A stretch of DNA of 63,039 nucleotides, the filler included, from Hausera hauseri (Eukaryota): the NCBI GenBank assembly GCA_046269625.1. It is 12 parts of 12 records of this genome, joined end to end, with 100 filler letters (N's around TTAATTAATTAA, not from the genome) between each part and the next. Parts side by side here need not be neighbours in the genome. Positions count along the whole stretch, not along the records: positions 47,185 to 51,308 come from JBJURY010746987.1; 11 more parts are not named here. One strand, 5' to 3'. A program made the position numbers and the translations under genes. This document shows positions 1 through 63,039 of this stretch, in pieces (positions within the stretch are counted from its first letter, which is position 1; the number at the start of each line of letters is the position of its first letter). Below the pieces are notes generated by a model. The model did not search any database. It was given only the letters and a program-made list of their open reading frames with translations, and was not told the DNA's origin.

Positions 1-165
1 AATGCAACAATGGTAGTGGGTAAAGACGGACGGTGGTGGAGTAAAGTCAAGTTGAACAAGTGTGGAATAGAAATGTTGTTGGATAGTGGAGTCAATGTAT
101 CAGTAATCAGTGAAAAGATTTGGAAAGCGATAGGACAACCTAAGCTAACGAAGTGTGTGAATTCA
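1..165 (+). mobile_element. Ty3/gypsy aspartic protease fragment
   Basis: Translation contains LLDSGVNVSVI (retropepsin D[ST]G motif). The nucleotide sequence is a close inverted copy of ~3410-3545. Confidence 0.85.
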
Positions 166-413
166 TTTGTTGCACCTATAATTTTATCGTATATATTCCA
201 GTAACGTATGAGAATAGACAGACACCACGTAATAGTGAAATAAGTATAGATCCAAACAGAATGTTAACAATTTATAATCTTTGGTATAATATCTGAAAAC
301 GTATCGACAAAATTCTAACAATAACGTCTAAAAATCTAAAAGGAATATGGTGGCAGAAAAATCAATTTTTTATTTTAAATTAAATTACAAAATGTGTTGT
401 CAAATTTACAAGA

Positions 414-1199
414 TTAAAACAAATATCTATTTTTATCAGATTCGCTAATCGGACTAGGTATTGGGTCATTGTCATTATATTGATTCGTATTTTGCTGAAT
501 TGTTGGGTCTTGATCAAAATATGACGTATGAGCCTCTTTATTATTAGCATTTGATGAATTAAAACCTCGCTTGTTGTCTTTCAAAAGACTAGAAGTTTTG
601 ATACTGTGATCATTTACCCGAGTACGAAAGTTTATATGAACATGATGTATTATATGTGTCGTCTTTAGTTCTGTCAAGATTTTCATTTGCCGACTGGTAG
701 AAACAGTAATTTTCTTTTAGATCGCCATATGAATCTTTAGTAGCTTTCCTGTCGGCATGTATATTGACGTCGGATATGTGCGCTGATGCTGAGTTTGAAT
801 ATAGTGATGATAATGAATCTATGTTTGTTGTTGAATTTGGGTCAATAGACTTTGTTTTGGCAGATGCTCGTTTTCTTGCTTTCTTCTTAGCTTTGTTTTA
901 CATAATAAATTTGTACCATTTTGACCGATACTCATCGACTGACAATTGAAAATCATTGTCAACTGGGGAAACAACATCATGATCCATCGATATTTCCTCA
1001 GATGGATTAAACAAATTTTTTAAATAAGAATGTCCGAGAGCTTCTTTGACTGTCAATCGCTTATCTTGATTAAATTGCAACAATTTTTGATTAAGTCCAT
1101 CGCTACAGAATCCGAGTTAAGAATCCTTTCGTTGAGTGTTCGTCTGGGTCTTGTATTTATTTTTGCAACCATGGTGGCTCCGTAAACATTTGCTTCGAG
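414..1199 (-). pseudogene. MAPK15: MAPK15/ERK7-like kinase C-terminal fragment fused to a truncated gypsy integrase
   Basis: Minus-strand translation gives YGATMVAKINTRPRRTL...AMDLIK/LLQFNQDKRLTVKEALGHSYL...DHDVVSPVDNDFQLSVDEYRSKWY. This matches MAPK subdomain XI plus the ERK7/8-type QLSVxEYR motif. It has a frameshift at ~1085, a stop at 898 and a low-complexity tail to ~414. Confidence 0.8.
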
Positions 1200-4100
1200 A
1201 AAAACACTTACCGTTGTCGGTCAGGATTGATTTCGGTTTTCCAAATCTGTAAATCCATTTCACCAGCATGCACTCGATAATTGTTTCTTTTCTCTGCGTC
1301 CGTATTTCTGTTAAACTCACCAGCTTTGAAAACTGATCAATAATAATCAACATATGCAGATCAGTGCTATTTTTTGTCTCCGACATATGCAATATCCATT
1401 ACCAATTGGTCCAGAAAATTATCACTCTTAATAGGAATGAATTCTTCTTTTGTCTTTTCTGTTGGGATTTTCCTACATAAACATTCTTCACATTTTTCAA
1501 TGATATCTACTTCTTTTGATAAACCCGGAACTGCCAAGTGGTATTGAATATATCGTTTTGTCTTTTTCAAACATAGATGGCATAGATCCAATGTATCTTC
1601 CCGATGAAATCTTTCCGCACATTTTTTGGAATCACTGCTAGTCTGTAGTTCTGAAGCGGTCTGTTATTTCCAATTTATCGATGATACTGCGAATCTCTTT
1701 TAAGAGTTGTACGTTTTCCACCGTTAAGCCATCTAACCGACATTTTACTTGCTATATTTCTGTGCATTGTTCCTGTTCGTCTTTTATCCATTGCAAAGTT
1801 GACCTGATCAATAAGGAATTAATATGTTTTACATGTGCCTTTATTTGTTTCGGATCAGCATGTCGTGTTATTTACTGAGAACACATAACCTCATAAACCG
1901 TGACAATCCATCTGCATTTCTATGCTGTTCTCCCTTCCTGTATTATAGTGTAAAATTAAAATTTGACATGTTTTCTAGCCACGTCTGGAATCGATGTGTT
2001 AATGGTTTGGTAACTATCTTTATATATACCAATGCCTTATGATCTATTCTAGTCGTGAAGTACTTACCATATAGATACCGCTTAAAATGCAGTATAAACT
2101 TTTGTAATGCCAACAGTTCCTTTCTTGTAACACAGTGTCTTTCTCAAAAGATGAGAGGGTTCTACACACATACGCTACCACCCTTTCTTCATTTCCTATT
2201 TGTTGGCTGAGCACTGTTTTGATTGGACCAAACGATGCGTATGTAACCTGAATAAAATCCCTCGTTTGATCGATACAGAGTAATATTGGCGCTTCACATA
2301 ACTTTAATTTCTATAGCTTGAAACTTTCCTCACACTGCTTTGATCAAAACAACTCTCTACACATATTCTTGCAAGCATGATATAACGGCGCCGCAATGAG
2401 AGCATAATTCTTGATAAACCCTCTGTAATAGTTGGTCAGACCTAAAAATGCTCTCAATGACCGCGTACACTTTGGAATTGGAAGATTCTGTATCTCTTTT
2501 ACTTTTAGTTAAAATACCAATCTACATTTCTAGGGATTCACTTTTAGATTAGCATATTTTAATCCCTTAATCACCTCTTCTAGTAGTTTGCAATGTTCTG
2601 AAATCGTTTTTGAGTAAATCAGCATATCTTCAAAGTATGTGACAAAATCCGCAAACAGTAAGCCTTAGAACAGTGTGTTTATCCGTCACTGAAAAGTTTC
2701 AGAGGTTGTTGGGAGACCAAATGGTACTCGACTGAAGCAATACTGCTGTGATTTCGTGCAAAAGGATGTTTTCTTTTGTGAGCCTTCATCCAACTCGAGT
2801 TGATGATATGCTTTATCGAGGTCTATACTTGAAAGAATTTTTGAACTGCATAAGGCACCAAATAACGTCTGACTTTCGGGCAATGGAAAAGAAATGTTTT
2901 TGCTGTTTCATTTAACTTCCTAAGATCCAAACAATTCGGATTCCCTAATCCTTCTTTTGAGCGACCATTAAAAGCGAATTGCATTTACTTTTTCAGTTCC
3001 GAATAATATCAGCTTACTCCAAGTCTTTCAAAAAATCTTCAATTTTACATTCCAGATGTATTTATTGTCTTCTAGAATTTAAAATAATTGGTTTGCCCTC
3101 AGTTTTGATTCTATATGTTACAAGATCTGTAAACCCTAAATCGTACTTATAGTTCATAAACACCTCATTATAGCGTTTACAACTTTCACTAATTGACCCT
3201 CCGCAATTTCCAGTTTTCACATTGTTGCCACTGACGCAATCTCTCTGGTTCGAGATCCTCTAACCTCTTTTTTCATGAATTTTATGCCAAATGCCTTTAA
3301 AATATCTATTTCTCCAATAGCTTCCGGCCTAGTCGTTTTTACTTAATCAAATCAATCTTATGTACTTCAGCATGCCACGCCACATTGACTTTTACCTTCC
3401 CCAAACAATCCTATCGTTTTCCAAATTTTTTAAATTATTACTGACATACTGACTCCACTATCCAACAACATTTCTATATCGCATTTGTTCAACTTCATTT
3501 TACTCCACCACCGTCTGTCTTTTCCCACTACCATTGCTACATCTCGATTTTGTAAATTTTCTTTGCCAAATTCACTAACAAAATTCTCACAGCAGAGTTT
3601 CTGGTATTTAAAGTTTCCTGCACGTCGTCTTCCTAGGGCACAATTTCATCTCCATGGTCGTCATACATCTCTTCAACACATCGGATTTACCTGTCGTAAT
3701 TTGAAACAGTTTCTAAATACGTGCCCAATTTTTTCACATATTAAGAATAAGTTGTTTAAATGACAGTTTCTTTTAATGTGTCCATGTTTTCCACAGCAAA
3801 AACAATCACCCTTAGATAGCACGTCCTCTTTCGGTGCTGGTAGGTGTTTCACGCGGCAGTAGAGCTTTCTAGCTTCATGATAAGCAGAATGAGTTGGAGC
3901 CTGTCTTCGCCTATCTGCGATCAAAGTGGCATGTGTTTTCTGGTCTTGAGCAATGTTGTTGTTCATCGACCTTGTTTCAAATCTTTCTTTCTTTGAATAT
4001 TCTATTCCACTGTTGTGTATGAACGGTCTTCTATCATATTTTTTTGGTTTTCCGTATGCTGTCTTCCGAAATTTTGGTATGGAGATTTCAAGCATCCCGG

Positions 4101-4236
4101 AATTATTTCTTTACTGGTGCCACTTCTCTGAACTCTTATAAGGTTTGGTTATCTTCCAAAATTTTAGCCTCTTCTATCATTTCTTCTACCGTCATTTTTT
4201 GTTTGAAAACAAAAGCTTTTGAGCTGATTCGTTTTC
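1200..4236 (-). mobile_element. Degenerate Ty3/gypsy LTR retrotransposon gag-pol
   Basis: Domains in PR-RT-RH-IN order: gag CCHC knuckles (CFCCGKHGHIKRNC, CEKIGHVFRNC, 3673-3810); protease LLDSG (~3460); RT (SIDLDKAYHQ, RVPFGL, degenerate YFED, 2620-2890); RNase H (RKELLAL, NADGLSR, 1900-2140); integrase (CEEC, IIDQFSK, RFGKPKSILTDNG). Many stops and frameshifts. Confidence 0.92.
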
Positions 4237-4336
4237 NNNNNNNNNNNNNNNNNNNNNNNNNNNNNNNNNNNNNNNNNNNNTTAATTAATTAANNNNNNNN
4301 NNNNNNNNNNNNNNNNNNNNNNNNNNNNNNNNNNNN
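4237..4336. other. Artificial contig linker (N44-TTAATTAATTAA-N44); 11 copies in the window
   Basis: The same 100-nt spacer, with stops in all six frames, occurs at 4237, 9058, 13445, 17587, 25229, 30064, 35070, 40319, 47085, 51309 and 56721. Confidence 0.97.
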
Positions 4337-4844
4337 AAAGTAATGTAATTATATCCATTTTTGATGTATTTTCATGAAAAAGATCAAGGCCTGATTTCAT
4401 CAATGGAAAACACTGTCCAGACTCTGAAAAATTGTATTTTTAATCAATACATTTATTCAACAGCATCTCGCTGATCCTGTTCTCCTAAATCCCATGGAAG
4501 CATTAAGGGTGGACTTCTTTTGTTGTTGTTTTGGCAGAGAGATTCTGGGAACAGGACGCGATGCGTGTTGCTCTGCGGCCTCGAAGGTGAGTCGTTTCTC
4601 TGAACACGACCAGAATAAAGGAAAAAGATACAATTGGATCTCATTAAGATCTCTTGTCTTCTCAAAGTTGTGTTGAGCAATATTTTTTTTAGATTTATGA
4701 AGGTCTTTGAATCTCGTCTGGTTTTTACGGAACAGGATTAGGGCCGAATAAAGAAAACATAAATAAAATTATGATAGTTGAATTAATAAATACGGTAACT
4801 GATAAGTTGTCTAAGGTTAATGTTGAACTATTTGTTTATTCATG

Positions 4845-5350
4845 AAAGTTAGTTAAGATTACGCAATATGAGCTTCAAAATGTTACGTCAGTTTGTACAA
4901 CTGCAATTTTCCCCTAACGCGCGCAAAATTTCTTAAATTTAACCAAATTTTAGCTCTTTTTTAACCATCAATATTTGACTTACAATACTTACTTAATATA
5001 ATGGATAAATAATAAACATCCGATTAAAATTCATCTCATAACATGTCGTCGTTCATGTGTAAAGCCAAATTTAAAAACAAGCGAAGGAATATTAATAACG
5101 TGACTGATAATTGAATGAATGCATCTTTTGACGTCACATCAACGACACACTGGAAATCGTACCTTAGTTAAATATTTTTTGAAAAAGCAAATGAAAATTG
5201 TATGAAATTTTAAAATTATTCTGCACGTAAGGGGAAATTGCATAAGTGTGAAATGATGAAATATTTAGAAGCCCGTATTACAAAGTCTTAGCTTTGTTTG
5301 CAATTTTTTTCCTTACTATTAATCAGCATAAAATTTTGTACTTGTAAAAC
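4845..5350. repeat. Non-autonomous dispersed repeat or MITE with long imperfect inverted arms
   Basis: 4850-4980 and 5200-5310 are inverted relatives. Related blocks containing AAATTTTGTACTTGTA recur at ~22020-22200 and ~23830-23945. Confidence 0.5.
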
Positions 5351-5832
5351 CCTGATTAGCAGTTAAGTCATGTCACTTGTACGCAAATTATTTTTTATAA
5401 AATATTTGGAATTAATTATAAAGTTTCCGTTAAAAACTTAATGAGAAAATTTAACCATTTACCATTTTAAAAAACTTGATAAGCCATTATTATTTAAACA
5501 AATCTTTGTAATATTTCGACACTTCCTGCACAAATAGTTGGACCATTCATAGACATGATCGTTTGTGTATATACAGTTGTTACATATTGATAAATCACTT
5601 ATGCTAGAAGTGCCGATAATACAAAAATTATTATCCAATACTCTGGAAATTCTAGATAAGTGCAAAAGTATATTGCAGATTTATATCAAAATCGGCGTTT
5701 TACACTAACAAGGAAACAAATTTTACTGAAAAATCTCTAAACATAGGACGGGAGATTTGTTTTTACATTACAAGGCTCCAAATGTGTTATTTTGGCTTTC
5801 TCGACAATTTTTTTTTCATTCTATTAATCAGC

Positions 5833-6985
5833 AGTAGGTAGAAGTCAGCTCTCCAGCGCACTTCTCTGATTGGTCCGCCAACCTGTTTTCCCCACCTGAT
5901 TGGCTATTTTGAACATTTCACTAAAATTTTCTCACGACACTCCCCCAGAAAGTGAGGTCGAGCAAAGAGGTTTGGACCAAGTGATATCGATAGCGCGTGA
6001 TGAGGTGAGCAAAAGTTAACAGAGGTGCGGCTTACAGAAATGTAAGGGAGAGGCACTAGTAGAGGAAGAAGCAAAACAGGAAATGCTCCACGTGTAAAGC
6101 GAAACATGTTGCTAGCACTGAGAAAATGTGTACAAGGGGTAAATCGATATTGGCGATTGCAATGGGCACTGTTGCAAGTCGGTCAGATTATGGAAACATG
6201 GGGAAAAATCGATGGGAAAATTTCAAACGGGTAAAATTTCCCTATGTTGAAGTCTGCCGGTGATGAAAATTGGTATAATACATTGCCCATAAGCTAGAAA
6301 AATTTTCATATTACAGCTGCCTCAGGATCAGACCAATAGATCGGGGTGAAAAATGCAATCAAACGAACGAACGAAAAAAGCGCAATGTTAAAGTTAAAAT
6401 CATAATAGTAGTTAGAAGTGTCCTTACCTAACTACTTCCCAAAAGTGCACAGATCGAGCTGGAAACCAGTTTTACCCACCTATCTCGAAATTCTGAGCAT
6501 TTCATGTATTGAGGTCGAATACCCCCACCTCCCGGAAGCACATGTCACATGTCGCACATGTCACGGGTGGAAATCGGTAGAGCTAGATGAGGCGCGAAAG
6601 GTTTTATTGTGCGCCGAGAGTCGAAAATTTTACTGGGCGGCGCTAGAAGCAAAAGAAGCAAAACGGGAAATGTTTTATGAAAAATGAGTCACGAGTTACG
6701 AATTTTGCAATGTTTCGTGTAAATGTCAAGTCAATGTCGGGGAATCGAATGCGCACAATTTCAACGTTCTATGACCATGGGAACATGAGGAAAAAATGAT
6801 GGGAAAATTTCAAACTCCAAAAATTTCCCATTATTCAAGTCTGCTGGTTGTGGAAATGGGTTGAGCACAAAGCCCATCAGTAGTTGAGCATTTCATATTA
6901 TAGTCGCCTCACGATCAGATCAATAAATCGGGGTAAAAAATGCAACCAAAAAACGCATTGTTAAAAAGTCAAATCATCATCATTG
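5833..6985. repeat. Maverick terminal repeat region present as two tandem diverged ~575-bp units
   Basis: Unit 1 starts AGTAGGTAGAAGTCAGC at 5833 and unit 2 starts AGTAGTTAGAAGTGTC at 6407. Both align with the reverse complement of ~39480-39939. Confidence 0.75.
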
Positions 6986-7185
6986 TAAATGCGTTCGTTC
7001 GTTCGTTTTGTAAAATTTTGTGTGAATTTTATTTTGTACGACAAACTCATAATTGAGTACTACTACCCACAAGAAGAATGATTGTAATCAAAAGTCACAT
7101 ATAATATTATTTCTCACGATTTGTTCGCTCTTTGGTACACAAAAGAACAACAGTAAAATAATACACACATATTACACAAAAGTAA

Positions 7186-7530
7186 TTATAATGTAAGCCA
7201 CAATAAGCAGTAATGTCCACATAGTATAGTCATTGGATGTTGATAATGAACTCGATTATATTCGACACGGTATAATGATGATTGCAGTTCTATTTGAGAA
7301 ACTAATGATGGCGGATAGTAAAATCCGAGCGGATCGAATACTCTGACGACGCTGGTCGGATGGACGTACACAGCAATCCAATGTTCGCCCTGCAACGATG
7401 AAGTTTGTGTATTGATGATAAAGTCACCATTTTGTCGAAAATAACGCGGCGCACAGTCCAGTGGAAACAAGCCATAAAATTTTACACCCAAGAGCAGTTC
7501 TCCGTAGTGACTGAGCTCGGTGGAGCTAAA
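7186..7530 (-). CDS. Maverick adenain-like cysteine protease (PRO)
   Basis: Motifs FIINT...GEHWIAV...FDPLG...YQHPMTILCGHYCL give the H/D/Q/C signature of Polinton and adenovirus proteases. The start codon is uncertain. Confidence 0.88.
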   Translation of the reverse strand, partial: FSSTELSHYGELLLGVKFYGLFPLDCAPRYFRQNGDFIINTQTSSLQGEHWIAVYVHPTSVVRVFDPLGFYYPPSLVSQIELQSSLYRVEYNRVHYQHPMTILCGHYCLLWLTL

Positions 7531-7622
7531 TGCGAAAAATGTGATTTAATTATAATAGTAATAGTAATAAATTTCTTCATCGTACCATGAAGAAGAAGAA
7601 AAAATGAGACAGCGAATTTTGT

Positions 7623-8857
7623 TTATACAATGACGGTTCTGTTTTTCTTTATTTCAACCTCGGCATCAAATACACCGTAAATGTACATCACGGTAGATTT
7701 TTCCAACGCTTTATTAAAGTGAACCTCATGTCGTAGGTTTCCCTGATAAGGTAGTTGATTCTGTTCAACGTCATAATCAGGAGCCAGGACAAAGGTGAAA
7801 TATTGATATGTGGATATGAACAAATCCATCTGTGTGCCATTGTTGACATTTTTGTTCAGCAAACCCATGTTGCGCACGATAGAATGCATATATGTGTAAA
7901 CATAATCGCCGGTCTCGAAATCCTGCTTGTGTGTCTCAACAAAATCCGCATTCCGACTCAAACTGATGTAATTCACAATGCTATGGGTAAACGTTTCCGA
8001 ATCGGTCGTATAACTGCCGGTTTGTTGAACAGTCGTTTGAAATGTAAGGAGCATAAATTTCGGCAATCGCATGTCGCCAAACAGTGCATTTGTGTAAAAT
8101 GTTGTTGAACCTTTGGGTATGGTGTAAAACACAAGTTTGTGCGTTGTATCGGGTAATAGGCATTTTGCATTTCCAAGCCCAATCGATGTTCCATGAACAC
8201 AGATGGTTCCACCTTTACACGACGTACGTATAATCGTGCCTCGGTAATTTTCAGTATTGGTTTGAGATTTACAACGGCAGTTTTCAAACAAAAGACATCG
8301 TCGCTGCGTTTGAGCCGAATCATGGCTTTAACACCGGGCAGTAGGTATTTCGGTTGATCGAAAAAATCAAGGAACAGTGATCCACACATTGTAAGTGATT
8401 TTGATTCTGCCACCCATGCTTGAAGGTTTGCTGCAGTGGCCTCATATCCTATGGTTTTCGTCAAATGAGTCGCTTTCATGACTGTACTGTAATTCAGAGC
8501 CGTTTCAATGAGTGCTTTGATACTGTATAGACTGGAATTGCCTTCAATTTTGACTCTGTTTAGAGTCAGTGAAGCCTCTTGGAAAAGTGTGAGGAAAAGG
8601 TAATTGGCCGGTATGACAGTGTCTGTTTCAGCGTAAACCGTTGATGCATCCTTTTTAACAATGACTTTTACACATAGTAGCGTATCGCTCAAATTGATAT
8701 ATTTATTGTGCGATGTCATAATGTTGAATTGAATGTCAATGTTATCGTCCGTTGAAAGAAAAACGACGGGGTAGATTCCTTCAAATACCGCATTGTCAAT
8801 AACAACTTGTGGCACGCCCTTGTCAAATATACATAATTCAGATTTTGCAGATGCCAT
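7623..8857 (-). pseudogene. Maverick major capsid protein (PY, double jelly-roll), one frameshift
   Basis: MASAKSELCIFD...FFDQPKYLLPGV...LKITEARLYVRRVKV...GNLRHEVHF...YIYGVFD, about 410 codons. The two overlapping ORFs are joined by a 1-nt deletion near 8137 relative to the contig-8 copy. Confidence 0.88.
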
Positions 8858-8866
8858 ATCAATCAA

Positions 8867-9057
8867 TCAATCGAAAATCGTACGACGAGGTTTGTTTATT
8901 GTTGATTAGTTCTATGATGTTCTAAGGCGTTTTCTCCAGCCTCTGCCAGTGAATAGTTTTTTGATTGATTCAACGACTCCCGGTGAAGCGCTTTTTATTT
9001 TTGGCAAGGTGTGTTCCTTCCGTGATGGTAACATCGATTTGTTTTCATATAGTACAT
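8867..9057 (-). pseudogene. Maverick small basic core protein, C-terminal part
   Basis: Homologous to 37110-37291 (VLYENKSMLPS...GRG...RRTIFD). Lies directly upstream of the capsid gene and is cut by the contig end. Confidence 0.7.
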
Positions 9058-9157
9058 NNNNNNNNNNNNNNNNNNNNNNNNNNNNNNNNNNNNNNNNNNN
9101 NTTAATTAATTAANNNNNNNNNNNNNNNNNNNNNNNNNNNNNNNNNNNNNNNNNNNN

Positions 9158-9624
9158 CATATACTCAAGCTGTAATGGATGAAATCCTTCGATTTAGCTC
9201 AGTAGTTCCTTTAGCCCTCCTTCATAGAAATTTCAAAGATACGGAAATCAATGGGTACTTCATTCCTAAGGACACAACAATTATTCCAAATCTTTTTGCT
9301 TGTCATCGAGATGAAAACGTTTGGGAAAAACCGTTGGAATTTTATCCCGAACACTTCTTATCAATATCTCATGGAGACGTTCTAGAATATACCCCACGAG
9401 AGGAACTCGTTCCATTTGGACTTGGCAGAAGGCAATGTCTAGGGGAAATCCTAGCAAGGTTGGAGTTCTTTGTTTTTCTAACGTGTATTGTTCAAAATTT
9501 TACTGTGTCGTTTGGAAAAGAACTGAGCGATGATGAATATGAAACTGCGATTGTTGGATCTGATGGTATAATACGATCACCTTCAATAAAAGATTTGGTG
9601 TTCGAAACGAGAGGCAGAAAATAG
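9158..9624 (+). CDS. Cytochrome P450 (clan 2), 3' part
   Basis: Contains ExxR (EILR), the PERF-like FYPEHFL and the heme motif PFGLGRRQCLG. The 5' end is cut by the contig edge. Confidence 0.93.
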
Positions 9625-11379
9625 AAAGTGTAAATGGGTGTGGATATTTGTTCAACGTTTGATAAATGATTTTCATTTATGGATATTATTTAATAGAAAA
9701 TTTTACTTTATGTCTACTTTGTATGTTGTACACTAACAAATATGGGAACGGATCGCGCTCCCAAAATTGTTATTATTTTTATACGTCATTTTGTTTTTTT
9801 ACTAACTTTGACAGCGGCCCATAAACTAGTCGTTGGAGTGCAGCAGTTTCATGTATCTGTAATACCATTTTATATAACAATCGATAATGGATCTTACCTC
9901 CATTATTTAGTAAGCATTCCAGGTAAGGATATTTAGGTTTATCAGAGTAACCTTCAATATCTTATCTATCCATGAATCGTTTATAGGGCCCACAATGTAC
10001 TTTAATTTTATCATTAAACCGAGCACCTTTAGATTCATGGTCAATTGTATTCATAACTTTGAGAATTGATGTAATCATTATTATGTCAACAATAGTGATG
10101 CAATTTCTCACATTTCTGGTGCATATTATTTGCTTCTGTTAACTCAGAAATATTCACAATTCCCTTAAACAACATTTGATATTTCATTCTCATAATTTCC
10201 ACCTGATTTAAAAAGTCTTCTTTCATGCCCAAAATAGCATGAATCCCCAAAGCAATATCCTTTTTCACCATACCAACAGCCACCAAAACTATTGAAATAA
10301 CAAAAATTTTTCTGTCAGTCATAATCATTATAAATAGTCGAAAAATAGCTAAAGAAAAACAGCTTTTAAAATTTCGCTAAACTTTATTCTGAGATTCCGT
10401 ATTACAAGTTATCAACAACTAAAACAAAAAATCACAATGTCGATGATAATGTGCCTCAAATCCGTCAATTCAAATTACATCTACAAGCTATATTGCAAAC
10501 ATTACACAAAACATATGTCCAAATAACCCTAAAGAGAACTGGAGGACATGTATAATGCCAGATTGAGACATAATTTAATGTAATATATGTTGATTTTCTT
10601 GTGAAAAGTTTGCTTAATTGAGATGCGGTCTCGGATACATAAATATTGGCGTTACCTTCAAATTTCTGTAGTTATTGGAATTTAAGATACACAAGAGAGA
10701 TTATACAGATTGTAGAGGGGAATCCGTGATTTGAAAAATGAATTATGTTTAAAAAAGGTGTTGTGAGAAGTTTAGCTGATTTCAAATTTTTCTGTCCGTT
10801 CGGAGAATGACTGATAGTTGAACGTGTGCACGTGTTTCTACAGTGGGTTACACGGATTGTCACTTTGTAATTAGCTGATGTAGACGTAGTTGAGAACTTA
10901 ACTGGAGATAGATCGAATCGAATTGTTGAAGGCACAATCATTCGGGATTCACAACACATAGGATGTGTTACGGAGAGCTTGGGCTGACCCTTGCAACACA
11001 GTCGAATTAGGAAGATGACGGAAATTCGTGTCGATTCAAAGGGCACAACCAATGACATTCATTCCTAATTGAATGGGTTTGAACCGAGTAAAAGTGATGT
11101 GGAAAGGCATATGATCGAATCAAGAAAATCAATTAATATTGGAACAAAAAGGTATCGGGTATCAACTGAATATTTATACAATCAGACCCTACAATTATAC
11201 AACATTGTGGGATGTTCGGATAGTGGGAAAAAGGAACTAGGAGATCAATTAAGGAAGTTAGATGAGGTTCGAATATTCCCTAAACGAATACAACCTTCAA
11301 TTACTCAATTATGATCACAGTAGTCAAAATATTTAAATAGTTTCGATGAGATTAATAATGATTCAATGACTATCATTAA

Positions 11380-12956
11380 GTGGAGACTATTCAGAATACA
11401 GTATTGTTCATATCATTTATTCATTCGATTCTGTTAATCATTCTATGTTCGATTTTGTGTTCTATATTGGGATTATTTACCATTTTCCAATATTGGAAAC
11501 CTAAAATTCCACCAACGTTAAAACGACTTCATGTCGTGAGAGGCAATTATCTCTTTGGGATTTTATTTCAAATTAAGGGTCCAACGTTTCAATACTTCTA
11601 TAACTTATCCAAGAAATATGGTTCATTATTTATGGTCCGTCTGGGAATGAGAAATGTCCTACTAATTAATGACTATAAAACGCTGAAAATTGCCATGAAA
11701 AGTCAGGGAGATAATTTTTCTGGCCGGGTAAAATCACAAATTTTTCTATTGTAACAAAATCGTCTGGAATTCTGTGGATTGATGGAGAAAAATGGGCCAC
11801 TCATCGGCTTTTCCTATTACGGATAATGAAAGATTTTGGAGTGGGTAAAGAAGTTTCCCGTGAAATCGTAGGAACAGAATGCGAACATTTGATTGGCGAT
11901 TTGCGAGAAACGAGTGGAAAGACCGTAAATTTTTTTGATTATATATCCCTATGTACAGGGAATATTATTGCGAAATTTGTCATGAATAAACAGTATTCAT
12001 TATTAGATAAAGAAGTTCAGATAATTAAAGAATACATGGAGACGGAAATACGGGCGAAGAACATTGTACATATTGTAAGCCTAATTTTCCCATTCATTGA
12101 TAATAATTATTTCCTGTCAAATGTTTTACTGAACTCTACTAGTCATTTAGCAAGAACGGATCAATTATTACATATTGTCAAAAAGCAATTGGAACTGCAC
12201 AGGATGGAATTGGAAACCCGGTCCGAATATAAAGATGTTATTGGTCAGTTCCTTTCCGAACAGAAGAGACTCAACGAACAAGGAGTTAAACATACGTTTG
12301 ATTACTGGCAGTTGATTCGATCAACCGGAGAGTTATTAGCTGCTGGATACGACACGACATCAGACACACTCATGTGGGGTATGGTTATCCTTTCGAGATA
12401 TAAAGATATTCAACAAAGAATATATGAGGAAATTATTTACCATGTGGGTTCGGAAAGACTCCCCACAATTCATGATAAAAAGAATATGCCATATACTCAA
12501 GCTGTAATGGATGAAATCCTTCGATTTAGCTCAGTAGTTCCTTTAGCCCTCCTTCATAGAAATTTCGAAGATACGAAAATCAATGGGTACTTCATTCCTA
12601 AGGACACAACAATTATTCCGAATCTTTTTGCTTGTCATCGAGATCAAAACGTTTGGGACAAGCTTTTTGAATTTTATCCCAACCACTTTTTATCAACATC
12701 TGACGATGGAACAATCCAATACACCCCACGAGAAGAACTTGTTCCGTTTGGACTTGGTAGAAGGCAGTGCCTTGGGGAAAATCTAGCAAGACTGGAGTAT
12801 TTTATTTCTTTTGGCAGTATTATCCAACGGTTTAAAGTATCTTTCACAAAGGAACTCAGTGATGATGAATACAAAGAAAGCATAGTCGGGACTGATGGTA
12901 TAATAAGAGCAACACCAATCAATGATTTCATTTTTGAAACAAGAAATTGCACATAG
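11380..12956 (+). CDS. Cytochrome P450 (clan 2), apparently intronless, with one frameshift at ~11741-11745
   Basis: N-terminal TM anchor and Pro hinge, WATHR (WxxxR), AGYDTT I-helix, EILR and PFGLGRRQCLG. Adding one T in the T5 run fuses the two ORFs. The start codon is unclear (GTG at 11380). Confidence 0.9.
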
Positions 12957-14441
12957 GTTGTGTATTAACATTGATTCTGCAGAGTTTTGCGGTCTTTAAT
13001 AAAAATTTCTGTACCAAATAAAATCTAAACTTAATTAATTTATTATATGCGAGAGGAGTTAAATATGGTAAGTTCGCGGAGAGATCATTTTTAAAATTTT
13101 GTTTAATCGAATCGGTATATAAAAATTGATTTTAGAAAATTTTGAATTTAATCATTGTGTATTAATTTGTTGTTGACATATATTTGTAGCAATCTTTTAA
13201 TTTTCTAATTAGAATTTCATATGGATCAACCAAACTATATTTTCATTAGCCTATCAAGTAGAATCTTGGACGAAAATTTTCGCAATATTTATTGAATACA
13301 TAATTTGTCTCATTGTTTTATACTACTAAATCGAAGTTTTATTTCGGATTATCCGATATTCTCGGAATGTTTTGTTCATTTCTGTACATTTTCCTTGTTT
13401 AAATACATTACTTAAATGAATTTCAATAGAATTTTAAATATTTGNNNNNNNNNNNNNNNNNNNNNNNNNNNNNNNNNNNNNNNNNNNNTTAATTAATTAA
13501 NNNNNNNNNNNNNNNNNNNNNNNNNNNNNNNNNNNNNNNNNNNNATTAAACAAAAAAGTATGACAACTGATTTAAAATCAGCAAACAGCCACGTTAAAAA
13601 ATCATCCTTTAACAATTCCAATGATGTCTAGTTGCTTCATTGCTTGATGCAATACACAGTCATCGTGAATGATCAAAGCTATCCAAGAAACGTCTGAATT
13701 ATGATTAAAAAATTCGGAATATGAAGCCTTACAAGGAGACAAAAATAAAAAAAAAAACCTACGTTGCGATCTCAATTTCTTCATCAGGAACAACGAAAAT
13801 AAAAGACACGTAAGAAAACAAACTGTATAACTACATGTTATTTGTATGTGAGATTCACGTGGTATATACCAAATAATATGATAAAAGCATATTACTAGAA
13901 CAACAATCAAACATGTATGTTGTTAAATACACTATTGATGAAGAGACAAAGTTTCCGAATTCGCCTTACAACTGTCGTCCAGAACTGAAGCGCTTGGATA
14001 GAAGCAAAACTACAACTAAAACAACTAGACCCCTTATTAACAAATTCACTGCTAATTAGAACTTTAGAGTACAACAAAACAAGTTATCTTCTGGCTATAG
14101 CATCTATCACCCGGGAATTCAGGTGGTCGTTATTGCTACTTGCTAGCAGAACATTGGTAAAAACATAAATACCCAATACATTCATTAGTCATAAAAGACT
14201 CACATCACCAGACCACTGTTATATTAGTGGGTAGCAGTGATTAGTGAACGTGTTAAAATACCATATTCCAGACTAACCGGTAACCTAGCGGTGAGCAGTT
14301 AGACTGACATTGCTTGCTATAAAACGCGAAAATAGAAGCCAGGTACAATGAAGCGAACACTAATGAACAGAGTAACAGTAACCCAAGTGTGATAAAAGAG
14401 AGGTAAAATCGTGTAGACAAAGGAGTAGATAAGATGAGATC

Positions 14442-14749
14442 TTTATTTTACCCAGGTTGAGAAATAGCCAGTATTGCCTGTTTACATTTCTGCCCCAGGG
14501 CAGATTTTTCCTTTAATTTTACCCGGACAGCGACCGTTAGGCCTACTCTTTTTCGATTTCCAAATGCCAAGGTATTTTTAACGTGCACGACAATGTACAC
14601 GGACATCCGATCTCACTACCCAGAGATCAGGGGGATTTTTACTAGAAGAACCAGGAGAAAAAATCCCAAGTGCTTCCACCGAGATTCGAACCCCGTGCGT
14701 CTAGCACTCGATCGAACGGCCTCAAGAACACTGAGCCCCGAAACGGGGC
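14442..14749 (-). mobile_element. tRNA-derived SINE with Deu/Nin-like central domain
   Basis: Minus strand shows an A-box-like GGGGCTCAGTG and B-box GGTTCGAATC, then GCACGTTAAAATACCTTGGCATTT..TCGAAAAAGAGTAGG..TGTCCGGGTAAAATT resembling the Deu/Nin core as I recall it, and an AT-rich tail. Confidence 0.65.
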
Positions 14750-14929
14750 ATTCAAGTAGCACTATTGCACTCAAAGTCTGACAAGTAGATACTCTGTGTT
14801 TATCGCTTCCTGTTTAACGTTCTGCCGGGCAACAAATATTGAGGATCAAGACAAGAGTTTTTGTAATTTGCTGTAATTTAGGTCAGCTTTTCTTGTTACT
14901 GAAGGTGGTTAATAATGATCGTTAAACAT

Positions 14930-15530
14930 TGTTTTACAGTTTAAAGGACCCATTCAGGCAATTTTGAACACTTCCTTATAAATATTGGCCAGCTGTAGCA
15001 GTCCTTAGTGGTTCAACTTCAAACAGCTCGTCAGGATGCAGAAAGTATGATCAGTTCCTTCAGTGTATAGATGCGACTGGTCTTTGTTTTATGTGTCAAT
15101 TTGCTTATAGGATGCAAGTAAATACCACGGAAATGTCTTGTCAGATTCAAGTAGTTAGTTACTCTCACAAAATTTGTGAAATAACAGCCCTTACTCATAG
15201 ATATAGTTTCTGTGTCACTTACAATCCTTAACTAAGTCTGCATCAGAAAAAAAAGATGTTACGTTTCCCAATATTTTACTCAACTTAAAACTCGCCTCTG
15301 CTGCATTTTCTTGAATGTTTGTCCGTTTTTCAAAAACGTGTTATTGTTCCTAACTTCTCATAAAGTCGTTGATAAATTACTTCTAAAGCTAGTGTGTTTA
15401 TTCTATAAACGGCTCTCTAAATTATACTCTTTAAACAAGCAGCTGCATTGTGACGACAGAGTAGGCACATAGCTTTACTCTCAACGTTCCTGAAAAAAAT
15501 AGAAATGGATTTACTCATCCATTGCATGAG
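14930..15530 (-). mobile_element. hAT (SPIN/GTF2IRD2-like) transposase remnant
   Basis: FFRNVESKAMCLLCR...KEYN...NKH resembles the N-terminal zinc finger of SPIN-type hAT transposases. Heavily decayed. Confidence 0.45.
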
Positions 15531-17939
15531 TAGTATAGGCTTGCACGTTTCAAGTAGCATTGGTATCGATTTTCTGGAGGAGTAAAGGGGCCAAAGAAGG
15601 AAAAATTCGCTGGACGAGGAACATGGGTTATATAACAAAAAACTGCCTCCTCCAACAGTAAGGTTTTGTTGTTAGATACCTTATTTTCCTGCTACGTAAG
15701 CCTTTTTATGTAGTTAGATTCTTTATTTTTCTGCAAAGTAAGCATTTTTTATGTAGTTAGATTCTTTGTTTTTCTTTATTTTCTTTTCATCTTTCCTAAT
15801 TAGGGGCTGTTTTCTTGTAAGGTTCCTTTATTTTTTGCCAAAGGAGTCGTAACCTCAGTCGTGCTGACCACCACCACCTTCTTAGGAACCTAAGTCCTAC
15901 GTCCATGTTTCCCATAGAAGTGTAAGTAAGGAGTTCCCCTAGTAACCGGGGCCCTGGCGTGCTGCTCGCTTATAGGGGCCGGCCGGGTTCCAAAGCACCT
16001 TGCACCCCCGGTCGCTTCCCTAGAAGATCATCGGCGCGTTTCTAGCAACGTAAGACAGTCCGCAATCTTCCCTTCAGCAGGGGCGTTCCAGAGGAGTTTC
16101 TCAGGCTGCCTCCCTTAAAGGGGCTCTGGGGAACTGAGGTGTAGTTAAGCTCTTAAAGAGGAGGTGTTGTACCAGGATGGTTGCCCAGGGTGCCCCCTTA
16201 AAGGGTCTCTGGCTACACCCTTCACTATCTTCTTATGGTGCGGGCGGCCTCCTTATCAGTTGGGCGGCTTCCTTATAGTGGGGTTCCAAAGTACCTTGCA
16301 TCCTCGATCGCTTCCATAGAAGATCATCGTTTTTCGTGGCGCGTTTCTAGAGACATAAGACAGTCCGCCACCTTTCCTTCAGCAGGGGCGTTCCAGAGGT
16401 TTTTTCATAGTACTGCACCATCGGTTATGTTGTTAGAGGAGTTTCCCACGTCAGAGATGTTTGTGTTTTGTAAAGAGCCGGATTAAGACAGAGAAGTGTC
16501 CGCCATATTTCCTTCAGCATGTAATTAGTTGTGTTTTAGCTTGGTAAGAGGAGGAAGGCACCAGGGGTGTAATAGGAAAAGACGAAGAAGGAGAGTACGT
16601 CCAGGATGTTAGAGGATCTCGTAGGTGGTAGTTTTTCATAGTAGTCATTAGATGCTTAGAACCTGGTTAAGACTGGGGTGTCGGCCTTTGATCCATGCTC
16701 AGGTTGTTGTTAGAGTATCTCTTAGGTGTGGAGAAGACGAGGGAGGAGAAGGATAAGTGGAGGATATGTATACACATTTACAACATGTATAAGAAGTAAC
16801 GAAACTCGCTGATATTTTCAATTTTTATTTTTCACTAAGGTACAATAGGCAATATTTAATAATCGAGCACATTAAGATTTTTGCCGCGAAACACCAGGTT
16901 CGTGTTTACAACATCGATATTTCCAAAATTAAAATTTACCGCGCGCTTGATCCTATCGATTTTTACATCATTTGCACAGTGCCTCAGCAGAATGGTTTTA
17001 GTATATGAGAGGATACTATGAATGTTTGTTGCAGTCGTCCTATATCATTTGCATACTACAGGCGGGCAGAAAGTAAGTAAATGTGATAAAGGATCATAGT
17101 CACTATAAAGACCTTAGAGGGTTGTTGATTTAGTGTCCAGACTTTTCCTTACCCACCAGCGCACAATTGGGTTACGTTGTCAGCGTAATGCAAGGCTGCC
17201 TTTACTTTCCCGTAGAAAATCACCAATGCTTACGTTTTGAGTTTGGGTGGAACATGCAGCCGTTCTCGTGGATAGCACTCAATCTGCAAAAGCTGAAACT
17301 GAACTCACAATCATGCAGTTTGAAAGCAAGCGCATGTATGCAACAGTAGTATATTATGCGCCATCGAAGTCGGGGATGGGTAACGGGGATCACCTTTGGG
17401 AAATTTTTATAAGGGCTAGATCACTCTTGCATATTTTTTTTAATTAGGCAATTATGTAATTCTGTTTTTTAATTAGGTAATTATGAAATTGTGTTTTGCA
17501 AAATTTTATTTTTTATTTAGATTTATGAGTGCCTACATGGAAGGATGTCGACATGGAAATATGCCAAATGAAGGATTTTGACATGANNNNNNNNNNNNNN
17601 NNNNNNNNNNNNNNNNNNNNNNNNNNNNNNTTAATTAATTAANNNNNNNNNNNNNNNNNNNNNNNNNNNNNNNNNNNNNNNNNNNNATGGCGTTCATTTT
17701 TTTATATGAAAACATGCCATTATTTTTAGTAAGTCTTAATTTTTATTTTACTTACAGACCGGGAATTTGTATTTTGATTTCATTTGTTATGAAAATCCAA
17801 ATCATAAGCTTTCCAATGGTGCTTTTTGTGATTGGTTCCCCACAAAGGAATGTGACCCATATTTTGAAATATGCATAAGCAATAACTATATATCAAATGA
17901 TTTTAATGAAGCTGAGTAAGTCAAGTTTATTGTTTTGTT

Positions 17940-18370
17940 CTAATTCTTATGAAACAATTTGGTTTGCCACTTGGACAAAACGTGATAGTTGACAACAATT
18001 AATGTTGCAATAAGTATGTTGGGGATTCAATTTACGCAAAATATTTATTATTCACACATTCATCCAAACATTTACAATTAATTATTTTGTGGGAACATCA
18101 TGGTACTGAATGAACTGTTATTCTGTTGTCATATTGTTTTGAGATTTATCTGAAAGCAACACCCTCCCATACTCTGTCTATTTACCGAATGTGGTTCACA
18201 TCAAATTTTTGAAGTACTTCTACCGAAAACTACTTCTATTGGACTTATTCCGATTGTACTTTGAACTGTTGAGTTGATTCTAAATTCTACTACTCGCACA
18301 TTTGTAGCCCAACGTGAATATCGACCATCTGACAATATTGCCGTTTTATATTTTCTAATTGTTCTTCTGC
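17940..18370 (-). mobile_element. Integrase C-terminal remnant (Ginger/KRBA2-like)
   Basis: WATNVRVVEFRINSTVQSTIGISPIEVVFGR, followed in another frame by a Cys-rich CKCLDECVNNK segment. Confidence 0.5.
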
Positions 18371-18374
18371 CTTC

Positions 18375-18720
18375 TCAATTCCCAATAGAAATGTGTACAA
18401 AACCGAATGATAAAAATATCCTTTCCATACCTGCTGGTGAAGAAACTGTGGATAGTAACTGGAGCGCCATATTAACGTGCTTTTCACCGAGGTTTGGTTG
18501 AACAGTTTTCGGACAATTTCTGTCGTCCACCTGTTGTATGTAACACTTGATCGGAAAACATACATACATGAAATGGTGATGTTTTTGCCAGAAGATTTAT
18601 TACAATTGGCAAAAACTCCGATTTTGTCTGACAAAGCCACTGCATGCCGCAGTCGTTTTCTATTTGGTTCAACCGTCACTCCATATACTTTGAGTGAGTC
18701 GTATTTGCAGTACTAATAGA
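18375..18720 (-). mobile_element. hAT transposase C-terminal dimerisation domain remnant
   Basis: ALQLLSTVSSPAGMERIFLSFGFVH matches the hAT SSxxxERxFS motif. The upstream segment LANTTHSKY resembles hAT LANxLHPKY. Confidence 0.7.
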
Positions 18721-18853
18721 CAAATCATGCTGAGTTTCAATATCCGTACAACACATTTGGGATAGAGTAAATTTATCCAGTTCACTTCTGAGATCCTCCC
18801 TAATTTTATCAGCAGCAGCAATGAAGCACTTATTTTTTGCATTCGGTTGAGTA

Positions 18854-21800
18854 CGGGCTGCGCGAAGTATTTAAGAACAAATTATAATTTTAGGAAAAAT
18901 AAAGATATTCAATAGAAAAACCAATGTATTTCTATAAAAATTGATACACGTTTTTACCTATGTATAGTAAAAAGTTATTCTATAAAACCGCCTTCAGCTT
19001 CACTGACAGCCTCGATACGGCTTCGGAATTGACTGCATGCTTGGATCAGGTGGTTTTCATTCACGTTGGCCATAACGTCCACAATGACAGCCTTCAACGA
19101 GTTATTGGTATTATGGGGCCACTGGTTGGTGTCCCTGTCAACAATACCTCACATGTAGTAGTCCATAGGTTCAAATCTGGAGAGCTAAGAGGCCACATGT
19201 TAGGGATTACATGATCGTGAAAATTCTCTGCCAGCCACTCTGGGTCGCATAGGCTGTACGTGAGGGAACAGAATCTTGTTCGAGCATCTACGGCCTCCCC
19301 AAGGCCACCCCATCTATCTAAGGATTCTATCCAGCGCCTCGATGTAGGCGGTGGTATTGACCCTAATGCTCTACTGGAAGAACTGGGCGGTATAACATGA
19401 CCCTCGTTACTCAACCCCCAGGAACATCACAGATGACGGGAACGTAACGTGCATAACTATGGGGACTTCTGTGGAGCTCGCGCAGAGCCACCTTTCATTT
19501 CTTCTATTTACCACCTGTCATTTCTGCTTGTGCTTCTTCAAAAAGTGCTTTGACCGGATCACAAGGATCTCTCGGGTCTCCTCATCACGTAAGATTTGTA
19601 CCTGGTGTCCTCGTGCACCGCAAGCCTTATAGTGGACTCTGCCACCTGCAGCTGATTATCAATGGCCTTTATCGATTTGCTGGGGTCGTCAGTGATGAGT
19701 TCCTGGTCCAGCTTGACGAACTCGGCCGTCCCTAAGACGTCTGACCACTGTTAAGTTTACCTAACTAAGTCTAACCCGAAATACCAAAGAGAATTAAATT
19801 TCAAAAAATGAAATCAGTTCGAATCTAAAAATCAATCAATCCGAATCGGACCGAAAAACAAGTTGCTAAATGACATTTGTATATATTCAAAACCGAAATT
19901 CAAATCCGAAATCTCAAATAGAGAATCAAAATCCCAAATTATAATTTAGTCTGAGCTCAGAAAATTCGAATAAGAAACAATAACATTTGTGATAATATTT
20001 CAAGATCTAAAAACAACAATTTGAACAATAACAAATTTGTGATTTGAAACCCTGCAATACAGCAAATTGACTACGACAATTGTGTATATTTGTTTATAAT
20101 TAATAAATGTTCGTATAAATGTCTTTCTCTTTTGTTGTGTTAAACTCCTTGACGGATGTCTCCACCATTCCTGTATATTGTACAAATGTTAACCAAGGCG
20201 GCTAAAGTAATAATTAAAATAACCAGTAAAGTAAAAGATGAGTATAATGGATAAGTGTCAGTACATAATTTTAACATCATGAGAACCTCTGTGAATTCTG
20301 AGACGTGTACTCAAGACTGCATATATTTGAGCAAAATAACTTGTTATCCAAATGTATTATAAAATTGTCATGTTTTAAATGCAAATAAACTTGCGAAACT
20401 TTCAAAGATGGAGAAGCTAGATATATTTTAGGATCTGGAATACTTATTTTCAAACTGTGTTTGAAATAGTACAAATATATAGAAATTTGGGATGAAATAT
20501 TGAGTTTGATGGAATCAACAATGTTTAGTAATGAAGTGCAAATGCGAAAGGACATTGCTTTCCATAATTGTCAATCAGTTTTGGTAATTGGTTTGTGATA
20601 TTTCCAACTACATTGGATATACGAAAAAACAATTTTAGATTAGATAATGGAAATCCCGAACTCATGAAGAATGCCCGAGAAACAATTTTAAAATTTTAAA
20701 CTTTTATCTTGAATGCACGTACAGAAACCCGAGAATCAATTATAAAGTGACGGAAATGGATTCCGGTAATTACTTCTTTGAGCAGTATATAAATTGCTGT
20801 CAAAAACAAAAAAAATGTCCGATATAATTTTCGTACGACGATTTCAATTGCGCAGAAGTCAAAACCGAAATCGAACTCCAATTATTATCAAAGTTATGTC
20901 GGATAACATTGATAATAAATTTTATTATAACGAAAAGGAAGGCAATAACTATACCATTTTTCCCGAGACATTAATTGTTACACAAAGTTCAACAGTCGTA
21001 ACGACAACTCTTCTAGAAGGTTTACAAAAACGTTGACATACCAATTCAATTACTTTAGAAGATTTTCTTGTAATTACTGGATGAATATTTACTCGATTTC
21101 AAACCCTTACAGTGAATTTGCCATTGACGAAAATTCAATTCAACTTCATCTTCCACGATTATTATTGCAGTTAAAAACGAAACGCATACTCGGAGCTTAT
21201 CAGAGGAAAACCTCACCAATATCTGGAATCAAGAAATTAGCATCATGAACAATCAAAATAAAAATGCCAAAATGAGACGAGAATGGAAAATAATTCGGTT
21301 AAAAATTTTGAGCTATCATTATACAAATTATTAAATTAGTAATTATATAATAAAACAGGTCGCTTTTTTCTTTTGTATTTTTTGAATTTAATGAATTTTG
21401 TTTACCTAAAATTTTTTGTTGATTTGTTTCGATAAATATACCATTACACGAATTAGAAGATTAATTGTTAAATGATGATAAGATTGAAGACAGGTCGCAC
21501 TTTTGTGGTTGATTTGCTTCGATTCGTGATCGTTGGGCATATGTGCAGGTGATCATGCAGTGTCACCGGACCACCGCTAAGAACTCTCGATAAATCACTA
21601 AAATGTTGACAATGAACAAACAAACGTCCAACATCACTGAGAATGCTTCCTTCTCTTGGTCACAAATGAAATGTCCTCGCCATTTTCCCATAGCTGGTTT
21701 CTTGCGCAAAGGATCTGGCTACCTTCAAGATGGTGGCAATCTCCGAGTAGCTGTGGTTGGCGGCTAAGGCAACGAGAACAGCATGCCTTTCCATTTCCTG

Positions 21801-21897
21801 TCAGATTGGAAGCTGCCATGCTGGGGCATTGAATATCTAACTGAATATCTTTATTTTTTCTTATTATAATTTGTTCTCAAATACCTCGCGCACCCTA
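18854..21897 (-). mobile_element. Tc1/mariner-superfamily transposon, full length but decayed, interrupted by a 1.9-kb insertion
   Basis: ~35-bp TIRs (TA|CGGGCTGCGCGAAGTATTTAAGAACAAATTATAAT and TA|TAGGGTGCGCGAGGTATTTGAGAACAAATTATAAT) flanked by TA. Transposase N-terminus at 21634-21820 and catalytic part at 18960-19748 (WPLSSPDLN). Confidence 0.88.
19749..21633. mobile_element. TGTT...AACA-bounded insertion (long solo LTR or non-autonomous Ginger-like element)
   Basis: Splits the mariner ORF between KHSQ and WSDVLGTAEFV. Flanked by CCAC/TCAC, a 4-bp TSD with one mismatch. Confidence 0.7.
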
Positions 21898-22700
21898 TAT
21901 TTACTATGCATGCTCACATTTAAAATTTTACTCATTACGAAAGTGAAATATGTCAATGTTTCAAACTAACTTATTCGCCACTAATCACGTTAAGTAATTT
22001 TACCGCCCTGAAATTTTCCATGTTCTACAAGTACAAAATTTTATGCTAATTAATAATATGAAACAAATTTTTGCAAACAAAGCTAAGATATGCAATATGG
22101 GATTCTAAATGTTACGTCATGTCAAACGTCTTTAATTTTCCCCCTTACATGAAGAGGAATTTTGGAATTTCATAAATTTTTCGTTTCCTTTTTTAACCAA
22201 TATTTTTCTAAGATTGGGTTTCTAGTCTGTCATTCATGTTATTTCAAAATACAATGTATTCGTATTATCATCAGTTACATCTAATATTTCTTCCTTCTTG
22301 TGGTGGCGGTGGACATTGCGGCACTCTGGCGTTTCGGCCCGACACAATTGGCCGCGTTAGCTCTGCCCCGATTATGCCGTTTGTCAGGGGTTCGGTCTCT
22401 CTTCGGAGAATTTTGACTCCAATTGTAAAAACGTTTCCAAATGAACTCTATTCCTACTCAGCAATATTTAATCTGTCAATTAATGAAAATCAGCCGAAAA
22501 ATTAAAGTTAACAACAAAACCTTCAATTCCCAAAAATGATGGCAAATATCAATCAGATACGGAATTATTGAAAATCGAAAAGCCCTTCATTGTAAATGGA
22601 ATATTGGTATTTAAAAAGACATTAAATTTAATCAAAGAATTTCAAAATATCCTTAGGATCCAACCAAATATATTCGTTAATCGAAATCAAACATCAAAAT

Positions 22701-22966
22701 AGTAGGAAAATGCCGATTCTATCACCCCTACCCCAATTGTGTCACTTCCGGTTAAATTGTCGTTTTCGGTCGAATTGCGCCACTTCCGGTCCAATTTGCG
22801 TAACTTGCGGTCAAATTTTGCGTAATTCTGGTATATTTTACGCAATGCTGCAGAAATTGCGCAGTCCATTATGTACTCATGCGAAAATTTAGAACAAGAC
22901 GCAATTTAACCAGAAGTGATGCAACTGCGGGAGGTGTATGTGTGACAAAACCGGCATTTCCCTACT
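22701..22966. mobile_element. MITE-like foldback element (~265 bp)
   Basis: ~65-bp imperfect TIRs (AGTAGGAAAATGCCGATT... / ...AACCGGCATTTCCCTACT) with internal ~21-bp sub-repeats (CACTTCCGGTxAATT). Confidence 0.7.
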
Positions 22967-25330
22967 ACTCATCAACAACAGAATATCAAAATATCACGTT
23001 ATTAGATGCGATTGATTGTCCTGGAAATTAATAACTGACTTTTCTCTGAAAGATTATTCTGTTGTCGTTCTGAGCAACATGCATGAGAAAACTTTATCGG
23101 AAATTTTCGTTCTTTTTTCAAAATTGTAATTCAATCTAAGATTCACGAAAGAATTTGAATTTACCCAAATTAAAAGCAGTTATTTTTATCAAATCAGCAC
23201 CACGGGAAAAGTTAATTCCATTGTTTACGAAAATTGTAATTTGCATACTAGACAATGAATTTCTCTCTCAACCGAAGAACAGCCAAAAAGATATGAACAC
23301 AAGTGAATATTCAAAAAAATATTTGTCAGATTGTCTATGTAATTAATAACGAGGAATGCATCGTTAAAAGACCAACATTAATATGATCACGAAAAATAGA
23401 TTTTTCCGAATATTTAGTACGAACAAGTCAATCGGAAAAGAATTGTCAATATTTACAATTGTATTCCGTCAGGGATTTCCAAAGGAAGTTAGACAACAGT
23501 AACTATGATACAGAAAATATTTTTTGATTTGCCGGCTTAATTGTTCTGTCCATTTGCGATTTCATAAAATTTTTATCAATGGAGCTGCGGGGGGTTTGCT
23601 TATTATTGAAGACTTCACCCGACCCTTTCATTTTAATTTTAGTTTTTGAATGTAAAAAACGAAAATTGTTTAAATATTCAAAGAAATCTCAGCCATAATT
23701 TTTTCGATTCCAGTATCAATTTCAGAATCCATTTTGTAAAGCTTGATCAGTATCAACTATTTTGTCAATTCAACATTTTTATTTGACTCAGTTTTTCAAA
23801 CTTTTTTGACTTATTGTTAATCCGTCTCAAGATTCTTCTGCATGTTAGGGGTGAAATTGAATAAGTGCAAAATGATAAACACTTGAAAGTCCATACATTA
23901 CGTAATTAGCATAGAATTTTGTACTTGTAGAATCTGTAGAACATTTAAAACTCCGACTAGCAGTAAGGAGCTCCTCATTAAGAGTATAATTTATAATTTT
24001 TAATGAAATTTGGTAGTTTTTAAAATGTCTGTATGCACGGTTTGTGGACGAATGCAGTATGCGTCGATTTTGCTGGTGAATATGAAACGAGGATCCGATT
24101 TCCTGTTCATGTATCGTAGAAGTTGTGTCAATTTGCCAACAATCTTCAAACTGACTGCATAATTCCTTTGTTGTACTTGCATCAAATTTTCACCGAGAAA
24201 TTTCGATAGAGTTACTTGTACTGTTTCACATTTTTGTATATTAATCGAAAATACAATTACACTATTCTATACCAGATACAAATAAAGTTTCTGGCGAATT
24301 CCAACATGCCGGTCCAGGTTTATTCAAATCAATTCCTTGTCGTTTATATACTTCAAACTGTTCTGCATTTGTCCAAAGAATAATAAAAGCAACGAACGAA
24401 AAAGGTGAACGATTGGTTTTATCAGACATTCTTTCGGTATTGGATTCCGTTCCGATTCAGAGTAAGTTTAATGGATGTTGAATTGACTAATTTTTCCCTT
24501 GCGGACTTCTCTACATCCATAGATTATATACATGATCTGACAAATAAGTTGGGACACAATTGTCTTTCGCTGATTCTTTTGTAAATAATATTAATAAATT
24601 ATTTAATAATTCTGATATTGGTTCAATTTTGTTAAATAATTTTGCTATTTACGTATAGAAAACAGGTTTATAATTAAAAAGTTGTAAATTTTTCATTGGT
24701 TCATAAAGTATACAATAGAGGGTTATGTATGGAATAACATATCGGGTAATGGCTTCCACGGGTTTGCTGACACATACGCACTCTTTTGTTGAAATTTTCA
24801 ATGAGAGATATTATTGAAAAGAATTGTGAATGTATTTTATCCTTACCAGAGGTGCCAGTAAATGTGTGTTTAATTAGCAGTTCTTACAGAAATAGCAAAC
24901 GTCTCACTGACTTGCCTGTGTGACTCCTGCTGTAATATAGTTAGATTCCACTATTACTCTTCTTATTCAGAGTTTTATGGCCATAAGGCTGTAACTTATA
25001 TTTTATGGTAATTGTGTATTCTTTGTGCACCTTACCTTGCAAATCATATTGCTTTACACTTGTACTTGGAAGGTAGTAGATGAATGAGACTGTGTTAAAA
25101 TGTTGTGCACGTCTGTAGGTGACACTACAGCATCTGTAATTTGGATAAGATGGACTAATATTAAAACTTTGTGAGAAAGATTCTGGATTTTTTGTCATAG
25201 TTGTCCAAAATAAAAACTAATGCAATATNNNNNNNNNNNNNNNNNNNNNNNNNNNNNNNNNNNNNNNNNNNNTTAATTAATTAANNNNNNNNNNNNNNNN
25301 NNNNNNNNNNNNNNNNNNNNNNNNNNNNCT

Positions 25331-28300
25331 GTGTGTTGTATAAATCGGAAAGCTGAAAGTTATTATGGTTTAGAGACATCAAATAGAGAGGAAGACAGGA
25401 CAAAAGAAGATATTATTCAAACGGTTGACGTAAATGATATACCATGTACGAAGTTGGAAGAAATCTCTGAAATAGACTTGCTAAAATCGAAAGAAATTGT
25501 CGATGATTCTATTTCCAAAGTAAGAGAAAAACGAATGTCATCCGAAGATATATTATCAAATAACTCAGGCGAAGGAGAGAATAAGGTAACACTGACTGAT
25601 GACAGAGGGGAGCAAGCTGGTAATAAGATAGAAGTTTCAGGTGATAATACATTAACAAAGCATGAAAGTAACGAGTCATTGGAAATGGAAAATGAGCCTG
25701 ACAAATTATTTCATGATTCAACAGAGAGATTTGTTGATGATGTAATTGTACAAGAGGACAATTTTCACCAAGAAAAGGACAACATAGTTACAACGGAACC
25801 TGAAAGTAGTGAAGCATGTGAAAACAATGAACATAAAATCAAAGATGAATTTAAATTATCCCATCAATTAAATGTGGAAGAGTATGGAAATAACGCAAAA
25901 GCACCGAAAATTGAAGGCGAGGAATTGAAAGAGGAAAATGATTATTCATCGTACATTCAATTTGCTACAAGAACAGAAGAACAAAATGAAAATGAAGCAG
26001 ATACATCGAATATATCCGATAGTCAAATAAAACCAGCCAAAACGGTGCATACAACAAGAGCGGAATTACCAAAAGAATCGGGTGACTATCACGATACCTC
26101 CGAATATTCAGAAAACAGAATTGAATCAGTGTGTGGTGTAACAAAAGAGCAAGTTAATGATTCGTCTGAAAATGAAGCTAATACTATGACCATAGATGTA
26201 GTTTCCAATAACACAGAGAATGAGCCAACTGACAGTAAATCTGATGCACCGCATGCCATAATATCAAAAGAATCGAATAAGATTGAAAGTGAAGAAGACG
26301 AATCCGAACTTCAGTATATTCAATTAGCAGAACAAAGTATAGATGAAAGTAATTTGACGAATGTTGAAGCTATACGTGATGAACAGAAAGAACTTGAAGG
26401 TAGTGAATCAGAAGTAGCTTGTTGTGATCCCAATCAACCCTTAAATAATTTGTTAGTGTCACCTAATACTGAATTTGAAGAAGAACAAGTCGAAAGGAGT
26501 ATAGATGTAACTAATATGTCATATGAAGAACAAAATGAGATGGCTGAGAGTGAATTGGAGATATCACATGTTCGATTTACAGACAGACCTATTAAGAGTG
26601 AAAATGATACTGATGAATCGAATACCGCATTTTATTCATCAGATAAAGAATATAAAGAGCATGTGCATGATTCCATCGAGTCTAATAATATTGCACTGAC
26701 AGAAGAAAACATAAATCAAACCGCTGTGACATCCATTGAGATGAAGAACGAAGAATCCTATGACGAAAAGAAAGAGACCACTGTATGTGAATCAGATACT
26801 TGGCCTGCGGAATTTTTATGTGATGCTGAATGTTTGGCACGCGTAAGTGAGCCAATTTCCAAAGAACAAGTTCGGGATTCACCGGAACTGAAATTGTTCG
26901 AGTATCAGAGGATTAATGAGAATCAGGTGGATATATCTCAAGGCGACTTTTTAGAACCAACAACGAAATTTAACGAAAATGTCGCAATCAAAGGCGATGT
27001 GATAGAACCGCTTGAGCAGACGGGAAAGATATATGCTGAAATTAAAGACAATAAATTAAACGGTGAAAACGATACGTTGGATAATCAGGCGACAGATAAA
27101 ATTGAAGCGGTTTCAACTCCAAACCATGAGGGACCAATGGAACTGTTTGATAAGAATGGAGAAAATGTTGTTACGGATGATGCGAACAAAACCTTCAATG
27201 AGGAGTCTGTCGGTCAGTCAAATGAGAAACTTACTAATGTAGATAAAAATAATGCTGAACATGAAGGACAGACAAAAGACACAAATGAAAAGGAACGTGA
27301 CAGTTTTGTGAGACGTGTTATAACTGATATATGTATGGACGTAGAAGATTCAACAACAGAAAATGAACATGGATCAGTTTCAGGCAACGACTTCATGAAC
27401 TTGAAACTTGAAGAAAAAACTGAGAACCCTGAGTATTCTGGGATAATGCCAATGAATTCCGCGGAAGATTCGAGGGCGAAAGAAAACAAAAAATTGCATG
27501 GAAGTAACGCTGGTGATATCGTATTATCTGCTAATACATCATGTGAGTGTACAACAGAAGTTGAAGGAAAAGAGTTCAAAGAGTTCGAATCTGGAGATAT
27601 TACGTGCGATACTCTAAATAATCAACTTTCTGAAAAAGACGTGATTTATCCCGAATTTGAACGATCGAAAGAGCTGTCTATTTTTCATAGCAAGAATGTA
27701 GAACTGTCAAATAACGAAGAAATAAAAGGCCCAACGACATACAGCATTCTAAATGATACAGTATGCTTGGAACAAAACGAAGTAGATAAATATGAATCAC
27801 GTGTAGAAACAAACGAAAACTTGGAGAATACATTTGATATTTTGCCGGATGAACTTCACTCTGATTTATCAAAAACACCATTTGGCATCAATACTGAAAC
27901 AGGAACACTGAAAGACACTGATGACGTGCAATTTGTCAATTCGGAGTGTACTGGTTGTATCTAATCCCGAAATTCGACAGATGATTATTTAGCGTATTAT
28001 AGTGACGAAACAAAAGACTCGTTAGTATTAGGACAAACTGAAGATCAGACATATATTGATGGGGATAATTCTAGTGAGGATCATATTAAATCAGTTCAGA
28101 AATCGAATGAGATTGACGATGCAACGTCAAGAGCGGAATGCGATATAAGTACAACTAGTGAAACTAATGAACAAACTTTGGCTTCTGTTAAACAGGATGG
28201 TTTTGAAACAGTTGAGACATCCGGTGTTGTAATTGATGAATCAGAGAAAACAGTTGAATATGATTGTGAGAAACCATTCGTAGAATTATCGGATAAATTA

Positions 28301-29353
28301 GATGATGATGTCGATTGTGTGGAATATCTAGAGAAGAGAAGTGATGTAGATTATACTGCGTTAAGATGTTCGACTCATGAAGGTGATTCCGATACACATC
28401 TGGAAGGAAATCTTGAAATTACAGCTGAAGTAAAGTGTGATCCATCTCTCAACACCAAAACCAGTTCACCAGAACATTGTATGAATGCAACACAAGACAC
28501 ATATTTATCGTCGAAAGAAAATGACTGTGAAGCAGGGATGGAGAAGGAAATATGTAATATTGTATTACCAGCATCTACAAACAATAATGAAGGGGGGATG
28601 ATACAATATAATCTGAAATTATCATCTGTATTAGCAACAGAAAGACCTGATAACACACATGGTAAATCTAGTGAGGAGTGTAATTTAACGGATGACAATG
28701 ATTTGTTGGAGAGTATTCAAGTAGAACATTCGAACCGATTATATATTTCTGAAGAAATTGAAAAGAACTGTCTTCTAGTTGAAGAAGAGCAATCAGCATC
28801 AGGAGATAATTTGGCATGCTTTACCAATATCGAAGACGTGGAGAATGGAAGCGTTGAATTAGGAATCAAAGATTTGTCAGATGAATCTCTATCTAATGAA
28901 AGTATTTTACTTGATGCAAATATAAATAGTATATCCGATGAGAACGAAACATTTGTTTCTGTGTTAGAAATGCCCCATAAAAGTTTGACTATACAAGAGA
29001 ACGTGAATGAAGATTCAATAGAATATGATGACTTTATTAAATTATCTTATAGTGAAAACGAATCAATAAACATTGTACACACAACGGAATTATGTGAAAA
29101 ACAAAAGAAGGAATCCAACCATATCAGGAATAAAGAAGAAAGTTCGTTCGAAATGTCCGAAAGTACAGATTCTCAAAATATGCCTATCTCACTCAGAAAA
29201 GTTGAGGTTGAACCAAACAACTTGGTTGACGATCCAAGCGAATTGGAAAATAAACAGAAAGTTGTACCTGAAAACGTCTCAGAATTCCTCAGAGAAAAAA
29301 CTATTCACAAAAGAAACTGCTATTGGTTTTCGTTAATTGTTTCAGCTTTATGA
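25331..29353 (+). CDS. Large exon encoding an acidic (E/D/N/S/T-rich) low-complexity, probably disordered, protein region; one in-frame TAA
   Basis: The 877-aa and 391-aa ORFs share a frame, and the ~70 codons between them are open apart from TAA at 27962-27964. The 5' end runs off the contig and no domain was recognised. Confidence 0.7.
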
Positions 29354-30163
29354 CAACCTATAATCAATCAGCTAAATAATTGATATATACAGACGCCTCC
29401 CCTTGGATAACCAGTTGAAAATCTAAGCCGTCAGTACAATAGGCTGTCTGGCAAAACTGACAGTTTTGTGAACCGGAGTTAAAATAAAAATTTTGGCTGC
29501 ATCTATTTGCTTTTATCTTTTTACGAGTTCAAAGCCGAGGGATAAAAATGATTAAGTGATTCCACGAGAGAGACAGATAGAAGGGATAAAACTATGTATG
29601 AGGGAGAGAACGAAAAAGATTAGTAGGGAGGTGAAGAGTATAATCTTCGTGAAGTTGTAAGAGGCTGAAAACGTGCGACTTTTTCAGAGTAGTAATTACT
29701 ACAGTACGGAAAGACGAACTTGCCGCTGGGGGAAAAACCGAAAAGGGAGAGAAAGAAACGGAGGTATTGCAGGGGTTGATTTACGTCGCAATTACATAGC
29801 TTACCTTTGTTGTGAAGTAGAAAACGGTGAACGAGGGTTGGACTTGGTGGCTACGAAAGTTACTGTTATGTTCACGCCCACTAGCCCTTCTTCCACTGTT
29901 TACTATCCACTTGACTGAACGGAAGAAGGACAACGGAGGATGCTGCTGCAGAAAAAACAATTCGGTTTTAAAAGATTAGCGAATGAGAAGGGGTTAAAAT
30001 ATCGGATTTTTAAATGTTCATTGTCCTTAAAATAACCCATGAAAATTAAATATATACTGAACTNNNNNNNNNNNNNNNNNNNNNNNNNNNNNNNNNNNNN
30101 NNNNNNNTTAATTAATTAANNNNNNNNNNNNNNNNNNNNNNNNNNNNNNNNNNNNNNNNNNNN

Positions 30164-31919
30164 CCCAGTTCTCTGATAATGAAATGTGAATCGTATCCAC
30201 TTAAGTTGTGAAATATCACGGGGATAAATTTAACAGTTCGGCAGCGGAGGTTACAAGAATTGTATGCTGGACCACGATATTTTCCCGTGATGTAACAGTG
30301 ATCCTGAACTTTGTTATTGTCAGCGGTAAATGGTTTTGCACACAAGTAGCAAACTGAAACAATCTTCCATTGCGCTTCTTCAATTGCTGTAATAACCATT
30401 TTCCTCCGCTTCATATCTTCGATACTGTGAGCAAGTTCTTCCAACCGTTTCATAAAAATTAATGCTGCATTTCGGCCCCTGTATAGGTATGGCTCGTCTG
30501 CAAATCCTTTTACAAACATGAAAAAAGACACTGTCTCATGTAAATGATAGCTTGTATTACTTGAGTGATCCTTATTCGGGTGACATGTATGGATTGGAGT
30601 AAGGATCGACTCAAAATTACAATAGATTACGAACGGTACACGTAACATTTTCTCATGTTTTTTAAAACATATGAAATCTTCCATGTAAAAATCTGTTCGG
30701 ACGACAGATTTCTTTTCATTGCAGTAAAACGTGTGTTCTGTTAATTTTTCTTCCGATAGTTGTCCATGTTGGTAATCAAAATGCGAAAATCACTTCTTGA
30801 ATATTAATATTCTCCCATTGCGTTTGGTAATTTGCGATTTAATTAACCGTTCAAAGTTTTTTATCCATACATAATGATTTTTATCATTACCGTCACTTAA
30901 TAACAGCAAATCCATATTGTCCAATTTTTCGTCATTGCAAACTTTGAACGGATACATTTTGTTCTTTTCATCAATCGCAAAAACATTGATTGACATATTA
31001 TCATTAAATTTTTCAAATTTCTTGACGTACAGCAACGACGGGGGAAATGATATACAGGAGAAATTATATGGATGATTAACTTTTGTGTACTGCTCAACTC
31101 ATTGTGGATGTGTAGATACAAATTTTGAGAGAATTGAATACATGGAACATAAATCGTCATCATAGTTCTGTACATTAATGCATGCCTTTTTATCTTTAAT
31201 CCATAGAGGCAGCTTAATGTATGATGATCCACGCATTGGGGAATATTTGTGAATCCTCAGTATGAGTCCTTTGATGTTCGAAAGAGTCCATCCGCTTTTC
31301 TTAACATGGCTTTCATCGGCTTCATTTAGAAATTTTGTAAACTCTCCATCCAAGTAATTGGTAATTTCTGAAGCTTGCCGGATAGGCTTGCTTATTGTTT
31401 TGAAAGCCCTTTTTGACAGTTCACCATCCTTTTCAAAGTCAGTCTCCAGAAAAAGGTTAAATTTCAGGGCATTGAATTCCGAGAGATTTTTGTTTAAAGT
31501 CGTTTTACACGAAAGTTGTACTTGGGTGCACATAGAGACACGGGATCATTCAATGAAATCAGTACGGGCGTTTACAGAAAATGCATTTCATACTTGCGAA
31601 AAATTCGTTTCGGTAAGAATATTTGTGTTTGGCGCGTCGACGGTTTTGATTTTCCTTTACTTATTCCAATCATTTCATTTCGCCTTTTTAACGTCGGTTT
31701 TGCTGCTGATGATGATTTGTGAGCAAGTTCCTTTTTCGTTTCCAGAAAATCGACCTGCAGACAATGACCCGGTTTTTTTAATTGTTGGACAGGTTCCCGC
31801 AGTTTGACATTAGAATTGTAATTTTTATAACCAAACAACCACGAACAATCTGAATTTTCATCATTCGCACAATCATCATCATTGAGTAGAATCGTTTTGT
31901 CGTCGTCGTCGTCTTCCAT
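30164..31919 (-). pseudogene. Maverick protein-primed DNA polymerase B (pPolB), N-terminal half
   Basis: KSGWTL...RGSSYIKLP...KKACINVQN; exonuclease I (VIYCNFESIL, degenerate YADFE); endonuclease VII-like CYLC...VQDHCYITGKYRGPAYNSCNL; exonuclease II FHNLSGYDSHFI. Has stops and frameshifts. The start at 31919 is inferred. Confidence 0.9.
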
Positions 31920-31991
31920 GGCAGTAATGTCTGAATGAGCATGGGAATGGTATTTATAGTTTGTTGTGCAATGTACATTATTTTGATTCAC

Positions 31992-32435
31992 TAAAAGATT
32001 TATGTGGTTTTTAATTTGATTAACAATCGGTTCATAGTCCACTGTCCGAATACCTAATACATTTTTTCCACTGCTAAACACATTGACACAAAGTGGTCGA
32101 AACTATGTCAGTTTCAGTGCAGGAAACGGTTCGCGTTCATACGTACATTCAGCAGTGGCCATTGCTAATTTGTACAAATTGATTGTTTGGTAGTCTAACT
32201 AAGTAGTTTCCGTTATTAATTAAATTTTGTCAATGACAAATCCGAATTGTAGTAGTTTACCAGCGGTGACTGGTTTGCGACAACCCATAATACCACACTT
32301 TCCCGATTGAAATACGATGCATGTAAAATCCGGTGGACACTTGAGTACATACTGCCTCGGCTTCCACGGATTATAAGGTAGTGTGTTAATGTCACACGCG
32401 GTAACATGTCTGCGATAGTTCGTATTAGCTAACAT
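31992..32435 (-). pseudogene. TATA-binding protein (TBP)-like gene inside a Maverick
   Basis: One frame from ATG 32435 with three stops: YNPWKPRQYVLKCPPDFTCIVFQSGKCGIMG...KI*L...INLYKLA...TYEREPFPALKLT*FRPLCVNVFSSGKNVLG. Both TBP saddle repeats are visible (compare TBP YNPKRF..IFSSGKMVCTG and YEPELFPGL..IFVSGKVVLTG). Confidence 0.8.
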
Positions 32436-32461
32436 TCTGAAGACAGTGTTTATACTATAGC

Positions 32462-32490
32462 TATTTATATGCGCGTAACACGATTATAAA
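32462..32490. promoter_or_regulatory. Putative bidirectional TATA promoter between the TBP-like gene and the ATPase
   Basis: TATAAATA on the minus strand (32462-32469) lies 27 nt upstream of the TBP-like ATG. TATAAA on the plus strand (32485-32490) lies ~50 nt upstream of the ATPase ATG. Confidence 0.45.
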
Positions 32491-32539
32491 CAAATCCTGT
32501 GATGAGGAAAGGTTGTATTATTATTATTACTATTATTAG

Positions 32540-32970
32540 ATGAAGCTGCAGAATGATGCCATTTTCTAGATTGTAGATCCCAGTGGAACTGGCAAAACAC
32601 ACTGTATGTAAACTACCGTAACATGTTCCATTCACCGCGGTACAATCACATATACTGGCATCAGGGTGTTGGTGATTATGGTGAGTCCGGTTTGACACAT
32701 CCGGAATTTTGTAAATTGAAATCGATAACGGTAATTGATGGGTTTGACGAAAACTGGTCAGAGAGATTACGTAACGGTGACGTTATTGTCATCGACAATT
32801 TATTTTAGGAAGCCACGAAACAATCGGACTTCAACAATCTGTTCAGGAAGATTGCACGACACCGTGGTGTGACGGTTATTTTCATTACGCAAAACATGTT
32901 CCGTAAGGGCGGATAGCATTGAACAAGAAATCTAAACGTACACTATTTGGCGTTGCTCAAAAATGTCCGT
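32540..32970 (+). pseudogene. Maverick A32/FtsK-like DNA packaging ATPase, 3'-truncated
   Basis: Walker A IVDPSGTGKT, Walker B VIVIDNL, ARHRGVTVIFITQN and NVHYLALLKN. Several stops. Confidence 0.88.
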
Positions 32971-33729
32971 TGTGGTGCCGCGGACTCGGGCGTCCCCACA
33001 GTCCAGCTGCAGCCAATATAAGAATAACTCAGATAAACCAACCAGATTATTGTTATATTCCAAATAACAATCCAGCTGCAGACAGTATAACGAAAATAAA
33101 GTTGACTTCAAATCAAGATTAGACACTTGTTCAAAACAAAGACTGAACGTAACCGGATTCCTACACTTGTAGTTCAGATGCACTATTGAGAAATAATATT
33201 GATAAGCCTAATGGAACAAATAAAATGACTCCATACCTCAATTCGTTCAATTATATGTCCACAGCAACACATTCGTTCAATCATTTGTCATTGAAACCAT
33301 ATTTTTCCCTTCGCATATACTCAAAGTTCTTTATTTGGAAGACAGGTTTAAATCCGTACTTGATTCAGTAACTATTTCTACACAAACAGTGAGAAAACAG
33401 AAATATTTCCCTACAAAATCAATTAAGACACTTTCAGTCGGTGATTTTTTTACTGCAATCCTCAATAAAGTACCACGGACAGTGTTAACAATATAACGTT
33501 TAATGCATGAAACAATGTTCCCTTGAATTAAGGTGATTGTTCAGTGATCAGAGTTAGCAAATAAACTTTACCAACGTTTCTAACAAAAACTATGGTTCGA
33601 GGAAACCTACAATCGGGCGCCACTACAATCCAGCTGCACCGAATTCAGCAGTCATTACTTCTACGAACAGCAACATCACAGTCTTCTATTTCATCGATTT
33701 CGTACAGAGAGAAAAGTCAGTTCTTTTCC

Positions 33730-35069
33730 TTTTTCAGAGAAATATGATCTTTGTATAAATGTTATAAACGGAGTATTAATCTTCCCAGAATTCAATAATT
33801 ACCCGTTATTCAAAAGACCCATTCCCTATATATTGTTGTATAAATTCATTCCAATTTATTTAGAGACTGAATCGTTGTCCTCGTAAACGGTACCGATATA
33901 TCCGCAGAATTATCTTATTGACAATATTTTATCGGAATGACAGAAAACTAAACGAACAAATGGTGTATTTCTTTTTTTAAAGGTTATTACACCATATTTC
34001 ATTAAAATCTGTTTTACATTAAGGAACGTGTTTTGACATCATTTATTTCTCATTATTCGTCCACTCTTCGAAAACCTTATGATTTTAGTCAATATCGTTC
34101 ATTTTAATCAGGACGAATTGGTAAATTACAAAATGACACTTCATGTAAACGTTATTCCTACTCGGCAGATAGCACCAAATTTTAATGTGAGTGTTTCAAA
34201 TTCGAGAAAGTATGATTCCAACGTTCACTTTCTCAAACCCTTTTGCAGACAAAGAGAATATGTTCACCGCAATATCTCCTATTTGTATATTAATAATATG
34301 AAGAATGTGGAATTGATGTTAACGAAAATAAAGTTGAGATGCAAGGTTTCAGAGATATGACTCACCATTTAATTGAAAATGAAGAAACATGGAAACATTG
34401 ATGTGTACTTCAGGTCCCAGAAAATGAGATCCCACAAGAGTTTAGATAAAAGCATTCGAGTTTTAAAAGGTTACGTTTCATATCCTATTGGTGTATAGAT
34501 AGAATCTCCATACACATCAGTGAATTTGTCGACACAGTTGCGGGGAAAGAATATGTCAGCCTTCCTATGACGATTTTTCATGTTGTCTATATTTAATCCA
34601 CTTCTACAGTTTCAGTTGTCAATAATTATTAGACCTAGCAGTAATCCTCCGGCTGAAATTGTAAAGCTGGCAGCGTCAGTGGAATTTGAAATACAAAATC
34701 AAATGTATTTGAGACAAAGACAATATAAGAATACTATAACCATTTGTGATTTTTCAGCCTTTTGAGGTCAATGGACAACATTTCGAAATGTTCATTTATT
34801 CATTCGCTTCATTCCTTCTATTGAAAAGAAACTTGATAATTTGACTAAGCCACATCAAGAATTTAAACTATGGTTTACAACGGAGGCCGTTTTCACAAAG
34901 TTTGAAACGAATATATTGTTCAATTCTCACTGATTTGCGTTGGGAGAGACTTTTTAATTTGAGGTAAATCAAATCAGTGGGGGAACAAGATCTCTTCGTC
35001 TGTATATTTTAAGCGCTTTATATGGTCTAAACGGGGCGAGACAGATTCGAGGATCCTACCTAACACTAT
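33730..35069 (+). pseudogene. Strongly decayed axonemal dynein heavy chain fragment (AAA6 region)
   Basis: Core 34340-34925 reads LIENEETWK..PE...GKEYV...IIIRPSSNP...GQWTTFRNVHL...IEKKLDNLTKPHQEFKLWFTTE, matching dynein GxWxxLQNCHL...PHxxFRLWLT. The extent outside the core is tentative. Confidence 0.7.
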
Positions 35070-35169
35070 NNNNNNNNNNNNNNNNNNNNNNNNNNNNNNN
35101 NNNNNNNNNNNNNTTAATTAATTAANNNNNNNNNNNNNNNNNNNNNNNNNNNNNNNNNNNNNNNNNNNN

Positions 35170-35826
35170 TGGGGTTTTCAATCAATCAATGTACACTCAA
35201 AACGTCTAAGGTGAAAAATTGGACCTTTCATCCAATGCGAAATCCGATATTATAGTAAAGTGGATTAAGTCAGAGTCAGTCTTCCGCTCAAGTATTATGC
35301 CGCACGATTTATTCATGGAAACGAACTGGAGTTTTGTGAATACGTCAAGAAAACGGCTACATTAGCTGTAAAGATATGTGAAATAAACGCAGATGGTCAT
35401 ATTTCGTTTACACTACATGACAAGGTTACATATTTTGCCTTTGATGAATTATTGGCTCGGAATCTTGGTTTCTCAAAACGCGAATTCTATCAAACCATTG
35501 TTGGACAATCTATTATTGCCAAATATAAACCGCAACTCTATGGCGTATTTCATGGAATCAACATTTTAACGGACTTAACCGAATCCGTACTCAATGATGG
35601 AGAACTAAAACAATTACTGGCTTCTATAGAATTGGATTCTGACAAGTAGTACAAAACATCGGGTGAAACTGTTTGCATTAATATGCTCAGACCCATGTAA
35701 TTATCATTGTCTCACAATATTGTGCACAGTATTTCCGTGTATATGCTTGATGAATTTTGGGAACGCATTACATTTCTGTTTGGGTCAACGACACATTTGA
35801 CATTACATTTTTGACGTCGTCGATAA
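35170..35826 (+). pseudogene. Maverick minor capsid (penton, PX)-like gene 1, C-terminal part
   Basis: LARNLGF...INILTDLTES...LLASI...ISVYMLDEFWERITFLFGSTTHLTLHF*RRR parallels the C-terminus of the next gene. Confidence 0.7.
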
Positions 35827-35865
35827 TATGCAAACTGCATAATCGTCATTGATATCATTGCGAAT

Positions 35866-36942
35866 ATGAGTATTTACATGGTGTTGCCGAGAAACAGTTG
35901 GCCGACGACGCGTCCGAACAATTCAGCCAGTGAATACGTTGTAGATGCTAACAATCCTTTGGATTTATCCGGAAAATGGGAGGTTGCACTGACGGAATTT
36001 AATTTTCCCTAAGCACCGGTGATATTGAAAGGTAATTCGAAAATAACGTACAACAAGACTGTTAATGAAACTGAAACACATTCCTGTCCTCTGACAATTA
36101 CTAACAATAAAATAACAGTTGGAGAATCGACCATTTGCACGACCAGTACAAATTAAGATTTATACGGCAAGATCGGTGTTTTTGTTATAGGGGAAAACTT
36201 ACATTTTATGGCAAATTTTGAATTTACTGTCATGTTTAAGTCCTCAGGTATGGCGCAGAAATTTAGATTCAAAAATATAAAGTACAAAGGTAAAGATATT
36301 AAAAGTGAATATGCAGTTTCTCCAAGATTAAGTCCCGTACATTACCAGACAACGGTGAAATTTACCTATACAGTCGAAAGGGTGTCAACATCATACGTAT
36401 CGATTGGAGGCTGTGTCTGTTGCGAATCTGTAGCACATCTCTGTCAACACTTTTCAAATCAAAAGTACAAGGCGATATTTAATACTTTAGAGTCAGATGC
36501 AAATTGGTACATTAAATTTGAACTGGCTACGGATATTGTTGACATTGCATTGGACAAAGCTTTGGCCATGGTATTGAGTTTTGAAAAACATCGGTTTGAT
36601 GCATCGAATACGAAGACGGCACATCTTGCAACACTTGAAACCAAACTGAAAACTGGACTAAGTCAAATGTACATTTGCGTGAACGTCACCGAACCGATTT
36701 TGGTAGGTGGAGTACGTGTACAGCTATTCCGTGAAATTTATCCTGAAATCAGCAAGTATACTGCTGGTAACAATGTCTCTGTCAAGCTCGATAATCCAAT
36801 GTACCTATCTGTGACAACTACATCTATAAACAATGTTGAAGTGAATATCCTATATAATGCAGGCTGCCTTATTGAATTTCCGTACGGTACCACAACCAGT
36901 CTAACTCTTCATTTCCGTCGAAACCGACAACAACATGATTGA
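35866..36942 (+). pseudogene. Maverick minor capsid (penton, PX)-like gene 2
   Basis: MSIYMVLPRNS...PNNSASEY...PLDLSGKWEVALTEF at the N-terminus and MYICVNVTEP..VG...LTLHFRR at the C-terminus. One frame with two internal stops. Confidence 0.85.
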
Positions 36943-37291
36943 TTCTGAAATCGTTTTCATTTACAGTAAACCCCAGCAGGGCGGGAAATTGGCGTATTTC
37001 GTTGGTAAACAGTATGGCTCTGGATGGTTGCATACATTGGCACGTTTAGCATTTCCGGTGTTAAAGCGTATCGGTGCCATGGCAGAAAAAACAGCATAGG
37101 ACGTACTATATGAAAATAAATCGATTTTACCATCACTGAAGGAACACGCCTTGACAGAAATAAAAAGCGCTGCACCGGCAGTCGTTGAATCTGTCAAAAA
37201 ACAATTCGCTGGTAGTGGCTTAAGGAAACGTGGTAGAACATAGAGCTTTTCAACTATAAACAAACGTCGACGTCGTACGATTTTCGCTTGA
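36935..37291 (+). pseudogene. Maverick small core / membrane-active protein with QxGxG-type protease sites
   Basis: QQGGK...QYGSGWLHTLARLAFPVLKRIG...FAGSGLRKRGR...KRRRRTIF, 119 codons with two internal stops, located between penton and major capsid. Confidence 0.7.
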
Positions 37292-37297
37292 CAGACA

Positions 37298-38503
37298 ATC
37301 GACATCCGCAAAATCTGAATTGTGCATACTTGACAAAGCTGCAACACAAGTTGTTATTGACAATGTTGTATTTGAAGAAATCTACCCCGTTGATTCTGTT
37401 TAAACACTATGGCATCGGACAATGAATATTTGATTTGAACGATACGTTACTGCATGTAAAAGTCATTGTTAAAAAGGATGCATCAACGGTTCTTGCTGCA
37501 ACAGATATTGTCATACCGACCAATTACTTTTTCTCGCATTGTTCCAGGAGGCTTCATTGACTCTAAACAGTGTCAAAATTGAAGGCAACACAAGTCTTTA
37601 CAGTATCAAAACACTCATTGAAACGGATCTAAATTGCAGTGCAGAAACGAAAACGACTCATTTGACGAAAACCATCGGATATAACGCCATTGCAGCAAAC
37701 CGTCAGGCATGGATGTAAGAATCAAAAGCGCTTACAATGTGTGGACCGCTGTACTCTGAATTTTTCGGTCAGCCGAAATACCTGCTGCCCGGTGTTAAAT
37801 CCATGATTCGGCTCAAACACAGCGACAATGTCTTTTGTTTGAAAACTGCAGTTGCAAATCTAAAACCCATACTGAAAATAACCGAGGCACGATTATACGT
37901 ACGTCGTGTAAAGGTAGAAACATCTGTGATTATGGGACATCGATTGGGTTTGGAAACACAAAATGCCTGTTATCCATTACAACGCACAGAACTCGTGTTC
38001 TTCAACATACCCAAAGGTTCAACTACGTTTTACAAAGATGCTCTGTTTGGCGACATGCGATTGTCGAAATTTGTGCTCGTTACATTTCAAATGACTGTTA
38101 AACAAACGGGCAGTTATACGACTATTTGGAAACGTTTACCCATAGCAATGTGAATTACATCAGTTTGGGCAAGAATGCGGATTTTGTTAAGACGTACAAA
38201 CAAGACTTTGAGTCTAATGATTATGTTTGCACATATATGCAATCCATCGTGCGCAACATGGGTTTGCTCAACAAAAACATCAACAATGGCATATCGATGG
38301 ATTTTTTCAAGTCCACCTACCCATTCTTCACATTTGTCCTGTCTCCGGACTATGACGTTGAGCAGGCTCAATTACCTCAACAGGGAAACCTGCGATTGGA
38401 GGTTCACTTTGCCAAAGCGTTGGAACAGTCTACCGTGATGTATATTTACGGTGTATTTGATGTGGAGGTGGAAATAACACAAAAACGGAACCGTCATTGT
38501 ATA
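37298..38503 (+). pseudogene. Maverick major capsid protein (PY)
   Basis: Colinear homologue of 7623-8857 (SAKSELCI...QPKYLLPGV...GNLRLEVHF) with several indels and stops. Confidence 0.88.
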
Positions 38504-38597
38504 AATAAACCTAATGCATTACTCTTGCCATACTACTACTCAATACTATGAAGTAATTGATTATTAATATTGTTATGCTTTAATCCCACGTTTTACA

Positions 38598-38963
38598 TTG
38601 AGCTCCATCGAGCTCAGTCGCTACGGCAAACTGCTCATGGGCGAGAAATTTCGCGGTGTGTTTCTACTGGACCGTGTACCGCGCGGCGTACGACAAACTG
38701 ACGGTGGTGGCCACTTCATTGTCAATACATACACGTCATCGTTACTTGGCGAACATCGGATTGTTGTGTACGTACATCCTACGAACTTCGCAGTCAAGAT
38801 ATTCGATCCGTTCGGATTTTACTATTCGTCATCGTTAGTTTCTCAAATCCAAAAACAATCGTCATATCGTGTTGAATATAACAGACTTCATCATCAACAT
38901 CCACGGACCGTATTGCGTGGACATTATTCCTTATTGTGGCTTACATTACAGACACTTGGATGA
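38598..38963 (+). pseudogene. Maverick adenain-like protease, catalytic Cys lost
   Basis: GEHRIVV...FDPFG...QHPRTVLRGHYSL. CG has become RG and HW has become HR compared with 7186-7530. Confidence 0.85.
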
Positions 38964-39429
38964 ACAATGGTAATCATTATCACGTTTTGAACACTACTAC
39001 TACTACTACTTACTGCCTTATTTACTTTGTGTTTATTTTGAGAAATACAGTATTTTGTTATACATGTGTGTTATTTTTCCCAGCACTTTTGCTAAAAAGA
39101 CGCGCACACAGAAATATTTTGTTTGGCGCAACAACTCTTTATTTTGCGCAGTTGTTTTAGCAAACAGTTTCATGCACACAGGCATGCAGACAGGCAGGTC
39201 GGTTCTTGTCAATTACCTTCTCGCGCATCTTGTTCACGGTGAGCAGAGGTAGTGATAGTACCCGGTTACGTACTCATGGTTTAAGAATGATGGCGATGGA
39301 TGTTGTTGATGATTTTGAAATTTTCCATTTCGATTATTGTACGACACGACACGACACGACAAAGACAAAATAAAACTTTAGATTTTAATAACGCCTTTTG
39401 GCATTATCTTTCATTAACTTGCAATCGTC

Positions 39430-39939
39430 TAATCGTGAGGTGCTTATAATATGAAATGTGCTTCTTGTCACGGGTTACGTAGTCATTGAATTTTCGTCGC
39501 CGTTGGACTTGAGCAATGGGAAATTTTTAGAGTTTTAATTTTCCCCATCGATTTTTCCCATATTCCCATGTTTGAACAACGTTGAAAGTGTGTCTATTCG
39601 ACTCACCGACATCGATTTGACGTATGCTAATCGTATTAGTACGCCATAAATGTGTGACGCGTTTCTGGTAATGCATTGCCTGTTTTTCTTTTTCGTCTTC
39701 TAGTTCCTCTCCATTACATTTGCGAAGTTACTCGCGTTATAAACTTTTGCTCGCCTCGTCGAGCTCTACCGATTTGAGTCCGTCCTATGTCCAAGACACG
39801 GAATAAATTTTCCCGCGAGGGGGGTATCCGAAATTTTTAGTGAAATGTTTGTTATAGTACAATAGGTGGGGAAATTATATAGAAAACTGATTTGGAAAGA
39901 ATTATTGAAAGTGGTAACGAGCTGACACTTCTATCTACT
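39430..39939. repeat. Maverick terminal inverted repeat (single unit)
   Basis: The reverse complement begins AGTAGATAGAAGTGTCAGCTC and aligns along its length with both units at 5833-6985. The inner boundary is approximate. Confidence 0.75.
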
Positions 39940-40418
39940 CACATTCATTACATTTAAAAATTGAGCTGTTTAGATGGTAACAAATTTGTTAAATTTGTTC
40001 AGATTATAACACTTGTTGCAATGCGCTTAATTAACTGTTATCGATCCTTTTACAATTGACAGATAAAATAGTTACGGTTTTCTTTAAAATACTTATATTC
40101 TAAATTTTTTTGAAAAAATTAAATTAAAAACATTTTTAAATTTTAAAATTTGACAATGAATTTAAAATTCAAAATGTAAATATTAAAAGTATGATTTGAT
40201 TTTGGAATTTCTGAAAATTTGTTTTAAAATTAGTATTTTGAGATATAATAAAAATTTTCAACAACTGGTGTTATTTTCAATGAGTAATCTCAAACGATCC
40301 AATTCTGATTCAGCAGACNNNNNNNNNNNNNNNNNNNNNNNNNNNNNNNNNNNNNNNNNNNNTTAATTAATTAANNNNNNNNNNNNNNNNNNNNNNNNNN
40401 NNNNNNNNNNNNNNNNNN

Positions 40419-43400
40419 GGTGTGGAATTCCATGGTGTGGTCCTTCATGGTATAAACATCCATAGTGTTTTCTTTCATGGTGTGGACTTCCATAGAGTGC
40501 CCTTTATTGGTGTCGACTTCAATAAAGTGGTCTATCATGGTGGGGACTTCCATACTGTGGTCTTTCATGGTATAGACTTCCATAGTGTGTTCTTTCATGG
40601 TGGAGACGTCCAGATGTAATTTTTCATGGTGTGGAATTCCATCATGTGGTCTTTCATGGTGGGAATTTCCAGATGTGGTCTTTCATGGTGTGGAATTTTA
40701 TGGTGTGGTCTTTCATGGTGGAGAGTTCCATGATGTGGTCTTTTATGGTGGGGATTTCCATCATGTGGTCTTTCATGGTATGGACGTACATAATGTGTTC
40801 TTTAATGGTGGCAATTACCAGATGTGGTCTTTCATGGTGTGGAATTCCATGGTGTGGTCCTTCATGGTATAGACATCCATAGTGTGTTCTTTCATGGTGT
40901 GGAATTCCATGGTGTGCACTTTCTTGATGTCGACTTCAATAAAGTGGTCTATCCGGCTGGGACTTCCACACTGTGGTCTTCCATGGTGGAGAGTTCCATG
41001 ATGTGGTCTTTTATCGTGGGAATTTCCATCATGTGAACTTTCATGGTATGGACTTCCATAGTGTGTTCTTTCATGGTGGGAACTTTCAGATGTGGTTTTT
41101 CATGGTGTGTAATTCCATGGTGTTGCCTTTTATGGTTTGGACTTCCGTACTGTGGTATTTCATGATGGCGAGTTCCATGATGTGGTATTTCATGTTGCGG
41201 ACTTTCATGGTGTGGTCTTTCATGGTGTGGACTTCCATAGTGTCGTCTTTTATGGTGTGGACTTCCATAGTGTGGTCTTTTATGGTTTGGATTTCCATAG
41301 TGTGGTATTTTATGGTGTGGACTTCCATAGTGTGGTCTTTTATGGTGTGGACTTCCATAGTGTGGTCTTTCTTGGTGTCGACTTCCATGATGTGGTCTTT
41401 CATGGTGTGAAATTCCATGGTGTGGTCTTTCGTGGTATGGACATCCATAGTGTGTTTTTTCATAATGTGGACTTCCATAGTGTGGTCTTTCATGGTGTGG
41501 AGTTCCATAGTGTGGTCTTTCATGGTGTGGAATTCCATGGTGTGGTCTTTCGTGGTATAGACATCCATAGTGTGTTCTTTCATGGTGTGGACTTTCATGG
41601 TGTGCACTTTCTTGGTGTCGACTTTGATAAAGTGATCGATCATGGTGGGGACTTCCATACTGTGGTCTTTCATGGTATAGACTTCCATAGTGTGTTCTTT
41701 CATGGTGGGGACTTCCAGATGTAATCTTTCATGGCTTGGAATTTTATTATGTGGTCTTTCATGGTGTGGTCTTCCATGATATTATTTTTTATGGCTGGGA
41801 CTTCCATAATGTGGTCTTTCACGGTATGGACTTCCATAGTATGTTCTTTTATGGTGGGGACTTCCGTGGTGTGGCCTTTCAAGGTGTGGACTTCCATGAT
41901 GTGGTCTTTCATGTTGTGGTCCTCCATGATATTGTCTTTCATGATGTTAACTTCCATAATGTGGTCTTTCATAGTGCTAACTTTTATGGTGTGGCCTTTC
42001 ATGGTGCGGACTTCCATCATGTGGTCTTTCATGGTGTGGAATTCCGTGGTGTGGTCTTTGATTGTATGGACATCCATAGTGTGTTTTTTCATTGTGTGGA
42101 ATTCTATAATATGGTCTTTCATTGTGTGGTCCTCCATGATATGGTTTTTTATGGCTGGGACTTCCATAATGTGGTCTTTCATGGTATGGACATCCATAGT
42201 GTAAACATCCATGGCGTGCACTTTCTTGGTGTCGACTTCAATAAAGTGGCCGATCATGGTGGGGACTTCCATACTCTGGTCTTTCATGTTATGGACTTCC
42301 ATAGTGTGTTTATTGATGGTGGCAACTTCCATTTATTGTCTTTCATGGTGTGCAATTCCATGGTGTGGTCTGTCATATCATGGAAATCCATAGTGTGTTC
42401 TTTTATTGTGTTAACTTCCATGGTGTGGACTTTCATGGTGTGGACTTCCATACTGTGGTCTTTCATAGTGTGGAATTCCATGGTGTGGTCTTTCGTTGTA
42501 TGGACATCCATAGTGTGTTCTTTCATGGTGTGGAATTCCATCACGTGGTCTTTCATTGTGTGGTCTTCCATGATATGGTTTTTTATGGCTGGGACTTCCA
42601 TAATGTGGTCTTTCATGGTATGGATTTTTATAGTGTGTTCTTTCATGGTGGAGACTTCCAGTGATTGTCTTTCATGGTGTGGAATTCCATGGTCTGGCCT
42701 TTCATCCTGTGGATTTCCGTACTTTGGTCTTTCATCATGTGGACTTCCATATTGCGGTCTTTCATTTAAGGGACTTCCATGATGTGTTCTTTCGTTGTGT
42801 GGACTTCCATTGTGTGGCCTTTCGTAGTGTGGCCTTTCATGGTGTAGACTTCCATTCTCTGGTCTTTCATGGTGTGAACTTCCATGGTGTGGCCTTTCAT
42901 GGTGTGGACTTCCATCCTCTGGTCTTTCATGTTGTGGTCCTCCATGATGTTGTCTTTCATGATGTTAACTTCCATACTCTGGTCTTTCATGGTGGAGAGT
43001 TCCATGATGTGGACTTTTATGGTGGGGATTTCCATCATGTGGTCTTTCGTGGTATGGATTTCCATAGTGTGTTCTTTTATGGTGGGAACTTTCAGATATG
43101 GTCTTTTATGGTGTGGAATTCCATGGTGCGGTCCTTCATGGTATGGACATCCATAGTGTGTTCGTTTATGGTATGGATTTTCATAGTTTGCCCTTTCTTG
43201 GTATCGACTTCAATAAAGTGGTCTATCATGGTGGGGACTTTCATACTGTGGTCTTTCATGGTAAGGACTTTCATAGTGTGTTCTTTCATGGTGGAGACTT
43301 CCAGATGTAATAATTTTTGGTGTGGAATTCCATCCTGTGGTCTTTCATTGCGTGGTCTTCTATGATATGGTTTTTTATGGCTGGAATTTCCATAATGTGG

Positions 43401-46400
43401 TCTTTTATGGTATGGACATCTATAGTGTGTTCTATCATGGTGTGGACTTCCATAGTGTGCCCTTTCTTGGTGTCGACTTCAATAAAGTGGTCTATCATGG
43501 TGGGGACTTGCATACTGTGGTCTTTCATGGTATGGACTTCCATAGTGTGGTCTTTCATGGTGTTAACTTCCATGATGTGGCCTTTCATGGTGTTGACTTT
43601 CATACTGTGGTCTTTCATGGTGGGGAATTCCGTGATGTGGTCCTTCATGGTGGGGATTTCCATCATGTGGTCTTTCATGGTATGGATTTCTATAGTGTGT
43701 TCTTTCATAGTGGGAATTTCCAGATGTGGTCTTTTATTGTGTGGAATTCCATCATGTGGTCTTTCATGGTATGGACTTCCATAGTGTGTTCTTTCATGGT
43801 GGGGACTTCCAGATATGGTCTTTCATGGTGTGGAATTCTATAGTGCGGTCTTGCATTTAGGCTACTTCCATAAAGTGTACTTTCGTTGCGTGGACTTCCA
43901 TGGTGTGGTCCTTCATGGCATGGACATCCATAGTGTGTTTTTTCATGGTGTGGACTTCCATAGTGTGCCCTTTCTTGGTGTCGACTTCAATAAAATGGTC
44001 TATCATGGTGGGGACTTCCATTCTGTGTTCTTTCATGGTATGGACTTCCATAGTGTGTTCTTTCATGGTGGGGACTTCCAGATGTAATCTTTCATGGTGT
44101 GGAGTTCCATCATGTGGTCTTTCATGATGTGAAATTCCGTAATCTGGCCTTTTATCGTGTGGATTTCCATACTTTGATCTTTCATCGTGTGGACTTCCAT
44201 ACTGCGGTCTTTCATTTAGGCGACTTGCATGATGTGTTCTTTCGTTGTGTGACCTTTTATGGTGTGGCCTTTCATGGTTTGGCCTTTCATGGTGTGGACT
44301 TCCATCCTCTGGTCTTTCATGGTGTGGTCTTCCATGGTGTGGCCTTTCATGGTGTTGACTTCCATAGTGTGGTCTTTCATTGTGTGGACTTCCATGGTGT
44401 GGCCTTTTATGGTGTTGACTTCTATGCTCTGGTGTCTCATGGTGGGGACTTCCATGATGTAGTCTTTCATGTTGTGGTCCTCCATGATGTTGTCTTTCAT
44501 GATGTTAACTTCCATAGTGTGGCCTTTCATGGTGTGTACTTCCATATTGTGGTCTTTCATGTGGGGAATTCCGTGATGTGGTCCTTCATGGTGGGGATTT
44601 CCATCATGTGGTCTTTCATGGTATGGACTTCCATAGTGTGTTCTTTCATAGTGGGAAATTCCAGATGTGGTCTTTCATTGTGTGGAATTCCATGGTGTGG
44701 TCTTTCATGGTATGGACTTCCATTGTGTGTTTTTTTATGGTGGGGACTTTCAGATGTAATCTTTCATAATGTAGAATTCCATCATCTGGTCTTTCATGAT
44801 GTGAAATTCCATAGTCTGGCCTTTCATCATGTAGATTTCCATACTTTGATCTTTCATCGTGTGGACTTTTATACTGCGGTCTTTCATTTAGGCGACTTGC
44901 ATGATGTGTTCTTTCGTTGTGTGACCTTCCATAGTGTGGTCTTTCATTGTGTGGACTTCCATGGTGTGGCCTTTTATGGTGTGGACTTGTATGCTCTGGT
45001 GTTTCATGGTGGGGACTTCCATGATGTAGTCTTTCATGTTGTGGTCCTCCATGATGTTGTCTTTCATGATGTTAAATTCCATAGTGTGGTCTTTCATGGT
45101 GTTAACTTTCATGATGTGGCCTTTCATGGAGTGGACTTCCATACTGTGGTCTTTCATGGTGGGGAGTTCCGTGATGTGGTCCTTCATGGTGGGGATTTCC
45201 ATCATGTGGTCTTTCATGGTATGGACTTCCATAGTTTGTTCTTTCATAGTGGGAACTTCCAGATGTGGTCTTTCATGGTGTGGAATTCCATGGTGTGGTC
45301 TTTCATAGTATGGACATCCATAGTGTGGACATCCATAGTGTGCACTTTCTTGGTGTCGACTTCAATAAAGTGGTCGATCATGGTAGGGACTTCCATACTG
45401 TGGTCCTTCATGTTATGGACTTTTATAGTGTGTTCTTTCATGGTGGAAACTTCCAGTTATGGGCTTTCATTGTGTTCAATTTTATGGTGTGGTCTGTCAT
45501 ATCATGGACATCCATAGTGTGTTCTTTCATGGTGTTAACTTCCATGGTGTGGCCTTTCATGGTGTGGACTTCCATGGTGTGCACTTTCTTGGTGTCGACT
45601 TCGATAAAGTGGTCGATCATGGTGGGGACTTCCATGCTGTGGTCTTTCATAGTGTGGACTTCCATAGTGTGTTCTTTCATGGTGGGGAGTTCCAGATGTA
45701 ATCTTTCATTGTGTAAAATTCCATCATGTGGTCTTTCATGGTGTGGTCTTCCATGGTGTGGCCTTTCATCGTGTGGAGTTCCATACATTGGTTTTTCACT
45801 GTGTGGACTTCCATACTTCGGTCTTTCATTTAGGGGACTTCCATAAAGTGTTCTTTCGTTGTGTGGACTTCCATGGTGTGGCCTTTCATGGTGTGGACTT
45901 CCATGATGTGGTCTTTCATGTTGTGGTCCTCCATGATGTTGTGTTTCATGATGTTAACTTCCATAATGTGGTCTTTCATTGTGCTAACTTCCATGGTGTG
46001 GCCTTTCATGGTGTGGACTTCCATACTGTGGTATTTCATAGTGTGGAATTCCATGGTGTGGTCTTTCGTTGTATGGACATCCATAGTGTGTTCTTTTATG
46101 GTGTGGAATTCCATCACGTGGTCTTTCATTGTGTGGTCTTCCATCATATGCTTTTTTATCGCTGGGACTTCCATAATGTGATCTTTCTTCCTGTGGATTT
46201 CCATGGTGTGCACTTTCTTGATGTCGACTTCAATATAGTGGTCGATCATGTGGGGACTTCCATACAGTGGTCTTTCATGTTATGAACTTCCATAGTGTGT
46301 TCTTTCATGGTAAAGACTTCCAGATATGGTCCTACATGGTGTGGAATTCCATGGTGTGGTCTTTCACTGTATGGACATTCATAGTGTCGTCTTTCATGGT

Positions 46401-47084
46401 GTTGACTTCCATGGTGTGCACTTTCTTGGCGTAGACTTGAATAAAGTGGTCTATCATCTTGGGGACTTCCATACTGTGGTCTCTCATGGTATAAACTTCC
46501 ATAGCGTGTTCTTTCATGGTAGGGACTTCCAGATATGATCTTTTGTGGTATGGAATTCCATGGTGTGATCTTTCATGATATGGACATCCATAGTTTGTTC
46601 TTTCGTGGTGTGGACTTTCATGGTGTGCACTTTCTTGGTGTCTACATCAATAAAGCGGTCTATCATGGTGGGGACTTGCATACTGTGGTCTTTCATGGTA
46701 TAGACTTCCATAGTGTGTTCTTTCATGGTGGGGACATCCATGGTGTGCACTTTCTTGGTGTCGACTTCGATAAAATGGTCTATTATGGTGGGGACTTCCA
46801 TACTGTAGTCTTTCATGGTATGGACTTCCATAGTGTGTTCTATCATGGTGGGGACTTGCAGATGTAATCTTTCATGGTGTGGAATTCCATGATGTGGTCT
46901 TTCATTGTGTGATCTTCTATAATATGGTTTTTTATGGCTGAGACTTCCATAATGTGGTCTTTCATGGTATGGACTTCCATAGTGTGTTCTTTCATGGTGG
47001 GGAATTCCAGTGATGGTCTTTCATGGTGTGGAATTCCATGGTCTGGCCTTTCATCGTGTGGATTTCCGTAGTTTGGTCTTTCAT
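40419..47084. repeat. Tandem satellite: 15-bp monomer / 30-bp dimer with higher-order blocks
   Basis: Consensus GTGGTCTTTCATGGT-GTGGACTTCCATAGT fills the whole 6.7-kb contig (roughly 440 monomers). Confidence 0.96.
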
Positions 47085-47184
47085 NNNNNNNNNNNNNNNN
47101 NNNNNNNNNNNNNNNNNNNNNNNNNNNNTTAATTAATTAANNNNNNNNNNNNNNNNNNNNNNNNNNNNNNNNNNNNNNNNNNNN

Positions 47185-48348
47185 TGGTATGCTAGATTAC
47201 TTTCATTGTGCCTAGATCGTAGTCAGTTTGTGCGAATTGATTGTTATTTTTTTTTAATAATTCAATTAGCATCCCTTTCTCTTTCTTACTTAGAATTTTG
47301 AATTTTTGTAATCTTTTGTTCCAATCGATATTTGTAGTTTTATTTCTTCTTTTGTCTTCGTTTGGTTTTCTTTTCAGTTTGTCCGTCATTATCTTTTCTA
47401 TTTTATCTACATCTGATATTACTGAGCAGATTTTTTATTTTATTATTTCTTCAGTGATGGTTACTTTTTCCAGTCTAGTACCTTTCCGTAATCGTTTTTC
47501 TTTGTTTGTTATGTTACACATTCGTAAGTTGACCTTTCCATTTCTTACTTTATCTACGTGAAGAGCGATTAGTACTTCATATTTCTCCATAACCTGTGGG
47601 ATGGTTCAAAATAGATAGCCTCTGGTAAGGCACGACTCTCGATTTTTTCAGGTACTACTATCTCGAATCGCAGTGGAATCGTAATGTCTTTTATTATTGA
47701 AACCATTCCCTCGTTACGATCTTCATTAAATGTCTTAAGTTGGCATGTTCCCATATCTATATAAGCGTTCTCCAATTGGTTTAATATATCGCATACAATT
47801 AATACTTCGTTAGTTAAATTATCTGCTATTCTTATGGTATGTTTCAACAATTGTTCGCCGATCTTAATTTTAGCATCTAAGACCATCTTGATTTCTTCTT
47901 CAATACCGAATGCACCTACATTTACCAAAGTAGTTGTCGGTCTTCGTAATTTTCTTTTTAGCTCTTTTGTCAATTGGCTCCTTCCCATTAACGTTGTTGT
48001 AGATCCAGTATCTAGCAAAGCCGTCATTAGATACCCGTTCACCTCTATTTCTATTTCTGGTCTTATAGGTGGTTGTCGTTCATTTTTATCGTTAAGAGTG
48101 CACGTAGATTCACGTTTATAGGGGGTTAAGTTTTTATCAAAATTTTGTTTCATCTGTTGAACTTGTTGTGTAGGGTATAATCTTGCATGTATTACGTATC
48201 GAGGAGCTGAAGGATTTATTAACGGTTGTTCATTATACATTTGTCCATGATATTTGTCCACGGGGTCTAGACGGGCTAAGTCCGTTATTAAATTCTGTCT
48301 ATACTTCGGTTTCCGTGTCTTTAGTACTAGTTTTTTGATACTAGGTTC
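47185..48348 (-). mobile_element. Ty3/gypsy protease and start of reverse transcriptase
   Basis: IEVNGYLMTALLDTGSTTTLM...EVLIVCDIL (retropepsin), then LIELLKKNNNQFAQTDYDLGTMKVI*H, a typical gypsy RT lead-in, cut by the contig edge. Confidence 0.88.
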
Positions 48349-50308
48349 TCATTTCTTTGCTTTCATCTGACTATATTCGGCATCATTATCATCAGGTATA
48401 CTATACGGGGATTCTTTGATGTCTTTTCTTTGTAGTATCTTCCTCTTCCATTGTGCATCATGGTTTGCTAAGAAACAACTTGCTACCGCCGGTATTACCG
48501 CTATTAGGATTTTCCATGAGCATCTTAATTTTGCATGTATTCCATAGGCTTTACCTAGTGCCGTAAATACGGTCTGTATGGCGCTAATAATAAAATATAG
48601 CTAGAAAACCGGAAGCTGCTTGGCCAAAATATAAGAACTTTCCCCATATCTTCTCCATAACGTTTTTTGTTACCTTCTTTAGATAATCCTTACCCATAAG
48701 GTTTTCCCATTGTGATGATCCTTCGCCATCCCACATTACTCTCCTAGCCAGTTCTGTTATAACTTTTTGTCTCTGTTGCGGAAACAACAACATTCATCGA
48801 TAATCCTCTAGATTTTGTTGTGTGTAAATTCCTCCCTGTGATATACCGGCTAACGGTTCGAATTTTTGATTCCTTTGCAGATTAATCAAATTTAACTTCT
48901 CCGGTTTGGACACTGGTTCCCTTTTTGGCATTCTGATCCACTTGTCGTTGTTGATCTTAAACATTGACGACATATTTAACGTGCATTTGTATAATGGAGT
49001 AGGCTTCACATTAATATCTAATAGTATTCTAGTTACTGGCATCACATATTTTGGTTCTGTATGGTAAACCACAGGTAATTCCACTGTACATTCTTCTGTT
49101 GGTCTGATTGATACTTCTACCTTTTTACATTCTATTGTTATCAGTACCTCGTCCATCACTCTGCCAATGATTCCGTTGCCGAAGGGCATAACGGGCACTA
49201 CCATATCCGGATTCGTTATTACCAATGTCATTTTATTGCGCATTCTTTCGTAATTCGGCTTGCATTTATTCATTATTATTTCTCGATATAAGCCTCTAAT
49301 TTCTTTTCTTACATAATTCATTAAAAAAGCAATCTTGTTATCGAAATATTGTATTAACTTTATATCCTTTTTATCTATTTTGGTTTTCGCACCTGGTATT
49401 TCTTTTCTCGATAAGAATATGCCCTTGTAATTGGTTTTTGATATCTCTTCGCTACACTTATTTGCTACTCCTGTGAGTTTAAATCGCATCATTTCTTCCG
49501 GATTTTCAAAATATACAATTGTAGCTACTTCTGTCATCTTCACTTCCTTTGTTCCTTCTATATATGTCGCTATTTCTTTTTCCGCCGTTTTTCCTACTGT
49601 CTTGTTAAACTTTCCTTCCTTTAATAGCGTTAACTGGCATTTACTTGCAATGGTTTACCATGTCATTTTCGATTCTCCAGTATTACATTCTCTATTATCA
49701 TATTCGCACTCACTCATAGTCATCATCAGTTTTGTCTGTGAGTCGAATAACACTTCATATTCTTTTAACTGAATCTGGTAATCTTCGATGGCTACCGTTC
49801 TAGGCGCAATGGTACCTCCGACATCGTAATCCACTCCTTTACAAGTGCCTTCTATTGATTTGTTTATTCTTCCTGCCCTGAAAATTCTGGTATATTTTAT
49901 TCGGTTTCGAACTGCCGGTATATGTGCATTATGGATACTTATTATGCCAATTTTGAAAGCATCCTGGCATTCTGCTCGTGATATAATTATCGGTTCAAAA
50001 GGCATCGTAGGCTCGATTATGGCTGAGTTTCCAGAATAATAGGCACAATTAAACAGAATAAATAATCTTTTTACGTAACATTCCCTGACTTTTGCATTTA
50101 TGAATTCGGGTTCTTGTTATACCCAGTATGCAAGACCACTTGTCGTTGTTAACTGTTCTGGATCGGCTTCTGGACACTTCTCCAAATCCACCAAAGAATA
50201 TTTTTGACCTTCGCTAAATTTAGAGCAGTAATAAGCTACTATACCTACAGCTTTCGGCATCAATAATGACGTTATTAGGAGAATTTGAATAATCTCCATC
50301 ATTGACAT
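48349..50308 (-). pseudogene. Chuvirus-type (class III) envelope glycoprotein carried by an LTR retrotransposon
   Basis: Signal-like hydrophobic stretch, then IVAYYC..YSLVDLEKC; GTCKG; CEYDNREC..W; YFDNKIAF..LY..KC; GRVMDEV..IECKKVEV...CTVELPV..P.TRIL; GGIYTQQNLEDYR*MLLFP..ELARR; TM region WGKFLYFGQAASGFLAIF. The Cys spacing fits chuviral G as I recall it. About 650 codons with a few stops and one frameshift. Confidence 0.8.
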
Positions 50309-51308
50309 ACCTGTTATGCCTGGTCTAGAGGTGTTTGGTTGTGTCGCCGTTGGCGTATCTATTAATCTTTCTCGTTCTCCTGGCCTTATTACATTAGTCA
50401 TGAAGGTGGTCAACCATCCACCTCTATACTGAGCCCAATTGCCTAACGTATCTTTTAAAAATTTTACGGCTGTCCTTATATTGCGCTCAATTCCTTCTAG
50501 ATTTTGAGTTTGGTGATTGATTACTGTTATCTTATATAGAAGGTATGATATCGCCATTCGAGCTTTTTCGCGTTTAATTCCGGTTGCGAACATTTCTTCT
50601 AAAATATTTATCTCGTAGTTCATTTATTCGTTCTTCATCTAAATTCTCGTAGAATTGCGTACTTATTCGTAGCATATTGTTATGTAACGTTGTGAATAGT
50701 TCATCTGGTATTATTGCCTGCATGTAAAATGAGGCAAATGACGTATGTAATCTAACCAATAACATTCTTAATAATGGGTCTATGTCCACTGATTCGGGAG
50801 TACCATCTATTCCTGCTAATAATAATCGTCTTACTATTTCTTCGTTTCTATCTTTTCTGTTGCGAATGTCACTTATTTTTGTCCCTTTTGGTCTACCTCT
50901 TCTCCTGACTTCTGTTTGAACTGTGACATCTTGAGTATCACCCACAGGATTTTCTACCTCCTGTGGTTGTAGTTCCCTGTTGACTGTGCTCTGGCCTCTG
51001 GATGTATTTCGGTCATTGTTATCGGATTGTAGTTTTCACTTCTACATCCAATTCTCAATAATTTATCGTAATTATATAACGTCCTTCCGTAATAATTTAA
51101 TCCCTAAGGGCTTCCTTGATAAAAAGGTTCCAGCTCCTCAATCTTTTCTATTAAAGATTGTATGTCGTCTGCTTCATTCATTCTGATAACCCTCATGTCT
51201 TGGTTTCCTTCCCTTACTGTTATCCTTATAACTTCATTTCTTCCTTTCTCATCCTCGGCAGCTTTGGCCAATACCGTCCTAGCTATTTCTCTAACAGGAC
51301 TGGTGTCT
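50309..51308 (-). pseudogene. Polyprotein region upstream of the glycoprotein (possible ubiquitin-like domain, AT-hook-like RRRGRPK)
   Basis: Largely open coding sequence with two frameshifts leading into the glycoprotein frame. No integrase or CCHC motif was seen. Confidence 0.5.
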
Positions 51309-54300
51309 NNNNNNNNNNNNNNNNNNNNNNNNNNNNNNNNNNNNNNNNNNNNTTAATTAATTAANNNNNNNNNNNNNNNNNNNNNNNNNNNNNNNNNNNN
51401 NNNNNNNNGAATAAATGTTTTTTCATGTTATTGATCAGCATTATATTTTGCATGTGTCTTATTATTCATTTTAAAAACCTTCATTTACAATAATTGACGT
51501 TCCATTCTAAGTAGGGACATTACCTTACTGGTTGTCAGGGTTTTTATAAAATTAGTTATATGTACAAAATTTTATGCCGACTAACAATACGAAATGAAGC
51601 CATAATTACACAATAATAACATTCAAATGTAGCGTAAATTAACGCTATGAGGAGGAACATTCGTGGAAATTTCGTTTACCTTTTAGTTGTATAAAAATGC
51701 AGGTTCTGGATCATACCCACCTCTTGTACGCGAAACGGACATAAATACGAAAAAAGTAACAAGCGATTTTGGTCAATTTCCGTACGTAGATTTTAAAAAT
51801 GATGAATACGAGTCTGTACGATGCATCCCGGAGGTTGGAGATGGATGGGAAAAATGAGGATTTTGCGGGGAAGAATGTATGACGCATAGAAATGATGGGA
51901 AGTAAAGGGTGCATCAAATGGTGAAGGAATGAGGTCTATCGGATGAAAGGCAGCTTCAAGGGGGGACGGAAAAAAGTGATCCAGAACCGGCATATGATTC
52001 ATGGCGAACTGGTGTTAGTGGTTGGGCTGAGTGTATATCAATATATAAAGATAATGCGTTATAGGTATTCTATATTAGTGGTTGGATATTATTTCTAAGT
52101 CAATCCTGATTGCACCCCGTTCCACCAACATATAATGTTATTGAATATCTGAAGGTGTGTTGTTAGGTGGTGGTTGGATTACATCAAGTAATCTGCGCCT
52201 TCAATATGCTTCATCAATTTGCGTTAAGGACATTGCTGGCATTAGGGTTAAATGCAAGGCATTCAAAATTATATTCAACATATAACTCTATGCCACGAAA
52301 CTATCATCTGTCATTCTTTGTGAAATTATGCTCATGGTTTTCAGGATCATAACAAAGATATGTTTACATTCATTCATTCTCTTCATCACAGATCTTGACC
52401 ATAAGGTATTTCTACTTCGAAAGATTAATTGTAATTGTTCATGTATATTTATACCTTATCTTTAGAGCTTGAATGATACAAAGATGAACAAGTGCAATAT
52501 GGGTAGTCTGAGTTGTTTATCAAAGATTTCATAAGGTGAGCAAGTGCAATGTATGTGTTCCGAATTATTTATTTGGGATTCGGTATCTCTACCATCTGAC
52601 ACCAATATTTACCAACATTACTAATCAACTGTGATACAATCGAAGGCCTCCCTTTACCAAATTCTTACAAGTAAATCCTACTCATTTCATAATACTCTAC
52701 CCTTCAGCGGACATCACTTTCATCATTAGACCCTTTTGTCACATTCATCAATAAATTTGTCGTGTTCATCAATAGATCCCCTTCTTATCTTACACTATAG
52801 TAAGTTACTTCTATTCCATATCTCGTATTATCATAGAGCTTTCTCCGTTCATCGTTTATACTTCACTCGTGGTATCCTTGTTGACCACCTCAATAAAGTA
52901 TTCCGACCCGATGATTATATTATACGATTTGTAAGTCACAACCTTTATGTTATATGGCTATTAATTAACCCACAGTTTTCCTTCGATTCGTTTACCTTCA
53001 TAGGACTCTTAAGCAATTTCTAATATAATAAATCTCTTATCTATAATTAGTATTTATTCACTTTTTAAACCTTAATCAATTTCTAAGCACGAGTCCCGTT
53101 AGGTTCAGTAAAATATGCGTGTTCATTAATTTCTAGAAGACTCATAGTCACACTTGTAAATTTCGTAGCAGCGATCCCACTCATATAATAAATGAGTTAT
53201 CATCGTTTCCTTCATCGAATGAGGAACTCTATTACTTCAAAATAATTCGAAATCTGTTAATAACGTTAGTAATAATACGTATACGTATATATCTATACAA
53301 ACACATCATTATATGGATAGAACAAAACATTTGTATAGGACGGAATTCGAGATGTCTTAGTAATGATGTTCATTGTAAAGGGTTTTCTTATTCTAAATCA
53401 ATTATATTGATCTCTCATCAAAACAATCGACGGTTATTACAACACTTGCAGGGAGATATCATGACCTTCCATGGATAAGACTTCATCTTCCCAATCGCAA
53501 AGTCATCTAAAATTTCAGTATCATTCATCCCTTTTTCTTTTTATTCGGCCCATTGTAATCTTCGGTTTTGTCTTTCAACAATTCTCGAATTATATTTCAT
53601 TATCTGCATAACCATTAATCAAGTTATCAAAATCTTTATCAGAATGATGTTAGACCAAATAGATTTTCACGAACAAGATTTATTAACAAAACAAAATTAT
53701 ACATAAAATTCTAGTGGCGGCTAACAATTAAAAGTATTTTAAAAATAAAATAGTATTATACAAAGATTATACCTTGATTCTCTTCTTGTACTTCTGGAAT
53801 ATTGATATTATGTCGTTGAGCCATGTCGGATTTATACTGATTCTTCAATTAAAGGTATTGAGTTCAATTTGACCGATCTGGTATCAATGTCAGAGTGAAT
53901 TTGTATAAAATTTCTTCCAATTAATTTACCAATCTGTTCGTTTGCAATTGTTATGTCTGACATCAGCTAATTTTTCACTAGTAATGGATCTGATTACTTA
54001 CTTGTAATCGTATTCATTTTGTCTCCTTCAATAATTAAATCTTTTGGTTCCTTGAAATTATGTATATTGAGTTGGCAATCCTTCTAAATAAATTCGTAAA
54101 TTTCATCCTCTTTTAACGCCTATACTTGTCGGTTCTTGCTTATAACAACCACAGGGAACTGATTAAAATTATTCACAAAAAATTCTTTATTTTCTATTGT
54201 ATCTCGAAGTCTTCTTCGAGGTTTTGTGATCTGACTGTTTATATTAGTATCTAGTGGTTTACAAAGTATTGTGTCTTTTTTACGTTTTTCAACTGGTTTA

Positions 54301-55189
54301 TATACCAGTTTTGTGAGCTGTCAGATGCTAATTGATACTTCAAGATCACCTTTTTTAAAGTGACTCTTACAAATTAATCGTTGTTATTCAAATATCATCT
54401 TACAATTTTCAAAAATCGGTTTATCACTGATCATCGGCTTTTTAATTGTCAAATTTTCAAAAGATTATCGGCCCGTCAAATTTCAATTATCGTTTTTCAA
54501 ATTCCAATTATCACCTTCAAATAATCTGTTGTCACACAAAATTTTAATTATCTTTTCCAAAATATTCTATAACACAAAATAAGCAACAAAAGGTAATCTA
54601 TCATATAGTTGCTGTTATCTACATTTTCTATTTTCTAAATTCTCTAACCGTGATTTATCGTTTTCTAAAGTTTCTAATTTTTAAAATATCTTAGTTATTT
54701 TCCAGAGACTCCATTTCCTAAAATCTCCGTCTTATTGTCGATCTTACATTTTGTTACTAAACCATTGTCTACTATGTTACTTTATCTAGTCGTCAATTGT
54801 TACTGCCGCGTTAACATTTATGGTTAACAATTACGTACAAATCTCAGCAAGTGATGACACCAATCACTTAGGGTTTAACAATGGAAGAATAAAGGAAAGT
54901 AAAGTAGTGTTTTATTTAAATACATAAATCAAATAGAAATGTTTCACTAAATAAAGTCAAAAACTGATTATCCAATAATGTTATCAAATAATGTTTCAGA
55001 GTAATTAATGTATCAAAATAATTTGGTCACGTTCGAATATCAAATACTGTCACGTTCGAATAATTGATCCTAACCCTGTAATCGATAAGCGGTAAACGGA
55101 ATTCGGTTCCTTAACAATGGGTCAATGAATAGCCGAACGGTACCAGATTGAACAATACATGATGCAGGGATGTGTACTTCATGATGGAT

Positions 55190-56039
55190 TTTCAAAGTAA
55201 TCCCTCCCACTTGAATACATTTATTCCAACGTTTTTTCCAGTCTTTGAAACACGTATCATACGCAGCTTTTGGTATAGCCTACAAAGCGGCCAGCGAGTT
55301 CTCCTGGATGGCTTCTATTGACTCAAATCGGTTTCAATCGAGGAAAAAGGAGCATAGATCCAAGTCTCATCGTTAGTAGTTATGCATTTCAGGTCATCAG
55401 CAGTCATAGAAAGCATTTCTTCGGCCTCTTGAACACGACGATGTTCTTGAAATACATTCAAAGCTTTTGGAGCAAGACGAGAAGACACACGAGACAATCC
55501 CAAATCGTCCTTTAAAATTGTTTATATTGATCCTTTTGACATGCAAAAGCTTTCTACAAGATCTGTTTGAGTCAGTCGACGACTGGAAAGTACAAACTCC
55601 TTGATTTTCTTGATGTTTTCATCATTAATTGAGGTTTATGGCCTTCCTGAACGAGATTCGTCTTCGACTGTTTCACGACCCTTAACAAATGATTTATATT
55701 ACTTAAGAACTTATGATCTTGATAAACATTCATAGCCGTAACACTTGTAACATTTTCACTATATGAGAACAACAAATTTCATTTTTGAGAAAAAATTAAT
55801 ATAAAATTTTTGTTCTACATATTTATCCATATTGAAAAACTCGCCGAGAACAATTTTATTCAAACACGCTTTAATTTCTAACCTAACAAAGCGAATGTCA
55901 TGATATTTCTGTCAGCTGTTCACAACAGTCATAGTAAATGAATATACACTAAATAATATACTAAATAAATATGCACATCGATATTCAACGCGCATACTTT
56001 TTATAAATACAGTCCAATTACTTTTTGTCCACAGTAGTA
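55190..56039 (-). mobile_element. Internally deleted mariner transposon
   Basis: VEDESRSGRP, VSSRLAPKAL (WVPH-like), ITTNDETWIY and C-terminal WKKRWNKCIQVGGDYFE. A 5' TIR-like TACTACTGTGGACAAAAAGTAATTGGACTG lies at ~56010-56039. Confidence 0.85.
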
Positions 56040-57399
56040 GCAATCAAAATAAATTTTTGTTTGTCGAAAATCTTCGTTAAATGTGAGTATCATATACTTT
56101 CGAAGAATGTTTTCATCGAAATTTTCATCATCAAGCTAAATGATAGTTTACGAATCATTTAAAATTTCCATTTTAATTGAGTTTGTCAAAGATTTTGGTT
56201 AAGACGATGATGGGTCCAATGATGGTGTCGAATGTTTAATTCCAATGTGAACGATTTTTACATGCTTGTATATATATGTATATCTGTCTTGTGTCAATTT
56301 AGTATTTTTTGTGTGTGAGACAATTCAAATATTTAAATTTGGTCAAGATATCTAAAATCACCCACAAAATTTTAAGACGTGGCATGAAGGATGAACACAA
56401 ATGTTTAGATCTGGCAAACCACCCACAAATAGTGAAAACCAGTTTATGGTGTGTATTGTGTAGGAAGTCATACTTAAAATCAAAAGTTTTAGAGTATGAT
56501 GATATTTAGTAAGACTGATTAAAGTGAGTATTGTTTTTAAATTAATTTTTTAATTTATTTCTATTCAGCCTTTTGATATGACAAATTCCAGGTAGCATTG
56601 TGCAGCTTTAATAGTAGATGGATGTGAGTCCATGGCGCCAATACCCCCCCGGGAAGAAAATTTTTTTGGTGAAGAAAAATTGATGCGTTTAAACAAAAGT
56701 AGAATTGATGAACCGGTACTNNNNNNNNNNNNNNNNNNNNNNNNNNNNNNNNNNNNNNNNNNNNTTAATTAATTAANNNNNNNNNNNNNNNNNNNNNNNN
56801 NNNNNNNNNNNNNNNNNNNNTATTTATTTTTGCTGCTCCATTACTGAAGCAACATAAATTGCTATATATTTATTGTCTTGGTTTTTATATAGCTGTTGCT
56901 CAATTTGACCTCTATACTAAACTGTTAATGTATTGTTTATGCATAATGGATCCATTAATATGTTACATTCAGATAATTTTTATAACTATGACTGATATAC
57001 ATGTTATTGGACATTGATCACGTGCCAAATGCATTAACCTTGATTTCATTTAAAATAAAAAAATTTCAGCATCCAAAATCAATTTATGAACCAAAACAAA
57101 AACTATTTTAGAATTTTTTGTATTTTAAATTTAAATTTTTGCACGTCAATAAATTACCGATGCTAGAATTTTTCCAGTACTTTATGTAAGCGTAAATTAT
57201 TTGACGACAAAATTTTGTTAAATTTTTTTATTAAATTAAGGCGACAACAAGTCTAATAAAGTATATTGCAATAATTCAAAAGTTCGCCGTTAAACCGTTT
57301 GTTTAAACAACTATTAATTCTTATCGTAACATGATAGTTTTTCAGCTTTAACGGTAATTGACATATGTTGGCTCTCATTGGATATCTCCTTCCTTGTGA

Positions 57400-58480
57400 T
57401 TCTGCAATCACATTTGTCCTCACTGATAGTACTTCATTTCTATTATCTGCTTCTGAACACTCTTGATTGTCTGGAACAAATTCGCCACCGGGACAAGACA
57501 GTGATATCTCTCTGAAACAGTCATTTGTCTTTTTATTTGATTTTAGTACCCCCTGGATCCGCTTTCCTTCTCCATCGTTGAAAAGGACATACGTCCAATC
57601 GTCAATTACCTTTTCAACTCTGAATGAACGCCAAAATTTATTACGTCAAAACCAATCTTTGTTTCGCACTGTACCATTACGACATATTCTATTCCAAATC
57701 TCTTGTTCCATTTGTTCCTGTTATATCTGATTGCCTCTTGTTTTCCTTTCTCTTTCTATCGTTCAATAAATTTTTAATAAACTATTTCAAACTTCATGTG
57801 TAACTTTGATATGTTCACTGATGCTGAGTGATCCATCACTGATATCGACATTTCGTAGCAATGGGCTTCTTTGTCTGAATCCGAACACAATCCCATAAGG
57901 CGTATACCCTGTCGATTTATGCCACGAGTTTCTTGTACCATACTCCGGTATAAATAGAACTTCTGACCCATCTAAGATTTTACGAACATCTATGATTGCG
58001 GCTATGTGATTTCACAGTACGAAATGATTTTTCTCTTAGTCCATCACGCTGTGGATAATATGGAGACGTAAACGATTTATTGATACCCATGAATTTGAAA
58101 AATTCTTTAAACAGTGTATTTTATCTGGAATTCCTCATTTTGATATACAGTGTGTCCAAAGAACATTTGCGACTTCCTGTGCTAACATCGATTTCAGTGG
58201 AATCAAAATTATATACTTTGAAAAATATTCATTAATACCTAGAATATATCTGTAGTCATCTCTGATACTTCTAAATGGTCCTATTATATCAGTACCAATC
58301 ATTTGGAATGGTTTCAATTTATTGAACTTCTGTAAAGGTACCTTGAAACGGCCTTTTTTCTTTGTGTCTATAAGAGAACTGACAGGTAGAAATAGCTTTT
58401 TTATTTCATTAGTCATCCCACGCCAGAGATAATCCTCTGTAATTCCCATAATCATGCTTTTAAAAACAGCAGTCATCATT
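57400..58480 (-). mobile_element. Ty3/gypsy integrase remnant
   Basis: YLWRGM...PFQMIGTDIIGPF...YILGINEYFSKY...GIPDKIH...TSPYYPQRDG, plus a degenerate GPF/Y region. Confidence 0.85.
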
Positions 58481-58499
58481 AAAACAACGGACGCGCTGC

Positions 58500-61400
58500 C
58501 TTTGCTTCTAACAACCGTCCTGGTTCCCCCTTTTCAAAAAATCTAACTTCGCCACTAGAGCTTACGGTGAGCACTGGCTAGGGCCACTCTTTACTTTCTA
58601 TTAGCCGAAAAATTTCTCTCCCTGTGTTCACATTGAAAGCTTCTACCACTGCACCGATACCTCAACAAATAAACTTCCTTATCGATACAGGTGCAGCGAT
58701 ATCGCTGCTACCGCTCACTTTTCTCGTTTAAAACGTTCCATCTAAAGTAAAATCTCTTTTACGGCTTCCAAATGACCGTTGCATCTTTCTGGAAATTCAA
58801 AACTTTCCTTCACTTTGCCAAACTTCTCTTCAAAGTTTCACTGGACGTTTACAGTTCCAAATGTCCAGACAGTCATTTTTGGATCTGATTTTCGATCGTA
58901 TTACAGTCTTTTGGTCGATTGTAAACAGCGTTATCTGAAAAGTAACTTTAGCAAAAATCAAATCATCCAGTTAAATAACGTTTTAGCTGTCACCTCATTA
59001 CGCAACACCAGAGGCCCATTCGTCAGGAGATACGTCCATTATCTCTTAGACGTAAACAGGTCGTCGAAGCCGAATTTCTAGACCTTGAACGCTGCGATAT
59101 TGTACGTCGATCAAAGTCTCCGTGGTCTTCTCCTTTACATTTGCAAAAAAAGAACGGATCGTTTCGACCATGTGGTGACTACCGGCATCTAAACATTTGA
59201 CCATAATGATTGCGCACCAGTTACCACTGATTAAGGACATCTTACATTGCCTAGATTCCCCACAGTATATTCCACTATTGACCTAGACAAGGCATATCAG
59301 CAGATTTCTGTGACACCAGAAGATATTGAAAAAATCGCAATTTCAACGCCTTTCGGCCTTTATGAATACTTATATATGCCTTTGGCTTGAGGAATGCTAC
59401 CCAAACATTTCAACTACACATAGATGCAATTCTCTCTGATTTTCCTATGCTCAACCTTACATCGACGACATTTAGTTGTTTCTCAATCAGCTAAACAGCA
59501 TGAGGAACACCTCCGATCCATCTTTCAGCGTTTGCATCAACATAATCCTCAGATAAATTTTGCAAAATGTCATTTTTAAGCAGCGCATAAATTACCTCGG
59601 ATACGTTATCCCTTCTGAAGGTTAATCGCCCCAGCCCAACTGAGTTGAAACCCTCAATAGCGTGGAACTACTACGAAAACAACTGAAATGAGGAACTTTC
59701 TCGGAACCTTGCATTTCATCCACAAGTACGTCCCATATTGTTCAGAACTAACTGTATCCTTTGCTCATCATCTAAGTAGCGAAAAAAGTAACAGCCAATA
59801 CTGTGGATGCCTGAATTGTTGGATATGTTTGATAAGTTAAGAGTAGGTCTAAAAACAGTCGAAATTTTAGCATACCCTAAGCCAGACAACAACTTAGTCA
59901 GTTTGCTCGATTAATTTTAAGCTTATCTTCACTCAAAATCGGCTTCAGAAAAACCAGCTATCTCAAGACATCCTTAAATCTTTTAAACCGTGAAATATCG
60001 TTGACGGCGTGGCTCCAGATACGTCCAAACCAAGACAGTCTAAAATTATCTTAGCTCCTGCCTTGAAAAAACAGGCATTCAACGGCGTACATTCACGACA
60101 TCACCCTTGTGCTAAGGCCACTTTTCGCTTGCTTCATCGACAGCTAGTTTAACCGTCAATGCATTCTGATGTTCAAGCGTGGGTCAAGGAGTGCGCAGGT
60201 TGCCAGAAATTTATAACTATCATGCATTTAAAGCCACCACTATATCATTTCCCGTGCACATCGCGCTTCGAGTCCGTGCATATAAATCTTGTTGGCCCTC
60301 TCCTCCAGACAACCGTCATCAATTCACCTTGACCATGATGGACCGTTCATCGCGATGGCCAGAAGCCACCCCTTTGCGGAGCACTAATACGGATACAATA
60401 GCCGATATTTTCATCCGCACTTGGATCAGCAGGTTTGGATTTATCATCACGGACCAAGGTCCTCAATTTAAATCTATCATGTTCAAATCCCTCTACAACC
60501 GATTGGGGATCAGCCATATACACACAACATCTTTTTACCCCCTATAAAATTGCCTTTCTCAACGATTCCACAGAACACTAAAAAAGTCTTTTAGAATCTT
60601 CGCTCTATCTAACAGTAGTTGGGCTGCTCTTTTTCCCTTAGTTCTGCTTGGCTGGTGGAACACTCCGTCTACCTCTACAGGATGCTCACCTACCGAAGCC
60701 TTATTTAGAGCTCCCATACGTTCATTATTTGAGCTAACCGTTCTAGAAGACACGCCTACAGACCAAACGATCCGAGTGGCACAGGACTACTTTGTTGCAG
60801 TCAGTAAAGATTCAAGCTGCAGAATATTATATAACAATAAAACGTATTTACCTGATGATTTATACTCTGCAAAGTTTGGCTATGGAATTAAACTCCGTGC
60901 GGTTTCTAACCAAGGTATTTAGGGCCTTATAGACTCGCTCGGTTGCATTCTCACAATGCGGTTATCTTTCAAGACGGTAAGGAACTAGTGGTGCATATCA
61001 ACAACGTCAAGCTCGCTGTCTTCGTAGATGATACAATCCTAACCGAATCATCCACTTCTTTTCTCACTCTTTCATCGATTTCTGTTCCCACTTCTTCTTC
61101 TGCATCTGCTTAACTTCCTACTATTATTAGTATCCTTTCTGCAGTTTTTATTTCTATTCCATAATCTATTTCTACTTATCGTCTTGCCTCTGTAACTGTT
61201 TCGTCTCCTGCTTCTTTACTTTCGATGCTGAAACGTTCACTTCCACTTCTCCAACAACCCTTTCTTCTTTTTCCAACATGTCCAACAATTTCTTGTTTCC
61301 TCAAACGTCCATTGAAAAATCTTACCCTTCACATTCGTCCGTCTTTCTTCTTGCTTCATCTTTTTTCTTCATCTTCTTCTCCCCTTCATGACTCGTCTTC

Positions 61401-61756
61401 GCACGGCACAACACCGTACTCTATGAAATCTGACATGGTTTTACTCCAACCACCTCAGCAAGCAGATGCAAAAACATAGAAACATCTCAAATCACTTACA
61501 TTTAGTACTTACAGTAAGGTCCAAAATACTGAAGGGATACAGCACACTGTTCCGTTTTTGCGTTTGTTTCCTACTTTATTTTATCTTTATAGTTTTCACC
61601 TTGCCACGGGGTGTGGTTATGTTGTGACCAACATGAGCCGTGCCCCTCGGCCCATTCTTACTGGGCGCGGTCGGGCATTCGTTTTCGCCCAATTGGTCCC
61701 ATAGCCGAGCCCGATGTTACCCTTCGTTTGGTCTTACCGTAAAGCAGATGACTACA
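58500..61756 (+). mobile_element. Degenerate Ty3/gypsy pol with putative short 3' LTR
   Basis: FLIDTGAAISLLP; SPWSSPLH, RPCGDYR, TIDLDKAYQQI, TPFGLYEY, YIDDI; integrase MDRSSRWPEA, WISRFG, TDQGPQF. RNase H is largely deleted. A G-run followed by TGTGG...ACTACA at 61612-61756 may be the LTR (tentative). Confidence 0.9.
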
Positions 61757-62869
61757 AAGTTCATGGCTAACAACATCGACGTACAGTGTCAGTCACCGCA
61801 CGAGTGATGGTGCTTATAAAGATTCAACGCCATCAAAGCAAGCGATAATCCTAATTCTTGCATGTCTTCTAATGTACATTATAATCAACCGCCAAATATG
61901 CATTTTGGATTAGTTATATATTCGATCAATTTGTAACTTTATTTCCAAACAAAAATGAATCAATTTCTTTATGATTTTACTTTTTGAATTTGTATATACA
62001 ATGTAATTATTTTGGATTTATTCGATTTTGTATAAATTAGTCTGTGTCCTGAAAAACAAGTTTCTCCTTTAGTATAGTGTAATATTTTAATAGAAAATTC
62101 AAGTAGACCAGGTACAAAAATATTCGACATCATTTGTGTAAGTTTTATTGAGGTGAGTAATTATTAACAATTGCCAATGAATTTTGCATTTATATCGGTT
62201 CTACCCCTTTGTATCAAAATAGAGTAAAAAATACACACAACGAAAGAGAAAAAATCAGAAGACATTAACGGATATCTTAAAAAATTTGAAAAAAATGAAT
62301 TGATTTTTTGTAACCATTTTGTTCACTAATACATTTTGATCTGGTATTTGTAAAAAATTCTCTTCTGATTATTTTTCAATTTATTCATAATGAATCCTTT
62401 GGTTTCGGCAGTTTGTTATCATGGAACCCAAGACGAAACATCTATTTTTTGGGATGCAATTATTCAGTGGTGCCTTTTAACTTGACCAAGTTGGGTCAAG
62501 TAGGGTACGTAACGTTGGTGTTAAGTGCTAGAATATTTGCAATTTTAATTATCAATTTTTGAGTTTTGTGGCTCAAAACAGTGTTGAACAAAAGTATGCA
62601 TACAAAGTATACAAAAAGCTTTATAACTTCCACTGGTAAAAATTTACTAAATTTTTGAAATACTTATCTTTCTAACATCAAATTACTTCCATCAGAAAAC
62701 TCGTATAATATTCGTATATGACTATATAAACATAATTTATTTTCGTAATACGACATAAATGTAGAACTATGTAATTGTAACGTAATTTTGAATGAAAGAA
62801 TTTTTAAATAAGTCAATTTGATTGTTCAAGTTCGACTTGTTAAAATCTATATATCTGGCGAAAAAATGT

Positions 62870-63039
62870 AGTAGCTATTTCTTTCGCTCGAGGTCCACTA
62901 ATACCGGTTTTCATTAACTTCATACCAAATGTCTTTAAAATATCCATTTCCTTAATAACTTCCGGCTTGATTGTTTTCACTACTATCAATTCAATCTCAT
63001 GTACTTCCTTATCCTACTCCACTTTGACTTTTACCTTTC
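62870..63039 (-). mobile_element. Gypsy protease C-terminal fragment, same family as 1200-4236
   Basis: KVKVKVE*DKEVHEIELIVVKTIKPEVIKEMDILKTFGMKLM parallels the translation of ~3270-3400. Confidence 0.7.

Follow-up and report, generated by a model that had tools for sequence, protein, structure and literature searches.

A probable fossil GAG-ENV-POL gypsy element with a gB-type glycoprotein in Hausera hauseri

One complete 4,124-bp contig of Hausera hauseri (JBJURY010746987.1, assembly GCA_046269625.1) very probably represents the central part of a Ty3/gypsy LTR retroelement, a dead copy belonging to the Burro-like GAG-ENV-POL type. The anatomy is real and the layout of the element is already published; what the contig preserves is a fossil of a gB-type GAG-ENV-POL element, not an intact one. 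The contig was analysed within a window of 63,039 nucleotides, stitched from 12 parts of 12 records of this genome, where it is flanked on both sides by artificial N/TTAATTAATTAA spacers. Natural polyproteins align with it collinearly from 51307 to 47186 on the minus strand (tblastn), and the plus strand gives no tblastn match to them. Along the minus strand, a ubiquitin-like domain is followed by a Bcl-2-like domain, an internal signal, a chuvirus-type glycoprotein (G), a TM segment, a tail, a retropepsin, a spacer and the lead-in to RT. The order of signal, Cys-rich ectodomain, TM, tail, retropepsin and RT lead-in given in the preliminary description, with env before pol, is thereby confirmed, and the region upstream of G, called unknown there, can be identified. 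RT is represented by its lead-in at the contig end, but its catalytic domain lies off the contig, as do gag, IN and the LTRs. The features are as follows.

47185..51308, minus: the whole contig, very probably an internal piece of the polyprotein gene of a decayed gag-env-pol Ty3/gypsy (Burro-like) element, cut off on either side by the contig border
51011..51240, minus: ubiquitin/SUMO-like domain (UBL), with a stop inside at 51104-51106
50886..50906, minus: RRRGRPK basic motif, read from the sequence
50410..50840, minus: Bcl-2-like helical domain, divided in two by a frame change near 50607-50614
50225..50302 (about), minus: internal signal or hydrophobic anchor before G (hydropathy peak of 2.05 at P0001 109-134; start of the PF24664 profile)
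48650..50242, minus: class III (gB-like, chuvirus-type) fusion glycoprotein ectodomain (PF24664)
48454..48649, minus: membrane-proximal/TM region and a second short hydrophobic helix (hydropathy), with a frame change near 48593-48600
48349..48351, minus: TGA in the linker between G tail and protease, in the retropepsin frame; one of 7 decay stops
47770..48063, minus: retropepsin (LLDTGS, D at 48012; Pfam RVP, E 3.2e-06)
47447..47715, minus: PR-RT spacer, with a frame change near 47600-47635; aligns with the spacers of relatives
47186..47440, minus: RT domain lead-in, with stops at 47435-7 and 47192-4; the RT core lies past the contig end

Since the element spans the whole contig and is bounded by artificial spacers, the absence of gag and LTRs is uninformative. 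No zinc knuckle (CX2CX4HX4C) occurs in the three minus-strand frames, and no LTR-size repeat within the 4,124 bp; the earlier observation that neither lies between G and protease is confirmed.

Both the chuvirus-like character of G and its class III similarity are borne out by profile and fold searches. G matches Pfam PF24664 at E 5.3e-75, far beyond chance, and keeps 13 of 13 near-invariant Cys columns; three stops (50117-9, 49655-7 and 48794-6) fall inside the ectodomain. With a structure model of G (pLDDT 89.9), Foldseek returned HSV-1 gB as the best match in the PDB (E 1.2e-14, TM 0.34), and Tacheng tick virus 4 together with chu-related G as the best in BFVD (E 2e-38, TM up to 0.66). The sequence profile of G gave gB matches in the PDB at sub-threshold level only (E 0.12 and above). 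Downstream, the similarity to P0004 (residues 704-761) carries on in frame -1 at 48600-48424, and the distance from the pre-TM motif to the protease Asp, 211 codons, compares with 131-391 in 12 relatives.

The upstream region comprises a ubiquitin-like domain, an RGRP motif and a Bcl-2-like domain, which directly precedes env. The UBL piece is 31% identical to P0010 435-533 (E 4e-08), and the UBL alignment profile matches the UBL of ISG15/UHRF1 (E about 1e-3). The model of the intact P0010 region resembles ubiquitin folds (Z 12.3-12.6, rmsd 1.6-2.4 Å over 73-78 residues); the fold is accordingly established on this relative and not on the contig's own piece, which has no Pfam match at E 0.05. 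The RRRGRPK motif, which we take to be AT-hook-like, has counterparts in P0010, P0007 and P0153, three of the eight relatives checked. For the Bcl-2-like domain, the piece 50396-50614 matches Pfam Bcl-2 at E 0.0012, as do 5 of 10 alignment rows (best E 2.4e-05), all of these below the curated cut-off, and the profile of the region matches Bcl-xL chains at E 1e-3 to 4e-3. The region is all-helical in the P0010 model. The ESM Atlas returned no usable match for it, and a fold search with a joint UBL and Bcl-2 model listed no Bcl-2 protein; ubiquitin folds filled that listing, which is no evidence against Bcl-2.

On the pol side, protease, spacer and RT lead-in match relatives that carry RVT_1, RT_RNaseH, Integrase_H2C2 and rve in gypsy order, as would suit a Ty3/gypsy-type element. 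The RT lead-in matches P0153 1736-1858 (E 6e-08), where RVT_1 starts at 1909, and also P0014 730-842. The PR-RT spacer is probably a dUTPase-like remnant, having the right place and size for the dUTPase-like domain of Burro. The dUTPase matches are weak: the spacer profile gives dUTPase/dCTP deaminase at E 0.68 and 0.91, ranked behind a chance ABC match (0.49), and one of seven spacer rows matches the dUTPase-like Herpes_ORF11 (E 0.005, below the curated cut-off). Its ESM Atlas matches are eukaryotic clusters only.

The relatives were supplied by exhaustive search, as word-seeded homolog searches were nearly blind. The latter found no longer form of G among 2874 candidates and no tail plus protease among 1041, neither search yielding a close intact copy across the junction, and one protein (3036 aa) among 2783 candidates when restricted to 1979-5000 aa. 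Among 150 matching proteins, 10 extend outside G, all in the contig order. In the domain scan, which covered 14 of the best 17 matches, G is followed by a retropepsin within one protein in 11 of the 14 (that of P0011 just under the cut-off), in agreement with the single polyprotein proposed earlier; the other three end in or just past G. P0006, P0009, P0018, P0019 and P0153 contain G, PR, RT, RH and IN in one protein, with a CCHC knuckle upstream in P0009 and P0019, and in these five the ORF from gag to IN is continuous, whereas it is broken in the contig copy. The closest upstream relative, P0010, packs gag, CCHC, UBL, Bcl2 and G into 790 residues. Judged from this relative, the family may be compact, a shorter Burro-like one rather than a giant one. 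Four relatives have C-terminal extensions that show no mutual alignment.

The reading path along the contig contains 7 stops and 4 frame changes; a further stop at 47608 is left out of the count, as it sits in the overlap ahead of a frame change. The preliminary description had G in frame with the protease across a single TGA. The tail does read into the protease across 48349-48351, but the ectodomain does not, owing to the frame shift in the TM region, and the TGA, though present in the protease frame, is not a single break. We consider this TGA very probably a mutation acquired after insertion. The alternative that programmed readthrough here tunes the gag-env to pol ratio, as in gammaretroviral gag-pol, is very improbable. 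The TGA does sit at a useful switch point, past the G tail, ahead of the protease and in frame; a single ORF without a switch yields 1:1:1 stoichiometry; and the linker is so poorly conserved, with junction-spanning relatives just 20-29% identical to the contig, that no close relative settles the state of the codon. Readthrough is nevertheless unsupported, because relatives are continuous, the copy is riddled with breaks and there is no downstream structure. Specifically, 13 relatives run continuously from G to protease, and single alignments of the continuous natural proteins P0005, P0012 and P0016 cross the TGA position; besides the TGA, six stops and four frame changes strike conserved domains; and the 120 nt 3' of the TGA show no more folding than shuffled versions (z 0.37; 116 shuffles out of 200 equally good). 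A leaky stop context starts with C, whereas a G directly follows this TGA codon.

A second alternative, offered in the preliminary description, is that the gypsy lineage of this element newly and independently captured a chuvirus glycoprotein and reversed the env-pol order, and we regard it as highly improbable. Chuvirus-type G proteins are indeed the best viral structure matches, and GAG-ENV-POL elements are non-monophyletic on pol (PMC13524379), so the order may have several origins. However, the contig G is much nearer to polyprotein-embedded G (35-47% identity) than to chuvirus-type viral proteins (16-20%). In a tree of 50 of 124 usable rows (quick search, midpoint root), it falls in a 16-row set with SH-aLRT 98 that contains all 10 protease-linked rows. 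The 34 rows with a stand-alone or otherwise fused G fall outside this polyprotein clade, and one of them, the long-branched P0052, is its sister; P0090, with G behind DUF5641, is placed among stand-alone G. Fresh capture is unsupported because G sits within the clade of polyprotein-embedded sequences, separate from the stand-alone G of chuvirus/BEL type; as far as sequence comparison tells, the glycoprotein capture is older than the contig's family. The claim of novelty falls with the published GAG-ENV-POL layout (PMC13524379; also described in the accessible part of PMC6431247), and the premise that such captures were known only in BEL/Pao is outdated, gypsy cases having been catalogued (PMC13524379). 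A third reading, in which a nested insertion or misassembly has fused one element's 3' env to another element's pol at the junction of G and protease, is scarcely credible: the repeat is assembled as a short contig, and a deletion would likewise leave the stretch from G to protease free of a gag knuckle, but all ten proteins reaching beyond G follow the contig order, three single alignments cross the junction, P0010 has gag-UBL-Bcl2 rather than integrase upstream of G, and the contig bears no LTR-like repeat.

The earlier pointer to Burro proved apt. Burro / GYPSM1 are giant gypsy-like elements of dugesiid planarians (Arkhipova and Yushenova 2019, PMC6431247), and the accessible part of that paper describes a single ORF in which env sits in frame between gag and pol, in the order Ubi/SUMO-like, BCL2, env with mononegavirus fusion-protein matches, PR, dUTPase-like and RT. 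By this description the contig has the Burro order: its UBL lies upstream of the Bcl-2-like domain, and its env, also related to mononegavirus fusion glycoproteins, lies between the Bcl-2-like domain and PR. The same text links Burro env to gypsy (F-type) Env, whereas the contig G has a class III fold. It gives Burro an ORF of roughly 5,000 aa, a length above 30 kb including the LTRs, and MATH, BIR, ankyrin, SMC or midasin domains; in contrast, P0010 is compact. Decayed Burro fragments with stops and frameshifts are reported there from Dugesia japonica. Planarians with piwi knocked down express BURRO1 (PMC8532177). GAG-ENV-POL gypsy elements with gB-type env are catalogued from flatworms, nematodes and bryozoans by Chary and Hayashi (PMC13524379), including Smed_errantivirus_1-6 of Platyhelminthes (HSV/gB-type env, configuration C1a). 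The contig shares with these env ahead of pol and a gB-like/chuvirus-like env with signal and TM. Compared by eye, 8 cysteines and several motifs in the N-half of G have counterparts in the six Schmidtea C1a rows (supplementary file 2). The Smed errantiviruses differ in being intact and often multicopy. The main text of PMC13524379 contains none of the terms 'Burro', 'BCL', 'ubiquitin', 'polyprotein' or 'single ORF', and in the text searched the two papers do not cross-reference each other.

The contig G can also be set beside glycoproteins of other elements. To our knowledge, the non-canonical ERVs of nematodes have no UBL or Bcl-2-like domain. Those of Sacco et al. 2022 are reportedly metaviruses with a continuous gag-env-pro-pol ORF that, as far as the accessible description goes, place an RNA-virus glycoprotein before pol, as the contig does. 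Among the env rows of PMC13524379 (supplementary file 2), 18 from nematodes look far less similar to the contig G than the planarian ones do. Anakin comprises BEL/Pao elements with a chuvirus G of the same Pfam family, located outside the gag-protease interval according to the available text (PMC10084718, PMC13524379), whereas the contig G precedes the protease, its relatives carry gypsy-type domains and it branches separately from P0090. Troyka was rejected as a candidate, no member encoding an envelope in the part of PMC12440569 available.

Living members would encode in one ORF gag (capsid, CCHC), UBL, Bcl-2-like domain, internal signal, class III fusogen, one TM, protease, spacer, RT, RNase H and integrase; this full order rests on the relatives, the contig itself displaying UBL to RT lead-in. 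The polyprotein would enter the ER at the internal signal, leaving gag, UBL and Bcl-2 in the cytosol and the ectodomain in the lumen, and the TM would bring the chain back to the cytosolic side, where protease and pol would remain together with gag. Signal peptidase and retropepsin may then cleave it, and particles with a gB-like trimer might bud and move between cells. The cleaved signal could form a C-terminal membrane anchor on the Bcl-2-like domain, like that of cellular Bcl-2 proteins. Tentatively, and with more doubt than conviction, we combine these points into a compact lineage of Burro-like elements (gag-UBL-Bcl2-env-pol, some 3,000 residues), perhaps of a non-Dugesiidae host, in which the fusogen signal would double as tail anchor of a working viral-type Bcl-2 and the enveloped element would spread between cells while its producer cell is kept alive. 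If so, Burro and the flatworm gB-type errantiviruses would be one group with class III env. The contig adds little as a discovery, UBL, Bcl-2 and in-frame env being known from the available text on Burro of 2019 (PMC6431247) and gB-type GAG-ENV-POL elements having been surveyed across animals (PMC13524379). The group-wide questions concern the processing and balance of products from one ORF that contains a membrane protein, the infectivity of particles and a possible block of apoptosis by the Bcl-2-like domain; they are addressable in intact relatives, not in a dead fragment. The contig has no DNA similarity to other contigs of the window, in which further gypsy RT/IN fragments lie at about 1200-3200 and 57850-60770, on separate contigs.

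The window is made up of 13 contigs strung together by N44-TTAATTAATTAA-N44 spacers, and 47185–51308 corresponds to exactly one of them (4,124 bp; coding strand 41% A, CpG o/e 1.0). As the finding is one whole contig between spacers, the adjoining window sequence is not its genomic context, and nothing resembling it was found in the other contigs of the window. The contig clearly presents the domain order given in the preliminary description, that is, the chuvirus-type glycoprotein (G), its transmembrane (TM) region and tail, an in-frame TGA, and a retropepsin. The ectodomain, which had been placed in the frame of the protease, lies in another frame in this copy, as follows:

50626 to 48587, minus strand, frame −3: match to PF24664 (Monjiviricetes_fusion), profile positions 1–559 of 653, E 5.3e-75, stops read as X
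from 48603, minus strand, frame −1: rest of the TM region, tail, TGA (48349–48351), and retropepsin (RVP, E 3.2e-06)

When natural relatives are aligned by tblastn, the frame changes in the interval 51011 to 50921, near 50610, near 48595, and near 47600–47635. Seven stops interrupt the reading path (51106, 50119, 49657, 48796, 48351, 47437, and 47194), a count that omits one more stop located in an overlap. The RT core lies beyond the contig, and the spacer between protease and RT gives weak dUTPase hints only. Neither a zinc knuckle nor an LTR-sized repeat was found anywhere on the contig, in agreement with the earlier remark that none separates G from the protease.

In many relatives G and protease are continuous. 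An exhaustive homolog search found 847 proteins at E 0.001, 150 of which were listed, including 13 of at least 1000 aa and 101 of 600–780 aa. We scanned the domains of 20 of these 150, picked for length or offset G, and a retropepsin follows G in the same protein in 12. Among the 17 best matches, 14 were scanned, the other three being short fragments; 11 carry the retropepsin behind G, while three stop inside or just past G. Specifically, P0006, P0009, P0018, P0019, and P0153 read from G through protease, RT, RNase H, and integrase without a stop, and CCHC knuckles lie upstream of G in six of eight relatives checked (P0007, P0009, P0010, P0011, P0016, and P0019). Ten of the 150 listed relatives match beyond G, all in the contig order, and 211 codons separate the pre-TM motif from the protease Asp in the contig, against 131–391 in 12 relatives. 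Two counter-examples stand lower in the list: P0090, presumably BEL-like, has DUF5641 then G, and P0069, a 1000-aa protein, has immunoglobulin domains fused ahead of G. The latter may reflect fusion in a host gene or an error in the gene model.

The plain reading of the TGA is decay, because the contig has six other stops and its relatives are continuous, with single alignments of P0005, P0012, and P0016 crossing the position. A family-specific stop is formally possible, since a separate search with tail plus protease found no close copy covering the G–protease junction; against it stand the same six stops and continuous relatives, together with the 120 nt behind the TGA, whose folding is no more stable than that of shuffled sequences (z 0.37). 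The same evidence speaks against the stop readthrough suggested earlier.

Upstream of G, P0010, which has gag, a CCHC at 197, and a G beginning at 793, aligns by tblastn right from the contig's first base:

51307–51011, minus strand: P0010 residues 435–533
50921–50607, minus strand: P0010 residues 578–683
50614–49283, minus strand: P0010 residues 682–1124

This region, previously termed unknown, can be identified as ubiquitin-like (UBL) plus Bcl-2-like. The best 60 of 184 PDB sequences matched by a 10-row profile were all either ubiquitin-like proteins or Bcl-xL (E 7e-4 to 7e-3), and the predicted model of the intact P0010 region matched ubiquitin folds at Z 12.6. Pfam Bcl-2 was matched by five of the ten rows, all below the curated cut-off (window piece, E 0.0012). 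P0007, P0009, and P0153 keep the UBL domain and all lack the Bcl-2 GGW motif, so the two modules vary independently. P0015, with >1,000 unexplained residues ahead of UBL-Bcl2-G, may be a giant form.

The AlphaFold model of window G (100 aligned sequences) has a mean pLDDT of 89.9. In Foldseek against the PDB, the matches listed were all herpesvirus gB (best E 1.2e-14, TM 0.34, 12% identity), while chuvirus-type and xinmovirus G were best among viral models (E 2e-38, TM up to 0.66, 16–20% identity). Because of these matches, window G is by predicted fold a class III fusogen, as previously anticipated; its global TM scores against solved structures are modest. Each of the 13 near-invariant cysteine columns is kept. 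In a quick IQ-TREE of 50 of 124 usable G rows (midpoint root, no bootstrap; fragments <420 aa excluded, including P0010, P0008, and P0012; 34 further rows chosen by rank), window G, a row flagged for composition, falls inside a 16-row set (SH-aLRT 98) apart from stand-alone G. This set includes all ten protease-linked rows of the tree.

The element works like Burro, the giant planarian elements to which the preliminary description had pointed: in a comparison covering the contig's own features alone, the Burro features visible there were all matched, save one inconclusive. Sacco 2022 nematode elements reportedly have a continuous gag-env-pro-pol ORF. The contig is a dead copy of an already known kind of element. 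Its closest relative suggests a compact family, and the resemblance of G makes a flatworm host likely. The survey by Chary and Hayashi (PMC13524379) catalogues gypsy elements in GAG-ENV-POL order whose env is of gB type from Nematoda, Bryozoa, and Platyhelminthes, with six from Schmidtea (up to 215 copies), as well as 114 gypsy elements of arthropods that carry a chuvirus-like G; on this last point it supersedes PMC10084718, in which no clear gypsy capture had emerged for arthropods. By eye, window G is closer to the Schmidtea C1a rows than to the nematode, orthomyxovirus, and rhabdovirus rows on one page of supplementary file 2 of PMC13524379, within the categories of that page.

We propose that a single polyprotein would be inserted at the ER through an internal signal, leaving the G ectodomain luminal, and that one span would lead the chain back to the cytosol, where protease and pol would lie. 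Signal peptidase and retropepsin would cut the polyprotein, and particles would bud with a gB-like trimer. The signal would remain as tail anchor of the Bcl-2-like domain, whose anti-apoptotic role is putative.

Several of P0004, P0005, P0006, P0007, P0012, P0016, and P0153 have two to four retropepsin-like repeats from G to RT, and P0006 and P0153 have another after integrase; the contig copy has one unit. Long post-integrase extensions in P0006 (2480–2745), P0009 (2250–2570), and P0018 (2775–3200) show no mutual alignment and no Pfam match, and lie between hydrophobic segments, resembling a second membrane protein within the same ORF.

Elsewhere in the window, other decayed gypsy RT/RNase H/integrase fragments lie on separate contigs at about 1200–3200 (minus) and 57850–60770 (both strands), with ~25–36% identity to polyprotein relatives. 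The contig at 40419–47084 is entirely a 30-bp (2 x 15) tandem repeat of ~223 copies, with long minus-strand open frames rich in His/Thr/Met/Glu/Lys and no Pfam match. A very long acidic low-complexity frame at 25331–29353 (877 + 462 codons with one stop between) has no Pfam match. A capsid-like ORF without Pfam match occurs in two copies, 83–89% identical (7623–8866 and 37719–38551), with what we take to be a Polinton/Maverick look, and the endonuclease VII-containing ORF at 30166–31545 (E 2.5e-05) is of the type occurring near Maverick polymerases. Cytochrome P450 genes stand in tandem at 9158–9624 and 11715–12956, with an uninterrupted 413-codon stretch (Pfam p450, E 5e-78).
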